Shown piece by piece: positions 1 through 64,000 of a stretch of 64,000 bases of DNA. A program made the position numbers and the translations under genes. The notes beneath the pieces were generated by a model, which searched no databases, was not told the DNA's origin, and was given only the letters and a program-made list of their open reading frames with translations. Position 1 is the first letter of the stretch. Every line of letters begins with the position of its first letter. The DNA lies in NCBI GenBank assembly GCA_965215185.1, contig OZ244034.1, positions 3,040,001-3,104,000 of the forward strand, in the 5' to 3' direction. This DNA comes from Acidimicrobiia bacterium (GTDB lineage Bacteria > Actinomycetota > Acidimicrobiia > Spongiisociales > ZC4RG35).

Positions 1-1164
1 CGCGGCGATGCTCAAGGCCACTCCCAACCACCAGACGGGATCGTAGGACCCTGTCCGGTCATAGATGTAGCCGCCCAACCAGACGCCCAGGAAGCTCCCG
101 ACCTGGTGCGACACGAACACGACGCCGAAGAGTGTGGCCAGGTACCGGATGCCGAAGACCTGCCCGATTATCCCGGTCGTGAGCGGCACCGTGGACAGCC
201 AGAGAACCCCTATGACCCCCGCGAACAGGAAGACGGTCACCTCCGTCTTGGGCGCCAGCAGCATCAGCGAGATCACCACCGCCCGGAGGGAGTAGATGCC
301 GCTCAGGCCCCGCTTCTTGGACCAGCGCTGGCCGAAAGCTCCGCTGCCGAACGAACCGACGATGTTGAAGGCGCCGATCAACGCAATGGATATGGCACCG
401 ACCGACGGCGCCAGTCCGACGTCCTGCACGAAGGCCGGGAAGTGGACGGTGATGAACGCCACGTGAAAGCCGCACACGAAGAAACCGCTGGTGAGCAACA
501 CGAACCCGCGGTGGGTGCGCGCCTCGGTCAAGGCTTCGCCGAGGGTCTGGTCGGTGGTGCGCTCGCCACCGGCCGCCGTGCCGTTTGGCAGCGCGAAGGC
601 GAGAGGGATGATCACCAGCAGGATGGCCGCCAGGAGGACCAGGGCGGTGTACCAGCCGAACGCGGTGATGAATCCCTGACCTATGGGTGAGAACAGAACC
701 TGGCCGAGCGAACTGGCCGCCGTACCGAGTCCGAGTGCCAGCGAGCGCCGTTCGGGCCCCACCGCTCGGGCCATCGCCGCCAGGGCCAGCGAGAAGGCGG
801 TGAAGGCCACCCCGAGACCCACCACGACCCCGGCGGTCAGCTGTAGCATCGCACCGCTGCTGGACGCCGCCATACCCCATGTGCCGAGGGCGTACACGAC
901 CGTTCCGCCGGCCAGGACGTAGCGGGGGCCGTACCGGTCGGCGATCGCCCCGGCGACGGGCATCCCGATCCCCCACACGAGGTTCTGGATGGCGAGGGCA
1001 AGAGCGAAGGTCTCCCGGCTCCAGTCCTGGGCGACCGTCATCGGTGCCAGGAACAGTCCGAAGATCGAGCGCACCCCGAAGCCCACTGTGGCGATCAGAC
1101 AGCCGGCGACTATGACGATCACCGGCGTCCGCCAACGCTGCGGGCGCGTTCTCGAAACGGTCAT
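1..1164 (-). CDS. MFS transporter (3' end runs off the window)
   Basis: Manual translation from ATG at 1164: MTVSRTRPQRWRTPVIVIVAGCLIATVGFGVRSIFGLFLAPMT..., with many hydrophobic helices. Absent from the ORF track because it is truncated. Confidence 0.85.
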   Translation of the reverse strand, partial: MTVSRTRPQRWRTPVIVIVAGCLIATVGFGVRSIFGLFLAPMTVAQDWSRETFALALAIQNLVWGIGMPVAGAIADRYGPRYVLAGGTVVYALGTWGMAASSSGAMLQLTAGVVVGLGVAFTAFSLALAAMARAVGPERRSLALGLGTAASSLGQVLFSPIGQGFITAFGWYTALVLLAAILLVIIPLAFALPNGTAAGGERTTDQTLGEALTEARTHRGFVLLTSGFFVCGFHVAFITVHFPAFVQDVGLAPSVGAISIALIGAFNIVGSFGSGAFGQRWSKKRGLSGIYSLRAVVISLMLLAPKTEVTVFLFAGVIGVLWLSTVPLTTGIIGQVFGIRYLATLFGVVFVSHQVGSFLGVWLGGYIYDRTGSYDPVWWLGVALSIAA

Positions 1165-1678
1165 ACACTCTCTCGTCTGCCGGAAGGCCCCGTCGGAGCA
1201 GATCAGCGCAGGATGCTACTTCGCCATTGTGGCGGGGTCGGCGGCCGACGCTGTTGTTCACGACGGTTTGGCCGATATCGTCCCGGCGCTTGTGGGTGGA
1301 TGCAGGCAATTACACAATTTGCAGGCATTACTTTCGGATTGTGCAGATCCGGTATCGGGGCTGCTTCACACCGTAGGTTCGCCATCGGGATAGTGGCAAC
1401 GCTCAACGATCTGGCGCCGCGTGTGGCGACCGTCGTCGACGACTAACCCGGCTCTCGCATATTCAGCGTAGTTCTACGGACTCAAGAACCACTCGTCTTC
1501 CTCCAGGGTTGTTCGTGCCGAACACTTGTCACCTCGATTCTGCGACGGCGTGCCGGCATCGGCGGCTGCGGTGGACGAACACGTCTGCAATGTACATAAT
1601 CGATACGAACCGCTCCCTTCGAGTGGTCTGCTGTTAACGAGGAGGAGCTATGGCTCGATTCAGGGAACTCCTGATGGC

Positions 1679-2812
1679 ATGAGGGAAACTGCCGACGGCA
1701 GCGAGATCGGGGTCGCGATTGTTGGTGCCGGGTTTATGGGTGATACCCATGCGTATGGATATCGGCGGGTGCGTAGCCTGCGAGTCCCCCCGGCAGTCCT
1801 CCCCAACGTTCGCACGATTGTCGATATCGATGCGAGGGCGGCGCGGTCGTTGGCGGCGCGGTGGGGTGTGCCGGAGTGGTCAACGGATTGGGAGGGGGTG
1901 GTTGCGGACGACGGGATCGATTTGGTGGATGTCTGTACTACCCCCGATGTGCATCGGGAGATCGGTGTGGCTGCGGCCGGGGCGGGTAAGAGCGTCTACT
2001 GCGAGAAACCGGTCGGCCGGAACGTGGGGGAGACTGCGGCTTTGGCGGCTGCGATTCGGGATGGTGGTGGTTTCGGTTACGTGGGTTTCACGTATCGGTG
2101 GACACCGGCGGTTGTGCTGGCCAGGAGCCTCATCGCGGGGGGACGGATCGGTGAGATCCGTGAGATCCACTTCGGCTATCAGTCCTCGCCCTGGGCCGAC
2201 GAGGACCGTATCTGGACGTGGAGATTCGCAGCGGGTGTGGGTGGTGGGGGTGCGTTGGCTGATCAGGGGTCGCATGCGTTCGACATGGCCCGGTTCCTGG
2301 TGGGGGAGGTGTCCCGGGTTTCGGGTTACACGCGCATAGCCGTCCCGCTGCGGCCGGATCCTGAAGGGATGGTGCCTGGTGCTATGCGCGACGTCGAGAA
2401 CGACGACCAGTGGGCGGCGTTTGTGGAGTTCAGGAACGGGGCCTATGGGACTCTGCATGGAAGCCGGGTCGCTCACGGCACCGCGACCGAGTTCGGGTTC
2501 GAGGCCTACGGTGCGTTGGGGGCGCTTCGGTGGAACATTCAGAGGATGAACGAGTTGGAGATCTACGAGACCTGCGATGATGCTCTGGACGGTTTTCGTA
2601 CGGTCCGTATCGGTCCTGAGCATCCGATTCACGGCGACTACGTTCCCCGGCGGGGCCATTCGGTGGGTTTCAACGACTTGAAAGCGATTGAGATCGCTGG
2701 GTTGTTGACGGCGCTGGCTGAGGGGAGATCCCCGGAGCCGAGCATGGAGGATGCTCTCTCGGTTGCTCGGATCGTCGATGCTGTGCCACTGCGGCAATGG
2801 GTGGATCTGTAA
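1679..2812 (+). CDS. Gfo/Idh/MocA family oxidoreductase (copy 1)
   Basis: VAIVGAGFMG Rossmann motif, VYCEKP, GGGALADQGSHAFD. Start chosen by alignment with the paralog at 11215. Confidence 0.9.
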   Translation: MRETADGSEIGVAIVGAGFMGDTHAYGYRRVRSLRVPPAVLPNVRTIVDIDARAARSLAARWGVPEWSTDWEGVVADDGIDLVDVCTTPDVHREIGVAAAGAGKSVYCEKPVGRNVGETAALAAAIRDGGGFGYVGFTYRWTPAVVLARSLIAGGRIGEIREIHFGYQSSPWADEDRIWTWRFAAGVGGGGALADQGSHAFDMARFLVGEVSRVSGYTRIAVPLRPDPEGMVPGAMRDVENDDQWAAFVEFRNGAYGTLHGSRVAHGTATEFGFEAYGALGALRWNIQRMNELEIYETCDDALDGFRTVRIGPEHPIHGDYVPRRGHSVGFNDLKAIEIAGLLTALAEGRSPEPSMEDALSVARIVDAVPLRQWVDL

Positions 2813-3435
2813 ATGGACACCAGCTAGGGAGCGACGCTATGACAAGGTTATCCTCGATGGTCGGTTCAATGGCGGGGCCGGTTTCCCCTGACGACTTGGC
2901 AACTTTCCAACGGGCCGGTGTGGCGACGACGGTGGACGGAATCAATCGTCTTGGTTTCCCGGTGTGGGCTACTTCGGTTCGGCCTTTCGGTGCCGGCAAG
3001 GAGGCTATTGGTAGTGTCGGTAGGCCGGTGATGCGTGCTGGGGTCAACGTGTCACCTGGCGACGTTGTCGTTGTTGCAGCGGCCGCGCCGGTCCGCACCG
3101 AACGCGAGGTTGGTTTACGTTTGGCTGCCGAGGGCGGCACGATGCCGGGGAGGGTCGCGGGACATCTCGACGGTATCGACTTCGATACCGGCAGCGGGTA
3201 GCGGCCAGGAGGTTTCTCCGGCTCTTATTGCGAGCCCTTTCAGGGGCGACTGGGGTCGTTTTGGTCTATGGTTGATTCATCGGTTCGGCGATAAACGTCC
3301 GGACGGAGGAGGATGCTATGAAGAGGCAATCGCGTATCCGAGTGATCTTTGCGTTAGTTCTGGCTTTTGCTTTGGTGGCCGCCGCTTGCGGTGGCGACGA
3401 GGAGCCCGCTACGACCACGGCGGCACCAGCCCCGG
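1711..3435 (+). repeat. Segmental duplication, copy 1 (partner about 11247-13299)
   Basis: Long near-identical stretches covering the oxidoreductase, the RraA-like gene, intergenic DNA and the SBP signal peptide. Confidence 0.95.
2839..3201 (+). pseudogene. RraA/HMG-aldolase-like gene with two internal in-frame deletions
   Basis: Near-identical to 12375-13064 but lacks a 93-aa block (including GEM...DGSARD) and a 16-aa block (including ADGDG). Confidence 0.85.
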
Positions 3436-5039
3436 CACCTACTGAGGCTCCCGCATCCACTGAGGCGCCGGCATCCACTGAGGCGCCGGCATCCACTGAG
3501 GCGCCCGCATCCACGCCGGATACGACCACTGCGCCGACTCCTGCTCCTCCCGAAGCGCCGGTTCGGCTCCCACTGCTGACTGTGGCGGTTGGAATGGAGG
3601 ATTCGACACTCGCAAGCTGGTGGGGTTTTCAGCCTGAGCGCGGAATGGTGCTCAGACAGATTCATGAACCACTTGTCGATCGCGACCCCGTGACCAACGA
3701 GTTCATACCGATGCTGGCAACCGGTTGGGAACAGCTCGATGACGAAACGTGGGAATTCGAACTCCGACAGGGTGTCACTTTCCACGATGGTTCGCTGTTC
3801 GATGCTGAGGCGGCTGCCTTTGCCCTGAACTATCTCTTTTCCCCGGAAAACGAGTTGCAGAGCTGGCAGCGACACCGCACCGAGATCGAGGCGACCGTGA
3901 TCGGCGACTCCAAGATCCGGGTGACCACCGTCGGACTCGTGCCGTTGTTCCTCCAATGGATCTATGAGAACGGCATCCCATCGATGCGTCAGATCCTGGA
4001 AGAACCGGAGCTGTACGAGTCCGTACCGATCGGCACCGGGGCCTACAAGTTCGTGAAGTGGGAACGTGGTATTTCCATAGAGCTTGCAGCCAACGAGGAT
4101 TGGTGGGGGCCGAGCGCAGACGACTCCCCCGGTCAAATCAACTTCGACACCGTCATTGTCCTCATTCGTCCCGAGCCACGGACCAGGATCGCGGCGGTGG
4201 AGGCGGATGAGATGGATGTTGCCTGGGACGTGCCATTCGAGGAGTGCCAAGCGCAGCTCGGAGCGAGTTGCATCACCGCTCCCGGGGACAACGTGGTCAA
4301 CGTGCGGTTCGACTCGCAACATCCTGTGATGTCTGATCCTCGCATCAAGGAAGCGATGGCACTCGCGCTTGATAAGGAGGCAATCGGTCTGCGCCTGTGG
4401 GGGTCTCCACCCATCGGTTCGATGGACGTGCCCGGTGCCTTCGGCTATAACCCGGATCTGGAACCCTGGCCCTACGACCCGGAGAGGGCCAAGGCTCTCG
4501 TCGAGGAGGCGCGCGCAGATGGGGTTCCGGTTGATATGGAACTGCGTGTGAGCGGCCGCGCGGCCTTTTTCGCCTCGGTAGAGGAACTCACCGAAATCGT
4601 CCACTTCAGTCTGCAGGAGATCGGCCTGAACGTGGCGTTCGAGATGCTGGAGACGCCCGAGCATGTCCCGCTCTTCATCGAGCGGGCTGAGAACCTGTCA
4701 CCGGAGCGCAACTATCTCTTCGTCTCGAGACGGGGCGGCGGAGGTGCGTTCGACTCGAGAAAGTTTGCCGATACCTGGTATCTGTCCACAGGGTGTTGTG
4801 GCGTCGAGCCACATGCGGACGTTGACCAGATCATCCAGACAATCAACGACTCTCGTGATCGCGCCGAGCAGGATCGGCTGCTCCAGGAGCTTCACCGGAT
4901 GTTCCGATACGACATGGAGAAGGTCTTCTACATTCCGATCACCCAACTCAGCAAGTTCCACGGGGTCGCTGCGCATCTCGAGTGGACCCCTCGGCCGGAC
5001 AGCCAGATGCTTTTCCGGGAGATCGTTGTCCGCCCGTAG
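3318..5039 (+). CDS. ABC transporter substrate-binding lipoprotein, family 5 (Dpp/Opp-like)
   Basis: Lipobox AAC, TEAPAS repeats, LRQGVTFHDGS motif, PIGTGAYKF. Confidence 0.9.
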   Translation: MKRQSRIRVIFALVLAFALVAAACGGDEEPATTTAAPAPAPTEAPASTEAPASTEAPASTEAPASTPDTTTAPTPAPPEAPVRLPLLTVAVGMEDSTLASWWGFQPERGMVLRQIHEPLVDRDPVTNEFIPMLATGWEQLDDETWEFELRQGVTFHDGSLFDAEAAAFALNYLFSPENELQSWQRHRTEIEATVIGDSKIRVTTVGLVPLFLQWIYENGIPSMRQILEEPELYESVPIGTGAYKFVKWERGISIELAANEDWWGPSADDSPGQINFDTVIVLIRPEPRTRIAAVEADEMDVAWDVPFEECQAQLGASCITAPGDNVVNVRFDSQHPVMSDPRIKEAMALALDKEAIGLRLWGSPPIGSMDVPGAFGYNPDLEPWPYDPERAKALVEEARADGVPVDMELRVSGRAAFFASVEELTEIVHFSLQEIGLNVAFEMLETPEHVPLFIERAENLSPERNYLFVSRRGGGGAFDSRKFADTWYLSTGCCGVEPHADVDQIIQTINDSRDRAEQDRLLQELHRMFRYDMEKVFYIPITQLSKFHGVAAHLEWTPRPDSQMLFREIVVRP

Positions 5040-5296
5040 TAGAACTGAGAGAAGTGGTTGGTGCTCTCGGTCGACGAGTTGACCCTGGTACCCGGCGGTC
5101 GTAACGGCCGACGCTCTCAGCGAAAGGAGTGTCGGTCGGTGACGAGAGCCGACCCGAAAGGGGAACGGTCGCATCGTGGCAGCAACAGGCATGTTGACGG
5201 CGTGTCCCCCGGCCGGTCGGTGCGACGGTGCCACTGTGGGCTGCCAGTCCGAAGTGATCCGCTCTGGTGGTACGCCTGCTTAGCTGATCGCTAGAA

Positions 5297-6214
5297 GTGG
5301 CTTGGCTCCGCCCATTCGGCCGGCGGACGCTCCAGTCCGGGGTGGGTCTCCTCTTCCTCATTCTCTTTGTCTTCGTTGTAGGCAGACTGCTTGGAGATCC
5401 CGTAGATCTCATTCTCCCCGAAGTAGCGCCGCAGGAGTCTCGAGATGCCCTGAGGGCGAGCCTGGGTCTTGACAAACCGATCTACGAGCAGGTGTGGGAG
5501 TACGCAGGGAGGCTGGCTCGCGGCGAGTTCGGCGATTCCTACTGGCAGAAACGGCCCGCCAGTGAGGTCATCCTGGAGCGCGTGCCGAGAACGCTTTACC
5601 TTGCAGGCGTGTCAGTTGCGTTGGCCGGAATCGGAGGGATCGGTTTGGGCCTCGTCGCCGCAGTGCGCCCTAATACGTGGCTTGACAAGTTGATCCGTTT
5701 GTGGAGTGTCGCTGGTATTTCGATTGTGGGTTTCTGGCTGGGATTGATGTTGATCCTGGTGTTGAGCGTAGAGTTGAGGCTCTTTCCGACAGGTGGCTAT
5801 GGGGGGTTACATCACGTTGTCTTGCCCGCAGTGACGTTGGCTTTTCGATCTGCGGGACAGGTTGCACAAATGACCCGAGTGACGGTGCTCGGTGAGTACA
5901 CAAAGCCATACATTGCAGCGATGCGCTTGCGCGGTTACTCGGAAGCCCGAATCCTTGGACACGCGCTCCGCAATGCCGCGGCCCCGGTGATAACCATCTG
6001 GGGCGACGAGGCGGCCAATCAGGCGAACGGTGCCGTGGTGGTCGAGGCGGTATTTGCCTGGCCAGGTCTCGGTCTCTTGGTGATTCAGGCTCTGACCCAG
6101 CGGGATCTCGTATTGGTTGAAGCCGGCGTCTTCACGATGGGGCTCATCATCGTCCTGGTGAACGCATTGGTCGATGCCCTTTACGGTCGCCTGAACCCCC
6201 GGCTTAGAACGTGA
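5297..6214 (+). CDS. Dpp/Opp ABC permease (DppB-like)
   Basis: LGLDKP..Q, GEFGDS, VVEAVFAWPGLG. Confidence 0.9.
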   Translation: MAWLRPFGRRTLQSGVGLLFLILFVFVVGRLLGDPVDLILPEVAPQESRDALRASLGLDKPIYEQVWEYAGRLARGEFGDSYWQKRPASEVILERVPRTLYLAGVSVALAGIGGIGLGLVAAVRPNTWLDKLIRLWSVAGISIVGFWLGLMLILVLSVELRLFPTGGYGGLHHVVLPAVTLAFRSAGQVAQMTRVTVLGEYTKPYIAAMRLRGYSEARILGHALRNAAAPVITIWGDEAANQANGAVVVEAVFAWPGLGLLVIQALTQRDLVLVEAGVFTMGLIIVLVNALVDALYGRLNPRLRT

Positions 6215-6224
6215 GAGGGAAGGT

Positions 6225-7136
6225 GTGAACGAGAGGCCGCTCGTCGAGGGGCGGTGGGTAGTCCGGGCTCTCAGGATGATCCCGAAACTGGATTGGATCC
6301 TGCTTGCGGCAGGTATATGGATGACCCTTGTGTTGGTGGCCACCTTGGTCGGCGAGTGGATCGCGCCGTACGACCATGCACAACAGAGCATTATGGTACG
6401 AAACCTCCCTCCAGGATCGCCGGATGGCCAGGGAGGTACCCACGTATTGGGAACGGATCTGCTGGGTCGTGATCTCTTGAGTCGGATAATCGCGGGAGCG
6501 AGGGTTTCTATGGTGGTCGGGATCCTCGGCGTTGGGACGGCGGCCTTCGTGGGTACCCTACTGGGAACCTTGGCAGGCTACGCACGAGGGCGAACCGAGG
6601 CAATTGTCATGCGTATTGTGGACATACAGATGGCAATTCCCTTTCTCTTATTGGCGCTCGTATTCCTTTTTCTGTTCGGGCGTAGTTTTCTCAATGTGGT
6701 GGGGATCCTGGCTCTGTTGAGATGGCCGGTATTCGCCAGGACGGCGAGAAGTCTTGCCCTGAACCTGAGGACCACGGAATTCGTGGAGGCTGCAGGAATG
6801 CTTGGCTACTCGCACGCGCGAATCCTCGCAAAGCATATGTGGCCGAATATGGCGTCACCTCTCATTGTGCTCGCAACGCTGGAGATGGCCCGCCTGATCA
6901 TCGCAGAGGCGACGCTCAGCTTCCTCGGGATGGGGGTGCAGCCTCCGCACACGTCTTGGGGTCGGATGATTGCACAAGGCCGTAACAACATCTCATCGGC
7001 ATCGTGGAACGTTGTGTATCCGGGTCTGGCGATCTTGTTCACCGCCGGGAGTACCAACATGCTGGCGAACTGGCTAAGAGAGATCACCGATCCGCTGAGA
7101 AAGCGGAGCCGTCAGGACTCACGGCGCGGCAATTAG
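6225..7136 (+). CDS. Dpp/Opp ABC permease (DppC-like)
   Basis: LGTDLLGRDLLSR, EAA motif, EATLSFLGMG. Confidence 0.9.
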   Translation: MNERPLVEGRWVVRALRMIPKLDWILLAAGIWMTLVLVATLVGEWIAPYDHAQQSIMVRNLPPGSPDGQGGTHVLGTDLLGRDLLSRIIAGARVSMVVGILGVGTAAFVGTLLGTLAGYARGRTEAIVMRIVDIQMAIPFLLLALVFLFLFGRSFLNVVGILALLRWPVFARTARSLALNLRTTEFVEAAGMLGYSHARILAKHMWPNMASPLIVLATLEMARLIIAEATLSFLGMGVQPPHTSWGRMIAQGRNNISSASWNVVYPGLAILFTAGSTNMLANWLREITDPLRKRSRQDSRRGN

Positions 7137-7137
7137 T

Positions 7138-8211
7138 GTGAAGCGAATGCGAGCAGGAGACCAGGGCACCGGAGGGGCAGGCGGCGCGGCATCGAGAGGC
7201 GAGTTGCAGGCGCGTGAGCGGGCTACTGGATCTGCAACGGTGGAGATTCGAGACCTGACCGTTTTCTACCGCACCGGTCGGGAAAGGGTGTTAGCCGTCG
7301 ATTCGGTGAATCTCGATCTCGTGCAAGGCGAGACATTGGCCCTGGTCGGCGAGTCGGGCTGCGGAAAGACCACGCTCGCAGCCACCATTGCCGGCGCGCT
7401 GCCGGAGACGACGGCGGAGGTGAGCGTCGGCATGTTTCGCATGGCCGGTATCGATTTCGGTGCAGATACGGGTCTGAGCCATCCGATGCGGCGGGATGCA
7501 CGAATCGCGCTCATCTCGCAGGATGCAATGGGGTCGCTCGATCCGTGCTTCTCGATAGGGACCCAACTGTCCGAGACCTATAGGTTGTGGCACGACGTGA
7601 CGAGGCGCGAAGCTCGATCCCGAGCTGTGGAGTACCTCGACTACGTCGGCCTTCCGGATGGCCCGCGGCTCCGGAAACATTTCCCGCATCAGTTGTCGGG
7701 AGGTATGCGACAGAGAGTGGCCATTGCGCTGTCTCTGATGATGGACCCGACGGTACTGGTAGCCGACGAGGCGACCACTGCCCTGGATGTGACGATTCAG
7801 TCCGAGATCGTTGATCTGCTCCTGTCGATTCAGGAGGAAACGGGAATGGCGATTCTCTTCATCACTCACGATCTCGCGCTGGCGGGCGAGGTGGCGGACC
7901 GAATAGCGGTCATGTACGCGGCCCGCATCGTCGAGCGTGGTACCGCTGACGAGGTCATGCACGAGAAGGCACACCCCTACACCCGCGCTCTGATGGGTCT
8001 GATACCGAGAGGTCCGGTCGACTCACATCCGCTGACGTCTATTCCCGGCGCTCCTCCACTGCTGACGGATCGCTCGGACAAGTGCCGGTTCGTAGAGCGA
8101 TGCGCAATGGCGATGGACATATGCCGGAGCCGGCAGCCGGGCCCCACTCGTTTGTCCGACGGGCAGATCGTGGAGTGCCATCTCTACGGCGAAAATGAGA
8201 GCGCAGGATAG
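7138..8211 (+). CDS. Dpp/Opp ABC ATP-binding protein (DppD-like)
   Basis: GESGCGKT, LSGGMRQR, HPYT, Cys-rich C-terminus. Confidence 0.9.
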   Translation: MKRMRAGDQGTGGAGGAASRGELQARERATGSATVEIRDLTVFYRTGRERVLAVDSVNLDLVQGETLALVGESGCGKTTLAATIAGALPETTAEVSVGMFRMAGIDFGADTGLSHPMRRDARIALISQDAMGSLDPCFSIGTQLSETYRLWHDVTRREARSRAVEYLDYVGLPDGPRLRKHFPHQLSGGMRQRVAIALSLMMDPTVLVADEATTALDVTIQSEIVDLLLSIQEETGMAILFITHDLALAGEVADRIAVMYAARIVERGTADEVMHEKAHPYTRALMGLIPRGPVDSHPLTSIPGAPPLLTDRSDKCRFVERCAMAMDICRSRQPGPTRLSDGQIVECHLYGENESAG

Positions 8212-9271
8212 GCAGTTGGTGATGGCCCAGACCTCGCGATCGCCGATTCTTCAAGTGCGGAGCGCAAGCAAGGCCTTTGCGGCGCGTGGGAAGGGAGGGC
8301 GTCGCGTACTACAAAAGGCTGTTGATGGAGCTTCCGTCACGTTGGACGAAGGCAACACCCTGGGCATAGTCGGTGAATCGGGATCGGGCAAGACGACGCT
8401 CGGAAGGATGATCGCCGGTTTGGAGAGGCCGGACGAGGGGGAAATCCTCATTGGCGGTGAGCGGGTCGAGAACCTGGCGCAGAAGCGGAACAGTCGCGTG
8501 CTCAGCACGCTCGTGCAGATGATCTTTCAGGATTCGTCTTCGGCCCTCAACCCCAGGATGACCGTGGGGGCAATTCTCCAAGAGGTGCTCTACGTCCATC
8601 ACGGTCGGGTAGGCGTCGGGCGGCGTCGGGACGGCGTGGGTGAGCTCCTCGACAAGGTGGGGTTGCCCGAGGGAATCATCGAGAGGTACGCGTGGGAGCT
8701 GTCGGGAGGCCAACTACAACGTGTGTGCATTGCGAGGGCCTTGGCGGTCAATGCCAAGATCCTGGTCTGCGATGAGCCGGTATCGGCATTGGACGTATCC
8801 ATACAGGCCCAGGTCCTCAACTTGCTCGTGTCTCTTCAGGCAGAGACGGGGATGGCGCTCGTGTTCATCAGCCATGACATTGGCGTGATTCAGTATGTGA
8901 GTCAACGGATAGCGGTGATGTATGCAGGGAGAATCATCGAGGAAGGCCCGACCGTGGAAGTCGTGCGGCGTCCGGTACATCCCTACACGCAAGTTCTACT
9001 GAGAGCCGTGCCGAAGGGTCTGGAGGGGCGGCGACCCAGGGCGATGCGCTCCGGAATGAAGATCCAACGCATGATTGCGGGAACGACCGCCGACTGGTCG
9101 GGTTGCGCTTACCGCGGGAGATGCGATCGCGCGACAGAGATATGTGCACAGGAAGTGCCGCCCTGGGTTTCCGTGAATAATGGGAGGCGTGCATTCTGTC
9201 ATCATCCCGGAGAGGCCCGTCGCCCACGGCTTCCTCTCGGCGAACAAGAGGACACCCGAGGGCAGGGGTAG
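8195..9271 (+). CDS. Dpp/Opp ABC ATP-binding protein (DppF-like)
   Basis: GESGSGKT, LSGGQLQR, DEPVSALDVS, HPYT. Confidence 0.9.
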   Translation: MRAQDRQLVMAQTSRSPILQVRSASKAFAARGKGGRRVLQKAVDGASVTLDEGNTLGIVGESGSGKTTLGRMIAGLERPDEGEILIGGERVENLAQKRNSRVLSTLVQMIFQDSSSALNPRMTVGAILQEVLYVHHGRVGVGRRRDGVGELLDKVGLPEGIIERYAWELSGGQLQRVCIARALAVNAKILVCDEPVSALDVSIQAQVLNLLVSLQAETGMALVFISHDIGVIQYVSQRIAVMYAGRIIEEGPTVEVVRRPVHPYTQVLLRAVPKGLEGRRPRAMRSGMKIQRMIAGTTADWSGCAYRGRCDRATEICAQEVPPWVSVNNGRRAFCHHPGEARRPRLPLGEQEDTRGQG

Positions 9272-9388
9272 CGCCAAGCGTCAGAAGAGCGGCTAGGGCT
9301 CGCACCTATCTGCCGGCTGCTGTCGAGCGTCGGAGGGCTTGGGGGCCACTCGTCGAGACGGGATGGGCCGGCACGACCGGCAACGAGA

Positions 9389-10324
9389 CTAGAAGACGGC
9401 GAGGGGAGTCACAGGAGACCCTGTTCCGTACCGGATACGGAGCGGAGCTATCAAAAAGAGGAAGCTCCAACGTCCCCGATCGAGGCAGGCTGTTCTCAGC
9501 TCGCTGAAACTGCAAACGTCTACGAGACACAAGCCCATCGCGACGCTCCCGACCTCGTGGATGGGCTGCTCCACCGCTGCATACCCGGACGGAACGACAT
9601 CATTCGCGGCATCTGCGGCGACCACGGCCACTTGCCGGTCGCGCAGCCAGGGCAGGCAGGCTGCGTGGAGTCCGGGACGGAGCAGCGGCTCCGAGTGCGG
9701 TCCTTCGGCGATGCGCCGCTCCCACCATCCCGTACGCACCAGGAGCGCATCACCCTCCTCGACGCGCACACCCTGCGCTTTCTCCGCCTCCTCCAGCATC
9801 GACGGAAGGACGGCATCGCCGGCATCCAGCCAGTCCTTCCCCGCGAGTCCTGCGATGTCGAGCAGAACGCCCCGGGTGATGATCCCCTCGCGGAGAGCGT
9901 CTATCGACAACTCTGTGGCGCCTTGCTCGGTGGTGACGACGGCCGCGTCGCGCCCGTTGTAGATCCGTCCCCTCCAGATGGAATGGCTCAGCGCGTCGAT
10001 GTGGGTGACAACGTGGGAATGGAAGACCAGCCCCACAAAATCGACTGCTCCTGGCCTTTCCGGGTTGACGCTCTCGCCGCTGCGGATCATGAAATGTAGC
10101 GGCGGGTATGGCACATCCGGGGCGGCTCCCTGTCCTCCGATGAGCGTGGCGCAGGAGACAGCCATGCCTTCGCGGACGGATTGCAGAGCCGAAAGTCGTT
10201 TCTCAGGACTGATGAAGTTCAACGTGCCGCGCTCGTCGTCTCGCCCCCAGCGTCCCTCATTGCTCAATGTATCGAAGTAGTCGAGAACATCCGCTTCTGT
10301 GGGAATCGCTCGAGAGGTCGGCAT
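9389..10324 (-). CDS. Cyclase / kynurenine formamidase-like metal hydrolase
   Basis: NxGRWGxDDERGTLN, HxxxxTHIDALSH, GDALLVRTG, GTGSPVTP. Confidence 0.85.
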   Translation of the reverse strand: MPTSRAIPTEADVLDYFDTLSNEGRWGRDDERGTLNFISPEKRLSALQSVREGMAVSCATLIGGQGAAPDVPYPPLHFMIRSGESVNPERPGAVDFVGLVFHSHVVTHIDALSHSIWRGRIYNGRDAAVVTTEQGATELSIDALREGIITRGVLLDIAGLAGKDWLDAGDAVLPSMLEEAEKAQGVRVEEGDALLVRTGWWERRIAEGPHSEPLLRPGLHAACLPWLRDRQVAVVAADAANDVVPSGYAAVEQPIHEVGSVAMGLCLVDVCSFSELRTACLDRGRWSFLFLIAPLRIRYGTGSPVTPLAVF

Positions 10325-10405
10325 GGGCTTCTTCGCAGACTGTTGGATTACTTGTGGCGTGCCAGAAGTGAATATAGTTGACTCTGTGCGGGGAGGGCGG
10401 CGGAG

Positions 10406-11218
10406 TTGGACAGCGATCTGCGAGGTAAGACAGCGCTTATCACCGGCGGTTCGACGGGGATCGGCCGGTCCATAGCGCTCGCGCTCGGCGCTGAAGGTGT
10501 CGCGTTGGCCGTGGCGAGTCGCAATCCCGACCAGGGAGCCATCGAAGAGATGAGAGGGCTCGGAGTCACCGCTCTCGCGATTCCCGCCGACCTCAGCACC
10601 GAGAAAGGCGCAATACACGCCGTACGGACGACCATCCGGTCACTTGGAAGGCTCGACTTGCTCGTCGTCAATGCCGCGACCGCCCATCATGAACCGGTGA
10701 CGAAGGTCACGACCTCGAATTGGGAATACACGCTTCGGACCAACTTGACGGGCGTGATGTGGCTATGCCGGAAAGCCGGCGCCGCCATGATCGAACGCGG
10801 TGCCGGCTCTGTGCTCGTCGTAGGGTCGACCGCCCAGTACTTTCGCGCTCCGGCGCAGTCGGCCTATCACGTGAGCAAGACCGCACTTGCCGCGTACGCT
10901 TCTGCGCTCGCCGTGGAGTTGGCGCCACACGGCATAAGGGTCAACATGCTGGTGCCCGGCAGTTTTCCCACCGCGCTCAACGCGCCGTTGCGAGAGAAGG
11001 ACGGTGAACGACTACTGGCCGATATCCCGTTGGGTCGGCAAGGCGAGCCCTCCGAGTGCGGACCGGCGGCGGTCTTTCTGCTCTCCGATAGGCTTGCCTC
11101 ATATGTCACGGGTGCCGAGCTGGCCGTAACCGGGGGCATGCACTTGAGACCCTTCGTACGGATCAGCCGCCGGGAGTTGAAGGCGTTGAACGAACCCGAC
11201 CTTGCCGAGGCCACATGA
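10406..11218 (+). CDS. SDR family oxidoreductase
   Basis: TGGSTGIG and YHVSK (YxxxK). Confidence 0.9.
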   Translation: MDSDLRGKTALITGGSTGIGRSIALALGAEGVALAVASRNPDQGAIEEMRGLGVTALAIPADLSTEKGAIHAVRTTIRSLGRLDLLVVNAATAHHEPVTKVTTSNWEYTLRTNLTGVMWLCRKAGAAMIERGAGSVLVVGSTAQYFRAPAQSAYHVSKTALAAYASALAVELAPHGIRVNMLVPGSFPTALNAPLREKDGERLLADIPLGRQGEPSECGPAAVFLLSDRLASYVTGAELAVTGGMHLRPFVRISRRELKALNEPDLAEAT

Positions 11219-12348
11219 AAGAGACCAAAGACGGGCGCGAATTGACGGTCGCGATCGTTGGTGCCGGATTCATGGGTGATACCCATGCGTACGGGTATCG
11301 GCGGGTGCGTAGCCTGCGCGCCCCTCCGGTCGTCCTCCCCAACCTTCGCAAGGTCGTAGACATCGATGCGGAGGCGGCACGGTCGTTGGCGGCGCGGTGG
11401 GGTGTGCCGGAGTGGTCGACGGATTGGGAGGCGGTGGTTGCGGACGACGGGATCGATTTGGTGGATGTCTGTACTACCCCCGATGTCCATCGGGAGATCG
11501 GTGTGGCTGCTGCCGAGGCAGGTAAGAGCGTCTACTGCGAGAAACCGGTCGGTCGGAACGTCGGGGAGACTGCGGCTTTGGCGGCTGCGATTCGGGATGG
11601 TGGTGTTTTCGGTTACGTGGGTTTCACGTATCGGTGGACACCGGCGGTTGTGCTGGCCAGGAGCCTTATCGCGGGGGGACGGATCGGTGAGATCCGTGAG
11701 ATCCACTTCGGCTATCAGTCCTCGCCGTTCGCAGATGCCAACCGGCCCTGGTACTGGAAATTCGCAGAGGATGCCGGCGGTGGTGGGGCTTTGGCCGATC
11801 AGGGGTCGCATGCGTTCGATATGGCCCGGTTCCTGGTGGGGGAGGTGTCTCGTGTTTCGGGTTACACGCGGATAGCCGTGCGGCAGCGGCCGGATCCTGA
11901 TGCGGTGGCGCCTGGCGCCATGCTCGAGGTCGAGAACGACGACCAGTGGGCGGCGTTTGTGGAGTTCAGGAACGGGGCCTATGGGACTCTGCATGGAAGC
12001 CGGGTCGCTCACGGCACCGCGACCGAGTTCGGGTTCGAGGCCTACGGTGCGTTGGGGGCGCTTCGGTGGAACATTCAGAGGATGAACGAGTTGGAGATCT
12101 ACGAGACCTGCGATGATGCTCTGGACGGTTTTCGTACGGTCCGTATCGGTCCTGAGCATCCGATTCACGGCGACTACGTTCCCCGGCGGGGCCATTCGGT
12201 GGGTTTCAACGACTTGAAAGCGATTGAGATCGCTGGGTTGTTGACGGCGCTGGCTGAGGGGAGATCCCCGGAGCCGAGCATGGAGGATGCTCTCTCGGTT
12301 GCTCGGATCGTCGATGCTGTGCCACTGCGGCAATGGGTGGATCTGTAA
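11215..12348 (+). CDS. Gfo/Idh/MocA family oxidoreductase (copy 2)
   Basis: Same motifs as copy 1; overlaps the SDR stop codon (ATGA). Confidence 0.9.
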   Translation: MKETKDGRELTVAIVGAGFMGDTHAYGYRRVRSLRAPPVVLPNLRKVVDIDAEAARSLAARWGVPEWSTDWEAVVADDGIDLVDVCTTPDVHREIGVAAAEAGKSVYCEKPVGRNVGETAALAAAIRDGGVFGYVGFTYRWTPAVVLARSLIAGGRIGEIREIHFGYQSSPFADANRPWYWKFAEDAGGGGALADQGSHAFDMARFLVGEVSRVSGYTRIAVRQRPDPDAVAPGAMLEVENDDQWAAFVEFRNGAYGTLHGSRVAHGTATEFGFEAYGALGALRWNIQRMNELEIYETCDDALDGFRTVRIGPEHPIHGDYVPRRGHSVGFNDLKAIEIAGLLTALAEGRSPEPSMEDALSVARIVDAVPLRQWVDL

Positions 12349-12374
12349 ATGGACACCAGCTAGGGAGCGACGCT

Positions 12375-13064
12375 ATGACAAGGTTATCCTCGATGGTCGG
12401 TTCAATGGCGGGGCCGGTTTCCCCTGACGACTTGGCAACTTTCCAACGGGCCGGTGTGGCGACGACGGTCGAGTCCCTGGGGGTTCCGCAGGGCTATTAC
12501 CAGATGATGTCCCCGGAGATGGTTCGGCGCACTTCACAGCTGTGTATCGCGGGTCAGGCCGTCACCGTCGCGAATGGTCACAATGACAACCTGATGATGC
12601 ATGTCGCTCTTGAGGTCGCTGGATCGGGCCAGGTGCTCGTGATTACCGGAACCGGTCCGATGGGAGTCTCTTGGGGGGAGATGGTGACTGTGGGCGCTAT
12701 GGCGAAGGGGATCACCGGTGTGATCGTCGATGGTTCGGCGCGCGACGTGGACGGAATCAATCGTCTCGGTTTCCCGGTGTGGGCTACTTCGGTTCGGCCT
12801 TTCGGTGCCGGTAAGGAGGCTATTGGTAGTGTCAATAGGCCGGTGATGTGTGCGGGGGTCCACATGTCACCTGGCGATGTCGTGGTAGCTGATGGTGACG
12901 GGGTGGTGGTCGTGCCGTACGGGCAGGTCGCCGCTGTTGCAGCCGCCGCGTCGGTCCGCACCGAACGCGAGGTTGGTTTACGTTTGGCCGCCGAAGGCGG
13001 GGCCATGCCGGGGAGGGTCGCGGGACATCTCGACGGTATCGACTTCGATATCGGGAGCGGGTAG
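12375..13064 (+). CDS. RraA family / HMG-CHA aldolase-like protein
   Basis: AGQAVTV, DNL, GEM, DGSARDV, GDVVVADGDGVVVVP. Confidence 0.85.
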   Translation: MTRLSSMVGSMAGPVSPDDLATFQRAGVATTVESLGVPQGYYQMMSPEMVRRTSQLCIAGQAVTVANGHNDNLMMHVALEVAGSGQVLVITGTGPMGVSWGEMVTVGAMAKGITGVIVDGSARDVDGINRLGFPVWATSVRPFGAGKEAIGSVNRPVMCAGVHMSPGDVVVADGDGVVVVPYGQVAAVAAAASVRTEREVGLRLAAEGGAMPGRVAGHLDGIDFDIGSG

Positions 13065-13182
13065 CCACCAGGAGGTTTCTCCGGCTCTAATTGCGAGCCC
13101 TTTCTCGGGGGCGGCTGGGGTCGTTTCGGGCTATGGTTGATTCATCGGTTCGGGGATAAACATCCCGGACGAGGAGGATGCT

Positions 13183-14445
13183 ATGAAGAGGCAATCGCGT
13201 ATCCGAGCAGTCTTCGGGCTACTGATGGCTTTCGTATTGGTGGCCGCCGCTTGCGGCGCCGACGAAGAGCCCGCTACCACCACGGCGGCACCAGCCCCGG
13301 TAGTCACCGAGGCACCGATGACACCGCTCACGCTGCGTCTGGGACGCTTTCCGGGCGGAGCCGGGGCCGCTTTCGTCACCCAGTTCATGATCAATGAGGA
13401 TCTGGTTCAGGAAGCTGGCCACGAGTTCGGTTACGACCTCGACGTCGAGTGGCTGAACATGGCCAATGCAGTCGCCACTGCGCAGGCGCTGCTGTCCGGC
13501 GAACTGGACATAGGACCGATGGGAAGCGCAGCCTACATAGCGTTGGTCGTCGAGGAACAGGCGGTGACTCCCATCGCCGTCGCGGAGGGGAACTATAAGT
13601 TCGTCATTTCTGTCAGGGGTGACTCCGACATACGGAACCCGCAGGACCTCGTTGGCCGGAAGGTGGGAACCATCTTCGGTACCGGCCTGGTCGACGCACT
13701 CTCAGCGATGATCGAACCCATCTTTGGCACCGCTGATCCGGAAGAGGCCGGTATGGAGCTCGTCAACGTCGCCGGCGTTGCCGCGCTGGCCCAGGTTGCC
13801 GAAGGACTGGACGCCGCGATTGCAACCGTGCCTGCGTGGCTGGCCGCTCGAGAGGAGCTCGGCGTATCGGCCATCTACAACTCGTACGGATATACCGAGG
13901 ACCACTACGACGGACCTCTTGGAACTGGAGCAGGAATCCTGATTCCGGAAGCCGAGAACTCCCCCTTCTGGCCCGACGGGTTCGTCAGCCATCGCGCTAT
14001 CACCGTGGCTACCGACGACATCATCGCAGAGCACCCTGGTGCGGTTGCGGCCTACCTCCTTGCGACCCATCGGGCCATCGAGGAGCTCCAGGGACGCACT
14101 GCTGCCAACGTCGCGTCGCTTTCGGCGGCGGACTGGGGCCTCCAGCCGAAGACGGCTTCTCAGCTCGTCACGAACGAGATGCTCCTGCGGCGTGGTTGGG
14201 CGTGGCTTACCGAAGGGGAGGCCGACGTGATGACACTGCAGGGAGTCCTACTCCTTGCGGCAGGTGCGCTCTCGAGCGAGGCCGAATGGGATGCCATGGC
14301 AGCGAGTCTTGCCAAGGGCGGTGAGGTGGCCAAGATGGCCTATGACGCCGCCGGCGGTGTTCCCACGGCGGATGTGTTCGTGGAAGAAGGAATCGACAAA
14401 CGTGGCCTCCCCACTTGGGAGGCAGACAGTTGGACGGCGCCCTAG
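13183..14445 (+). CDS. ABC substrate-binding lipoprotein, TauA/SsuA-like
   Basis: Lipobox, ALLSGELDIG, DLVGRKVG; followed by NitT/TauT-type permeases. Confidence 0.8.
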   Translation: MKRQSRIRAVFGLLMAFVLVAAACGADEEPATTTAAPAPVVTEAPMTPLTLRLGRFPGGAGAAFVTQFMINEDLVQEAGHEFGYDLDVEWLNMANAVATAQALLSGELDIGPMGSAAYIALVVEEQAVTPIAVAEGNYKFVISVRGDSDIRNPQDLVGRKVGTIFGTGLVDALSAMIEPIFGTADPEEAGMELVNVAGVAALAQVAEGLDAAIATVPAWLAAREELGVSAIYNSYGYTEDHYDGPLGTGAGILIPEAENSPFWPDGFVSHRAITVATDDIIAEHPGAVAAYLLATHRAIEELQGRTAANVASLSAADWGLQPKTASQLVTNEMLLRRGWAWLTEGEADVMTLQGVLLLAAGALSSEAEWDAMAASLAKGGEVAKMAYDAAGGVPTADVFVEEGIDKRGLPTWEADSWTAP

Positions 14446-14546
14446 GAGAAGTACTGAACAATGACGATTGCTGTCGGCCCGTCGCTCGCTGACCTGGCAC
14501 TTTGCTTTGACCGACGGGCCGCTGGCCGATTGCTCAGCACTCTTCT
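14444..14546. mobile_element. Small MITE-like element (family B), related to 38907-39063
   Basis: 26-bp exact match GAACAATGACGATTGCTGTCGGCCCG (14456 and 38917); imperfect inverted ends GGAGAAGTACTGAACAA / TTGCTCAGCACTCTTC; preceded by CTAG. Confidence 0.5.
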
Positions 14547-14641
14547 GGACGGGCTCGTTTCCTGAGCCCGGAGGGATCGACTGTGGTCGGCGGAGCAGAG
14601 ATCAGTCGGAGGTCGCAATCGCCAGATTACGGAGTGGCCCT

Positions 14642-15457
14642 TTGACCGCACTGCAGGCCAACCGGATCGACGGTCCTGGGAAACGCCGGTGGATCCGGCT
14701 TGGAGGCCGCGGAGTCCTTCGCTATGCGCGGTCGATCGGCGCGGTCGTGTTGATCTGGTACTACTTGGCGAACCGGATCGACAACCATGTCCTCCTCCCC
14801 ACCCCGGATCGAGTGGTCCGTAGCGTCTACCGCTTAGTGACCGGAGGCGGCCTACTCGAGGACTACACCATCAGCGTTCAGCGGCTGCTCATCAGCTACG
14901 CTGCCGCCGCCGCCGTTGCGATCATCCTCGGTGTCGCCATGGGCCTAAGTAGAGTCGTGAACGAGTTCTTCGATCCTGTCGTCGAGTTGCTCCGACCGAT
15001 ATCGGCGCTGGCCTGGATCCCGCTCCTGCTCGCCCTCATCGGTGTCTCGAAAACGCTTCCCTTCATCATCATCTTCTCCATCGCCCTATTCCCGTTCCTC
15101 TTGAACACTGTCGGCGGAATCCGTGGTGCCAATCCTGTGCTGATCAGAGCCGTGCGGACCATGGGCGTTGGGGGACTCACCATCGTTCGCCGGGTCGTCC
15201 TACCCGGCGCTCTGCCGTCCGTTCTAACCGGAGCGCGCATCGCGATGGGGAACGCGTGGATGGCGCTGATTGCATCTGAGCTCATCGGAGCTCCCGACGG
15301 ACTTGGATACAACATCATCTTCTTCGGCTCGACGTTGAGGACGGCAGACATGATCGCGGTGATCGTCATCATTGCCATCTCCGGCTACTTGACCGACCTG
15401 CTGCTTCGAATGTTGCAACGCCGCCTGACGCCCTGGAGACCCGCCGATGTCACGTGA
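14642..15457 (+). CDS. NitT/TauT ABC permease
   Basis: LLRPISALAWIPL, VLPGALP, ELIGAPDGLG. Start is uncertain (TTG after GGAG). Confidence 0.85.
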   Translation: MTALQANRIDGPGKRRWIRLGGRGVLRYARSIGAVVLIWYYLANRIDNHVLLPTPDRVVRSVYRLVTGGGLLEDYTISVQRLLISYAAAAAVAIILGVAMGLSRVVNEFFDPVVELLRPISALAWIPLLLALIGVSKTLPFIIIFSIALFPFLLNTVGGIRGANPVLIRAVRTMGVGGLTIVRRVVLPGALPSVLTGARIAMGNAWMALIASELIGAPDGLGYNIIFFGSTLRTADMIAVIVIIAISGYLTDLLLRMLQRRLTPWRPADVT

Positions 15458-16328
15458 CCGCTTCCTCAGGGTGGCTAGGACCCGACGAAACAGGTGGTGG
15501 CGGTACCGGCGCCCGGTGATGTCGCGTGACCGGCTCCTCACCGTCGCTCGGATGGTCGCGATTCCTGTCCTTATTGTGGTCGCATGGCAGATCTGGGGCA
15601 CCAGACTTCCGGAGAACAGCAATGTGCCTGTGCCGTCGGAGGTGGTCGAGGGGGCGATCTTTCTGATATCGTCCGGTGATCTCCAACTAGCCGTTTGGAT
15701 CAGCCTCCGGCGTGTGCTCTCAGGGTTCCTGATCGCTCTCGCGATCGGGGTTCCGGTCGGCCTGCTCATGGGGATGTTGCGCCCGGTCGAGCGTAACGCC
15801 GACCCGGTCGTTCACACGTTCCGGATGATCGCGCCCATCGCCCTGGTGCCTCTCGCGATCGTGTGGTTCGGGCCTCGCGGCACCGCCGCCATCTTCATCG
15901 TGGCCTACGGCGCGGTCTTCCCGATCATCCTCAATACCATCAACGGCGTCAAGGAGGTCGACCGGCTGCTTGTCAAGGCCTCCCGTACAATGGGACTCCG
16001 GACCCTCAAGATCCTCAGGAGAGTGATACTGCCCGGTGCCCTGCCGAGTGTCTACACAGGGGTCAGGATCGCCATGGGGATGGCGTGGGGAGCCATCATC
16101 GCTGCCGAGTTGACCGTGGGATTCAAGGCGTACCCATCGGCAGAAGGAGTAGGTCTCCGCAGCGGTGCCGGGGGTGGAATCGGCTTCATGATGTTCTTTC
16201 TCTACGACAACCGGGTCGCCACCGACCTCATCGTTGTCACGATCATCGCGGTCGGCGCTGTGGCCTTTGCCTCCGACCGTGTTCTCAGATACGTCGCACG
16301 AAAGGGAATGCCATGGGCTCGTCTATGA
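15447..16328 (+). CDS. NitT/TauT ABC permease
   Basis: IAPIALVPLAIVWFG, ILPGALP, IAAEL. Confidence 0.88.
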   Translation: MSRDRFLRVARTRRNRWWRYRRPVMSRDRLLTVARMVAIPVLIVVAWQIWGTRLPENSNVPVPSEVVEGAIFLISSGDLQLAVWISLRRVLSGFLIALAIGVPVGLLMGMLRPVERNADPVVHTFRMIAPIALVPLAIVWFGPRGTAAIFIVAYGAVFPIILNTINGVKEVDRLLVKASRTMGLRTLKILRRVILPGALPSVYTGVRIAMGMAWGAIIAAELTVGFKAYPSAEGVGLRSGAGGGIGFMMFFLYDNRVATDLIVVTIIAVGAVAFASDRVLRYVARKGMPWARL

Positions 16329-17140
16329 GCGAAACCGACGCGGTCATCGTTCTCGATGACGTCTCGAAGACCTTTTGGGTGGAGCGAACACGAGAGTCTG
16401 TAAATGCGGTCGAGAGTTGCACGCTCGATGTGAGTCGCGGGGAGTTTTTCACGGTGGTTGGCCCTTCAGGCTGTGGCAAGACCACAATCCTCGGAATGAT
16501 CGCGGGTTTCGAGGCGCCGTCCTCGGGACGGATCACGATGCACGGGGAGACCATTCATACGACGAGCGCCGAACGGGGCATGCTCTTTCAGGAGTACGCG
16601 TTGTTACCTTGGAAGACGGCGAGCGGCAATGTCGAGTTCGGCCTGAAATATGGACCGAAGAAGTACTCTAGGGCGGAACGGGCCGAGATCGTGCAGCGCC
16701 ACATCGATCTCGTTCGCCTGACCGGCTCGGAGAGCAAGTATCCACACGAGCTGTCCGGAGGTATGCGCCAGCGCTGTGCGCTCGCCAGGCTTCTGGCCTA
16801 TGACCCTGAGGTGCTACTGATGGATGAGCCGCTGGCCGCTCTCGACGCGCAAACCCGCCGGGTCTTGCAGGAGGAGTTACTCCGCATCTGGGGCCAGCAG
16901 CGTGAGAAGGGGGATCGCAAGACGATCATCTACGTCACGCACTCCATCGAGGAGGCGGTGTTCCTGTCCGACCGCGTCGGTGTGATGAGCACGTCGCCGG
17001 GGCGGCTGAAGGAGATCGTGGACATCGACATACCCCGGCCACGCACCGAGGAGTCGCGGGGACTACCACGCATCGCCGAACTCGAACATAAGATATGGAA
17101 CCTCATTCGCGAGGATGCCCATAGGGCAGCGCTCGAGTAG
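16325..17140 (+). CDS. NitT/TauT ABC ATP-binding protein
   Basis: GPSGCGKT, LSGGMRQR, LLMDEP, VTHSIEEA. Confidence 0.9.
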   Translation: MSETDAVIVLDDVSKTFWVERTRESVNAVESCTLDVSRGEFFTVVGPSGCGKTTILGMIAGFEAPSSGRITMHGETIHTTSAERGMLFQEYALLPWKTASGNVEFGLKYGPKKYSRAERAEIVQRHIDLVRLTGSESKYPHELSGGMRQRCALARLLAYDPEVLLMDEPLAALDAQTRRVLQEELLRIWGQQREKGDRKTIIYVTHSIEEAVFLSDRVGVMSTSPGRLKEIVDIDIPRPRTEESRGLPRIAELEHKIWNLIREDAHRAALE

Positions 17141-17262
17141 CGCTACGAACGCAAGCCGGCCGCGTCTCCTAACAGGTTGACCGTCCGCGCGGTCGCAGCT
17201 ATGGTTGGATCGATTGAAACAACGATGTGTGAGTCTCCGACGACGTTGGATTTGGCGGTGCC

Positions 17263-17709
17263 ATGATCGAGTTCGACCCTGATAACCGGACTGTCGACAT
17301 TGCTATCACATGCCACGACTTCGACCAGTCGTTGAGGTTCTACAGAGACATCCTCGGCTTCGATGTAGTCGTCGATTTGGAGGTCTCCGCAGAAATAGCA
17401 ACCGGGCTCGGCCTCGCTTCCCGTGGTTTCCACCATGTACGGTTACGAGCAGGCAACACCCTGATCAAGCTCATGGACATCGAACCACCACCGGGCGAGG
17501 CGACCCACTCCTTTGCTGCCGGTGTCCGCTGGCTGACGATCTTCGTGAAGAATGTCGAAGCCACTTGGGACTACCTCAAGAAGAGGGGCGTCGACTTCGC
17601 CACCGATCCGTACACCGTCCGTGCAGAGGATGAACAGCCGGGCGTACACGGATCAGCCGTGGCGGCTATCGCTCCTGACGGACTGCTTGTTGAGTTCGTC
17701 CAGGCATAG
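17263..17709 (+). CDS. VOC/glyoxalase family protein
   Basis: SLRFYRDILGF ... APDGLLVEF; paralog of 20667-21089. Confidence 0.85.
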   Translation: MIEFDPDNRTVDIAITCHDFDQSLRFYRDILGFDVVVDLEVSAEIATGLGLASRGFHHVRLRAGNTLIKLMDIEPPPGEATHSFAAGVRWLTIFVKNVEATWDYLKKRGVDFATDPYTVRAEDEQPGVHGSAVAAIAPDGLLVEFVQA

Positions 17710-17771
17710 CCACTAACGATCGGCTGCAAGTAGACGCGGCCCAGGTCGGCCACGAGGAAGGAAAGCGACAG

Positions 17772-19052
17772 GTGGTGGCTGCTAGCACCCGAAGGATGCC
17801 TGAGACTCGCACGAGGCTACTCCCGGATATCGAAGAAGCCTTGGCATCGGGGGCCATTCATCGCAACCCCCACCCGGTGTACAGGGCCCTGCGCGAGGAG
17901 ACGCCTGTCTACTGGAGTGGCCTCCTCAAGCAGTGGCTGGTCACGTCGTATGACCTGGTAGTAGAGGTCCTTCTCAATTCGACAGTTTTCTCGAACTACG
18001 GGTACGAGTCGAGCTACATCGAGCGGCTCCCTACCGAGTTCCTGATCGAGGTCGACACCCTTCGCCATCACTGGAAGCAGGAGGGGCTCATGCATTCCGG
18101 CGGGCCGAAACACACTCGTCTCAGGCGCGCGGTAGGCCCCTCTTTTACCCCGAAGGTGGTTTCCCGCCTCGAGGAGCGAATCCAGGATCGCGTCACGCAT
18201 CTTCTCGAGAATGCAAAGGCGCGTTACGATCATCAGTACGAAGTCATCCAAGGTCTGGCACAACCGCTCCCCGTAACCGTCCTCGCAGATGTGCTTGGAG
18301 TTCCCGAGAGGCATCGAGACCGCTTTCCGGTCTGGTCGGCGAGCGTTCTCCGGTTCTTTGGTAGCCCGCAACCCGACCCCCTCAATGCCGCCGAACTCGA
18401 TGCCAACCTCGTTGATTGGAGGCGCCTGGTTAGCGATCTGCTACACAGCCGTTCTCGATGTCCCCGGGATGACTTTCTTACTACGGTCGCGAGAGCCATC
18501 GATAACGCTCAGATGTCTGCCGAAGACGGTCTGGCTATCTGCGTTCATCTTCTGATCGCCGGTCATGAGACCACGACCAATCTGATCGGCAACACCATCT
18601 ACTGTCTTGTCACGCGTCCCGACCAGCTTGAAGAGGCGCGTGGATCGACGGAAGCTCTGCAGAGTGCCGTTGAGGAGACGCTCCGCTACGAACCGCCCAT
18701 AGCGCGGATCAGGCGGGTGTGCGCTAAGAGCTACGAGCTAGGCGGTGTACTCATTCGCAAGGGAGAACCGGTAGTGGCGGTAGTTGCAGCTGCGCATCGT
18801 GATCCCCAGACCTTTCAACGGCCCGACGAGTTTGATCTCCATAGGGAGATGCCGAGGAGAGGGCATCTTGCCTTTGGCCTGGGACCCCATTTCTGCCTCG
18901 GGGCTCCCCTCGCCCGTTTGGAAGCCGTGGTCGCAGTACGGCAATTCCTCGATCGGTTTCCAGAGATACGTCTCGCACCCTCGACTGCACCGGCTTGGCG
19001 AGAGTCGATCAACCACCGGGGTCTCGAGAGCCTGTTGCTCGACACGGGATGA
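17772..19052 (+). CDS. Cytochrome P450
   Basis: AGHETT I-helix, EETLR (ExxR), FGLGPHFCLG heme motif. Confidence 0.95.
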   Translation: MVAASTRRMPETRTRLLPDIEEALASGAIHRNPHPVYRALREETPVYWSGLLKQWLVTSYDLVVEVLLNSTVFSNYGYESSYIERLPTEFLIEVDTLRHHWKQEGLMHSGGPKHTRLRRAVGPSFTPKVVSRLEERIQDRVTHLLENAKARYDHQYEVIQGLAQPLPVTVLADVLGVPERHRDRFPVWSASVLRFFGSPQPDPLNAAELDANLVDWRRLVSDLLHSRSRCPRDDFLTTVARAIDNAQMSAEDGLAICVHLLIAGHETTTNLIGNTIYCLVTRPDQLEEARGSTEALQSAVEETLRYEPPIARIRRVCAKSYELGGVLIRKGEPVVAVVAAAHRDPQTFQRPDEFDLHREMPRRGHLAFGLGPHFCLGAPLARLEAVVAVRQFLDRFPEIRLAPSTAPAWRESINHRGLESLLLDTG

Positions 19053-19099
19053 GCCGGCCCAGGCGTCGCTCACAAGAGTGCCCTGCTGGCCGCTGCACA

Positions 19100-19984
19100 T
19101 CAGCCCAGCCCGAGTAAGCGCCGCGGGTTATGGGCTGAGATGGCCTGCCAAGCGGCCTCCGACAATCCGGCCGACTTCAGAGCCGTCACGTATTGCTCCA
19201 CGTTGACCGCCGGATAGGAGGTCCCGAAGAGCATCCGATCCATCAGAAACCCGTTCGCCGCAAGCGTGTAGTCGGATCTACCGGGAAGATTGGCCCAGTA
19301 GAGGTCCGGCATCACCCAGAAGTTGGGGCGCCGCCACGCTACGCCGAGGGTCTCGGTGACGAACGGCCAGCCTCCATGCACCGAAACCACCTGCAGGTTG
19401 GGGAAGTCGCGTGCTACCCGATCGAGGGGCGCCGGGAAGGCGTACGAGATATCGGGGTTCGCGTCGCCGCCGGACACGAAGACCGGAAGGCCGGTCGCAT
19501 CGATCTGTTCATAAACGGGATAGAGCACGGGATCATCCGCGTGCATGGGTGGATCGGCTATTCCCGGCTCGACGGTCACCCCGACAAACTCCAGTTGCCG
19601 GCAGGTAACCAGATCTGCTTCGGTATCGCCGGGAGTCAACCGAAGCGAGCCGACTCCGAGAAAGCGATCCGGGTGGGTCCGGACGAGTTCGGCCACGAAT
19701 TCGTTCGAAGTACCGCCAATGAGGTCATTGGATGCACGTGCCGCCAGCACGGCGGTGTCGACACCGGCCCGTGTCATCTCGTCGAAGAAAAGGGGAAGTG
19801 ACTGCCGTTCGAACGAAGGCGGGATATCGTATCCGCGCTGCCGGAGTCTGGCCCCCATCGCGCCAGGGGAGGTGAACATGCGCTGTTGCAGGAACTCGCC
19901 GGCAGGAGGCCTCGCCCGAAGGTCGATCGCACCCGGCATCAGGTCCCGGCTCTCATCCCCATTTGGCGGCCGGCGGCTGGTCAC
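19100..19984 (-). CDS. Amidohydrolase_2-like protein
   Basis: HPDRFLG, FPNLQVVSVHGGWP, RMLFGTSYP. Confidence 0.8.
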   Translation of the reverse strand: MTSRRPPNGDESRDLMPGAIDLRARPPAGEFLQQRMFTSPGAMGARLRQRGYDIPPSFERQSLPLFFDEMTRAGVDTAVLAARASNDLIGGTSNEFVAELVRTHPDRFLGVGSLRLTPGDTEADLVTCRQLEFVGVTVEPGIADPPMHADDPVLYPVYEQIDATGLPVFVSGGDANPDISYAFPAPLDRVARDFPNLQVVSVHGGWPFVTETLGVAWRRPNFWVMPDLYWANLPGRSDYTLAANGFLMDRMLFGTSYPAVNVEQYVTALKSAGLSEAAWQAISAHNPRRLLGLG

Positions 19985-20522
19985 CGGTCGGCAGAGGCAC
20001 CACGTCCCAGGGGTGATACGAGGCCCAGATCTTGTAGTGCAGCTCTGCCTCGGCGATCGTCCAGATGATCACCCACTGTCGCTCCGCATCGGCCTCCGAG
20101 GTGACCTGCATCGGCCAATCGCCGGAAACAGAACCAGCCAGATGTCCGTGAGTCCAACCGTCGCCGAAGTGGGCACGCACCGTGATGGGGTCAACGCCAC
20201 TCGACTTCTCGATACGATGCTTTACGCGGCGCTGCTCGGGCCAGGAGAGCAGCCAACGCACCTCGATACCTTCGCTGTGGTCGTGCACCGGTCCCTCGAT
20301 GGTCCCTGATGAGGCAAGCATCAGATCGTTGAACGCGGACAGGACGCGGGTGATCACAGGATCCAGAAGCTCCACCGCGCGCAGGAAGACGGTCTCGCGC
20401 TCAGATCGAGAACCGGCCGACTCGTACGTGTCCGATCGGAGGTCCATGAGGTGTCGCTGGTAGTCCTGCACCCGACTATCCAAAGCTATCGACGGTGACC
20501 AATTCACGGCTCTGTGCTCCAA
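19953..20522 (-). CDS. Hypothetical protein
   Basis: Protein-like ORF overlapping the amidohydrolase 5' end; no recognised motif. Confidence 0.6.
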   Translation of the reverse strand: MEHRAVNWSPSIALDSRVQDYQRHLMDLRSDTYESAGSRSERETVFLRAVELLDPVITRVLSAFNDLMLASSGTIEGPVHDHSEGIEVRWLLSWPEQRRVKHRIEKSSGVDPITVRAHFGDGWTHGHLAGSVSGDWPMQVTSEADAERQWVIIWTIAEAELHYKIWASYHPWDVVPLPTGDQPPAAKWG

Positions 20523-20666
20523 TCGGCGTGTACCGCTCTTGTAGGATCGATTCTACAAGTGGCCGGATTGCTCGATCAAATATATGATCTATCGCATCCC
20601 GGCCCACGACTCGACGGTGCCAACAGTAGTCGTTGTGGGCCGAGCTATAGCGGGGAGGAAGCCGAG

Positions 20667-21089
20667 ATGGTTCACATTGATCCAGAGCGCCGAACAGTCG
20701 ATGTTGCGATTACGTGCAGCAACTTCGAAGAGTCACTCCACTTCTACCGGGACGTTCTCGGCTTCGAGATTGTGGTGGACACCGAGATCTCAGGTGAGAT
20801 TGCCACTCGTCTCGGCGTGGCACCGCGAGGGTTCCACCAGGTGCGGCTCCAGGCGGGCGACAGCTTGATCAAGCTCATGGACATCGAGTCTCCGCCCCCA
20901 CCGGCGCCTCACGGTTTCGCTTCCGGGGTCCGCTGGATCACCGTGTACGTGGAAGACATCGACTCGACCATCGAAGAACTCAAGAAAAAGGGAGTCGAGT
21001 TTCTCGCTGATCCCGTGAGAGGTCAGCACGCCGCCGCGGTGGCTGCGATTGCTCCGGACGGCATCCTGGTTGAATTCGCACAGGTCTAG
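20667..21089 (+). CDS. VOC/glyoxalase family protein
   Basis: SLHFYRDVLGF ... APDGILVEF; GGAGG upstream. Confidence 0.85.
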   Translation: MVHIDPERRTVDVAITCSNFEESLHFYRDVLGFEIVVDTEISGEIATRLGVAPRGFHQVRLQAGDSLIKLMDIESPPPPAPHGFASGVRWITVYVEDIDSTIEELKKKGVEFLADPVRGQHAAAVAAIAPDGILVEFAQV

Positions 21090-21361
21090 CGTGGCCAGGG
21101 CCCGAGTACGCCACCCTGGATTACGTCGACTGGCTCAACCGCCATGGGCTCCTCGAGATCGGTCGGGGACATACCAGCGATCGGACACCAGGCCACGCAC
21201 GCACTCAGGCAAAACGGCCTCGATAGATTGCGCTGTTCACCGGGAACGTTTGGCCCGGTAGTGGGCAGGCGGACCGGTAGGTGGGTCACGGTACGGTACG
21301 GTACGATCGTGTCTTGCGGGGCTGATCCCTCGTGGCGTTGGCGTCCTAAGGAGGTTGTGAA

Positions 21362-22147
21362 ATGGGCCGGCTCGACGACAAGGTGGCGGTGGTAACCGGG
21401 TCCTCGCGTGGTCTCGGTGAAGGGATCGCCCGCCGGTTGGCCGCCGAAGGTGCGGCCGTGGTGTGCGCCGACGTGCTCGACGCCTCCGAAGTGGCCGCAT
21501 CGCTGCCCGCTGCACCTTCCGGTGCCCGCGCTACGGCCGTCCACCTTGATGTCACCGACAGCGCCCGGGTCGACGAGGTGATGCGCGACATTGCCGCCGA
21601 GTACGGAAGCCTCGACATCCTGGCCAACAACGCCGGGGTGGCGCAGCCGATCGCCGAGGTCATCGACACCTCCGACGAGGTGATCGATCGCGTGTTCGCA
21701 GTCAATATCAGAGGGGTGATCAACTGCTCCCGGTCTGCGGCCCACATCATGAAGGAGAACATGTGGGGCCGGATCATCAACACCGCCTCGCAGACCGGCA
21801 AGGTCGGCTGGCCGGGATGGGGCATCTACTCGGTCTCCAAGTTCGCGGTGGTCGGCCTCACCCAGGTGATGGCGCTGGAGTTGGCCCCGTACAACATCAC
21901 GGTGAACGCCATCTGTCCCGGCACCATGTTCACGAACATGACCAAGACCGGGTTCGGGATGGCGGCCCAGATGGCGGGCCGTGACCGCGAGGATGTGCTG
22001 GCCGAGCACATCGCCACCATCCCGATGAAGCGTCTGGGGACCGCCGACGACATCGGGGCGATGGCGGCCTTCCTCGCATCCGACGACGCTAAGTTCACCA
22101 CCGGGGCTTCCCTCAACCTGACCGGGGGCGAGCAGGTCTTCTTCTAG
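21362..22147 (+). CDS. SDR family oxidoreductase
   Basis: TGSSRGLG, NNAG, YSVSK; AAGGAGG RBS. Confidence 0.92.
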   Translation: MGRLDDKVAVVTGSSRGLGEGIARRLAAEGAAVVCADVLDASEVAASLPAAPSGARATAVHLDVTDSARVDEVMRDIAAEYGSLDILANNAGVAQPIAEVIDTSDEVIDRVFAVNIRGVINCSRSAAHIMKENMWGRIINTASQTGKVGWPGWGIYSVSKFAVVGLTQVMALELAPYNITVNAICPGTMFTNMTKTGFGMAAQMAGRDREDVLAEHIATIPMKRLGTADDIGAMAAFLASDDAKFTTGASLNLTGGEQVFF

Positions 22148-22292
22148 GAGGGTGGTGTGAAACCCCTTCACGGCCCGTTGATCGATGACATGATGCCTGT
22201 TCAGAGGAAGATGGGCCGTTGCTGCCCACCGTTTTAGACCACCCTTCTAGGGAGGCTGGGGCTATCCTCCGGCCGGCCTCATTCGCTGTGGC

Positions 22293-23435
22293 ATGAGCAA
22301 GATGCGAGCCGCCGTCTACCACGGCAGGCGCGACATCAGGATCGAGGAGATCGAGGTACCCGAGCCGGGGCCCGGAGAGTTGCTGGTAGAGGTCCACGCC
22401 GCCGGGATCTGCGGCACCGACGCCTCCGAATGGGAACACGGACCGATGATGTTTCCGGTGTCGGTGCGCAACGACTGGTCCGGTCACCGCGGCCCGATGG
22501 TTCCCGGTCACGAGTTCGGCGGCAGGGTGGTGGACCGCGGTCCAGGGGTGGAGGCGTTCCCTGACGGCACGCTGATGGCCAGCGGGGCGGGAGTGTCGTG
22601 CGGATCGTGCGGGCCGTGCCGGGCGGTGATCACCAACTTCTGCGAGCGGTACTTCACGGTGGGCCTGCAGCGGAACGGCGCCCTGGCCCAGTACGTTGCG
22701 GTGCCGGCGGGTATCTGCCTGGACGTTGGCGATCTGGGTCTCGACGATGATCGGGCCGCTCTGGTGCAGCCCATGTCGATCGCCCTCCACTCCCTCCGCC
22801 AGGGAGAGCCGGGTTCCGGTGACCCGGTGGTGGTGCTCGGAGTGGGTGGGGTGGGCGCCTTTCTCGTCTACGCGGCGGTCCGATCGGACCTGCGGGTGCT
22901 GGCCGCCGATCTCGACCCGGAGCGGCTCGAGATCGCCGCCGCGCTGGGCGCTTCGCTCACGCTAAAGGTCGACCGGGACGAACCACTCGCCCCCCAGATA
23001 CGGGATGCCCTGCGCGGCCCTCCCGCGGTGGTCTACGAGGTGACGGGAGTTCCCTCCGTCCTGACCGCGGCGCTGGAGGTGGTGGCGCCACGGGGGCGGG
23101 TGGTGGCCATCGGCCTCGGCACGGTTCCGGTACCGGTCGACGTACGCTCCCTCACCCTGCGGGAACTCTATCTGGTGGGTAGCAACGCCCATGTCTTCGC
23201 GGCCGACTTCGCGGACGCCGCCCGGCTGGTGGCCGGCCGCGCCGAGGGTTGGTCGGATGTCGCGCCGGTGGCCCTGCCCCTCGAGTGGCTGGTCGCCGAC
23301 GGTCTCCGACCGATGGTGGAGCGGAGACCCGAACGGATCAAGACGCTCGTCGACCCGTGGGCGGCCGATGTACGCCCGGCGGCGCGGGCAGGTCTGAGTG
23401 GTCTGTCTGCAAAGAGTGGTCTGTCTGCAGAATAA
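22293..23435 (+). CDS. Zn-dependent alcohol dehydrogenase (butanediol/threonine DH-like)
   Basis: GICGTD, GHEFGG, CxxCxxC...C, GVGGVG. The C-terminus runs into a MITE end. Confidence 0.9.
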   Translation: MSKMRAAVYHGRRDIRIEEIEVPEPGPGELLVEVHAAGICGTDASEWEHGPMMFPVSVRNDWSGHRGPMVPGHEFGGRVVDRGPGVEAFPDGTLMASGAGVSCGSCGPCRAVITNFCERYFTVGLQRNGALAQYVAVPAGICLDVGDLGLDDDRAALVQPMSIALHSLRQGEPGSGDPVVVLGVGGVGAFLVYAAVRSDLRVLAADLDPERLEIAAALGASLTLKVDRDEPLAPQIRDALRGPPAVVYEVTGVPSVLTAALEVVAPRGRVVAIGLGTVPVPVDVRSLTLRELYLVGSNAHVFAADFADAARLVAGRAEGWSDVAPVALPLEWLVADGLRPMVERRPERIKTLVDPWAADVRPAARAGLSGLSAKSGLSAE

Positions 23436-25326
23436 CTTGCCGTGCTCCGCTTTTATACCTCAAAAGCATCCCACCATCCACCGAAATGCCCCCAACATCG
23501 CCACAAACACCAGAAACTAACCGGCCCCACTACCTCCAGTCATCGTCGCCCCCCCCCAACCGATCGGTGGATTCAGGCTAAACGCGCAGAGCCCCCGGAA
23601 CTGCGAATCGCAGCCAATCCGGGGCGTGCTGGCACCAAGGCAAGTCGCCGTCTCAAGTTGACTACACGGAAGATCCCTACAAACTCTTGTGCAACTATAT
23701 AATTTGCTTCTAGCTTCTTCTAGATTAGAACTTGGCTCGGTCCTTGTTGCTTGCCCTGAGCCGCGCGCCAAGGTCGTCGGGAGAGACGAATACTCTTCGC
23801 CGACCCTCCACGCCGGCATCGAGCAGTCCATGGGACGTCAGGTCGAGTAGGTCGGTACGAGCCGTTTGCAGAACTACATCATGGCTGTTGGCGTGGCTCC
23901 GGTATGTGTAGCGATACCCTGGATGCCGTAGGGCGTGTCCGAGGAGAGCCCGTTGTCTGTGGTTGAGCCCGGGCAGATCCCCGGCTAGGCGTTCCGCGGC
24001 CTGCATGCGATCGAGGGTCTCGTCGACGTAGATCGCCAATTCCTCGAAAGCCCTTCTCAAGACCTCGAGTTGGTGGATCAGGAAGTATGTCAGGTCGTTG
24101 CCGTCCGTCTCCGTGTGGAGGAAGGCGTGCGCGTACTTTGCCGGTGCCTTCAGGACGATCTCGGAGATCGAGACATACTCGGTAAGCCAGTATCCGGCGC
24201 GTAGCGCGGACCAGTAGAACAAGGCGCGGGCCGCTCGACCGTTCCCATCGACGAACGGATGAATGTAAGCCAACCAAAAGTGGAGTAGGATGGCCTTGAC
24301 CAGCGGATGGGTGAATGATTTTTCCCCGTCGTTGGCGAAGTTGCACATTCGTTCGATACGCTCCGGGATCTGTTCCGCGGGTGGCGGAGAGAAAACGACC
24401 TCATCACTGTGCCAGGCGACAACAGACACCCTGGTCTCGTCTGGCTGCTGGAAGCGGCCGCAGTCCCTCCGGTGTTCCAAGGTGTCTTCGGTGAGTATGG
24501 CGTGCATTCGCAGGAGTAGTTCCGGCGTCAGGTCCTCTGAGGCCGCTTCCTTGATGTGGCTGATTGCCCGGTAGTTGTTGAAGATCATGCGTTCGGACTT
24601 GTCTCGAGGATCCCGGCCTGACCGGAGCATCTGCTTGGCTACGACACGGGTTGTGGAGGCTCCCTCGAGTTGTGAGGACGACAGGGCTTCCTCGATGAGG
24701 CCTCGCACCTTGTAGCGATCCCGCGTGGTTCGATCCACGACGGCCGCGGGCGCGGCAGACCGGCCGGTAGCCCGAAAGTCCAGGTTGTGGAGGCTCTTGA
24801 GGATCGGGTCCACAAGGCTGTAGGAAAACGGTATCCCGTGTACGTCAACCAATCCGGTAGCCCGGGATGATTGATTGCGGGCGAGGCGCATGCCGGCCCA
24901 CCACTGTTCGACCGTGAGACCCTCGGGGGGCTCCCGCCGGCGTACGTCATCCCAATGGAGGTATCGACCGTCCTTCAAGGTCGCGCCCACGTTGACCAAC
25001 CGCACGAACGTTTCTGGCTCGAGGTCTCTTATCAGAGCGTATAGATCTGGAGGTTTGGCGATCCGCGTAGCCATAGCGTCTCCGTAACCGTGTGTAGTGA
25101 TCGGAAGACCGGTCAAATCCATCTTCTAATCAATACCAGATTAGTACATAAGCCTGGATTGGCTAGGCGTTTGCCCTGGCCGTTAGGGGGACCGGATGGT
25201 TTGGCGACGCCTCTCGTTGCGTTCCGCCTCCTCGATGTACCGCTGGGAGTACGCCTTCGTCGGCGGGCCTTGCAAGGAACGCCGCTGCCGGCGCATGCCA
25301 CGCCGCCATTTCACGGACAGACCACT
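23415..25326. mobile_element. Non-autonomous element (MITE family A ends) enclosing a Fic gene
   Basis: Left end AGTGGTCTGTCTGCAG (also duplicated at 23397), right end ...CACGGACAGACCACT. The same ends occur at 39855-40020 and 41203-41274. Confidence 0.7.
23725..25074 (-). CDS. Fic family protein
   Basis: HPFVDGNGRAAR Fic motif; C-terminal HTH-like TARTDLLDL. Confidence 0.93.
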   Translation of the reverse strand: MATRIAKPPDLYALIRDLEPETFVRLVNVGATLKDGRYLHWDDVRRREPPEGLTVEQWWAGMRLARNQSSRATGLVDVHGIPFSYSLVDPILKSLHNLDFRATGRSAAPAAVVDRTTRDRYKVRGLIEEALSSSQLEGASTTRVVAKQMLRSGRDPRDKSERMIFNNYRAISHIKEAASEDLTPELLLRMHAILTEDTLEHRRDCGRFQQPDETRVSVVAWHSDEVVFSPPPAEQIPERIERMCNFANDGEKSFTHPLVKAILLHFWLAYIHPFVDGNGRAARALFYWSALRAGYWLTEYVSISEIVLKAPAKYAHAFLHTETDGNDLTYFLIHQLEVLRRAFEELAIYVDETLDRMQAAERLAGDLPGLNHRQRALLGHALRHPGYRYTYRSHANSHDVVLQTARTDLLDLTSHGLLDAGVEGRRRVFVSPDDLGARLRASNKDRAKF

Positions 25327-25366
25327 GGCTAGGATCGGCCGCGCCTGCGACTGAAAGGCGGTTCCG

Positions 25367-26635
25367 ATGGAGATGACCGAGCGTTCGCCCGAGTTCCCGG
25401 TTGCCACCACTCCGGCTCCAGGTGTCATGGGGGTGGACTGGGAGCAGCGGGTCGACTTCGACCGGCTGCGCAGGTACCGGCTGGCGCGGGCCCGCCAAGC
25501 CCTCGAGGAGTCGGACCTCGGAGCGCTTCTCGTGTTTGACACCGCCAACATCCGCTACCTGACCGCCACCCACATCGGGTACTGGGCCTTCAACAAGATG
25601 GAACGGTGGGCGCTGCTGACCCGGACCGGCGAGCCGTGGATCTGGGATTTCGGTTCGGCGGCGCGGGTCCACAAGCTGCAGGCGCCCTGGCTGGTCCCCG
25701 AACAGTCGGTGGGAGGAAACACCGGACTGGCAGGATCGATCGGTCCGGAGTCGGGTCTGGTGGCCAAGGCCGTTCGGGAGATACGGGACGTGCTCCACGA
25801 CGAGGGTGTGGCCGGCATGCCCGTCGGGGTCGACATGGCGGAGACGGAGATGTATCTCGAGCTGGCGCGGGCGGGGATCGAGGTGCGGAACGGGCAGCAG
25901 ACCATGCTGGCGGCCCGTGAGATCAAGAGTCAGGACGAAATAATCCTCCTGACCCAGGCGTCGGCGATGGTCGACGGTGTCTACCAGGACATCTTCGAGG
26001 CCCTCAAGCCCGGTGTGCGGGAGTCGGACATAGTCGCCCTGGCCAACAAGCGGCTCTACGAGATGGGTTCCGAGCACGTGGAGGCCGTCAACTCCATTGC
26101 CGGGGAGCGGTGCAGCCCGCACCCGCATGTGTTCTCCGACCGTCTCATCCGGCCGGGTGACACTGCCTACTTCGACATCATCCAGGCCCACAACGGCTAC
26201 CGCACCTGCTACTACCGCACGTTCGGGGTGGGTCGGGCGACGCAGGCGCAGCGCGATGCCTACAAGAAGGCTCGCGAGTGGATCGACGCCGCCATCGCCC
26301 TGGTCAAGCCGGGGACCACCACCGACGAGATCGCTCTGGTATGGCCGGAAGCCGAGGAGTTCGGTTTTCCCGACGAGATGGAGGCCTTCGGGCTCCAGTT
26401 CGGGCACGGGGTCGGCTTGGCGGTCCACGAGCGGCCGGTTATCAGCCGCCTCAATTCCATCGACACGCCGATCGAGTTGAAAGAAGGTATGTTCTTCGCG
26501 CTGGAGACCTTCTGCCCGGCGGCCGACGGCCGGTCCGCCGCCAGGATCGAGGAACAAGTCGTCTGTACGGCGGAGGGCCCCAAGGTCGTGACCCTGTTCC
26601 CCGCCGAGGAACTGATGGTGGCCAATGAGTATTGA
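25367..26635 (+). CDS. M24 (Xaa-Pro peptidase/creatinase-like) hydrolase
   Basis: NIRYLT, IKSxDEI, GHGVGL..HE.P, GMFFALE, ARIEE. Confidence 0.88.
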   Translation: MEMTERSPEFPVATTPAPGVMGVDWEQRVDFDRLRRYRLARARQALEESDLGALLVFDTANIRYLTATHIGYWAFNKMERWALLTRTGEPWIWDFGSAARVHKLQAPWLVPEQSVGGNTGLAGSIGPESGLVAKAVREIRDVLHDEGVAGMPVGVDMAETEMYLELARAGIEVRNGQQTMLAAREIKSQDEIILLTQASAMVDGVYQDIFEALKPGVRESDIVALANKRLYEMGSEHVEAVNSIAGERCSPHPHVFSDRLIRPGDTAYFDIIQAHNGYRTCYYRTFGVGRATQAQRDAYKKAREWIDAAIALVKPGTTTDEIALVWPEAEEFGFPDEMEAFGLQFGHGVGLAVHERPVISRLNSIDTPIELKEGMFFALETFCPAADGRSAARIEEQVVCTAEGPKVVTLFPAEELMVANEY

Positions 26636-27638
26636 TATGGACGACACGATGCATGCGGTACCGGATACCGATACCCGGATCGGCATCTACCGGTTGATGC
26701 TCGAAGCACGCATCTTCGAGCAGTACGCCTACCAGATGTTTCTCGAGGGGCTGGTCAAGGGCACCTCTCACCTGGCCACCGGACAGGAGGCGATCGCAGC
26801 CGGATTCGCCGCCGCCATGCGTCCGGCCGACCTCACCTTCTGCACCTACCGCGGGCACATCCACACCCTGCTGAGGGGAACACCGCCCGGCCCGCTCATG
26901 GCGGAACTGCTCGGCCGGGCCACCGGCGTGTGCGGCGGGAAGGGAGGCTCCATGCACCTCACCTGGGCGGCGGCAGGCGCCATGGGTTCCTACGCCATTG
27001 TCGGAGCCCACCTTCCGATCGCCGCGGGAGCGGCCTGGGCAGCGATGGAGCGGGGTAGCGGGCAGGTGTCGGTCTGCTTCTTCGGTGACGGAGCTACCAA
27101 CATCGGTGCGTTTCACGAAGCCCTCAACATGGCGGTCGTCTGGAACCTGCCGGTCGTGTTCGTCTGCGAGAACAACCAGTACATGGAGTACACACCTATC
27201 GGGTCGGTCACCGCCGTGGAGCGCCCGGCGGCCGATCGTGCCTCCGCGTACGGGCTCGAAGCGGTTCTGGCGGACGGCAACGATCCCGACGATATGTTCG
27301 GTATCGCCCGGAGCTCTCTCGAAAGGGCCAGGGCCGGGGGAGGCCCCAGCCTCATCGAAGCTCTCACCTACCGCCACGGCGGTCACTCCCGCGCCGATCC
27401 CGGCAAGTACCGCCCGGACGACGAGGTGGAGAGATGGAAGGCACGGGATCCGATCCCGATGTACAGGGAGAGGCTGGCGTCTGCGGGATCATCGGAGCAG
27501 CAACTGTCGGGTATAGAGGAGTCGGTAGAGGCGGCCATGCGCGTAGCCGTCGAGGAGGCGAAGGCGGCGCCGGCGCCCTCCCTGGCTTCGATATCCACCG
27601 AGGTATGGGCGGATGGGGGTTCGCAGTGGCGGAACTGA
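26625..27638 (+). CDS. TPP-dependent dehydrogenase E1 alpha subunit
   Basis: GQEA, GKGGSMH, FFGDGA..ENN, TYRHGGHS..DP. Confidence 0.93.
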   Translation: MSIDMDDTMHAVPDTDTRIGIYRLMLEARIFEQYAYQMFLEGLVKGTSHLATGQEAIAAGFAAAMRPADLTFCTYRGHIHTLLRGTPPGPLMAELLGRATGVCGGKGGSMHLTWAAAGAMGSYAIVGAHLPIAAGAAWAAMERGSGQVSVCFFGDGATNIGAFHEALNMAVVWNLPVVFVCENNQYMEYTPIGSVTAVERPAADRASAYGLEAVLADGNDPDDMFGIARSSLERARAGGGPSLIEALTYRHGGHSRADPGKYRPDDEVERWKARDPIPMYRERLASAGSSEQQLSGIEESVEAAMRVAVEEAKAAPAPSLASISTEVWADGGSQWRN

Positions 27639-28603
27639 TGACCTATCGGGAGGCGGTCGCCTACGGCCTCGCCCAGGAGATGGAGCGGGACGAGACCGTC
27701 TACCTGATCGGCGAGGATGTGGCTGCCGCCGGTGGGGTCTTCAAGACCACACCCGGTCTCCTGGAACGTTTCGGACCCCGCCGGGTGCGGGACACCCCCA
27801 TCTCGGAGGAGGCGATAATCGGCGCGGTGATGGGCGCGGCGATGAACGGCCTGCGTCCCGTGGCCGAGATAATGTTCTCCGACTTCCTGGCCACCTGCTG
27901 GGATCTTGTAGCCAACCAGATCGCCAAGATCCGCTACATGACGGACGGCCAGGTGGCCCTGCCGCTGGTCATCAGGACCGCGAACGGTGGCGGGGTGCGC
28001 TTCGGGGCCCAGCACTCGCAGAGCCTCGAGAACTGGGCGATGTCGGTACCCGGCCTCAAGGTCGTTGCCCCCTCGACCCCGCGCGATGTCGTCGAACTGA
28101 TGGCCGCGTCGATCCGCGATCCCGATCCGGTGATCTTCTTCGAGCACAAAGCCCTGTTCGCCACCCGTGGGCCGATTCCGGATGGTGAGCTGGTCGGCGA
28201 GCTGGGCAAGGCAGCCGTCGTCCGCTCGGGATCGGACGCCACCATCCTGGCTCTGGCCGCCATGGTCCCGAAAGCGCTGGCCGCCGCGGAGGATCTGGCG
28301 GGACGCGGGATCGACGTTACCGTCGTGGACGTCCGCTGCCTGGTGCCCCTCGACACGCAGACGATCCTGGGCACGGTGGCCGAGACGGGGCGCGTCTACA
28401 CGGTCGAGGAGAACCCGCGGTTGTGCGGATGGGGAGCGGAAGTGGTCTCGATAATCGCCGAGGAGGCTTTCTACGATCTGGACCAGCCGATCGTCCGGAT
28501 CACCACCGACCACGTCCCGCTGCCGTCCGCCGATATCCTCGAAGACGCCGCCATCCCGTCGGCCGAGCGGATCGTGGCCACAGTGGAGAAGACGATCGAA
28601 TGA
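27626..28603 (+). CDS. TPP-dependent dehydrogenase E1 beta subunit
   Basis: GEDV, DTPISE, GAQHSQ, PVIFFEHK. Confidence 0.93.
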   Translation: MAELMTYREAVAYGLAQEMERDETVYLIGEDVAAAGGVFKTTPGLLERFGPRRVRDTPISEEAIIGAVMGAAMNGLRPVAEIMFSDFLATCWDLVANQIAKIRYMTDGQVALPLVIRTANGGGVRFGAQHSQSLENWAMSVPGLKVVAPSTPRDVVELMAASIRDPDPVIFFEHKALFATRGPIPDGELVGELGKAAVVRSGSDATILALAAMVPKALAAAEDLAGRGIDVTVVDVRCLVPLDTQTILGTVAETGRVYTVEENPRLCGWGAEVVSIIAEEAFYDLDQPIVRITTDHVPLPSADILEDAAIPSAERIVATVEKTIE

Positions 28604-28970
28604 TGGCGGCAATCGGCAGGCGCCGGTGCATGGCGATTCCCGCACGGGTACTTGCGTATCGGGGCCGCGAGTCGTCCTGTCGTCTCGCGAAAACCGTCAC
28701 CGCCGGCTTGCTCGCCGGGCCCTCCCCCACCACCACCTTTCCTGGGACCGGAACGCGTTCCGTCCTACCTCTGATCGGGCGGCCCGGTTCCGAGAATCAT
28801 GATCCCTCGTGGGGTCGAATGACGTCCGTTCGACACCGCTCGGATGTTTGGCATCCCTCACTATGCAACGTGGGTGTGACAACTTCAACCCCCTCGCGCG
28901 GTGGACTTCCCGGAAGTGCATACCGGACTAGCGCGGCGCACCCTTCCGAGCCGGATGCGGGGAGGATCCG

Positions 28971-29864
28971 ATGAGTGACTTCCGGGATGCACGGGTGGGG
29001 TTTATCGGCCTCGGTAGGATGGGGTACCCCATGGCAGCCAACATCGCCCGCGCCGGGTTTCCTCTGACCGTGTGGAACCGGACGGCTTCCAAGTCGGAGG
29101 CGCTGGCCGCGGAGACCGGAGCGACGGTAGCGGCATCCCCGGCGGATCTGGCACGTGCGGTCGATGTCCTGATCACCATGGTGGCCGATGGCCGGGTCCT
29201 GACCGACCTCTACACAGGAGCCGGCGCGATCTGCGGATCCCTGTCGGCCGGGACCGTCTGCGTGGATATGAGCACCGTGAGTCCGGACGAGTCGCGACAG
29301 GTGGCGGCGGCGGTGGAATCCGCAGGGGGACGGTTCGTCGATGCGCCGGTCTCCGGTAGCACGGCGCCGGCCAGCGCCGGAACCCTGACCATCATGGCCG
29401 GGGGTCGGCCCGAGGATGTCGAGCCCCTGCGGCCGGTCTTCGAAGCGATGGGGTCTCGCCTCTACCACATGGGGCCGGTGGGCTCGGGAGCGACGATCAA
29501 GCTGGCGGTCAACTCGATCGTGTACGGCCTCGGGCAGGCGGTCGCGGAGGCCTTGGTGCTGGCAGAGGCAGCCGGCATCGGCCGGGAGACCGCGTACGAG
29601 GTCTTCGCCAACAGCGCCATCGCCGCCCCCTTCGTTCACTACCGCCAGGAAGCCTTCCTCAGACCGGGCGAGGTACCGGTGGCATTCAGGATGGTCCTGG
29701 CCAAGAAGGACCTCGACCTGGCGCTCGATCTGGCGCGGTCGGTGGGCGCCTCCATGCCGCAGGCCGGCCTCAACCGATCGGAACTGGTGGAGGCCATCGC
29801 GGCGGGCTTCGGCGACCACGATATGTCGGCGGTCGCCGAGCGCCTGCGGGCCGCCCTCACCTGA
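28971..29864 (+). CDS. 3-hydroxyisobutyrate dehydrogenase-like NAD(P) oxidoreductase
   Basis: GFIGLGRMG, DAPVSGS, KL..N, KDL. Confidence 0.9.
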   Translation: MSDFRDARVGFIGLGRMGYPMAANIARAGFPLTVWNRTASKSEALAAETGATVAASPADLARAVDVLITMVADGRVLTDLYTGAGAICGSLSAGTVCVDMSTVSPDESRQVAAAVESAGGRFVDAPVSGSTAPASAGTLTIMAGGRPEDVEPLRPVFEAMGSRLYHMGPVGSGATIKLAVNSIVYGLGQAVAEALVLAEAAGIGRETAYEVFANSAIAAPFVHYRQEAFLRPGEVPVAFRMVLAKKDLDLALDLARSVGASMPQAGLNRSELVEAIAAGFGDHDMSAVAERLRAALT

Positions 29865-30009
29865 CGGCAGGAAGCGTTCGCCTGCTTGGACACGCGAAAA
29901 CCGTTCACGTTAGGATTCACCGGGTTGTCTGGAGGAAAGGCGGCATCCGGCAACGTCGGAGGTGCCGCGGATGGATGACAGAGCAGGACCCGAGTGAAGG
30001 GACGGAAGA

Positions 30010-31062
30010 ATGATGAGAGGTAAGCAGAAGTGGGCCGTGCTCGTCGCGCTACTGGCACTGGCGCTCGTAGCGTCGAGTTGCGCCGGTGAGGACGATGACA
30101 CCGCCGGGGGGACGATCGTTGCCTTCATCCCGACCACCACCAACACCTACATCGCCGAGTGGGGCCGCGGCGCTCAGGAGAGGGCGGCGGAACTGGGTTA
30201 CAACCTGGTGATCATCGAGAACAACTTCGACCAGGCCGAACAGGACACCCAGGTACAGCAGCAGTTGGGCGCGGGCGATGATGACGTGGTGGCCTATGCT
30301 TGGTGGCCGTCGGACAACGAAGCCGGGGCGGCCTCCCTGCGGGCTCTCGCCGATACCGGTGTCCCGGTCATCCAGACCAACCAGTTGCCGTTCCCCGGAT
30401 CCGAGAGGTACGTGGTCGGTTACGCGGGCGTGAACGACAAGCTCAACGGCGAGGTAGCTGCCAACCTGCTCATAGAGGCCCGGGATCACATGATCGCCAA
30501 TGGGATGGAACTCCACGGCGCCGGCGGGCATGCCATCGTCATCGGCTTCGTGGCCGGTTACCAGGCCGGTATCGACCGCTCCGGTGCCGCGCTCCCGATT
30601 CTGGCCCGTCAGAATATCAGCGTGCTCGGCGAGGTCGATGTGGGCTTCGGTCCGGCCGAGGGGTACGACGGGACGAAGCAGTTGATTGCCGCCCATCGCA
30701 ACGCCGGTATCGACCTGGTGTACGCCCACAACTCGGCTCTGGCCGAGGGCGTGATCCAGGCCTTGGAGGAAGAGGGCTATCACCCCGGTCAGGACGTGAT
30801 GGTGGTGGGTGGTACCTGCCACGGCAACCTCGACCATCTGATCGACGGCTCGGAGTTCGCCACCGGTCTGCAGGCCGCCCGTCTCGAGGGTGTGTTCAGC
30901 ATCAACACCCTCGACGAGTACCTCACTGAAGGCAGCCTGGCGAGCTTCAACAACTTCATTCCCAACCCGCCGGTACACAGCCCGGCCTACACCCCCGGCA
31001 GCAACGAGATCGAGACCGTGATGGTCGAGGGCTTCGGCGTTGCCGACCTCTGCGTCTACTAG
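30010..31062 (+). CDS. Sugar ABC substrate-binding lipoprotein (RbsB-like)
   Basis: Lipobox SSC; Peripla_BP-like features (YAHN..LAEG). Confidence 0.85.
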   Translation: MMRGKQKWAVLVALLALALVASSCAGEDDDTAGGTIVAFIPTTTNTYIAEWGRGAQERAAELGYNLVIIENNFDQAEQDTQVQQQLGAGDDDVVAYAWWPSDNEAGAASLRALADTGVPVIQTNQLPFPGSERYVVGYAGVNDKLNGEVAANLLIEARDHMIANGMELHGAGGHAIVIGFVAGYQAGIDRSGAALPILARQNISVLGEVDVGFGPAEGYDGTKQLIAAHRNAGIDLVYAHNSALAEGVIQALEEEGYHPGQDVMVVGGTCHGNLDHLIDGSEFATGLQAARLEGVFSINTLDEYLTEGSLASFNNFIPNPPVHSPAYTPGSNEIETVMVEGFGVADLCVY

Positions 31063-31203
31063 CCACTTCGGGATGGTGGGACGGCAGGTCATCGACCGCC
31101 GTCCCACCATCGACGACCACAAGACACACCGTGGGGGTCCGGAGCCACCGGATCGCTGCGAGGAACGAGTGTGCAGGAACGATGGCGTGATCGATAGCAG
31201 GAC

Positions 31204-31674
31204 ATGACGGCCACCAACCTGTTCCACGTGGGGGTGCTGGTGCCCGACCTCGCCGAGGCGACAGCGCGGTTCACCGAAGTGCTGGGTCTCACCTTCAAAG
31301 ATCCGGCGGTCGCCCACGTCGATCGGTTCGAGCAGATGTCGCGGATGGAGCAACTCGACCTCCGCATCACGTGGTCCGTGGAGGGTCCGCCTCACCTGGA
31401 ATTACTCGAATCCCAGGACAACGACGGTCTGTACGGGCGGGCACGGGAGGGCCTGCACCACATAGGCCTGTGGGAGCCGGACCCCGAAACCCTCATCGAG
31501 CGGTTGCTGGGTCTCGGACTGAAGAAGGAGGCCACCCAGTACATGCCGGACGACCGGATCCTGGCCACCTACACCGAGCCGAACGAGTTGTACGGCACCC
31601 GCCTCGAGTTCATCGAAGCGGGCCGCCGTCCCGGTATGGAGGCCTGGCTGGCTGGGGAGGAATGGCTGGACTGA
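31204..31674 (+). CDS. VOC family protein (methylmalonyl-CoA epimerase-like fold)
   Basis: HVGVLVPDL, LELLE, GLHHIG, RLEF. Confidence 0.8.
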   Translation: MTATNLFHVGVLVPDLAEATARFTEVLGLTFKDPAVAHVDRFEQMSRMEQLDLRITWSVEGPPHLELLESQDNDGLYGRAREGLHHIGLWEPDPETLIERLLGLGLKKEATQYMPDDRILATYTEPNELYGTRLEFIEAGRRPGMEAWLAGEEWLD

Positions 31675-31765
31675 GTGTCGGAGGTCAGTGGCTGTGGCCG
31701 GTGGCCGGTTGAGTTGCCACCGCTCCACCAAGGGGTGAAACCAGAGCCTTTGCTGATGGTCGGAG

Positions 31766-32674
31766 TTGAAAGGAGTCCCTATCACTCTCTCTGAATCCGC
31801 GCCACCGTTCGACCTCACGGCGGGCCATTTCACCATCGCCGGTTCACCGGTGGGCGCCGGTTACGGGACCGCGTCACCGTGGCCCTTCGAGGTCCGGGTG
31901 GAGGCGGCCGCCGCGGCGGGATACCGCTCGATCGGGATGGGCGAGGCGGACTACTCGGGAATGCGGGCTGCGGGCATCTCCGACGATGAACTACTGGGCA
32001 TCCTCGACCGGCACGGGATCTGCGTGGCGGAGATCGAGTTCCTCTTCGATTGGATGCACGACGACGAGGCGGCCGGGATCCCGGCCACCATCGCCGAGAA
32101 CCTCTTCCACATGGCGGAGGTGTTCCGCCCCGATCACGTCAACATGGGGGACGTGAGGTTCCCGCCCGGCCGCCCGATGGACGTGGTAGCCGACCGTTTC
32201 GGCGCGGTGTGCGACCGGTTGGCGCCGTTCGGTGTCAAGGCGGCGATAGAGTTCATGCCGTGGACGTCGATCCCCGACCTCGACACGGCATGCGAGGTGA
32301 TCGAACGCGCCGGTCGAGACAATGCCGGGATAGATCTCGACACGTGGCACTACTTCCGCGGCCCGTCCCACCTCGGTCAGCTGGCCGGGGTCGATCCTTC
32401 CCTCATCCTGGCCGTGGCTCTGAACGACGCCGGCCCCCCGCTGGACGACATGGTTCTTGATACCAGCCGGCATCGTCTCCTGCCGGGGGAGGGTACCTTC
32501 GACCTGGGGGGCTTCCTCGTTGCGCTGGCTGAGACCGGCGCCCGGCCCCTGATGGGAGTGGAGGTCCTCTCCGATCGCCAGACCGCCCTGCATCCCTCGG
32601 AGGCGGCCCGGCTGTCCTTCGAAGCCGCTACCGAGGTCCTGCTGCGGGCGGGTTGGCCGGGAGGGACCGCATGA
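31766..32674 (+). CDS. Sugar phosphate isomerase/epimerase (TIM barrel)
   Basis: AIEFMP, DTWH, RLLPGEG, GVEV. Confidence 0.85.
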   Translation: MKGVPITLSESAPPFDLTAGHFTIAGSPVGAGYGTASPWPFEVRVEAAAAAGYRSIGMGEADYSGMRAAGISDDELLGILDRHGICVAEIEFLFDWMHDDEAAGIPATIAENLFHMAEVFRPDHVNMGDVRFPPGRPMDVVADRFGAVCDRLAPFGVKAAIEFMPWTSIPDLDTACEVIERAGRDNAGIDLDTWHYFRGPSHLGQLAGVDPSLILAVALNDAGPPLDDMVLDTSRHRLLPGEGTFDLGGFLVALAETGARPLMGVEVLSDRQTALHPSEAARLSFEAATEVLLRAGWPGGTA

Positions 32675-34185
32675 CCATGGCCACCGGCGCCCCCCTCCTG
32701 CATCTGTACTCGGTCTCGAAGTCCTTCGGTTCGATCAGGGCGCTCGATCGGGTCGACTTCGAGGTGCGCTCCGGTGAGGTAATGGCTCTGGTAGGCGAGA
32801 ACGGGGCCGGGAAGAGCACCCTCGTGAAGATCCTGGCCGGTATGTACACCCCCGACGAGGGGAGGATCAGCCTGGCGGGGGAAAATGTCGAGTTCAGCGG
32901 GGCCACCCGGTCGGAGCAGGCCGGCATCGCGGTGGTGCAACAGGAACTGTCGCTGGTCCCGACCCTCTCGGTCGCCGACAACATCTTCCTCGGTGATACC
33001 AGGCGAGGGTGGAGAGCCACCCCCCGCGCTCTCGCACAGGCCGCGGCGCCCTTCCTGGCCCAGGTCGGGCTGGGGGATCTCGACCCGCTGAGCCGGGTCG
33101 AGCGGCTCACCGTCGCCGAGCGCCAACTCATCGAGGTCGCCCGCCTCCTGGCGCGGGACGCACGGGTCCTGATCTTCGACGAGCCCACCGCGGCGCTGGC
33201 CGACCGTGAGATCGAACGGGTGAAGGCTGTGGTGCGCGCCCTCCAGTACCAGGGTTGCTCCATCATCTACGTCACCCATCGGCTGGATGAGGTGTTCGAG
33301 TTGGCGGACCGGGTCACCGTATTCCGCGACGGGCGCTCGATCCCTCCCGTTGCCACCGCCGACATCACCCTCGACGAGTTGATCTCGATGATGCTCGGCG
33401 GAAGCCTGGTGGCTCTCTTCCCCGACCGGGGCGACGTGGCGGCCGGCGATGTGGTGCTCGAGGTGCGGGACCTCCTCACCGAGGCCCTTGCCGTCCCGGT
33501 GAACCTCGACGTGCGTGCGGGTGAGATCGTGGGACTGGCCGGGCAGCTCGGCAGCGGCGCCAGCGACACGCTCCGGGCCATCGCCGGCCACGAGCCGCGG
33601 GTGTCGGGCAGCGTCACGGTGGCCGGCCGCCCGGTCCCACCCGACTCGCCCGCAGCCGCTATCCGCAGCGGAATCGGCTACAGCTCGTCGGACCGGAAGC
33701 GGGACGGGATATTCCTCCAGCGGACCGTGGTCGAGAACCTGACCTCCCCGAGCCTCGGCCTCGTGTCCACCGGGGGCTGGTTGAGCAGGCGGGCCGAACG
33801 GGCCATGAGCGACCGGATCGCCCGGACGTTCACGATCGACCGGGCCCGGCTCGGGTCGTTGGCCGGCACGCTCAGCGGAGGGAACCAGCAGAAGGTGGCG
33901 GTGGGCAAGTGGACCGGATCGCGGCCCCCGGTGTTGCTGGTCGATGAGCCGACCCGGGGCGTGGACGTCGGCGCCCGGGCCGAGATCTACAGCCATCTCC
34001 GGTCCATCGCCGACGACGGCATGGCCATCGTCATCGCCACGTCCGACACCCAGGAGGTGCTAGGGATAGCGGACACCGTGGTCGCCTACTTCCGGGGCGC
34101 TCAGGTGAGCATGCGGGACCGGGACGGTACCAACTCGAGGCTTCTCACCCGTGAGATCACCCATCCGCAGGAGGCCGGGTCGTGA
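32671..34185 (+). CDS. Sugar ABC ATP-binding protein (RbsA-like, two domains)
   Basis: GENGAGKST, DEPT, LSGGNQQK, DEPTRGVDVG. Confidence 0.93.
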   Translation: MTMATGAPLLHLYSVSKSFGSIRALDRVDFEVRSGEVMALVGENGAGKSTLVKILAGMYTPDEGRISLAGENVEFSGATRSEQAGIAVVQQELSLVPTLSVADNIFLGDTRRGWRATPRALAQAAAPFLAQVGLGDLDPLSRVERLTVAERQLIEVARLLARDARVLIFDEPTAALADREIERVKAVVRALQYQGCSIIYVTHRLDEVFELADRVTVFRDGRSIPPVATADITLDELISMMLGGSLVALFPDRGDVAAGDVVLEVRDLLTEALAVPVNLDVRAGEIVGLAGQLGSGASDTLRAIAGHEPRVSGSVTVAGRPVPPDSPAAAIRSGIGYSSSDRKRDGIFLQRTVVENLTSPSLGLVSTGGWLSRRAERAMSDRIARTFTIDRARLGSLAGTLSGGNQQKVAVGKWTGSRPPVLLVDEPTRGVDVGARAEIYSHLRSIADDGMAIVIATSDTQEVLGIADTVVAYFRGAQVSMRDRDGTNSRLLTREITHPQEAGS

Positions 34186-35159
34186 CCGGCGGTGACGCCG
34201 CCCTCGACAGAGCCGGCGCCCCGCCCCGCTCGATGGTCGTCCCGCTGGCCGTGCTGGGTGCGGTGGTGACGCTGGGGGTGGTGGGATGGATCACCACACC
34301 CGAGTTCATCACCTACCGGAACTTCCAGAGCATTGTGCGGGCGGCGGCCCTCATCGGGATTATCGCGGTGACGATGACCCTGATCACGATCGCCGGCAGC
34401 TTCTTCTCGCTGTCCGTCTCCCAGACTGCCGCCATGTCGGCGATTTCCTTCGCCGCCTTCCTGAGTTGGGGATGGCCGGTCTGGGTGGCGCTCGTCTCGG
34501 TGATACTGCTGGCCACGGCCGTCGGTGTGCTGCAGGGCGGTGCGGTCGCCCTCGGTGGCAACCCCATCGTGGTCACGCTGGCGGTGGGGGCGGTGATCTT
34601 CGGGATGGTGGCCTGGCTGACGGACAACAAGACGATGCGGACCGGCACCGACGCGGCCGAGTGGATAGGTAAGTCCCGCCCGCTGGAGATTCCCATTCAG
34701 ACGTGGGCCTTCGTAGTGATCACCGCGGCGACCGCTATCGCGCTCACCCGGACCAGGTTCGGCCGTGAGGTGGCCCTCGTGGGCGCCAACCGTTTCGCGG
34801 CCATCACCGCCGGCCTCCGGCCCGGGCGCATCGCTGTCTACGTCTTTGTGGTGTCGTCGCTCGGTGCGGCCCTGGCCGGGATCTTCACCGCCGCTCAGTT
34901 CAGCCAGGGGCGCCTCGACTACTTCGACGGGGTCGACATCGACGCCATCGCCGCCATCCTGGTGGGTGGCGCCGCCATCCAGGGAGGGGAGGGCTCGGCC
35001 ACCCGGACCGCGCTCGGGGCGGTCTTCATCGCCGCCCTCCAGAATCTGATGGTTCTGCGGGGGTTCAGCTTCGGGGTGAGGGTGTTCTTCGCCGGTCTGG
35101 CCATCCTCGTGAGCGTGAGTGCGTTCACCCTCATCCGCAACCGGAGGCGGCTGGCATGA
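34182..35159 (+). CDS. Sugar ABC permease
   Basis: TRFGR...G.N, IAAILVGG...GG.G. Confidence 0.9.
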   Translation: MTGGDAALDRAGAPPRSMVVPLAVLGAVVTLGVVGWITTPEFITYRNFQSIVRAAALIGIIAVTMTLITIAGSFFSLSVSQTAAMSAISFAAFLSWGWPVWVALVSVILLATAVGVLQGGAVALGGNPIVVTLAVGAVIFGMVAWLTDNKTMRTGTDAAEWIGKSRPLEIPIQTWAFVVITAATAIALTRTRFGREVALVGANRFAAITAGLRPGRIAVYVFVVSSLGAALAGIFTAAQFSQGRLDYFDGVDIDAIAAILVGGAAIQGGEGSATRTALGAVFIAALQNLMVLRGFSFGVRVFFAGLAILVSVSAFTLIRNRRRLA

Positions 35160-36157
35160 GGCGGCCGGCGGCGCGAGTCGAGACGATCACGTGGGCCCGC
35201 CTGGCGTTGTTCGTGGGCGTGTTCGTGGTCTTCGCCATTGCTGACCGGCGTTTCGCCGCAGCCAACAACATCTTCACGATCTTCGAAGGTTTCGCCTGGC
35301 TGGGACTCGCCGCGCTGGCGGTCGGATTGACCATCATCGCCGGCGAACTCGACCTCTCGGTCGGCTCGGTGGCTGCCGTCGCGGGGATCGTTGCCGTTTC
35401 CGTGGTCGAGGACATCGGCCTGGTCGCGGCGGTGGTGGTGGCGACCCTCCTCGGCCTCGCGTTCGGGGCCGCCCAGGGATACCTGATCCACCGGCTGAAG
35501 ATCCACTCGCTGGTGTTCACCCTCGGGACGCTGATCGGGTTGCGGGGCCTAGCCTTCATGATCTCGGGAGAGAACACCGTAGTCATGAAGAACCTCGACA
35601 TCGCCGACGCGGTCCGCCACCAGCTCTGGATCTTCTCGCCCTTCAGCCTGGTGACGATCCTCGTGTTCGCCCTTGTCGGCCTGTTCCTCGTATACACCCG
35701 GTTCGGTCGGGAGATCTTCGCCATTGGAGGCGGGCGCCAGGAGGCGGCCGCGGCCGGCGTTCCGCTGGTACGTCCCCTGGTGCTGACCTTCGCCCTGTCC
35801 GGGTCCATGGCGGCCCTCGCCGGTGCGCTCACCTCGATCAAGTCGGGGAGCGCCGGGCCGGCCGCCTTCCAACAGCTGCTCCTTCCGGCGGCCACCGCGG
35901 CCCTGATCGGCGGGGTCAGCCTGCTGGGCGGCAAGGGTTCCGTCTACGGGATCGCCGTCGGGACGCTCACGCTGCGGTTCATCACCAGCGGGTTGAGTCT
36001 GGGAGGCGCGCCGTTCTACGTTCTGACGCTGGCCACGGGGGCGGTCCTCATCGTGGTGGTGGTGCTCGAACTGGTCGTCGAGCGGCCGGCGGTGCGGGCC
36101 GGGCTGCGGCGATGGCGGACTCGCCGGCGCGCCCAGGCGCGAGGTCAGCCGGGGTGA
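35156..36157 (+). CDS. Sugar ABC permease
   Basis: GELDLSVGS, TRFGR, IGGVSLLGGKG. Confidence 0.9.
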   Translation: MRRPAARVETITWARLALFVGVFVVFAIADRRFAAANNIFTIFEGFAWLGLAALAVGLTIIAGELDLSVGSVAAVAGIVAVSVVEDIGLVAAVVVATLLGLAFGAAQGYLIHRLKIHSLVFTLGTLIGLRGLAFMISGENTVVMKNLDIADAVRHQLWIFSPFSLVTILVFALVGLFLVYTRFGREIFAIGGGRQEAAAAGVPLVRPLVLTFALSGSMAALAGALTSIKSGSAGPAAFQQLLLPAATAALIGGVSLLGGKGSVYGIAVGTLTLRFITSGLSLGGAPFYVLTLATGAVLIVVVVLELVVERPAVRAGLRRWRTRRRAQARGQPG

Positions 36158-36912
36158 TACACGATCTGGGGATCACGAATATGTCCGTGCGGGCGCCGGA
36201 CCGGGTAGTCATGGGTCCGGGGGCCTTCGACGATCCCCGGATGCTGATATCGGTGGGTGTGCTCGGCAAGGGGGACTCGGTGGCGCCGCGGCCGTCCGGG
36301 CCCGGCCGGGAAGAGGTATGGATCGTCCTGGATCCCGGAGTGGAGACCCTCGGGGCCGGCGTCTCCGCGCTACGCCGCGAGCCGGGTATCCTGGCCGGCT
36401 TCTCGGGGTCGGTGCACGGGCTGGCCAACCCGGGTACCACTCCCATTCGCTACATACGAGTAGCCATGGGCGATGCTCTCACCGAGGACATCCCCGTAGC
36501 GGCACCGGCGGACCCGGAATGGGAACCGCTCGATCAAATTCGGCTGGAGGCCACCAAAGCCCACGACGGTATGGGCGAGATCCGGTTCCGGAGATTGTGG
36601 GACGAGGAGCGGTTCGCCACCCCCTGGGGGTTCGTCGATCACGCGGTTGTCGATTCGGGAACTTCGGTCGGGTATCACCGCCACGATACGGTCCAGGAGT
36701 GCTACCTCATCCTCGACGGGACCGGCATCATGAAGGTCGACGACACCGTTTTCGAAGTGGGGCCCGGCGGCTGCGTCCCCAACCGCCTGGGAGGTTGCCA
36801 CGGTCTCGTGGCCCATCGGGAACCGGTGGAGTTCATCAACCTGGCCCTCTACACGGAGGGTCGTTTCGACGTGACCGACCTGGGCGACGATCTGTCAGGC
36901 TGCCTGCCGTAG
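36154..36912 (+). CDS. Cupin domain protein
   Basis: GYHRHDTVQECYLILDG ... HGL cupin motifs. Confidence 0.75.
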   Translation: MIHDLGITNMSVRAPDRVVMGPGAFDDPRMLISVGVLGKGDSVAPRPSGPGREEVWIVLDPGVETLGAGVSALRREPGILAGFSGSVHGLANPGTTPIRYIRVAMGDALTEDIPVAAPADPEWEPLDQIRLEATKAHDGMGEIRFRRLWDEERFATPWGFVDHAVVDSGTSVGYHRHDTVQECYLILDGTGIMKVDDTVFEVGPGGCVPNRLGGCHGLVAHREPVEFINLALYTEGRFDVTDLGDDLSGCLP

Positions 36913-37757
36913 TCGCATCGACCGGGAACTCCTATGTCTCGTGCCGTCCGGCCGGGGGTGTGCGGGTAGGCGCCGGACCCGGGGAACGAGCCTGGTGACG
37001 GTTGGTTGGTTCGTGGCGACGACCAGGGATCGGACAGGCTGAATCTGGCCCGGGGAGTGGGCGATGCAGACCCCTCCGGCGGCTCATCCTCGGGGTGGCG
37101 TCACCAGATCGCGAAAAACGCCGCCGCCGACCTCTCCGCCGGGCCCACCCCCACCACCACCCAGCCAGGTCTCAGAGCGCGTTCTCCCCGCCCCCGGTGG
37201 GCTGTCCTATGCCGCGATTCGTGATCCCACGGGCGGTCGAAGGACATCCGGTTCGACACCGCCCAGGTGTTTGGTACTTCCATTGTGCAACATGGTCGTG
37301 ACAGGATCAACCCCCTCGCGCGAGCAGGGTTCTCTCGAGTCGGCCTCCCGTCTGCCAGGGCCCTTTCAGGCGAGTACTCAAGACCGGGTGAAATGGTTGG
37401 GCCACCGTCCGGTGACCTGGCATTTTGGCATCGACGGTCGGGCCAACCGGCCCGGCGGGTCTTGACACCCTGCCAGTCCCGTACCGGTCGAACGAGACCG
37501 GCAACGAAGGCTCTGATGTGCCTGGCCGCCCCGAGCGGAGGGTGTTGATGTGCTACGAACAGTTGCCGCAATGACGACGGCGGGCCGGAGCCGGCCGAAC
37601 CCGGCGGTCTTGGGAGAGCGGTTGCGTGCCGTTAGTGTGACCGGGCTTCGCAATGCCGAAGCGGTCGAGGAGGTGCGGCTGTAAACCAGGTGCCGCAGGA
37701 CCCGCCGACCGGCTCCGGTCTTCGTGTCCATGCTGTTCGAGATAGGGGAGTGGCGGG

Positions 37758-38540
37758 TTGCAACGTCCTGATCAAGACGGATCGCGGTCTCGGGGTCATG
37801 CCTCGGCCGGTGCGCTACGGGATCCGGCCGCCCGGATAGCGGGCGGGTTGTTGCTCCTGACCGCACTGGCAACGGTTGCCATGGTGGTCGGCCGGGTCGG
37901 CTCCGGCGCGGATGAACCCACGCTTGCCGAATCCCTCACCTCCATATCGCGGAGCCAGGGCCTGTACACGCTGAGCGGCGCCGGTCGGCTGCTCTCGGGG
38001 ATCACCTTGATCACCGCGGCCCGGTACCTCTCCAGAACACGGATCATCAAGGAACGGTACGCCTCCTCGCTCACGCCGGCCTTCTTCTCGGTGTCGGGCG
38101 TCTTCACCGCAGTGTCGGGCGCGCTGGCGATCGCCCTGGCGGTGCTGGCATCCGATGTCGCTCTGCTCGGTGCCGGATCGCCCACCTACTCCCTGGCTGA
38201 GACGACGGCGGACATCAGGTGGCTCACCGGCAAGATCGGCTTCGCGGCAGCCGGGCTGGCGTTACTCCTCATATCCCGGTACCCATGGCGGGTCGGGGGT
38301 CCACTCCGATACGTCGCGCCCTCGTCGTCGGTGGTCGGAGCTGCCATGCAGTTCATCTGGGTCGACTCCGCACCCGTCGCCCACCCGGTCGTAGGCGCCG
38401 CCTTCCTCCTCTGGCTGGTCGCCGTCGGGTGGATGCTCCTGACCGGCCGGGCCGAGGAGCAGCTGCTGTTCATGGATACGCAGTCCGGCCGTGACGCTCC
38501 CCCCGGAGGGGGAGTGCACACCGGCGGTGATGGGAGGTAG
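37758..38540 (+). CDS. Hypothetical membrane protein
   Basis: Several hydrophobic segments. Confidence 0.6.
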   Translation: MQRPDQDGSRSRGHASAGALRDPAARIAGGLLLLTALATVAMVVGRVGSGADEPTLAESLTSISRSQGLYTLSGAGRLLSGITLITAARYLSRTRIIKERYASSLTPAFFSVSGVFTAVSGALAIALAVLASDVALLGAGSPTYSLAETTADIRWLTGKIGFAAAGLALLLISRYPWRVGGPLRYVAPSSSVVGAAMQFIWVDSAPVAHPVVGAAFLLWLVAVGWMLLTGRAEEQLLFMDTQSGRDAPPGGGVHTGGDGR

Positions 38541-38925
38541 CGCTTTGTTGAGGGTCGTGGGCATCTACAACGCGGACGGCGGGTTGTCGGGCGAACTGCG
38601 TTACGTCGTGGGCAAGGTGGCGGGCCGAAGCGACTGCGGGTTGTGCGATCTCACCCATGGCTGGAACGCGTTCGGGAAGCGGTCCTGGCGCGAGGCCTGC
38701 CGGGCGAGCCCCGTTCCCCTTGAGTTGATCCACCGCAACAAGGCAACCCCGTCACAGTTGGCCGCGGCCGGATCTCTCCCGGTCGTGCTGGTGGGGGAGG
38801 AGGGAGCGTGGCGCCGCGCGGCGGACGCCGACCTGATTCGCTCGCTGCGCAAGGAACCGGCCCGCCTCCTGGACCACCTGGAGAAGGTGATCGCCGGCGG
38901 GCGTCAGGAGAATGCCGAACAATGA
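38530..38925 (+). CDS. Conserved hypothetical protein with CxxC
   Basis: GIYNADGG..GEL...CGLCDLTHG. Confidence 0.65.
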   Translation: MGGSALLRVVGIYNADGGLSGELRYVVGKVAGRSDCGLCDLTHGWNAFGKRSWREACRASPVPLELIHRNKATPSQLAAAGSLPVVLVGEEGAWRRAADADLIRSLRKEPARLLDHLEKVIAGGRQENAEQ

Positions 38926-39063
38926 CGATTGCTGTCGGCCCGCTGCCCGCTGACCAGGTAGTTCCTGGTTGAACAACCCCCCGTTGGCCCGACGGTCGAT
39001 GACAGAATGCCACGTCAACAGACGGCGGGTCAACCATTCACCCGTTCTCATTCAGTACCCTCC
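38907..39063. mobile_element. Small MITE-like element (family B)
   Basis: Shares 26 bp with 14456; imperfect inverted ends GGAGAATGCCGAACAA / TTCAGTACCCTCC. Confidence 0.5.
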
Positions 39064-39174
39064 CAGAACCGGTCGCCACCCTCGGCAGGCGTACGAGGTT
39101 GGAGGAGAACGCGCCTGCGCCGCGGCCCGTGTCAGTTCCCCCGGGTATGTATATACGTCATCCGCGAGATCGTT

Positions 39175-39843
39175 TCAAGCCCCTTGTAGCTGGTCGGGGG
39201 GGCCTGCCCACCGGCGGGCGCGTTCGAGGAGATCGATCACCTGGCTGTCCGGAGTGGCCCGGAAGTCGGCGTAGAACATCCCGATGGCGGAGAAGCGCCT
39301 GGGCATGGACACGGCCACGAACTCGTCGGCGGCACTCTCGAAGATGGACGGGGCGTCTCGGGGCGCCACGGGAGTAGCCATGACGATGCGAGCCGCGCCC
39401 TGCCGTCGGGCGATGGGGCAGGCAGCCAGGGCGGTCGATCCGGTGGCGATCCCGTCGTCGACGATCACGGCGGTTTTCCCCTTCAGATCCACCGATGGGC
39501 GGCCGGCCCGGAACAACCCGGCCTGGCGGGCTATTTCCCGGCGCTCACGCTGCTCCACCCGATCTATCTGGTCGGGACCGATTCGCAGGTGCTTCACGCG
39601 GTCCTCGTCGATGATCCTGATCCCGCCTTCGCCGATGGCGCCCATGGCCAGTTCCGGCTGGACGGGCACGCCGAGCTTGCGCACCAGCAGTACTTCGAGA
39701 GGTGCGGATAGCTCGCGGGCCACCTCGAAACCGACCGGAACGCCGCCCCGAGGGAGTCCCAGGATGACCGCGGGCTCTTCCCGCAGGTGACCGAGCAGGC
39801 CGGCCAGCTTACGTCCGGCGTGGGCCCGGTTCATGAATCGCAT
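39175..39843 (-). CDS. Phosphoribosyltransferase family protein
   Basis: LGLPRGGVPV and the VIVDDGIATGST PRPP loop. Confidence 0.9.
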   Translation of the reverse strand: MRFMNRAHAGRKLAGLLGHLREEPAVILGLPRGGVPVGFEVARELSAPLEVLLVRKLGVPVQPELAMGAIGEGGIRIIDEDRVKHLRIGPDQIDRVEQRERREIARQAGLFRAGRPSVDLKGKTAVIVDDGIATGSTALAACPIARRQGAARIVMATPVAPRDAPSIFESAADEFVAVSMPRRFSAIGMFYADFRATPDSQVIDLLERARRWAGPPDQLQGA

Positions 39844-39854
39844 AGCACCTCCTC

Positions 39855-40020
39855 GTGATCTGTCTGCAAAATGATCCGGCGTGCCCTGCTCGCCATCGAC
39901 GGCCCTCGGTTGCGTTCCGCCTCCTCGGCGTATGCTACGGGTACGCCTAAGTCAGCGGGCCTTGCGAGGAACTCCGCTGCCGGTGCATGCCACACACCTC
40001 TACTCCACAGACAGACCACT
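39855..40020. mobile_element. MITE family A copy
   Basis: Ends GTGATCTGTCTGCA / CAGACAGACCACT; about 110 bp homologous to 25216-25326. Confidence 0.7.
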
Positions 40021-40127
40021 GCTCCCGGACCGATTGTGCCAGGCGCCGGTGCGGTGCGGGGCCGGGAGATGTACGCGGTTTTCCCCGCCACATTGAAGTG
40101 GAGCCAGTAAATCGGTACGGTGGCGGG

Positions 40128-41204
40128 ATGTCTGACTTTCTGGTTGCGCAAGCGGTGACCGACACGTGCGGTGCCGATCCGGGGGCTGTCTGCAGCCTGA
40201 TACTCGACCTCAGCGGGAACTCGCAAGCGGCGCGCATCGCCGACCTCGCGGCCCGGCCGATCAAGGTCGTGCTCATCCTCGTGGTGGCGTGGATCGTCAA
40301 CCGGCTCGTCCGTCGATGGCTGGACCGGGCTGTCGAAGGTTGGCTGACCCGGCGGGCGGAAGCCGCCGCGGAGGCCCGCGAGATATCGGACGAGGCTTCG
40401 GGCCGGATCGACGAGCTACGCGAGGCCGCGCTACGGCGGGCCCGTCGCATGGTCGAGAAGCAGGAACGGGCCGGCCAACGTACCAGGACGCTCGGGGCGC
40501 TCCTCCGCTCCGTAGCCTCCGTCGCCATATACGGGTTGGCAGTGATGATGGCCCTAGGGGAGTTCGACGTGAACCTGGGTCCGCTGATCGCCGGGGCCGG
40601 GATCCTCGGCGTGGCCCTCGGCTTCGGCGCCAAGAGCCTGGTCCAGGACTTCCTGTCCGGAATCTTCATGCTTCTGGAGGACCAGTACGGGGTGGGCGAC
40701 GTTGTGGACGTCGGTGATACGGCCGGGGTCGTGGAGGAGGTCAAGCTCCGCACCACCCAGGTCCGTGACATCAACGGCACCCTCTGGCACATCCCGAACG
40801 GGGCGATCCGCCGGGTCGCCAACATGACACAGGACTGGGGACGGGTGGTGCTGGATCTCGACGTGGCTTACGACACCGACATTGCCGCGGCGACGACCGT
40901 GATCAAGGAAGTCGCGGACGCGGTGTGGCACGAGCAGCTGCCCTACGCGACCATCACCGAGGAGCCCATGATCGCGGGCGTCCAGAGTCTCGGCGACAGC
41001 GCCATCTCCATCCGCCTGATGGCCAGGACGGAACCGGGGGAGCACTTCGCCGCTGCCCGGGAACTGCGAGGACGGATCAAGGATGCCTTCGACGAGGCCG
41101 GGATCGAGATCCCCTTCCCGCAACGCACGGTGTGGATGCGGACCGATCAGCCCGCGGCCGAGCCAGGCATCGAAATGGCGCGGGATCGCGAGGGGAAGTT
41201 CTAG
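40128..41204 (+). CDS. Small-conductance mechanosensitive channel (MscS family)
   Basis: GVALGFGAKSLVQDFLSG, VGDVV, IPNG, GIEIPFPQR. Confidence 0.92.
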   Translation: MSDFLVAQAVTDTCGADPGAVCSLILDLSGNSQAARIADLAARPIKVVLILVVAWIVNRLVRRWLDRAVEGWLTRRAEAAAEAREISDEASGRIDELREAALRRARRMVEKQERAGQRTRTLGALLRSVASVAIYGLAVMMALGEFDVNLGPLIAGAGILGVALGFGAKSLVQDFLSGIFMLLEDQYGVGDVVDVGDTAGVVEEVKLRTTQVRDINGTLWHIPNGAIRRVANMTQDWGRVVLDLDVAYDTDIAAATTVIKEVADAVWHEQLPYATITEEPMIAGVQSLGDSAISIRLMARTEPGEHFAAARELRGRIKDAFDEAGIEIPFPQRTVWMRTDQPAAEPGIEMARDREGKF

Positions 41205-41274
41205 TGGTCTGCCTGTGAAATGGCGTCGTGTCATGGCAAGCAGGGCACGGCAAGTTGTCTTGCATACAGACCAC
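41203..41274. mobile_element. Minimal MITE family A copy (two ends only)
   Basis: AGTGGTCTGCCTGTGAAATGGCG is the reverse complement of the 25326 end; GCACGGCAAGTTGTCTTGCATACAGACCAC is the reverse complement of the 23415 end. Confidence 0.65.
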
Positions 41275-41389
41275 CGGCGGCAATTTTCCCACTGTCCGCT
41301 GAGAACGGGCTGCGGGATGACCTGGCGTGCCGGAGCGGGTTAAGGTTCTCTCCTGTGGAGATGCCCTCCCGTCATCGCGAAAGGACGGT

Positions 41390-42244
41390 ATGAACCGGGT
41401 TCTGGCTGCGGTCGATCTGAGCCCTCTCGCCAGGCGAGTAGCGGACCGGGCCCGTGTCCTGGCAGAGGCTCACGGTGCCGAACTCAGGCTGGTCCACGTG
41501 TGGGAGCCTCCCGATGTCCCGCTTCCCGACGACCTGCTCGAGCGGGTGTACCTCTACCGGCAGAGCCAGGCCGAGAACCTCCTGGCATGGATCAACTCAC
41601 GGGCCCGGTGCCCCGTGGAGCTGGAGGTCCGCTCGGGGAGTGTGGCGGTGGACCTGACCCGGATGTCCCGACAGGCGGAACTCGTGGTGACCGGGACCTC
41701 ATCGGTCGACCAGACCCGGATCGGTCCCCGGACCACCAGGCTGGCCCGCAAGGTGCACTCCTCGGTGTTGAGCGTACGCCGGAGGTCGTGTGTCCCGTAC
41801 CGGCGGGCGATCGCAGCCGTCGATCTGTCCGACTCGAGCGCCGCGGCGATCGACCTGGCCATCACCCTGGCCACCGGGGCCGACACCATCACCGCCGTGG
41901 CCTCCCTTTCCTCCTACGACGAGATGATCCTCTCCGATGCCGGGGTTTCTCCCGAACAACTCGACCGGGTGCGGCGCGCCCGCCTCTCGATGCTGGAGGA
42001 GCGCCTAGAGAAGTTCGTCGCCGGCTGGGGCGGACTGGTCAGGACCAGGGTCCTCGACGGGCCGGCGGCGGAGACCATAGCCGAGTTCGCACGGCGCCGT
42101 AGTGCGGATCTGGTCGTGGTGTCCAGCCGGGGCGCCGGCAACTCCAGCATGGTGCTGCTGGGCAGCATCGCCGAAGCGACCATGTGGAGCGTCCCCTGCG
42201 ATGTGGCCGTCGCTCGAGTTCCAGGGCGCTTCCGGCGACCCTGA
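41390..42244 (+). CDS. Universal stress protein (two USP domains)
   Basis: VLAAVDLS..A, ADLVVVSSRG, LLGSIAE...PCDV. Confidence 0.88.
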   Translation: MNRVLAAVDLSPLARRVADRARVLAEAHGAELRLVHVWEPPDVPLPDDLLERVYLYRQSQAENLLAWINSRARCPVELEVRSGSVAVDLTRMSRQAELVVTGTSSVDQTRIGPRTTRLARKVHSSVLSVRRRSCVPYRRAIAAVDLSDSSAAAIDLAITLATGADTITAVASLSSYDEMILSDAGVSPEQLDRVRRARLSMLEERLEKFVAGWGGLVRTRVLDGPAAETIAEFARRRSADLVVVSSRGAGNSSMVLLGSIAEATMWSVPCDVAVARVPGRFRRP

Positions 42245-42339
42245 GTCCGTTGTCCGTTGTCCGTCGTCCGTCGCTCTTGATGGTATTCGACTACCGAGAC
42301 AGCGTTTTCTAACGATAGGCTACAGGCGGTAGTCGTTTC

Positions 42340-42550
42340 CCTGGCACCTGGCACCTGGCACCTGGCACCTGGCACCTGGCACCTGGCACCTGGCACCTGG
42401 ACACCTGACACCTGCACCTGACACCTGACACCTGACACCTGACACCTGACACCTGACACCTGACACACCTGACCCCGGCCACCTGCACATCCTGGCACCT
42501 CGGCACCTGACACTGGCACCTGGCACCTGACACTGGCACCTGGCACCTGA
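42340..42550. repeat. Heptamer tandem repeat (CCTGGCA/CCTGACA)n
   Basis: About 30 imperfect units between convergent genes; a short GTCCGTT/GTCCGTC run at about 42246-42272. Confidence 0.95.
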
Positions 42551-43361
42551 TCACGGGCGGACAGCCAGTACCTCGCCGTGCAGGAAGGCCCAGAAGCCGT
42601 CGGGTCGGTCGGTCCAGCGCCGGAAGGCGGCGGATATCTCCCCCAGTTCCGCCCGCGTGGCGTACCCGCCCGTGATGGCGTGGTCTGCGAAGTCGCTGTC
42701 GGTGACCCGCACCGCCCATAGCCCGCCCCAGATCGCTCGTTCTTCGGCGTTCCCGTAGGTGGTGGTGCTGCTGGTGACGGTCGGCTCCAGGAATCCGGCC
42801 TCGGTGATCCACGATAGGAGGAAGCGCCCTGCGTCGGCTTCGCCACGATTGGCGGCCGTTACCTGGTGGTAGAGGCGGCGCCAGCGGTGGATGGCCGGTT
42901 CGGTGGGCGCGTGTGGTGCCGTAGTCGGCGTCCCGCACAGCAACCAGCCCTCCCGGCTTGAGGACTCGGCGTGCCTCTCGCAAGGCCCGGACCGGATCGG
43001 CCAGGTGCTGGAGCACCTGGTGGGCGTAGACCACGTCGAAGGTGCCGTCTTCCCAGGGCAGGTCGTAGGCGGAGCCGACCTCGAAGGTCGCGTTGGTGAT
43101 TCCGTGCCTCGCTACCCGGCTTCGGGCCGCCTCCACCATCTCGGCGGACGTGTCCAGGCCCTTTACCCGACCGGCGTAGCGGGCTAGGCCGGTGGTGATC
43201 GTGCCCGGTCCGGATCCCACGTCGAGCAGTACCGTGTCGGGTCGCAGGCGGGGCAGCAGGAAGGCGGCGCACTCCTCGGCCGTGCGCCGCCGGTAGTACC
43301 CGACGATGGCCTCGTGGTACCCGTGCGTGTATCGCTCTCCGTCAGGCCGTTCCAGCGTCAT
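42551..43361 (-). pseudogene. SAM-dependent methyltransferase, frameshifted near 42915
   Basis: LLDVGSGPG, FDVVYAHQVLQH, LKPGG. After RDADYGT the frame shifts, and the C-terminal part (HAPTEPAIHRW...HGEVLA) lies in ORF 42551-42943. Confidence 0.8.
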
Positions 43362-43431
43362 AGCACTCTCTTGTGTTTAGGATCGATTACAGGCGGAGGC
43401 GGCACGGGTGACCACCCGAGCGCCCTACAAA

Positions 43432-43965
43432 CTACTCGGCAGGGGATGGGCCCTTGCCCTTGAGCCGGGCCAGGTCGGCAAAGAACTTGGGCAGGAGCAC
43501 GCGCGGGACACGGTGACCATGGACGATGGCCGCCACCGCTATCGCCGCCAACACCAGGACCAGTCCGCTTGTATCCTCGACGGACAGGATCTGGAGGAAC
43601 CAGCCGTACGCCATCCCCTGCAGCAGCATCCCGGATGCGGCGCTCCGGGCGAATACGAGCAGCCCTCCGAGGACCAGCGCCGGTATCAGCCAGGCCACGG
43701 GCGCGTAGCCGCCCATCACCAACCCCACCATCAGACCGGCGCCGACCATGCCGTCGATGGTCGCGTCCCATGGACCGAGCCTGGTCATTCCCGGCGCCCG
43801 CCGCGCCAGGATCCCGTCCATCGTGTCGGTGGTCCAGCCACTCACGAGGATCACCGCGCCCAGCAGCAACCGGTCGCCGGCTATCACCAGGGCGAGCAAG
43901 ACCGCCAAGGCCAGCCGTGCCAGCGTCAGCGTGTCCGCGGCCCGGGCAACTGCGACCGTAACCAT
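43432..43965 (-). CDS. CDP-alcohol phosphatidyltransferase family protein
   Basis: DxxDGxxAR...G...D...D motif (TDTMDGILARR..TRLGPWDATID). Confidence 0.85.
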   Translation of the reverse strand: MVTVAVARAADTLTLARLALAVLLALVIAGDRLLLGAVILVSGWTTDTMDGILARRAPGMTRLGPWDATIDGMVGAGLMVGLVMGGYAPVAWLIPALVLGGLLVFARSAASGMLLQGMAYGWFLQILSVEDTSGLVLVLAAIAVAAIVHGHRVPRVLLPKFFADLARLKGKGPSPAE

Positions 43966-44043
43966 CGTATGTCTCCGGAGAGGTATCGCTTCTTGTCGGT
44001 TCAAGTATCCTAGAGGCGATCCGATCGGTGTATGGTCGGTCCG

Positions 44044-44117
44044 GGGCCCGTAGCTCAAGTGGTCAGAGCAGCGGACTCATAATCCGTTGGTTGCAGGTTC
44101 GAGTCCTGCCGGGCCCA
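44044..44117 (+). tRNA. tRNA with CAT anticodon, most likely tRNA-Ile2 (lysidine)
   Basis: Acceptor stem GGGCCCG/CGGGCCC, anticodon arm GCGGA-CTCATAA-TCCGT, T-loop GTTCGAGTC. Resembles Ile2 rather than fMet (no GGG/CCC anticodon stem). Confidence 0.92.
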
Positions 44118-44331
44118 CAGCGGGGTCTTCGCGTGTTGGGCCTGTGTTAGTTCGCGGGTTAGGGGTGTTGGTGGGGGTTCTGGCCTGTTTTCGGGGTGTT
44201 CGGGTGTGTTTGGCCGGTGTTCGGGGGTGTGTGGCGGTGGTTGCGGGTGGTGTTGGCCGCGACGGCCGGTTCTGGACGCGTTTGGTTTGACGGGTGGGGT
44301 TCCCGTCAGCGGGGAGCGGTAGGGGGTTGGT

Positions 44332-46122
44332 TTATGGGGGTGCTCGGGTGGGTGTGAGCTGGCCTGGGCGTTGGGTTGGTGCGTCTGGTGGGGTGGTGTC
44401 GGGGTTCGTCTGTTCGGCGTGGTCCGCTGTGGCATGGTTGCGGTTCTTGGGGCGGCGGGTTCTTCCGGTTTGTTCGAGGTTGTGGATGACGGCTGCCATG
44501 AGCGCGGCGAGTGTGTGGGGAGCGAGACCGAACGCGCGGCAGGAGTCCTTCTCTAGGCTGCCGTCGTCTTTGATCATGCCGTTGACGCCTTCGACGGGGT
44601 TGCGTCCGGCGTAGTCGGTTGCCCACTTCGTGGTGCCGTAGGCGTTGCGCTGGTGGTTGTCGAGTTCGTCGACACCGAGGGTGATCATCCCGTCGCAGCA
44701 GGTTTCCCTGTCGGCGACGGCGGTGACGGGCAGGGGGGTGCGGCGTTTGCGGCGGTTGGCCCGTTCGGATTTGCGGGTTTTGGCTGTGCTTCTGACTTTG
44801 CCTGCGCATTGGGGGCAGATGATCTTCTTCCGCCCGTCGGGGAAGCGTCCGATGACTACCCATGCGTATTTGGCTCGTTCGTCGAACCATTCTTGGCGGT
44901 CGGTTCCGGTCAGCCCGTCGGATGGGCTGAGTAGGTGTTCTGGTGTCCATTCGACGAGAGGGGTGCCACAGTTCACATAGATGGGGGTGTTGTTTCTGCC
45001 TGCGGTGATGAGCTTGACGCCTCCCTGTTTGTCTTTGGCCTGGTTCATTACGATCTCCCAGCCGTGTTCATGTAGGGGCCGGACGAAGGTCGTTTTCTTG
45101 GCGGTGTAGTGCTGGTCGGCTTTCACGACTTCGACGCGGGGTGCTAGCTGCTTCGCTTTGGTGGCTACCTGATATCCGATGGGTCCGACGTGTTGGTCGG
45201 CGGCTGCGAGGACCATCGAGACAATGTACGGGGAGACAGGCTCCTGCCGTTTGCCCCGGATGGAGGCGCGTACTGCAACGGCTAGATGAGCGAAGTAGCC
45301 GTTGAACCCCCCGGCTGGGTGTTTCGACGTTGCGCTGCGGCGGCCGGAGCCGTCTTCGACGTCCTTGGTGTGTTGGATCTTGCCGTTGAGCTTGAAGATC
45401 GTTTCAGGGGGTATGCGGCCGGCGTCGATCTCTGACTGGCGTGTGAAGTCGGTGGTGCGTGCCCAGGTTTGGTAGTCGGTGCCGTCGAGGGCGATCTCGG
45501 AGACCTTGCTAGCGACCCATTTGGGAATCGACGGCCCGAGGAAGCGGTCGACCATCCATTGCAGATCGATGCGGGTCCCGTCGGCTGTTTCCGCTCCGTC
45601 GCGGAGGAAGCGTTCGATGCGGTGGGCCTGACGCCAGACGAGGTTGTAGGACACGAGCGAGTCGCCACTGTCGGGATCCAGCAGACCCCATTCCACCGCG
45701 ACTGCAGCGTCGAGACCCGAGACAACCTCGCACAACGTAGTCCGCTTGTAGCTGCCTTGGTGCCGAGCGGCGAGGAGCATGACCGTAAGGATCATCCGGG
45801 TAGAGAGCACGGGCTGTTCCCCCGGATGGGCACGCAGGACCTCGTCTATGCGCTTGCAGACTCCGGTGTTGCCCACGTACTGATACATGCGCCGGGCGCT
45901 GAAGGCGGCAGTGAGTATCGGTCCCCGGCGGCGGATTCCCTCCTCGGCGGTATCCCCCCAGATGTGGTCACCCGACCGACCTGTTTCGTGGTCGTCGGCG
46001 CTGGGATGGTCTCTGGGTAGTCTCCTCTGAGCGTTCAGCTCGTACAGCCGGGCCGGTTCCGGGATGCCCTTCTTGGCGTACCGGTCGCGGCAGCGGCGGG
46101 CAGCCCGGGCCGTGCTGCTCAC
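44332..46122 (-). CDS. DDE transposase-like protein (IS4-superfamily YREK motif, putative Zn finger)
   Basis: IALDGTD, KADQHY, YAGRNPVEGVNGMIK (Y-2-R-3-E-6-K), CPQC...CC; three paralogs in the window. Confidence 0.8.
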   Translation of the reverse strand: MSSTARAARRCRDRYAKKGIPEPARLYELNAQRRLPRDHPSADDHETGRSGDHIWGDTAEEGIRRRGPILTAAFSARRMYQYVGNTGVCKRIDEVLRAHPGEQPVLSTRMILTVMLLAARHQGSYKRTTLCEVVSGLDAAVAVEWGLLDPDSGDSLVSYNLVWRQAHRIERFLRDGAETADGTRIDLQWMVDRFLGPSIPKWVASKVSEIALDGTDYQTWARTTDFTRQSEIDAGRIPPETIFKLNGKIQHTKDVEDGSGRRSATSKHPAGGFNGYFAHLAVAVRASIRGKRQEPVSPYIVSMVLAAADQHVGPIGYQVATKAKQLAPRVEVVKADQHYTAKKTTFVRPLHEHGWEIVMNQAKDKQGGVKLITAGRNNTPIYVNCGTPLVEWTPEHLLSPSDGLTGTDRQEWFDERAKYAWVVIGRFPDGRKKIICPQCAGKVRSTAKTRKSERANRRKRRTPLPVTAVADRETCCDGMITLGVDELDNHQRNAYGTTKWATDYAGRNPVEGVNGMIKDDGSLEKDSCRAFGLAPHTLAALMAAVIHNLEQTGRTRRPKNRNHATADHAEQTNPDTTPPDAPTQRPGQLTPTRAPP

Positions 46123-47072
46123 GCTCTCAACCCTTCGAGGGCGGCTTCTACCGGATCGAGGTCAGCGGCCGCAGCTGCCAGCAGCGCGGTGAGGGTGTCA
46201 CCCGACAACGGACCGGCGATCCGGCGCAGCGCCGACAGGGAAGTACCCGCGTGTAGGTGGGCGACCAGCCATGTGGAACGGGCACGCCGCACCGAAAGGG
46301 TACGGCCACTGATCCCAACCTGCCGACACAACATGTACACAGCGGTGCGATGCGTCGCCGAAACGAACCGTTCGCCGTCGGCCAGCTCCACAGCTTCGCG
46401 TACGAGGGATGTGTAATCGTGGCGTATCGGCACCATGCGCGGATGCGTGCCCCCGACCCGTATACCGAGCCGGTCGTTTCCGAGGTTGACCAGATCGCCG
46501 GTCTCGGCTGCTGCGACCGCCGGACTGAGCAGACCCGCCCCGAGAGTGGCAGCGACCACCCAGCGACGGCCCGCGGGCTCCACCCGGGCCGGCAAACGTG
46601 CCGACAGCCGGAACACTGCCTCATCTCCCGGCGTATACGGGCTCGACGGGGGTATGCGCCCGATCGGTTCCCCAACAGGGGCCTCGACCCAGCCGTCCGG
46701 GAACACAGCCCGCCCCACCCGGCGTAGAATCCACCTGGTGTGGCGCCGCCACACCACACTCTTATGAGCGTTCGCTTCGAACGCCCAGTACTCCACGTTG
46801 GCGGGACACAACATCCGGACATCCACCGTGGCAGACACCCCGAATGTCCAGGCAGCGAACTGCGACGTAACGCGAAGCATCTCGCGGACCATCGAAACGG
46901 TATCCGGGTGAGCAGCCGCAACCCAGCAACGTACCGTCGGCCATACCAGCGTTTCGAGGTCTCCGCTGTCATCCGGATAGGTGTCCCAAACCGGTGGGCG
47001 CCACAACGACAGCCTCGCCAGCACGTCAGGAACCAGATCGGCAGATAGCGGAGCCCGGGTGAAGCAGGTCAC
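46119..47072 (-). CDS. Tyrosine-recombinase-like protein lacking catalytic residues
   Basis: LGAGLLSPA (box I, Arg replaced by Leu); RRARSTWLVAHLHAGTSLSALRRIAGP..DTLTALL (box II-like, no His or Tyr); overlaps the transposase start by 4 bp. Confidence 0.7.
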   Translation of the reverse strand: MTCFTRAPLSADLVPDVLARLSLWRPPVWDTYPDDSGDLETLVWPTVRCWVAAAHPDTVSMVREMLRVTSQFAAWTFGVSATVDVRMLCPANVEYWAFEANAHKSVVWRRHTRWILRRVGRAVFPDGWVEAPVGEPIGRIPPSSPYTPGDEAVFRLSARLPARVEPAGRRWVVAATLGAGLLSPAVAAAETGDLVNLGNDRLGIRVGGTHPRMVPIRHDYTSLVREAVELADGERFVSATHRTAVYMLCRQVGISGRTLSVRRARSTWLVAHLHAGTSLSALRRIAGPLSGDTLTALLAAAAADLDPVEAALEGLRA

Positions 47073-47419
47073 AGCCGCGACCTTGACCGTGGGGAGGCGG
47101 TCTGCCGCAGCCAGGGCAGCCGCATCACGGCCTCGTGTTGTATACTATACTGCACAAGAAGCCCCCCAGTGGGTGTAAGGCCCGCGGTGCTCAGAGTTTT
47201 GTCAGAACCGTTTGAGCACCGTGGGCTCTTCTGTTTTCGGCGCCCAGTGTAGCCGATTGGCCGTCCGTGGGCAAAGGATCGGCACGCTCGAAACGGTCGA
47301 TAACCTGGCGTTTAGGTACTCATGTGCTCGCCAAGAGAGACTCCGTGGCAGGGCACCCAGAACCCGCTTCGAACGATCGCTGATCAGGCGCGATGCACTT
47401 CGCCAAGAGACTTCTGTAG

Positions 47420-47572
47420 GACGGTATCAGGATCACGATCCCACTACGGCGCCCTGTAAAAGCACGCAAGGCCCTTCGCATGGCAGATCACGAAATAGCA
47501 GCCGCTGAACGGATCGTGGACGACAACTTTGATGAGATGCTGGAAGGGTGGTATGACCATTTTCAACGATGA
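47420..47572 (+). pseudogene. Possible DUF4160-like C-terminal remnant
   Basis: ...EIAAAERIVDDNFDEMLEGWYDHFQR* overlaps the DUF2442 gene start; in-frame stop upstream at 47417. Confidence 0.35.
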
Positions 47573-48149
47573 TCTGGCAGTCGCCCAGTTAGAAGTCACC
47601 GACAGCGCGATACGTGTCTGGCTGAACGACGGCAGAACGCTGACTGTTCCCGTTGGATGGTTCCCCGACCTAGAATCCACCGACCCCTTACAGTGGGGTC
47701 GGTGGATTCCGACAGGTTCGGGGGTTCGCTGGCCGGATCTCGGCGTGGAAACCAAGTTGGGGGATTTGCTGGCGGATAGCCCACTCCAGCATCCCGAAGG
47801 GATCGACCATGCCCGTCTAGCCAACGTGGACGTGACCAACCGTAGTCTCTGCGTCTGGTTAAACGATGGCAGAACGCTGACTGTCCCGCTCTGGTGGTTT
47901 CCCCGCCTATGCGACGGCACACCCGAAGAACGGAACGGGTGGCATATCAGAGACGGCGGAACCGATATCGTTTGGAAAGATCTGGACGAAGTGTATTACC
48001 TAGAAGATCTGTTAGCTGGGGGCTGGTCGCGGGAATCAGCTCGGTCGCTGGGTCGGTGGCTGCTCGCCCGCAGAGAAGGCCGACCCGTCGCCGCCTACCA
48101 GATTTCCAAGTTCCATAAGAGTATGCCCCAGCCAGAACCGTTGACCTAA
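47553..48149 (+). CDS. Tandem DUF2442-domain protein (putative antitoxin-like)
   Basis: Two copies of VWLNDGRTLTVP..WFP.L ...W.DL. Confidence 0.75.
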   Translation: MTIFNDDLAVAQLEVTDSAIRVWLNDGRTLTVPVGWFPDLESTDPLQWGRWIPTGSGVRWPDLGVETKLGDLLADSPLQHPEGIDHARLANVDVTNRSLCVWLNDGRTLTVPLWWFPRLCDGTPEERNGWHIRDGGTDIVWKDLDEVYYLEDLLAGGWSRESARSLGRWLLARREGRPVAAYQISKFHKSMPQPEPLT

Positions 48150-48280
48150 CGGGAGAATACTCATCGCTACGCCGCCCACCACCATCAGGTGGACCGACTC
48201 TGGTGGGGCTGCGAACAGGTTGCGGCTAGGCGACGTGAGAAGCCTGTCTAACTGCTTATCTAGTTCAGGGAACAGAACCC

Positions 48281-48763
48281 TTAGCAGGGTACGCTGATCG
48301 AAGGTTTGTGACAACGGGCCGCTCTTTTAAGAGTTCTGTGCTTCTCTGGCGGCGTGCGCTGCGCGGAGCCGGGCGAACACATCCTTTTTATATTCCAGCA
48401 TGTCGGCTTCGTAGTAGACGCCGTGTTTAGCGCAGGCGGGCGGCGCAAGCGCCCGACGGGGATCCACGCGGGAATCACCGCCATCATCTCCCGTGCCCGA
48501 ACAGCGGCAGTCGCGTAATCATGCTTTCCGATAGCGTTCTGCATCTCGGACATGGACCCGAAGTACGCGTCCGTCGCGGCTGTCGGGGGTTCCCTGAACG
48601 CACCGCCAGAACCGAGATCGGACTCCGACGCCGCCTGAAGGGTGGCCGCGTCCTTCTGTAGCAACGCGCCGAGCTTCGTGGAATCACTAGTACTCATACA
48701 CGACGTCCAGTCGACGAGGCGGGTTCCAGCCATATGACCCTCCCCGCTGGTATCTCCTTCCAC
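48281..48763 (-). CDS. Hypothetical protein (cargo)
   Basis: ORF only; may be a fragment. Confidence 0.35.
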   Translation of the reverse strand: MEGDTSGEGHMAGTRLVDWTSCMSTSDSTKLGALLQKDAATLQAASESDLGSGGAFREPPTAATDAYFGSMSEMQNAIGKHDYATAAVRAREMMAVIPAWIPVGRLRRPPALNTASTTKPTCWNIKRMCSPGSAQRTPPEKHRTLKRAARCHKPSISVPC

Positions 48764-49705
48764 GGCCCGACGTCAGAAGCGCTTGCCTTCGTATCGCACG
48801 GCCCCCCACCTGGACAACATCGCCATCTGACCTCCGGCCACCTACTTCGATCACTTCTACCTCCCCTGCTCAGCGGCAGCCGTGACGCTTCCGCCGCCGC
48901 TCCATGCCCATCTGGCAATTGATACCAACTGGGCCGCTGGCGATCAGCAACTAACCGTACCGGGCTAGCCGCGGGATGCGGGCAGGGCTCCCGCCTAGGC
49001 CGCCGGGGGGTCAATGTCAGCTCCACGTATGAAGGTGCCTTACGCGGACCGGGACGGCGTACTGGTTCACGCGTCGCAGGTGGAGCGGGGTTGGGCGTGC
49101 GGATGCGTCTGTGTCGGGCACCAAGACCAGACCTCATTTCGCTCATCACGCTGGTGCGGGGGATTGTGACGGGAGTGTGGAACCCGTCTGGTAGCTAGAA
49201 GGGCGTTGGCCGCTGTCTCGGCGACTGAGAAGAGGAGACAGACTCCCGGGACCCCTACCATTACCCCTGGTCAGGGGTGGTCGCGAAGACCCCACAGAGG
49301 GGTCTTCGCGTGTTATGGGCTGTTGAGTTCGCGGGTTAGGTGGTTTGGTCGGGTTCTTGGGTGGTTTCGGGGGTCTTAGAGCCGGTTTCGGCGGTGTTCG
49401 TGGTGGTTGTGGCGCCGGTTATGGGTGCTGGTGGTTTTGGTGGCTGGTTCTGGACGCGTCTGGTTCGACGGGTGCGTTCCCGTCAAGGATGAGCGGTAGG
49501 GGGTTGGTTTATGGGGGTGCGCGGGTGGGTGTGGACTGGCCTGGGCGTTGGGTTGGTGAGGCTGCGGTGGTGTCGGGGGTTGCCTGGTCGGCGCGGCCTG
49601 GGGTGCTTGGGTTGTCCTTCTCGGGGCTCCGGGTTCGTCGGGTTTGTTTGAGGTTGTGGATGACGGCGGCGGCGAGTGTGTGGCTGTTACCGCCCTAGAG
49701 TCGGG

Positions 49706-49996
49706 TCATCGGAGCATCCGGTCAACGTCCCTGCGAATCTCCGCTACGTAGGCATCGTCCGCGAGGCGGCTCTTGGCAATTTCCATTATCTGTATTGGCC
49801 TGCGGCGCGCGTTCTGCTGATGGCGCATCTTCTTATCTCCGGTGATCACCAACGCGAACCCGTCATCGACGGCTTTGTCCAACATCGCCCCGTTGGACAA
49901 ACCCTTCCAACCCATGTAGTCGACCGTATAGGTTTCGTAGTCAGGGAACAGGTGACGCAGGCGAATATCCAGGTCTTCGTCTATCAGGATCTTCAC
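49706..49996 (-). CDS. PIN-like toxin (DUF5615/VapC45-like)
   Basis: MKILIDEDL...GWKGLSNG..L..A...F..VITGDK...QQN. Confidence 0.8.
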   Translation of the reverse strand: MKILIDEDLDIRLRHLFPDYETYTVDYMGWKGLSNGAMLDKAVDDGFALVITGDKKMRHQQNARRRPIQIMEIAKSRLADDAYVAEIRRDVDRMLR

Positions 49997-50001
49997 AGGG
50001 A

Positions 50002-50589
50002 TTATCCCAGCGGTCCCTGGTAGCCCTGATCCGCGGCGTGGCGCAACACCGCTTCGACGTGTTCGTAGTCCACGTCGTATGTGTCGCTGAACTCGCGGGC
50101 TGTTCTCCCTGCCTTCAGGAAGTCGAACAACGCTTCGACGGGGTGCCAGGTGCCCGCGAACGTGGGCTCCGGCGGGGGTGTGAACCCCACGAAGTGGACG
50201 CCTGGCACGTCGGTCACGCAGGTGAGTTCCACGAAGGGGCAGCCTGTCAGATCGACCGTGCCCACCGGCGGGTCGCTGGTCATGTAGTCGTAGACAGCCC
50301 TGACAGGTTCCGTATCTATCAGGTGAGCGTCAGGGAAGGTGTCCAGGGTGCCGCCGCCTGTGGTCAGCCAGTCGACCAGGGTGTCCGCTGGGATACGACG
50401 CCCGATAAAGGTTGCCTGACCGCCTTTCCGTCCGGGAACGTATTCGAGGGCCGCACAGCCCCGCCAGTCAACCATCCGGAGAACCATCGGGTCGTCGTGA
50501 CGCTCCGCCCACGAACCAGCAGGAAGCTCAGACGGTGTGTCTTCGGCTGCTCCACTCGTGGTGCCCGAATGTAGCAATGTGTCGCTCAT
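50002..50589 (-). CDS. DUF433-domain antitoxin-like protein (two domains)
   Basis: PGRKGGQATFIGRRIP and FAGTWHPVEALFDFLKAG...EF; directly upstream of the PIN gene. Confidence 0.75.
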   Translation of the reverse strand: MSDTLLHSGTTSGAAEDTPSELPAGSWAERHDDPMVLRMVDWRGCAALEYVPGRKGGQATFIGRRIPADTLVDWLTTGGGTLDTFPDAHLIDTEPVRAVYDYMTSDPPVGTVDLTGCPFVELTCVTDVPGVHFVGFTPPPEPTFAGTWHPVEALFDFLKAGRTAREFSDTYDVDYEHVEAVLRHAADQGYQGPLG

Positions 50590-50998
50590 TAGCGTGCCCG
50601 ACCTACTGTGGTTATCCGATAGAGAGTGTCTAGGCACATTCTACCCGAGAGGACGCTGCTGTGTAGCGTTCCTGCCCGTTCGATTCTCAGTTGGCGAGAG
50701 GAGGTGACAGATTCCGGCTGAGGAGGAGACAGACCCGCAGGACCCCTACCATCACCCCTGGTCAGGGGTGGTCGCGAAGACCCCACAGCGGGGTATTCGC
50801 GTGTTGGTGGGTGTTGGGTTCGCGGGTTAGGGGGCGAAGTCGGGGTTTTGGCTGGTTTTGGGGGTTTTGGGGGTCTGGTGGGGTGTGTGCGGTGCTGTGG
50901 GGTGCCGGTTATGGGTGTTGGTGGTGTTGGCGGCTGGTTTTGGACGCGTTTGGTTCGACGGGTGGGTTCCCGTCGGTGTGGGATGGGTCGGGGTTGGT

Positions 50999-52829
50999 TT
51001 ATGGGGGTGCCCGGGTGGGTGTGGGGCTGGTGGGGTGTGGGGGTGGTGTGGCTGATGGGGTGGTGTTGGGGGTTGTCTGGTCGGGGCAGGGGGTGCTGCT
51101 GTTGTGGTTGTCCCGGTTGCGGGTTCGTCGGGTTTGTTCGAGGTTGTGGATGACTGCGGCCATGAGCGCGGCGAGTGTGTGGGCGGCGAGACCGAACGCG
51201 CGGCAGGATGCTTTGTCGAAGCTGCCGTCGTCTTTGATCATGGAGTTGACTCCTTCGACGGGGTTACGTCCGGCGTAGTCGGTGGCCCAGTTGGTGGTTC
51301 CGTAGGCGTTGCGTTGGTGGTTGTCGAGTTGTTCGACGCTGAGGGTGATCATGCCGTCGCAGCAGTACTCGGTGTCGGGGACGGCGACGGTGGGCAGGTC
51401 GGGGTTATTCGGTGTCGGGGACGGCGATGGTGGGCTGGTCGGGGTTGTGGGTGCGGTTGGGCCGGTTGGGGTTGCGGGTCTTGGCGGTGGTCATAACGCG
51501 GCCCGCGCATTGGGGGCAGATGATTTTCTTGGTTCCGTTGGGGAAGGATTGGACGACCTTCCATTGGTATTTGGCCCGTTCGTCGTACCAGTCTTGGAGG
51601 GCGGTGCCGGTTAGGTTGTCGGGTTGGGTGAGTAGATGTGGTGGTGTCCAGACGACGAGGGGGGTGCCGCAGTGCACGAGGATGGGGGTGTTGCGTGTGC
51701 CTGCGGTGATCAGCCTGACCCGTTTCTGTTCGTCCGACGATTGGTTCATGACGATTTCCCAGCCCTGTTCGCGCAGCGGCCGGACGAAGGTGTCTTTTTT
51801 GCGGGTGTAGTGCTGGTCGGCTTTGACGACTTTGAGTTTGGGTGCGACGCGTTTGGCTTGGGTGGCCACCTCGTGTCCGATGGGTCCGGCTTCTTCGTCG
51901 GCTGGTGTGAGGGTCATAGCGACAATGTGTGGGGCGACGGAATGGTGGCGTCTGCCTTTTCGGATGGAGCGAACAAGTACAGCTAGATGAGCGAAGTAGC
52001 CATTGAAGTGTCCTGCCGGACGTTTCGACGTTTCGCTGCGGAACCCTTGCCCGGCATCGACGTCGTCTGTGCGTTGTATCTTCCCGTTGGACTTGAGGGT
52101 GGTTGTTGGCGGAACACGTCCGGCGTCGACCTCGGCTTGGGGGGTGTAGTCGGTTGTGCGGGCCCACGTTTGGTAGTCGGTGGCGTCGATGGCGATCTCG
52201 GTGGCAGCGCGAGCTGACCATTTCGCAACGGAGGGTGCGAGGAAGCGGTCGACCATCCATTGCAGGTCGATGTCGACACCGCCGGGGGTGACCGCCCCTT
52301 TCGTGAGGAATGCTTCGATGCGTCTGGCCTGACGCCAAACCAGGTTGTAGGAAACAAACGAGTTGCCGGTGTCGGGATCCAGCAGGCCCCATTCGATAGA
52401 TATCGCAGCGTCGAGGCCTGCGAGCACTTCACAAAACGCCGTCCGCGTGTATTTGCCCGTCATTTTGACGGTCAGGAGCATGACCGTGAGGATCATGCGG
52501 GTGGTAAGCACGGGTTGCGAACCCGGATGGGCACGCAACACCTGATCTATCTGTCTGCAAACCCCGGAGAGGCCCACGTACTGGCATATTCGGCGGGCTT
52601 GGGCGGGAGTGGTGATTATCGGCTCCCGGCGGCGGACTCCCTCCTCGTCGGTGTCCCCCCAGACGTTGACGCCCGCCGAGTCGGTGTCGTCGTACCGATC
52701 CGCGCTGGAGTGGTCTTTGGGCAGTTTCCGCTCACAGTTCAGCTCGTACAGGCGGGCCGGGTCCGCCATCCCCCGCGCGGCGTAACGTTCGCGGCGTCGG
52801 CGGGCAGCCCGGGGCTTGCTCACGATCAT
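50999..52829 (-). pseudogene. DDE transposase paralog split by a 40-bp duplication
   Basis: ORFs 51405-52829 and 50999-51352; imperfect tandem duplication at 51369-51446 introduces a TAA. Confidence 0.85.
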
Positions 52830-53395
52830 GCGCCCAGCCCCCCGACTGCTGCGTCGACGGGGTCCAGACCAGAAGCGGAAACGGTGAGTAGTGCGGTGAG
52901 GGTGTCACCCGAAACCGGACCAGCAATATGGCGGAGCGCAGCCAGGCTGGTGGAAGCCTGCAGATGGGCGACCAGCCAGGTGGAGCGGGCTCGTCTCACC
53001 GACAGGCTGCCATGCCCACCGAACCCGACCTGGCGACACAACGTGGACACCGCGGTGCGATGCGTTGCGGATATGAGTCGTTCCCCTCCTACCAGGCCCA
53101 ATGCTTCGGTGACCAAGGAGGTGTAATCGCGTCGGACCGGCACCACCCGCGGATGCCGACCCCGAACCCGCACAGCGACACGGCCACCATCCAAATCCAT
53201 CACATCGCTTGTCTCAGCAGCTGCGATCGCGGGACTCAGCAGGCCCGCTCCCAGAGTGGCGGCAACCACCCAACGGCGACCTGCAGGCTCCGCCCGAGCG
53301 GGAAGGCAGGCCGAGATCCGAAACGCGATCTCGTCGCCCAATGTGTACGGGCGGACGGGAACATGCTTGCGGGTCAGTTCCCCAACCGGTGGGCT
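52826..53395 (-). pseudogene. 5'-truncated tyrosine-recombinase-like paralog
   Basis: Homologous to the C-terminal half of 46119-47072; homology is lost and an in-frame stop appears above about 53400. Confidence 0.75.
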
Positions 53396-54032
53396 TTCAG
53401 CGTTGCTACAGCCCTAGCTCAAGGACTGCCGCCTCTTGCAGGAGCCCCCTCAAAATGGGGACACAAATTCGTAGACACTCGACACGTTCAGGTTCCTGAA
53501 CGACTGTACGATTTCCTTGCCATAGCAGCCTTTCACCACAGTGAACCCGAAGACCCGGAAATCCAGAACCCAGGACAGATCATCTTAATCAGCAACGGAC
53601 TGGCCGGGGCCGGATGCCCCAGCGTCCTCGAGCGTCTCAACAGTCCCAAACTGTATCTCACGCCATTAGCCAAAGCCCTCGATTTTGCTGCCTCGATGCT
53701 CAATGAACCACCAGCTCCTGCCACGGAGGCGTCAACACACTAAGTGTTGGGAGGTGACTGGGAGCCCCGGTATTTACCCGAGGTGTCGTAACATCTCAGA
53801 AGCAAGACAACTTAGGGTCTCAATGTCCGGCGTAGCGATCGCCGACCGCAAGTCAATGAATCCCAAAACCGTGACCGATAACGGTTTCGCAAATAACCAA
53901 AACTTGTTTCAGAATTGGCCGACAGTGGTTTCGCCGCCCTGTTCGTCGGGTGGTGTGCCGCAGTAGCGACCGCCGGGCATTATGGCGGTATGCCCCGAAC
54001 ACGAGGGAGCAATCCCCTAGGTTGGGATTACC

Positions 54033-54420
54033 GTGGTTGAGCAGAACGCTCGGCGGGCCGTGCAACCACCGCAACCGCGCCACCCGCGCCGCCGCGCCGC
54101 CGCCCGCCGAGGAGCGGCCGAAGTGCTAGCAGCCAACGCGGCCGCAGTCATCGACGCTCTACCCCAAGTCTTTATCGACACCGACCGCGAGGTCCGACAG
54201 CAAGCCGCGCGAGCGCTCCTAAACGTCGACCAAGTCGCAGCATCGGACCTCCAAGGCCCTGTTGGCGCCTTCGTACAGAGCCCAGCCTTCCCAGACCACA
54301 TGGAGTTCCTCTTCCGAGGACTCGCACAGATATCTTCACGCTTACCACCAAACACCATTGATGCGTGCGAGCAGGCCGTCGCTACAGCTGGTGAAGAACT
54401 CACAGACATAGTGGCTCCTT
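54033..54420 (+). pseudogene. HEAT-repeat-like protein fragment
   Basis: RRGAAEVLA...DTDREVRQQAARAL; cut off by the CRISPR leader module. Confidence 0.4.
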
Positions 54421-54493
54421 GCGCATCTATCCTTCAGTACTGGCAATGGCCGATTGCTATGTAGCTAGACGCGTTCGAGCGTCTAGCCTAAGG

Positions 54494-54530
54494 GTCGTAG
54501 CCGGGGTTGACTCCCGGCGCTCATTGAGGG
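54494..54530 (+). CRISPR. Solitary CRISPR repeat with the same leader and trailer as the 58149 array
   Basis: GTCGTAGCCGGGGTTGACTCCCGGCGCTCATTGAGGG, identical to the first repeat of the array. Confidence 0.85.
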
Positions 54531-55503
54531 GGATACCGAGAGGGAACTTGAGGTCCCCTCGTTTACTGCTTGAAGTCCTACCCGGGACTCCCCCGGCTAA
54601 GTGCCTGGTAGGGGGTGATGAAGTGCCCGCACCGACGGCCTCGTCCGTGGGCAGCGCCCCCCCATCTCGAGGTGTCGTCCTGCCCAGTTCGGAGGGGACG
54701 TCGTCCCCAGGCTCATATTGAACTGCCTGGTGGGGGGTGGTCGCGAAGACCCCACGGCGGGGTCTTCGCGTGTTGTGGGGTGTTGAGTTCGCGGGTTAGG
54801 GGGTTTGGGTGGTTTTAGGGGCTCCTACTGTCGCCGCTCTGGGACAACCTCCGTCGCGGATGGCATGACCAGGCCGCCGGTGGCTGGGGTAGCGCAGCCC
54901 CCACGTTTCGTGGAACGCGTGCTGGAACTCGACGACGGGGCCGTCACCTGCTGGGGTCGGAACCATCCGCGGTGGGGTTCCCGAATCGCAGCGAGATGGG
55001 TTTCTATCGCATATAACTGGCTTAGATACTTCGATCCCGACGGGGGCTCCTGGAGCGCGCTCCCCCAGGTTTGTGCGGGTCGGGGGGGTCACCATCCGCA
55101 GCTACCGCCGGAGTCGGAGTCGGGAAGCGGAGGCGACCATTGGTCCGCGCTCCGGCTACTTCTGGTACGGCGACGACAGCAATCCCCGCTGTCGCGCATA
55201 GCTCGACCAGTCTGGGTTGCCAAACAGTGGGGATCGCCCACTCGCGTGAGTCCGCCCACCTGCCTCAGGACCTCCCTGAACCCTTTGGCGGAGTGGACTG
55301 TCCCGTCAGGCCTGCCACCTTACCGAGATGCTCGGTGGCCACGCTCAGCGGTGGGGGGTATGGAGGTTCCCAGCACGACGGCATGGAAGCGGAGTTGCGC
55401 TCCGGTGAGAGGCTTGGAGAGGTTACCAACGCAAACCCGCTCACCACCCTCGAGTGCAGACCGCGTCTAGGTGGACAGACGACCGGGGATCACTCCCCGG
55501 TGT

Positions 55504-55755
55504 CGAGACCTGCCAGCAGTTGGTTTATCCTCCCGTTCAGTCAATCAGGTAGTCATCTCCCCATCGCCTCAGAGGCGACTGGCATGGTCAACTCCTAGCG
55601 GAGCACGCCCGCACTTCGTCAACCGTGGCGAGACCTGCCAGCAGTTGGTTTATCCTCCCGTTCAGTCAATCAGGTAGTCATCTCCCCATCGCCTCAGAGG
55701 CGACTGGCATGGTCAACTCCTAGCGGAGCACGCCCGCACTTCGTCAACCGTGGCG
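55504..55755. repeat. 125-bp tandem duplication
   Basis: CGAGACCTGCCAGCAG... starts at both 55504 and 55629. Confidence 0.95.
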
Positions 55756-56088
55756 TGGCGGGCTCTGCAGTGTCCGCACTTGATACGAGTTACGGCCTCC
55801 GGGGGAACGGCTGCGACTCTCTCCGGGGTTGGGTGGGCTACTTGGGGTAACCCATAGGTACTGATAGTAGTTGGCACAGGCTCCACGTCCTAGAGACAAT
55901 GGGGTTGCTCCAGCGGGCCTTCTGCCGTTTCTTGGGTCCTGATGGTGTCTGTCTCTTTCCTGCTGACCTCCCACCCAACCGGGGGTAGGAGCTCAAGTAG
56001 CAAGCAGGCGGGGACGACCTCAAGTTCCCTCTCGGTTGATGAGCAGCCGAGATGCCGGTCAAGGTCACCTGGGGGACTTGAACTACCA

Positions 56089-56928
56089 TCAGGGTCCCCA
56101 TTCCTGCTTCTCGATGCCGACGACCCTGGGGACATCGTGTTCGTCTAGCTCTAGGAACACGACCCAGGCGGTCCAGTCGAAACCGCTGTACTCATCTTTG
56201 TCACCTGGATCGTATATGACGACCCAAGGAAAGCTACCGCACTCTTGGGGGAGGTAGATGTAGCCGGGCCTTGGCAGACCCCGCATTGGCACCTGGACGT
56301 CGGGATCGCGGTAGTCGGATAGGAATTCGGTAGCGACCTCCTGCAGCGTCGCGGTTACAAGTTCCTCGTCGTTGCCATCGGCTACAAACCCCCAGTTGTA
56401 CCTTGTACCCGCATGGAGGTCGGGTTCCACACGAACCCATTTTCTGTAGAGGACGACATATAGACCCCGCCAGCAGCTGACCGTCTCGGCCAAACCTATC
56501 CCGGTCGTAAGGCCTGCCGCGAACCTGTCGAGCGCTGCGCGCCAACTCCACTCCATTAGCATTTCGGACGCGCACCACTGCTCGGTGACATAGCGTCCGT
56601 GAACCCACCCGGTTGCATACCCAGTATTGATCTCGTACCACGGACTCCCGTCAATGATGGCCGTCTGCCCTGTCGGGATGAGGTCGGTCTGGCCACTGTA
56701 CAGCGCCTCGAGGATTGGAGAGTCGACACCCGGGTTCTCTCGCAGGTTCAGCAAATCGTCATAGGATACCAACACCACCTGCATGGTTCTCTGGGTGGCG
56801 GCGCCTTCCGTCGTCGGCCCTCGCCGCCGCCGGTGGGCCAATGCCGGTCCGTGGCGAAACGGTTTACAGGCTGAAGGACCGATACACACGCTGGGTTGGG
56901 GGAGGGGGGAGCGGTCAGGCGTTATCAC
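56089..56928 (-). CDS. Bacterial SH3-domain protein
   Basis: LNLRENPG...I...W.EI....TGWVHGRYV; the true start may lie further in. Confidence 0.65.
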   Translation of the reverse strand: MITPDRSPLPQPSVCIGPSACKPFRHGPALAHRRRRGPTTEGAATQRTMQVVLVSYDDLLNLRENPGVDSPILEALYSGQTDLIPTGQTAIIDGSPWYEINTGYATGWVHGRYVTEQWCASEMLMEWSWRAALDRFAAGLTTGIGLAETVSCWRGLYVVLYRKWVRVEPDLHAGTRYNWGFVADGNDEELVTATLQEVATEFLSDYRDPDVQVPMRGLPRPGYIYLPQECGSFPWVVIYDPGDKDEYSGFDWTAWVVFLELDEHDVPRVVGIEKQEWGP

Positions 56929-57413
56929 TCCCCTAGAGCAGCAGCGGGGGCCTCAGCCCCGCTAGGAGATATGCGCTGTTCGGTCGGCCCATAAGCAATA
57001 GCCCCGGGCCGTAAAGCTACCCCCGAAGGGCAGTCCCACGACCAGTCCCAACGGTAGCCTTCCGAGAACAGCCTCTCCCAAGGGTCAAGGATGAGCACAT
57101 CCCAGTCGGCGGCCACCTGTTCCCAGTCCGGGAACGGCAACATCAGGCCGGGCGGAATCGCATAGCGTGACGAGAAGCGGTTGAACTCGCGGGAGCGGTT
57201 GTCCAAGACAAGAACCCTGGCCGAGGGGTCGAGTATCACGGGTCTTCGCCATCTCACTCCGTCTAGGAAGACGCTTCCGCTGCGGCACCAACGTTCCCAC
57301 GCGTCGCCGACGGATAGCCAAACGCCCACTGGTTTGGTAGGACTCCGCCTTCGGGTGGGCCACCGAGGGATCTCCGGAGACGGTGAGTACTTGTATAGAA
57401 CGGGGACCGTCAT
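56925..57413 (-). CDS. Hypothetical Trp-rich protein
   Basis: KPVGVWLS...W..WC; coupled to both neighbours by 4-bp overlaps. Confidence 0.6.
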   Translation of the reverse strand: MTVPVLYKYSPSPEIPRWPTRRRSPTKPVGVWLSVGDAWERWCRSGSVFLDGVRWRRPVILDPSARVLVLDNRSREFNRFSSRYAIPPGLMLPFPDWEQVAADWDVLILDPWERLFSEGYRWDWSWDCPSGVALRPGAIAYGPTEQRISPSGAEAPAAALGE

Positions 57414-57874
57414 AGCGCTGTCCATACCCGCCACGCACACCGTATCACGTCGTTGACGATCAGCACCACGGCATCAATAGCGTCGGGATTGTACTTGTGT
57501 GATGTGACATGTCGATCAATAACCCAGGTTTCCAGGTCGTCCCGATCGCTGGGACCGATCAGGCCCTCATCGGCCGCCCGGCGCACAACCCAGTTGAAAT
57601 TGGAGCCGATGCGCACTGGGCAGCCCCGTGCCATGAGTGCTTCTTCCAACACAGCGTGGACGCTCGATATGACAGCCTCGAAGCGTTGCACCAAAGCATC
57701 GTGGTAGACGCTTAACTCCGAATCGGACCGGTCCGCTCCGCGGCCATCCACCAACCGCGCTGCGTACTCCAAATCGTGGAGAAAGCCTTCCAACATACTC
57801 TTGTTGTTGTCCACAAGCGCCAGCCCCCCGGCGGCTATCACCACCAGCATACCCCCTCCTTCAGGCGGGCGCAC
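57410..57874 (-). CDS. HEPN protein (HI0074-like nucleotidyltransferase substrate-binding family)
   Basis: DALVQRFE, R.A...GLI, DRHVTSHKY (Rx4H). Confidence 0.8.
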   Translation of the reverse strand: MRPPEGGGMLVVIAAGGLALVDNNKSMLEGFLHDLEYAARLVDGRGADRSDSELSVYHDALVQRFEAVISSVHAVLEEALMARGCPVRIGSNFNWVVRRAADEGLIGPSDRDDLETWVIDRHVTSHKYNPDAIDAVVLIVNDVIRCAWRVWTAL

Positions 57875-58064
57875 CCGGCAGCCCCCGTGTGGAGGCTGAC
57901 AGCTAGAGGGCCAATCAGGCCGGAGCGTGCTGCTGGTGCTCGGATGCCAGCCTGGTAGAATGAAATAGCCCTCCAGTGCTGTTCTGGGTGGAAGTCGCTA
58001 CCTGCGGCGGCCCGGCAAACCCCGTTGCGAACCGTCGGTGATTCCACTGGGAGCACCCTTGACC

Positions 58065-58148
58065 AGTGGTTCCTTGCTCATCTATCCTTCAGTATTGGCA
58101 ATGGCCGATTGCGATGTAGCTAGACGCGTTCGAGCGCCTATCCTAAGG
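58065..58148 (+). promoter_or_regulatory. Putative CRISPR leader
   Basis: Relatively AT-rich; conserved with 54410-54493 directly upstream of the first repeat. Confidence 0.6.
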
Positions 58149-58407
58149 GTCGTAGCCGGGGTTGACTCCCGGCGCTCATTGAGGGAGGTCTGTGCTGTCT
58201 GTTGACCAAGTAAGCAGGGCAGGTCGTAGTCGGGGTTGACTCCCGGCGCTCATTGAGGGTCCTGCGACCTGGTTGTCGGCGACGCCAAGTGGTTCGTCGT
58301 AGTCGGGGTTGACTCCCGGCGCTCATTGAAGGGTCGAGCTCAAGAGAAAGGGCCGCTACGGCACGCTTGAGTCGTAGTCGGGGTTGACTCCCGGCGCTCA
58401 TTGAGGG
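58149..58407 (+). CRISPR. CRISPR mini-array, 4 repeats (37 bp) and 3 spacers (37, 36, 38 bp); no cas genes in the window
   Basis: Repeats at 58149, 58223, 58296 and 58371: GTCGTAG(C/T)CGGGGTTGACTCCCGGCGCTCATTGA(G/A)GG. The palindromic core and ATTGAGG end are reminiscent of type I-G (I-U). Confidence 0.93.
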
Positions 58408-58845
58408 GGATAGCGAGAGGGAATTTGAGGTCCCCCCGTTTACTGCTTGGAGTCCTACCCGGACTCCCCCGGCTAAGTGCGTGGTCGGGGGGTGATGAAG
58501 TGCTTGCCCCGACGGCCTCGTCCGTGGGCAGCGCCCCCCATCTCGAGGTGACGTCCTGCCTAGTTCGGAGGTGACGTCGTCCCTAGACTTATATTGAACT
58601 GCCTGGTGGGGGGTGGTCGCGAAGACCCCACAGCGGGGTCTTCGCGTGTTACGGGGTGCTGAGTTCGCGGGTTAGGGCTGTTGGCGGGGGTTCTGGCCTG
58701 TTTCAGGGGTGTTCGGGTGTGTTTGGCCGGGGCGTGGGGGTGTGTGGCTGTGGTTACGGGGGTATGGCGGCCGCGACGGTTGGTTCTGGACGCGGTTGAT
58801 TGGACGGGGTGGGTTCCCGTCAAAGATGAGCGGTAGGGGGTTGGT

Positions 58846-60630
58846 TTATGGGGGTGCGCGGGTGGGTGTGGACTGGCCTGGGCGTTGGGTTGGTGAGGCT
58901 GCGGTGGTGTCGGGGGTTGCCTGGTCGGCGCGGGCTGGGGTGCTTGGGTTGTCCTTCTCGGGGTTTTGGGTTCTTCCGGTTTGTTCGAGGTTGTGGATGA
59001 CGGCGGCGGCGAGAGCGGCGAGTGTGTGGGGGGCGAGGCCGAACGCGCGGCAGGAGTCCTTCTCGAAGCTGCCGTCGTCTTTGATCATGCCGTTGACGCC
59101 TTCGACGGGGTTGCGGCCGGCGTAGTCGGTTGCCCATTTGGTGGTGCCGTAGGCGTTGCGTTGGTGGTTGTCGAGTTGGTCGACACCGATGGTGATCATG
59201 CCGTCGCAGCAGTATTTGGTGTCGGCGACGGCGGTGACGGGCAGGGGGGTGCGGCGTTTGCCGCGGTTGGCCCGGTTGCTGCGGGTTCGGGCTGTGCTTT
59301 TGACTTTGCCTGCGCATTGGGGGCACATGATCTTCTTCCGCCCGTTGGGGAAGTGTTCGATGACTACCCATTGGTATTTGGCTCGTTCGTCGAACCATTT
59401 TTGGCGGTCGGTTCCGGTCAGCCCGTCGAGTGGGCGGAGTAGGTGTTCTGGTGTCCATTCGACGAGGATGGTGCCGCAGTTCACAAGGAGGGGGGTGTTG
59501 TCTCCGCCTGCGGTGATGAGCTTGATGCCTTCCTGTCTGTCTTTGGCCTGGTTCATTACGATGTCCCAGCCGTGTTCATGTAGGGGCCGGACGAAGGTCG
59601 TTTTCTTCGCGGTGTAGTGCTGGTCGGCTTTCACGACTTTGACGCTGGGTGCTAGCTGTTTCGCTTTGGTGGCTACCTCATATCCGATGGGTCCGACGTG
59701 TTGGTCGGCGGCTGCGAGGACCATGGCGACGATGTACGGGGGGACAGGCTGCTGCCATTTGCCCCGGATGAAGGCGCGTATTGCGACGGCTAGATGAGCG
59801 AAGTAGCCGTTGAACGCCCCGGCTGGGTGTTTCGACGTTGCGCTGCGGCGGCCGGTGCCGTCTTCGTCGTCCTTGGTGCGTTGGATCTTGCCGTTGGGTT
59901 TGAGGATGGTTCCTAGGGGTATGCGGCCGGCGTTGATCTCTGACTGGGGTGTGAAGTCGGTGGTGCGTGCCCAGGTTTGGTAGTCGGTGGCGTCGAGGGC
60001 GATCTCGGTGACGTTGCGGATGGCCCGTTTGGGAATCGACGGCGCGAGGAAGCGGTCGACCATCCATTGCTGTTCGATATGGATACCGCTGGGGGTGGTC
60101 GCTTCCTTCGTCAGGAAGCGTTCGATGCGTTGGGCCTGACGCCAGACCATGTTGTAGGACAGCAGCGAGTCGCCGCTGTCGGGATCCAGCAGACCCCATT
60201 TAATAGCGACCGCGGCGTCGAGGCCCGAGAGGACTTCGCACAACACGGTCCGCTTGTAGCTGCCTTGGTGCTGGGCGGCGAGGAGTATGGCTGTGAGGAT
60301 CATCCGGGTAGATAGCACGGGCTGTTCCCCCGGATGGGCACGCAGCACTTCGTCTATGCGCTTGCAGACTCCGGTGTTGCCCGCGTACTGATACATGCGC
60401 CGGGCGTCGGCCTCGTTCGTGAGTATCGGTCCCCGGCGGCGGAGTCCCTCCTCGGCGGTATCCCCCCAGATGTGGGCACCCGACCGACCTGTTTCGTGGT
60501 CGTCGGCGCTGGGATGGTCTCTGGGCAGCATCCGCTGAGCGTTCAGCTCGTACAGGCGGGCAGGGTCCGGCAGGCCCCGGGCGGCGCAACGATCGCGGCG
60601 GCGGCGGGCAGCACGGGCCGGGCTGCTCAC
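58846..60630 (-). CDS. DDE transposase-like protein (intact paralog)
   Basis: IALDATD, KADQHY, YAGRNPVEGVNGMIK, CPQC...CC. Confidence 0.8.
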   Translation of the reverse strand: MSSPARAARRRRDRCAARGLPDPARLYELNAQRMLPRDHPSADDHETGRSGAHIWGDTAEEGLRRRGPILTNEADARRMYQYAGNTGVCKRIDEVLRAHPGEQPVLSTRMILTAILLAAQHQGSYKRTVLCEVLSGLDAAVAIKWGLLDPDSGDSLLSYNMVWRQAQRIERFLTKEATTPSGIHIEQQWMVDRFLAPSIPKRAIRNVTEIALDATDYQTWARTTDFTPQSEINAGRIPLGTILKPNGKIQRTKDDEDGTGRRSATSKHPAGAFNGYFAHLAVAIRAFIRGKWQQPVPPYIVAMVLAAADQHVGPIGYEVATKAKQLAPSVKVVKADQHYTAKKTTFVRPLHEHGWDIVMNQAKDRQEGIKLITAGGDNTPLLVNCGTILVEWTPEHLLRPLDGLTGTDRQKWFDERAKYQWVVIEHFPNGRKKIMCPQCAGKVKSTARTRSNRANRGKRRTPLPVTAVADTKYCCDGMITIGVDQLDNHQRNAYGTTKWATDYAGRNPVEGVNGMIKDDGSFEKDSCRAFGLAPHTLAALAAAVIHNLEQTGRTQNPEKDNPSTPARADQATPDTTAASPTQRPGQSTPTRAPP

Positions 60631-61292
60631 GCTCTCAACCCTTCGAGGGCGGCTTCTACCGGGTCGCGACCGGTAGCAGAGGCGGCCAGCAGCGCGGTGA
60701 GGGTGTCACCCGACAGCGGACCGGCGATCCGGCGGAGCGCGGACAGGGGAGTGGCGGCGTGTAGGTGGGCGACCAGCCAGGTGGAACGGGCACGCCGCAC
60801 TGAAAGGGTACGGCCACTGATCCCGACCTGGCGGCACAACATGTACACCGCTGTGCGATGCGTGGCCCGAACGAAGCGACCGGTACCTACTAACCCTGCG
60901 GCTTCGGTGACCAGGGGGCTGTAGTCGGCTCGGATGGGGACCACACGCGGATGCCTGCCCCCGACCCGTATACCGAGCCGGTCGTTTCCGAGGTTGACCA
61001 GATCGCCGGGCTCGGCTGCTGCGACCGCCGGGCTAAGCAGACCAGCCCCGAGGGTGGCGGCGACCACCCACCGTCGGCCTGCGGGCTCCGCCCGGGCCGG
61101 CAGGCAAGCCGACAGTCGGAACGCTGCTTCGTCTCCCGGCCCATACGGGCCGGACGGGGGTCTGCGCCCGATCGGTTCCCCAACAGGGGCCTTGGCCCAG
61201 CCGTCCGCGAACACAGCCCGCCCCACCCGGCGTAGAAGCCACCTCGTGTGGCGGCGCCACACCAGACTCCTATGAGCGTTCGCTTCTAAAGC
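60627..61292 (-). pseudogene. Tyrosine-recombinase-like gene interrupted by ISL3
   Basis: Homology to E1 continues to 61292 and stops at GGCTCTTCG. Confidence 0.8.
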
Positions 61293-62724
61293 GGCTCTTC
61301 GGAAATGAGGGGGGAGTAGGGGGTCGGCTAGGTGGTGCCGTAATCCACCAGAAGTGATGGGGGGTCCTCCATAATCGGATGGTTGGTAACAGACATCCGA
61401 GGCAGGAGGACCCCTGTGGAAGCTGATCCTACGCGCATGTGCGAGAAGTTGGTAGGCCTGGGCGAGGTTGATCTGGTCGGGATCAACGACTTGGGCGAGG
61501 AGGCACCTTTGGAGGTGGTGATCGGGTCCCGCAAGGCCCGGCCGGTGTGTGAGGGCTGTGGCGGCCCTGTGTGGTCGAAAGGCTATCGGAGTGTGGTGTT
61601 GGTGGATTTACCGGCGTTCGGACGGCCTGTGCGGCTGCGGTGGAGGAAACGGCGCTGGACGTGTCCGAACTCGGGGTGTGAGATCAGGTCGTTCATCGAA
61701 CAAGACCCCAAGATTGGTCCCGAACGGGCGTTGTTGACATCGAGAGCGGCTCGGTGGGTGACCATCGGGGTGGGTGGGCGGGGCCGTTCGGTCGACGAGG
61801 TCGCCGCGGAGTTGGGTTGTGATTGGCATACGGTGAACAACGAGGTCGTCCGTTGGGGCGAAGCGCTGCTGGGGGCCGACACCGATCGGATAGGCGAGGT
61901 CGGAGCTGTGGGCATCGACAAGAAGCGTTGTTGGGGCGGAAAGGCCGGTGGCGCACCAAGGTTTGGTGCACTTCTGTCGTCGATGTGGGAGGCCACCAGC
62001 CGGTTCGACATAGTCGGTGGTAGAACGGCTGATAGCGCGGTGTCGTGGTTCCGATCCCAGCCCCCCGAGTGGCTCGACGGGATCCGCTGGGCGGTGTCGG
62101 GTCATGTCAGGGCCTTATCGGAAGGCGTACGACCGGGTGTTGCCGAACGCTGTGCAGGTAGCGGACCCGTTCGGTGTCATCCGCTTGGCCAACCAGCGTC
62201 TCGACGACCTACGACGAAGAGTCCAAAACGAAACCCTCGGGCATCGAGGACGCAAGGATGACCCGCTGTATCGGATACGGCGGCTCCTCACCGCCGCTTC
62301 CGAGAGGATCAGCGACCGCGGTCAAACACGGCTGCGTGGTCTCCTCGACGCTGGTGACCCCCACAGCGAAGTCCGCACCGCCTGGCACGCGAAGGAAACG
62401 GTCCGAGGCATCTACGGGGTCGACAGTCCCGCCCTCGCTCTCCGATACACCGTCGGGCTCGCGGACGACCTCCAGGACGAATCCTGCCCACCCGAGATCA
62501 ACAAGTTGGGTCGTACCATCGCCCGCTGGACCCCCCAGATCACCAACTGGCACATCTCGAAGGTAACCAACAGATGCCACCGAAGCCCTCAACAACCTCA
62601 TCAAGCGGATCAAACGAGCAGCGTTCGGGTTACCCAACTTCGCGAACTACCGAATCCGGGCACTTCTCTACGCGGGGAAACCCAACTGGGACCTCCTGGC
62701 CACCGTCACTCCCCACTGAAATCC
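61293..62724 (+). mobile_element. ISL3 family IS with a multiply frameshifted transposase (about 61383-62719)
   Basis: Left IR GGCTCTTCGGAAATGAG; CxxC...DLP.FGRPV.L.W.KRRW.C, GID, QVADPF, EALNNLIKRIKR..FG..NF.NYR spread over three frames. Confidence 0.9.
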
Positions 62725-62954
62725 ACTCATACTTGGAGGGTTCCTGGGCTGGGACGGGTCTGACCCAACTGAAATCTGGCCTTGTGCCTTTTCATCGATC
62801 TGTCGGCCCGTTCCCGGCCTGGGGCGTGACCCCGTGACCCGGGGCGGATGTGACCTAATAGGAGCCTTCAACTTCTCCACCGTGAGTGGCCTGTCCAACC
62901 GCACACGGGTCCGGGATCAGGAAGTGAGTCTATCCCCTAGAGGAGAAGAGCATC
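62725..62954 (+). ncRNA. Putative IS110 bridge RNA region (left non-coding end)
   Basis: 230-bp non-coding end with stem-loops; ACTGAAATC (62768) matches the target flank, and TGAGTGG (62883) is complementary to the element end. Confidence 0.6.
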
Positions 62955-64000
62955 ATGGGAGAAGCAGACCAGATTATCTACGGTGGGGTTGACACCCATC
63001 GGGACGTCCACGTAGCAGCGGTGGTGGATGGCGTCGGGCGGGTACTGGGATCGGAGTCTTTCGCGGTGGAGGAATCCGGTTATCGGCGAATGGTCACCTG
63101 GTTCGAGTCGCGGGGACAGTTGGTTCGGGTTGGGGTGGAAGGAACGGGTAGTTACGGCGCCGGCCTGGCCCGTTACCTGACCGAGATGAACATCGAGGTG
63201 GTGGAGGTCAACCGCCCCAACCGCCAACTACGCCGCCAGAAGGGCGGCAAGACCGACAGCGTCGACGCCGAGGCGGCAGCTCGGGCAGCTGCCTCGGGCG
63301 AAGCAACCGCGGTTCCCAAGTCCGGTGTGGGCCCGGTCGAGTGCATACGGATGCTGTGGGTGGTGCGCCGCTCCGCGGTCAAGGCCCGCACCCAGGCCGC
63401 TAACCAGATACATGCGCTGGTCGTAACAGCTCCCGAGCCGCTAAAACACCAGCTAAAGGGCATGAATCTCAAAGCACGGGTCAAAACCTGTGCCCGGTTC
63501 CGACCCGGCACAGACCACACCACCACCGCGTATGCGAAGCGTGCCCTACAGCATTTGGCCCGCCGGTATCAGGCTCTCGACGTAGAGATCGCCCAACTCG
63601 AAGCCGAGATCCGGCGTCTCTGCGCCCAGGCCAACCCGGCCCTGCTGGCCACAGAAGGTGTCGGTCCTGACACAGCCGCCGCGTTGTTGGTCGCCGCCGG
63701 CGACAACCCCAAGCGAATGAAATCGGAACGGTCTTTCGCGGCGCTGTGCGGCGCCAGCCCCGTCCAGGCGTCATCAGGACGAACCCTTCGGCATCGTCTC
63801 AACCGGGGCGGCAACCGCCAAGCCAACAACGCGCTATGGCGGATCGCTACCACCCGGATGCGCACCGACGCCGCCACCAAAGCCTACGTGGCACGACGCA
63901 AGGCCGAGGGCAAGAAGAAAAAGGAGATCATCCGCTGCCTCAAGCGGCACATCGCCCGAGAAATCTACCGGCTCCTCACCAACCCGCACCCAACCCCGAA
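62955..64000 (+). CDS. IS110 family recombinase (runs off the window)
   Basis: Manual translation: MGEADQIIYGGVDTHRDVH..., VGVEGTGSYGAGL, GKTDSVDA, SPVQASSG, RLNRGGNRQAN, RCLKR. Confidence 0.93.
   Translation, partial: MGEADQIIYGGVDTHRDVHVAAVVDGVGRVLGSESFAVEESGYRRMVTWFESRGQLVRVGVEGTGSYGAGLARYLTEMNIEVVEVNRPNRQLRRQKGGKTDSVDAEAAARAAASGEATAVPKSGVGPVECIRMLWVVRRSAVKARTQAANQIHALVVTAPEPLKHQLKGMNLKARVKTCARFRPGTDHTTTAYAKRALQHLARRYQALDVEIAQLEAEIRRLCAQANPALLATEGVGPDTAAALLVAAGDNPKRMKSERSFAALCGASPVQASSGRTLRHRLNRGGNRQANNALWRIATTRMRTDAATKAYVARRKAEGKKKKEIIRCLKRHIAREIYRLLTNPHPTP

Follow-up and report, generated by a model that had tools for sequence, protein, structure and literature searches.

An orphan type I-G-like CRISPR cassette carried as cargo by a DDE transposon at tRNA genes

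Introduction

Several CRISPR-associated transposons have their CRISPR array near the right end and insert next to tRNA genes. The locus described here raises the question of what an array does at the right end of a transposon when no cas gene accompanies it. It lies in a stretch of 64,000 nt from an Acidimicrobiia bacterium (NCBI GenBank assembly GCA_965215185.1, contig OZ244034.1, positions 3,040,001 to 3,104,000 of the forward strand; in the following called the window, whose numbering is used for coordinates). A sequence-only reading of the window had suggested that the array uses a type I-G-like system of the host to attack competitors.

Excerpts of a review (PMC11656645) treat viral mini-arrays, single-repeat RNA anti-CRISPRs, plasmid type IV and V-M systems, and Tn7-like and Mu-like CRISPR-associated transposons. 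These excerpts make no mention of an ordinary DDE transposon with a cas-less array, and our literature search found none, which is no proof of absence.

Results

A stack of DDE transposons behind a tRNA gene

The host genome of the window (G000) consists of one closed 3.12-Mb contig and is 95% complete. The 3′ end of its tRNA-Met(CAT) gene (44044–44118, plus strand) is the insertion site of a tandem transposon stack, whose first left end lies at 44122 and which continues beyond the end of the window. The whole stack comprises eight units bounded by terminal inverted repeats (TIRs; G000:3084122-3113454) and closes with ACAGC, followed by unique flanking DNA. Each unit is delimited by the 12-bp inverted repeat GGGGTCTTCGCG / CGCGAAGACCCC, and neighboring units are joined by five ACAGC-type bases.

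One of the units, E4 (54759–58629, plus strand; 3871 nt), carries the array. The junction ACAGC at 58630–58634 separates its right end from the left end of E5, and the same 5 nt occur after the tRNA gene and at the end of the stack. E4 has no transposase gene. It contains a left-end stub, cargo consisting of an SH3-domain open reading frame (ORF) and a HEPN-like NTase_sub_bind ORF on the minus strand, and the CRISPR cassette adjoining the right end. The last 86 nt of E4 (58544–58629, plus strand) form the generic right end of the transposon family, common to many cassette-free ends in G000 and related genomes. They include subterminal direct repeats (58545–58563 and 58568–58586) and the right TIR CGCGAAGACCCC at 58618–58629, the outer end of which lies 222 nt past the last CRISPR repeat, in agreement with the approximately 220 bp reported earlier.

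Within the window, E1, E3 and E5 encode a protein of 594–596 amino acids next to their left end, shortened in E3, for which only a weak DDE_Tnp_1_6 match (PF13751) was obtained. A homolog of the 596-amino-acid protein in a second genome, G492, weakly matched the IS1182 family (NF033551, E 1.6e-5). A 317-amino-acid ORF without family match precedes the transposase-like protein. The transposase family is rare: we found 26 proteins belonging to it, and within the order 17 of 401 genomes have it. The carrier is a DDE transposon with a divergent transposase that inserts at the 3′ ends of tRNA genes and piles up in tandem.

Architecture of the CRISPR cassette

The array spans 58149–58407 on the plus strand and consists of four repeats of 37 nt and three unique spacers, with start-to-start periods of 74, 73 and 75 nt. 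Repeat 1 (58149–58185; GTCGTAGCCGGGGTTGACTCCCGGCGCTCATTGAGGG) has a C at position 8 and is followed by spacer S1 (58186–58222; 37 nt). Repeats 2 (58223–58259), 3 (58296–58332) and 4 (58371–58407) have a T at position 8, and repeat 3 also has an A at position 35. Between them lie S2 (58260–58295; 36 nt; in-frame translation SCDLVVGDAKWF) and S3 (58333–58370; 38 nt), all on the same strand. The repeat consensus, GTCGTAG[C/T]CGGGGTTGACTCCCGGCGCTCATTGA[G/A]GG, is variable only at positions 8 and 35, with at most 2 nt differences, and the three spacers have no sequence similarity to each other. These are the general characteristics of a CRISPR array: at least three near-identical repeats of 23–50 nt and regularly placed unique spacers of similar length. 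Tandem Repeats Finder made no call at 58149–58407, in keeping with unique spacers. Rfam at its gathering score assigned no CRISPR-DR or other family to the repeat in the whole window, and at E ≤ 10 yielded only three chance snoRNA or lncRNA matches in 58050–58640.

Upstream of repeat 1 lies the leader (58010–58148, plus strand), which is conserved in G492 and, in its part 58065–58148, also in E3. The G+C content of these last 84 nt is 51%, compared to 62% for the whole of E4. A sigma-70-like site, TTGACC-18 nt-TATCCT (58059–58088, plus strand), is the only one within 57800–58800, where shuffled sequences gave an expectation of 0.1; it is a match to the consensus only. The array is thus preceded by an A+T-richer stretch with a predicted promoter-like site, as is typical of leaders.

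Downstream of the array, a cassette-specific trailer of 136 nt (58408–58543, plus strand) fills the distance to the generic right end. It contains a strong hairpin at approximately 58466–58491, is not a repeat, and is present only in E3, E4 and G492. A candidate degenerate terminal repeat after position 58451 was rejected, as its local score of 17 (shuffles, 14.4 ± 2.4) was reached by 163 of 1000 shuffles. Our re-reading of 57500–59200 confirmed the earlier description of a leader, four repeats and three distinct spacers, including its coordinates.

The repeat resembles those of type I-G systems

The repeat RNA is predicted to fold into a 7-bp stem with a 5-nt loop at positions 7–25, followed by 12 unpaired nt. 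On the 3′ side of the predicted stem, a 4-nt gap (GCUC) precedes the terminal 8 nt ATTGAGGG (as RNA handle, AUUGAGGG). According to excerpts of PMC9638904, the type I-G protein Csb2 cleaves the repeat at a point 4 nt beyond the hairpin base on the 3′ side, which yields an 8-nt handle. As the stem ends at position 25, a cut 4 nt further would leave exactly the 8 nt ATTGAGGG. The repeat length also agrees with the 36–37 nt of type I-G repeats in the Thioalkalivibrio sulfidiphilus system (PMC9638904, excerpts) and in the genome described next.

The nearest relative of the repeat is GTCTCGCCGGGGTTGCAACCCCGGCCTTCGTTGAGGG in the congeneric genome G336, identical in 30 of 38 aligned columns (79%) and sharing with the E4 repeat the stem and the final TTGAGGG. 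Among six further repeats from relatives, none had more than 24 columns in common with the E4 repeat. The G336 array follows genes for Csb1/Cas7g, Csb2, Cas3g, a Cas3 extension, Cas4, Cas1 and Cas2 and lies directly downstream of cas2. Cas8g (TIGR04113) was not found at this locus by a search whose control likewise gave no match anywhere. Among 20 related genomes searched, 12 contained Cas1, mostly beside I-G-like arrays; the arrays were read beside eight of these 12 loci. The G336 locus has no blastn similarity to the leader or trailer of the cassette. The same was true of the I-G loci of relatives, where an apparent shared leader motif was too weak to use.

The kinship to the G336 repeat together with the Csb2-type geometry therefore led us to assign the cassette to type I-G. 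As a statement of resemblance, membership in this family is well supported by sequence and predicted fold, and the earlier type I-G-like guess holds. The difference is that type I-G systems carry proteins, whereas the cassette in E4 lacks any protein component.

The cassette moves with one transposon lineage

A sister cassette is found in E3 (54410–54753, plus strand), made up of a leader (54410–54493), a single repeat (54494–54530), a trailer (54531–54667) and the right end (54668–54753). A third, again consisting of leader, single repeat and trailer, belongs to G492, where it occupies the right end of the stack that follows tRNA-Arg(CCT); its solitary repeat, at C1:4181511-4181547 (L037:11511-11547), has one mismatch. 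No degenerate repeat is supported beyond the start of the trailer, and the repeats in E3 and G492 are therefore solitary.

In all three copies, at two tRNA sites, the cassette lies within a TIR-bounded unit at the same distance of 222–223 nt from the element end. The flanks of the tRNA-Arg stack in G492 are unlike those in G000, and the left part of this stack represents an intact version of E3, with nucleotide identities of 92–97%. The cassette is hence tied to a single transposon lineage, with which it moves. The tRNA-Arg copy, with its unrelated flanks, was counted as independent. We did not count the tRNA-Met locus of G492 in this way, because its flanks, 94.7% and 99.5% identical to G000 despite the different families of the two genomes, might reflect a misjoin or a large transfer.

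The solitary repeat of E3 is identical to E4 repeat 1 in 37 of 37 positions, while the flanks differ by 7–9% (identities of 78/84 in the leader, 126/138 in the trailer and 80/86 in the right end). At equal rates, a perfect match would have a chance of roughly 5% by our own arithmetic. An unchanged repeat between diverged flanks may be a hint of selection on the repeat. At position 8, both solitary repeats have the C of E4 repeat 1 and not the T found in repeats 2–4. The simplest reading is that the single repeats of E3 and G492 arose by collapse of a longer array through repeat-repeat recombination.

An inverted paralog of the first ~50 nt of the trailer lies inside E4 (55983–56036, minus strand; 54 columns, score 52 compared to 17.9 ± 2.3 for shuffles), with no recognizable repeat beside it. 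We had considered the trailer as a crRNA-like regulatory guide, since the E3 trailer matches 56016–56036 exactly over 21 nt. This match sits in the 54-column paralog; as the paralogous segment begins 4 nt downstream of the repeat, we read it as a copy rather than a target.

The cassette is rare. With up to three mismatches, the full repeat was found in one of 401 genomes of the class, G000 itself. Within the order, cassette DNA was found in two of 401 genomes, G000 and G492; the remaining matches on the list were short S2-like ones or due to chance, and none of our conclusions draws on G402, a genome marked as unpublished. The same two are the only ones to have the cassette among the 17 genomes with the transposase family. 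A relaxed 24-position repeat pattern matched only two records among species genomes (1 and 14 matches), with no cases beyond G492 and G336, and had no match in JGI metagenomes or IMG/VR. The exact 25-nt repeat core was likewise without a match in JGI metagenomes.

Public runs belonging to at least two studies include contigs that carry pieces of the array with the same spacers, indicating that the array is stably kept. These pieces break at the repeats, and no alternative spacers were readable among the contigs. One run, X19, the RNA nature of which is a guess, has contigs spanning 58017–58131 and 58149–58252; it has no bearing on expression. No RNA dataset covering 57800–58700 is listed among the public runs.

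No cognate Cas proteins in the cassette-bearing genomes

None of the 76 ORFs of the window matched a cas model in PADLOC (E ≤ 1e-4), and none of the 33 ORFs between 44 and 64 kb a Cas family in Pfam, in line with the earlier statement that the window has no cas gene. Searches of the entire G000 genome gave no matches for Cas1, Csb2, Csb1 or RAMP proteins and none above the cut-off for Cas3g, for which only generic helicases were retrieved. By tblastn, the seven Cas proteins of G336 matched nothing in G000 at E ≤ 1e-3. The repeat occurs at five sites only in G000, four in E4 and one in E3, and the genome has no other CRISPR array; two further regularly spaced repeats were coding repeats. G492 also lacks Cas1, Cas3g, Csb1, Csb2 and RAMP proteins. 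Conversely, G336, the only genome with a cognate repeat, has neither a copy of the cassette nor a transposon end; of the transposase family it contains weak fragments only.

No genome was thus found to combine the cassette with a usable Cas system, so that use of a resident Cas system is unsupported. The expectation that the array works with a type I-G-like system of its host could not be upheld, as the host cas locus was sought in G000 and G492 and found in neither. A match between the repeats and the CRISPR-Cas system of the host, one of the characteristics of mini-arrays, is missing as well, since both genomes lack cas genes and the array in E4 is the only one in G000. All genomes involved, including the two that bear the cassette, are metagenome assemblies, and in either of these two a cas locus may reside on an unassembled plasmid.

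Spacer S2 resembles methylase genes of related bacteria

S2 matched genes for C5-cytosine methylases (PF00145), with 33 of 36 positions in G448 and 30–31 of 36 in G437 and G639. Third codon positions account for many of the mismatches between S2 and these homologs. In G448 and G437 the S2-like methylase gene adjoins a gene for a Vsr endonuclease, and in G448 it forms part of a small islet between secG and pgk. G000 has no homolog of the matched Dcm-type methylase. With its relatives in methylase genes of related genomes and none in G000, S2 may be foreign in origin. The four S2-like sites are flanked on the 5′ side by TAT or TAC, and the protospacer-adjacent motif in type I-G is a TTN 5′ of the protospacer, as given in excerpts of PMC9638904. 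We take the S2-like sites to be homologs of the source of S2, not the true protospacer. IMG/VR contained no close viral relative of the S2-type methylase.

For S1 no target was found, and a candidate target of S3 in G441, a partial match of 21 of 22 nt, was unconvincing. The three spacers matched nothing in G000, the tRNA sites, the transposon family or the fetched loci. A comparison of the spacers with viral and plasmid databases had been proposed; blastn of 58065–58629 against phages and plasmids gave no match. In favor of the idea that the array attacks competitors is the resemblance of S2 to the methylase gene of a restriction-modification islet; matches to phages, plasmids or the transposon family did not emerge.

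Discussion

A portable cassette that is probably idle

That this is a real CRISPR cassette of the I-G family, carried as transposon cargo and orphaned in its present host, is robust. Beyond that, we consider it probable that it is a portable and currently idle guide cassette, built in an earlier I-G host and usable only in trans. Its spacers would have been acquired in an earlier host possessing I-G adaptation proteins. The cassette is fixed just inside the generic 86-nt right end of one transposon lineage and would since have been carried along by the transposon arm, and two of the three intact copies would have been reduced to one repeat, most simply by recombination between repeats. In the present host it would give rise to an unprocessed transcript at most, because a Cas protein for its processing or use is missing. 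In a compatible I-G cell reached by transfer, as published I-G biochemistry suggests, Csb2 would cut 4 nt past the hairpin and leave the 8-nt handle AUUGAGGG, and the guides S1–S3 would be loaded into Cascade.

Some observations count against idleness. The undecayed repeats, the kept promoter-like site and the perfectly preserved E3 repeat keep two active readings alive. Because Cas1 was detected in 12 of the 20 relatives searched, hosts that suit the cassette may be frequent in the community. The stable keeping of array pieces with the same spacers in at least two studies also speaks against an idle cassette. A broader proposal that spans both active readings is that a lineage of this tRNA-targeting transposon domesticated an I-G leader-repeat cassette as a portable RNA tool, serving in I-G hosts as a guide array directed at rival DNA or as a one-repeat decoy that weakens host CRISPR; we regard this as conceivable, though at present a minority view.

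The first active reading is that of a transposon weapon, in which the guides steer the Cascade and Cas3 of I-G hosts at competing mobile DNA and the cas-less hosts are incidental. Intact repeats, a promoter-like leader, the I-G geometry and the frequency of Cas1 among relatives all fit, as does the putative origin of S2 in a methylase gene that is part of restriction-modification islets, mobile DNA in their own right. The neighboring cargo of the transposon family, encoding an MmeI-type enzyme, Fic, DUF433 and HEPN-like proteins, consists of defense and toxin-antitoxin genes, and viral mini-arrays of such logic are established (PMC11656645, excerpts). Yet neither of the two cassette-bearing genomes has cas genes, the one genome with a cognate repeat has no cassette or transposon end, and for none of the spacers was a match obtained in phages, plasmids, the transposon family or the fetched loci. 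Two of the three cassette copies have no spacer at all. The 5′ flanks of the S2-like sites, TAT or TAC instead of TTN (PMC9638904, excerpts), also disagree, although these sites are homologs of the protospacer. On balance we find a weapon rather unlikely.

In the second active reading, the promoter-driven solitary repeat of E3 and G492, perhaps even the whole array, is an RNA anti-CRISPR decoy that ties up Csb2 and Cas7 of the host and thereby shields the transposon or its vector. Each solitary copy, carried by a mobile element without cas genes, is one repeat behind a conserved leader and has a promoter-like site within 250 bp. This fits the selection of candidates by similarity to a CRISPR repeat and a promoter within 250 bp, as given in excerpts of PMC10651486. 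Against this, the carrier hosts have no I-G system to inhibit, and the E4 version has real, unique spacers. Of 255 spacers in eight arrays of relatives, none targets the transposon stack (best matches, 16–21 nt). The common local I-G repeat was found without solitary copies, all of its 101 matches lying inside the main arrays of G437, G458 and G494. A decoy appears improbable to us, more so than a weapon.

It is very doubtful that the cassette never moved as a unit and that it is what remains of a cas locus, on the chromosome or on the transposon, after decay in place. Since the G336 array sits at the end of its locus, directly downstream of cas2, a cas operon carried as cargo would indeed leave its array next to the right end. 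Decay in place is contradicted by the constant distance of all three copies, found at two tRNA sites and in two genome contexts, from the end of their element, and by the leader and trailer, which are unlike the G336 locus. Neither transposon stack contains a cas remnant, even at E ≤ 0.1 in tblastn with the G336 Cas proteins, and in G000 the place that corresponds by synteny to the cas island of G336 is occupied by other DNA. The sequence-only reading had named a remnant of a full cas locus in relatives as what would overturn it; no such remnant was found in situ, since the stacks contain no cas pseudogene and the cassette travels together with the transposon.

A guide for RNA-directed transposition, which the array near the right end and the insertion next to tRNA genes bring to mind (PMC11656645, abstract), is barely credible and had already been rejected: the divergent DDE enzyme has a weak IS1182-like tail and no TnsB, TnsC, TniQ or cas gene beside it, six of the eight tandem units of G000 use the same ACAGC-type junctions without a cassette, and neither spacers nor trailer match the tRNA-Met or tRNA-Arg sites.

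Relation to known systems

The portable, probably idle cassette has counterparts in several known systems. It shares with viral mini-arrays, known from the portogloboviruses SPV1 and SPV2 and from phages (PMC11656645, excerpts), the short, leader-bearing, cas-less array that needs the Cas proteins of a host. It differs in that the carrier is the arm of a DDE transposon, that there are three spacers rather than one or two, that its repeats match no CRISPR of the host, which has none, and that its spacers do not match relatives of the carrier.

The copies in E3 and G492 are similar to the solitary repeat units called Racr (PMC10651486, excerpts) in having a single CRISPR-like repeat downstream of a promoter-like site, mobile and without cas genes. 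Here, however, the carriers have no cognate Cas proteins, no anti-CRISPR genes were recognized nearby, and the sister E4 is a true array; decoy activity is a candidate function only. In the main text of PMC10651486, type I-G does not occur.

With CRISPR-associated transposons (Tn7-like, types I-F3, I-B, I-D and V-K), the E4 family has in common the position of the array near the right end and the tRNA-adjacent insertion, but it lacks Tns and TniQ genes, a Cas effector and a homing guide, and its cassette-free units share the insertion site. The similarity to orphan arrays in cas-less genomes consists in the absence of any cas gene from the genome and in spacers of putatively foreign origin. 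In contrast to these, the cassette lies at a fixed offset in a TIR-bounded transposon and is copied with it, and is not a stationary chromosomal relic.

As it stands, the locus is mainly a well-documented orphan array. Beside viruses, plasmids and Tn7-like elements, a plain DDE transposon can now be counted among the carriers of cas-less arrays or single repeats. The four-repeat array, the single repeats and the trailer fragment form a natural series of one cassette, which illustrates how arrays shrink once parted from Cas. Were the domesticated RNA tool to prove true, a functional link between a cas-less CRISPR module and a non-Tn7 transposon would be without precedent, and the cas-less genomes would merely be the place where the cassette is easiest to observe. 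If the cassette is active in I-G hosts, transposons that build defense islands at tRNA genes would also move immune memory or anti-immune decoys.

Transposon stack behind tRNA-Met

Behind the tRNA-Met gene lies a head-to-tail stack of eight TIR-bounded units, all from a single DDE transposon family; it occupies positions 44122-64000 of the window and continues to position 3113454 of the 3.12-Mb contig (C1). A pentanucleotide of the ACAGC-like type lies at every junction between units. The transposase of this family gave only a weak match, restricted to an IS1182-like tail, and its 317-aa partner is without a family match. The units carry toxin-antitoxin and defence-type genes as cargo (DUF2442, DUF433, HEPN-like).

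Within unit E5, an ISL3-family transposase gene, apparently split across two frames (61383-62763), and an IS110-family transposase gene (62955-63998) are inserted. The gene of the 317-aa type is truncated there by these two insertions, with 211 aa remaining at 60627-61262. In the non-coding DNA of E4, a 125-nt unit occurs in a perfect-looking tandem duplication (55500-55749; 99% identical).

Type I-G locus of a congeneric genome

In G336, the congeneric genome whose type I-G cas locus (L079) has the nearest repeat, Cas4 and Cas1 are encoded by separate genes; most relatives have fused frames of roughly 550 aa. No Cas8g gene was detectable upstream of Csb1 in this locus, where the TIGR04113 profile matched nowhere, control included. 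A 75-nt stretch adjoining the array (L079:7722-7796) shows an 85% match to positions 1094417-1094490 of the genome holding the window.

Further features upstream of the stack

Just upstream of the tRNA-Met region, about 30 copies of the 7-nt units CCTGGCA or CCTGACA follow each other in a row (42326-42533), within or adjoining a minus-strand ORF (42309-43361). Two 37-nt inverted repeats, 84% complementary, are separated by 17.8 kb (23416-23452 and 41238-41274), and an arm related to them is present at 40001-40033. The repeats may mark the ends of a further large mobile element, and just inside the first of them is a SoFic-like gene (23725-25122). A gene block is duplicated at 1678-3451 and 11214-13316: the two segments, separated by ~9.6-9.9 kb, share 85-91% identity over ~1.7 kb, in pieces. 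The duplication is accompanied by mad3-like ATPase ORFs (7138-9271 and 15863-17140).

Stacks in the related genome G492

In G492, stacks of the same transposon family lie behind both tRNA-Met and tRNA-Arg; the cargo there is an MmeI-type enzyme and Fic. We compared its tRNA-Met locus (L038/L039; G492:C1:1655001-1695000) with G000:C1:3077559-3118655, in the genome holding the window. The flanks are 94.7% (9.5 kb) and 99.5% (8.6 kb) identical, although the two genomes are assigned to different families. The E1 copies are 99.9% identical; the G492 locus is without E3-E5 and has an additional 15-kb unit. Either the G492 assembly is chimeric here, or a large segment was transferred recently, or the locus represents a second haplotype.

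Follow-up and report, generated by a model that had tools for sequence, protein, structure and literature searches.

An IS110-group insertion sequence that carries a bridge-RNA template in its left end has very probably entered the right inverted repeat of an ISL3-family element by RNA-guided recombination. The two elements lie at the end of the window (the whole 64,000-nt stretch of DNA analysed here) in a genome represented by a single contig of 3,121,534 bp. The genome was read on past the window to reach the right end of the IS110 element, here called copy A, which lies 200 bp beyond the window end, at 64200. The anatomy of the element, its conserved catalytic residues, filled and empty target sites, and covariation between guides and flanks among related elements carry this reading. 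The features are as follows, all on the forward strand.

61293-62724, + strand: decayed ISL3-family element lacking its last 8 bp, delimited by Pfam matches and by a left inverted repeat from 61293 (GGCTCTTCGG...)
62709-62724, + strand: inner part of the ISL3 right inverted repeat, CTCCCCACTGAAATCC, forming the left half of the IS110 target
62725-64000 in the window (whole element 62725-64200), + strand: IS110-group insertion sequence, copy A, 1476 bp, delimited by filled/empty-site comparison and alignment of copies
62725-62954, + strand: left non-coding end (leader), putative bridge-RNA template, 230 nt, 5' of the recombinase gene
62728-62733, + strand: CATACT, candidate -10 half of a split promoter, completed only in the circular form
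62741-62825, + strand: target-binding loop module, from the RNAalifold consensus of 20 elements and pair counts
62768-62776, + strand: left target guide, ACTGAAATC
62792-62799, + strand: right target guide TCATC with core-binding GA and a following U
62858-62865, + strand: left donor guide, ATAGGAGC
62883-62889, + strand: right donor guide, TGAGTGG
62955-64000 in the window (ends 64184), + strand: IS110 recombinase gene, intact open reading frame of 409 aa

Copy A and its ISL3 host

Copy A is an IS110-group element, combining both recombinase domains of the group with a long left end, a target loop and scarless insertion. Its protein matched DEDD_Tnp_IS110 (PF01548; E 7.4e-24, 84.7 bits against a cut-off of 29) and Transposase_20 (PF02371; E 1.2e-19, 70.9 bits against a cut-off of 21.3). 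In a partial alignment to the IS621 recombinase (PDB 8wt6, E 9.5e-12), D13, E62, D101, D104 and S274-G275 fell opposite IS621 D11, E60, D102, D105 and S241-G242; D11, E60, D102, D105 and S241 are described as the catalytic residues of that enzyme (Hiraizumi et al. 2024, PMC11208158). The recombinase stop codon overlaps a TTGACA in the right end, only 16 nt remain after it, and the element terminates in ...TTGACAACCATAGGAGCATC at 64200. A search of copy A for terminal or subterminal inverted repeats gave a best inverted end match of 7 of 8-9 nt, a score that 32 of 100 shuffles also reached. Copy A shows neither hallmark of the IS1111 group: subterminal inverted repeats 11-13 bp long are missing, and the right end does not carry a guide RNA.

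The boundaries of copy A were fixed by comparison with unoccupied repeats. Four empty sites, two in this genome and one in each of two related genomes, read CACTCCCCACTGA(A/T)ATCC followed at the crossover by GATGA(G/A)CC. The empty target is thus ...AAATCC joined to GATGAGCC, with a CC core. Filled and empty ISL3 repeats differ by exactly one 1476-bp segment, ACTCAT...GGAGCATC, which places the inserted segment 8 bp from the ISL3 tip, between ...ACTGAAATCC and GATGAGCC of the right repeat. The insertion is scarless, with no target duplication, and a single C beside the crossover is the only base common to donor and target. In the filled site, the guide-matched target bases are 62715-62723 and the CC core occupies 62723-62724.

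The original prediction, made from the letters of the window, had the terminal ISL3 octamer replaced by the IS110 end. The octamer is indeed absent at 62725; it was displaced and not lost, and stands as GATGAGCC at 64201-64208, directly after the right end of copy A. The same prediction expected the right junction to read CC-GAAGAGCC. An octamer is present there as anticipated, and the variant GAAGAGCC does occur at 4 of 13 readable right junctions in another genome (OZ253564.1), but the junction of copy A reads TC-GATGAGCC, whereas the target core is CC.

The host element has the family traits of ISL3, a DDE transposase and terminal inverted repeats beginning GGCTCTTC. Its left inverted repeat starts GGCTCTTCGGAAATGAGGGGGGAG at 61293, and CTCCCCACTGAAATCC at 62709-62724 shares 12 of 16 positions with the reverse complement of that repeat, an agreement noticed earlier; once the displaced tip is rejoined, left and right repeats agree at 19 of 24 positions. 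The transposase gene is frameshifted and split over at least two reading frames, with Zn_ribbon_ISL3 in the ORF at 61383-62261 and DDE_Tnp_ISL3 (E 5.3e-24) in the ORF at 62017-62763, in a different frame. PF14690 and PF01610 scored above their cut-offs, and the helix-turn-helix domain PF13542, in the ORF at 61383-62261, fell under its own. Other ISL3 copies in the same genome are 81-84% identical. No 8-bp target duplication was found around the element (TCTAAAGC on one side, GCATTACT on the other).

To the left, the ISL3 element adjoins the end of a 2.5-kb repeat that has three copies in the window, and homology between these copies ends 7 nt before ISL3. The closest copy lies at 44286-46778 (88% identity), and the repeat carries a 594-aa ORF with a sub-threshold match to DDE_Tnp_1_6. 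A third level of nesting had been proposed. The right flank of ISL3 has no counterpart beside the other copies of the 2.5-kb repeat and is unrelated to the sequence that follows them, so three-level nesting is not supported and we dropped it.

Fold and guides of the leader

An alignment of 20 left ends showed a conserved scaffold interrupted by two hypervariable blocks, one of ten bases that follows GACCC and one of six that precedes GAUCUG. In the RNAalifold consensus of these elements, 62741-62764 pairs with 62802-62825 to form a closing stem of 20 pairs, of which GGGACGGGTC (62751-60) and GGCCCGTTCCC (62805-15) are the two strands. Inside the stem lies an internal loop (62765-62801), in which three pairs (62778-80 with 62786-88) form a mini-hairpin; both hypervariable blocks fall within this one loop. 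Across 19 distinct sequences, 95.5% of the cells in the stem were paired, as against 45-61% when the partners were slid, and six pairs change on both sides.

Folding the RNA and comparing it with RNA models had been suggested as a check. The consensus of related elements placed the target guides inside the internal loop. The fold of the single sequence was not unusual (-93.5 kcal/mol, z = -0.95, equalled by 34 of 200 shuffles), and an Rfam search found no family for the leader, the weak matches to radC (E 0.25), CRISPR-DR8 and P26 lying elsewhere or being due to chance. For the donor loop, the consensus fold of the 20 elements gave no supported closing helix. Two trial helices, GGAUG/CUGUCC and GACC/GGUC, were dropped for having variable positions without covariation. 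A small hairpin within the invariant GUGACCUNAUAGGAGC was set aside because covariation cannot be assessed in it and because it is at odds with a donor-guide function of that sequence; a 3' helix was set aside as well.

Four guides can be read in the leader. The left target guide, ACTGAAATC, is identical to the flank at 62715-62723 (9 of 9) and lies inside the GGGACGGGTC/GGCCCGTTCCC stem, both as first observed; it has the sense of the target top strand and would pair with the bottom strand. The original prediction overlooked the right target guide, whose TCATCGA occupies 62792-98, and the left donor guide ATAGGAGC. The right target guide with its core-binding bases and the following U is the reverse complement of A-TC-GATGA at the right junction. 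It matches the right flank of copy A at five of five bases plus the core C, its GAT is shared by all 20 aligned elements, and the U at 62799 is a candidate handshake base.

The donor guides lie only about 16-20 nt apart. The left one is identical to subterminal bases of the right end (...ATAGGAGCATC). All 20 left ends share it unchanged, and 10 of 12 aligned right ends contain its counterpart; with guide and right end both invariant, this pair is uninformative on donor pairing. TGAGTGG at 62883-89, already singled out for its complementarity to CCACTCA at 62723-29 (the CC core plus the first left-end bases ACTCA), is read as the right donor guide, and it covaries with left-end variants: GGAGTGG accompanies left ends beginning ACTCC, and GAGTGTT is found in elements whose core is AC.

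The target guides were compared with flanks using one record per distinct 9-nt left guide (the first of each), which gave 20 guides from 28 junction records. Fifteen of the 20 left guides match their own left flank at 8 or more of 9 positions, as against 7 of 380 non-cognate pairs. Among right guides, taken as five bases, 6 of 11 distinct guides are perfect to their own right flank, with 1 of 110 non-cognate pairs doing so. The sixth base of a six-base right guide is usually mismatched, which indicates a guide of five bases plus the core. Several copies match their own flank at only 4-7 of 9 positions. Overall, the sequence comparison shows more guide matches than chance would give.

The elements behind this comparison are numerous and aim at different sites. 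Many related elements in this genome encode recombinases with about 67% protein identity, and the leader was matched in 12 of 16 other genomes of the same genus. Copy G, with the guide AACTCAACC and the right-guide complement AAGCC, sits inside the recombinase gene of a different IS110, between ...CAACTCAACC and AAGCCATC. Copy C (guide TTGACAAAC) sits in the right end of its neighbour, copy D, within the TTGACA box of the latter. Copy D itself has the guide TATGAAACC and the right-guide complement GGCAC, and an empty counterpart of its site, TATGAAACCCGGCAC, exists elsewhere in the genome.

When the two ends of an element are joined directly, as in an excised circle, a -35-like hexamer of the right end and a -10-like hexamer of the left end stand exactly 17 nt apart. 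This spacing holds in all 23 complete elements examined; the left-end hexamer is CATACT in 16 of them and CATAAT in 7, and the right-end one is a perfect TTGACA in 19. A promoter would thus be rebuilt across the joined ends of the circular form, as for IS621; in the integrated state, no promoter-like site was found at 62600-63100. In public sequencing runs, one RNA-library contig of 154 nt covers 62764-62906 and nothing else of the leader. It may be DNA carry-over and is at most a weak hint of leader transcription. The same runs contained no contig joining 64200 to 62725 (the circle joint) and none skipping copy A (the empty site). A single, unexplained joint in these runs leads back out of the right end into the interior of ISL3. 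Stretches that the RNA runs left uncovered carry no information.

From these parts we infer a cycle of the following kind. The excised circle would join right end to left end, setting TTGACA 17 nt from CATACT and allowing transcription of a leader of about 200 nt. The donor loop, through AUAGGAGC and UGAGUGG, would hold the joined element ends and the target loop guides would pair with the ISL3 repeat, and the recombinase would exchange strands beside the invariant core C. Insertion moves the ISL3 tip away from the remainder of the repeat and would be expected to disable the ISL3 copy concerned.

Occupancy of ISL3 repeats and competing explanations

Other copies with the same guides had been expected to sit in ISL3 repeats, and most do. 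Within this genome, copy B (3012.7-3014.2 kb) occupies the equivalent position of a second ISL3, itself truncated to 175 bp. Copy B is frameshifted near codon 295 and is 81-82% identical to A overall. Their alignment begins within ISL3 and stops exactly after GATGAGCC. Across the ISL3 flank and the opening 150 nt the two are 94-97% identical, falling to about 80% in the recombinase gene, a pattern that points to exchange between copies.

A pattern scan for the target-loop sequence, with one genome per species, returned 22 loci, 17 of which lie in OZ253564.1 (genome G061; 5.06 Mb, Candidatus Spongiisociaceae bacterium, Acidimicrobiia). The ISL3 right repeat, ...CCCCACTGAAATCC, stands directly to the left of 16 of these 17 elements; the exception, L061, carries the same guides at a location outside ISL3 repeats. 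Thirteen right junctions could be read, with GATGAGCC at nine and GAAGAGCC at four, and beyond the octamer all 13 sequences differ. Among ISL3 repeats of G061, filled junctions comprise 15 exact and one near-exact, and empty repeats comprise 15 exact and 11 with one or two mismatches. None of six repeats with AAACGC at the core was occupied, as against 15-16 occupied AAATCC repeats. At least four ISL3 3'-end variants are combined with two IS110 subtypes in this contig. Copy A is 99% identical to one OZ253564.1 element and copy B 97% identical to another, so both subtypes must be young, and genomes share them.

The remaining five loci comprise one contig cut at the element ends, three more distant elements (L045, L046 and L052) that share the left guide and differ in right guide and target, and one locus in Microterricola (L042) without insertion-sequence context, which we took as a chance match. 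Outside this set, L002 in a related genome occupies the identical ISL3-repeat position with G-type guides that match it at just 3 of 9 and 2 of 5 bases, and is 79% identical to copy G and 72% to copy A. Recombination via the donor halves of a resident copy, of the kind put forward in a 'half-match' preprint, or conversion between copies could explain this case.

The filled repeats could in principle descend from a single IS110 entry into one ISL3 repeat, with the ISL3::IS110 composite then spreading by ISL3 transposition or by recombination; they would be copies of one event and would say little on guide-directed homing. The identity profile of A and B, high in flank and leader start and lower in the gene, does resemble exchange and not simple independent insertions, and L002 occupies the site without matching guides. 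We nevertheless consider composite spread improbable. The ISL3 tip has been moved 1.5 kb from its repeat, which should block ISL3 transposition, and G061 holds its 15-16 filled repeats beside 15 exact empty ones. The combination of ISL3 3'-end variants with both IS110 subtypes does not suit copies of one event, and guide/flank covariation extends over about 20 other targets that are independent of ISL3. Programming of the IS110 against ISL3 ends, as originally proposed, is the reading that this covariation and the 16 of 17 elements in ISL3 repeats favour.

We give very little credence to an explanation in which the protein selects the site and the identities between leader and flanks have no function, having arisen by chance or by capture of target sequence. 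Such identities would go with a single-sequence fold no better than shuffles, with the want of a matching curated RNA family, and with exceptions such as L002, L061 and the several copies at 4-7 of 9. They would leave unexplained the gap between cognate and non-cognate matches (15/20 against 7/380), the confinement of the variable positions to fixed places of a conserved internal loop, and the reading of opposite strands on the two sides, exactly as in IS621.

Within RNA-guided insertion, the pairing of copy A at the crossover does not follow the simplest scheme. A CC core had been proposed, and the empty target does carry CC; the core letters of the RNA are TC, differing at the first position, and its left guide falls one base short of the junction. 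The same one-base gap, with a match of 8-9 of 9, is seen for the left guides of A, B, D, L009, L003 and L020/L023, and the left guide is flush with the junction in ten other guide types. The extra C at the junction belongs to the target, as the empty sites show, and the right target and right donor guides keep their register in both classes. Two arrangements would fit: a bulge of one C within the C-run, or a guide shifted by one further base and pairing through a U.G wobble.

The core letters themselves behave differently on the two sides. In the right target guide, all 20 aligned elements have the same core-binding GA, which suits the TC found at the close of 10 of 12 aligned right ends; of the two right ends without TC, one is truncated and one diverged. 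On the left, the first core base of the guide may be T, C or A, and the right donor guide changes along with it, with U against A in four of five elements and G against C or T in the rest. IS621 is described as having a less conserved first core base, with guide-adjacent bases that pair after strand exchange (Hiraizumi et al., PMC11208158), and the core mismatch seen here may, by analogy, be the same phenomenon in stronger form. Read from the sequences, the left target and right donor guides would spell the left-junction core xC, and the right target and left donor guides the invariant right-junction core TC. We therefore raise, as a tentative and somewhat doubtful reading, that the guides encode two product cores, not one, and that a subset of pairs tolerates a target one base longer than the guide spells. 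Were this true, the RNA would fit the products better than the substrates and the reaction would be biased towards insertion; natural bridge RNAs would also tolerate a single-base slip of register at the crossover, which matters for off-target prediction.

Known bridge-RNA systems and significance

The arrangement closely parallels that of IS621. Durrant et al. 2024 (PMC11208160) describe a scheme in which the left guides read like the top strand, the right guides are its complement, and the core is part of every guide. As described for IS621 in that paper and in PMC11208158, copy A has a DEDD RuvC-like domain and a Tnp domain with a catalytic serine, a guide RNA whose template is the left end, ahead of the gene, a left target guide of 9 nt in top-strand sense, a right target guide complementary to the top strand, and donor guides that match both element ends. 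The second core base is invariant and the first variable, the promoter would be rebuilt across joined ends, and neither inverted repeats nor a target duplication are present.

Copy A also differs from IS621, so far as those descriptions give its features. The recombinase is only distantly related, as the partial alignment above indicates. The core is xC/TC, where that of IS621 is CT; the right target guide has 5 + 2 nt, where IS621 has a four-base guide; and the donor guides are closely spaced with no donor-loop helix recovered. The target is a transposon end and not a REP sequence, and a subset of elements including copy A pairs one base out of register.

There are published precedents for IS110-family elements that home to transposon ends. 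In Pseudomonas putida, the specific target of IS1383 is the inverted repeats of IS1384 (Muller et al. 2001, cited in PMC11208160), and IS1384 is listed in the IS5 family (table in PMC5141477). Compared by description only, that case shares with ours an IS110-family element specific for the inverted repeat of another insertion sequence; it differs in the host element, ISL3 here, and in phylum. The elements IS4321 and IS5075, which home to Tn21 ends, likewise have a DEDD recombinase and a fixed position in a transposon terminal repeat, according to the published accounts. They are described as IS1111-group elements, which carry subterminal inverted repeats and encode their seekRNA downstream of the gene; the guides of copy A lie upstream, and it is without such repeats. 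A search of the main text of papers returned none that pairs an IS110 element with an ISL3 repeat. The mechanism and homing to transposon ends are already known, and ISL3 extends the list of targeted ends.

The value of this case lies in being a natural one, whose bridge-RNA guides are legible in the DNA itself and can be compared with target sites in the occupied and the unoccupied state. Its mismatched first core bases and one-base offset are natural examples relevant to the design of bridge recombinases and to off-target scoring. Under the tentative reading of two product cores and a tolerated slip of register, these elements would also be programmable hyperparasites, disabling ISL3 copies, the genes of other IS110 elements and even the promoter box of their own relatives. 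The family is young and diversifying in sponge-associated Acidimicrobiia, with about 20 guide variants, several of them aimed at mobile elements.

Sequence beside the element and a metatranscriptome contig over its leader

The ISL3 that carries the main IS110-group element (copy A) in its right inverted repeat starts 7 nt past the end of a 2.5-kb repeat present three times in the window, with identities of 88% and 76%:

58800-61293, 2.5-kb repeat
44286-46778, 2.5-kb repeat
~51500-53340, 2.5-kb repeat

This repeat is probably another mobile element; it contains a 594-aa open reading frame (ORF) with a sub-threshold match to DDE_Tnp_1_6 and a 211-aa ORF to which no family was assigned.

In a sponge metatranscriptome (run X20), one contig of 154 nt covers window positions 62764-62906 without mismatch, taking in just the target guide of the leader, its donor guide and what lies between them. 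Because DNA carry-over could also have produced this contig, we take it as a weak hint of leader transcription.

Insertions of IS110 elements into one another

Related elements of the source genome are found inside other IS110 elements at three loci (genome coordinates):

1095.5-1099.3 kb, tandem pair of copies C and D (L031)
978.2-981.1 kb, copy G (L032)
370.8-375.2 kb, copy H (L035)

In the tandem pair, D is split by copy C within its right end, at GATTTGACAAAC. The insertion falls in the TTGACA box of D, the -35 half of the predicted promoter that would be completed when the ends join in the circular form. This site is spelled by the left guide of C, TTGACAAAC, so that, as read from the guide, copy C is targeted to its own relatives, at the half of the promoter that the right end carries. 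The same arrangement recurs in row M of the right-end alignment, where a second right-end remnant follows another right end.

Copies G and H both lie in the gene for the recombinase of another IS110, a distant relative (~40% protein identity), at the conserved stretch ...GDRQLN|QAIHTIA..., and the site matches their own guides at 9/9 and 5/5 positions.

A sub-family with the left end ACTCCAT, listed below, has ACTGAAATT or ATCGAAATT as its left guide and occupies the repeated site ...GCGATCAYNGAAATTCC. At L007, the left end of an ACTCCAT-type element has been hit by another IS110 in inverse orientation.

L004, L006, L018 and L007 (genomes G012, G013 and G016), ACTCCAT sub-family

Footprints and variants of the ISL3 right repeat

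Two ISL3-type right repeats hold no more than a 21-bp footprint, ACTCATACTTGT+AGGAGCATC, in which the 12 bases at the start of an IS110 are joined to the 9 at its end:

L038, genome G002, contig C1, ~1249.9 kb, footprint
L039, genome G015, footprint

Their sequence looks as if the IS110 interior had been lost by deletion between short TAGG homologies. Upstream of the repeat lies DNA other than an ISL3 transposase gene, and L038/L039 may therefore be a miniature derivative.

In a Candidatus Spongiisociaceae bacterium (OZ253564.1), six ISL3 right repeats read GAAACGCGATGAGCC, a change that coincides precisely with the point of IS110 crossover. All six are unoccupied, whereas ~16 of ~36 AAATCC-type repeats are filled, and the GAAACGCGATGAGCC repeats may be ones that escape the guide.
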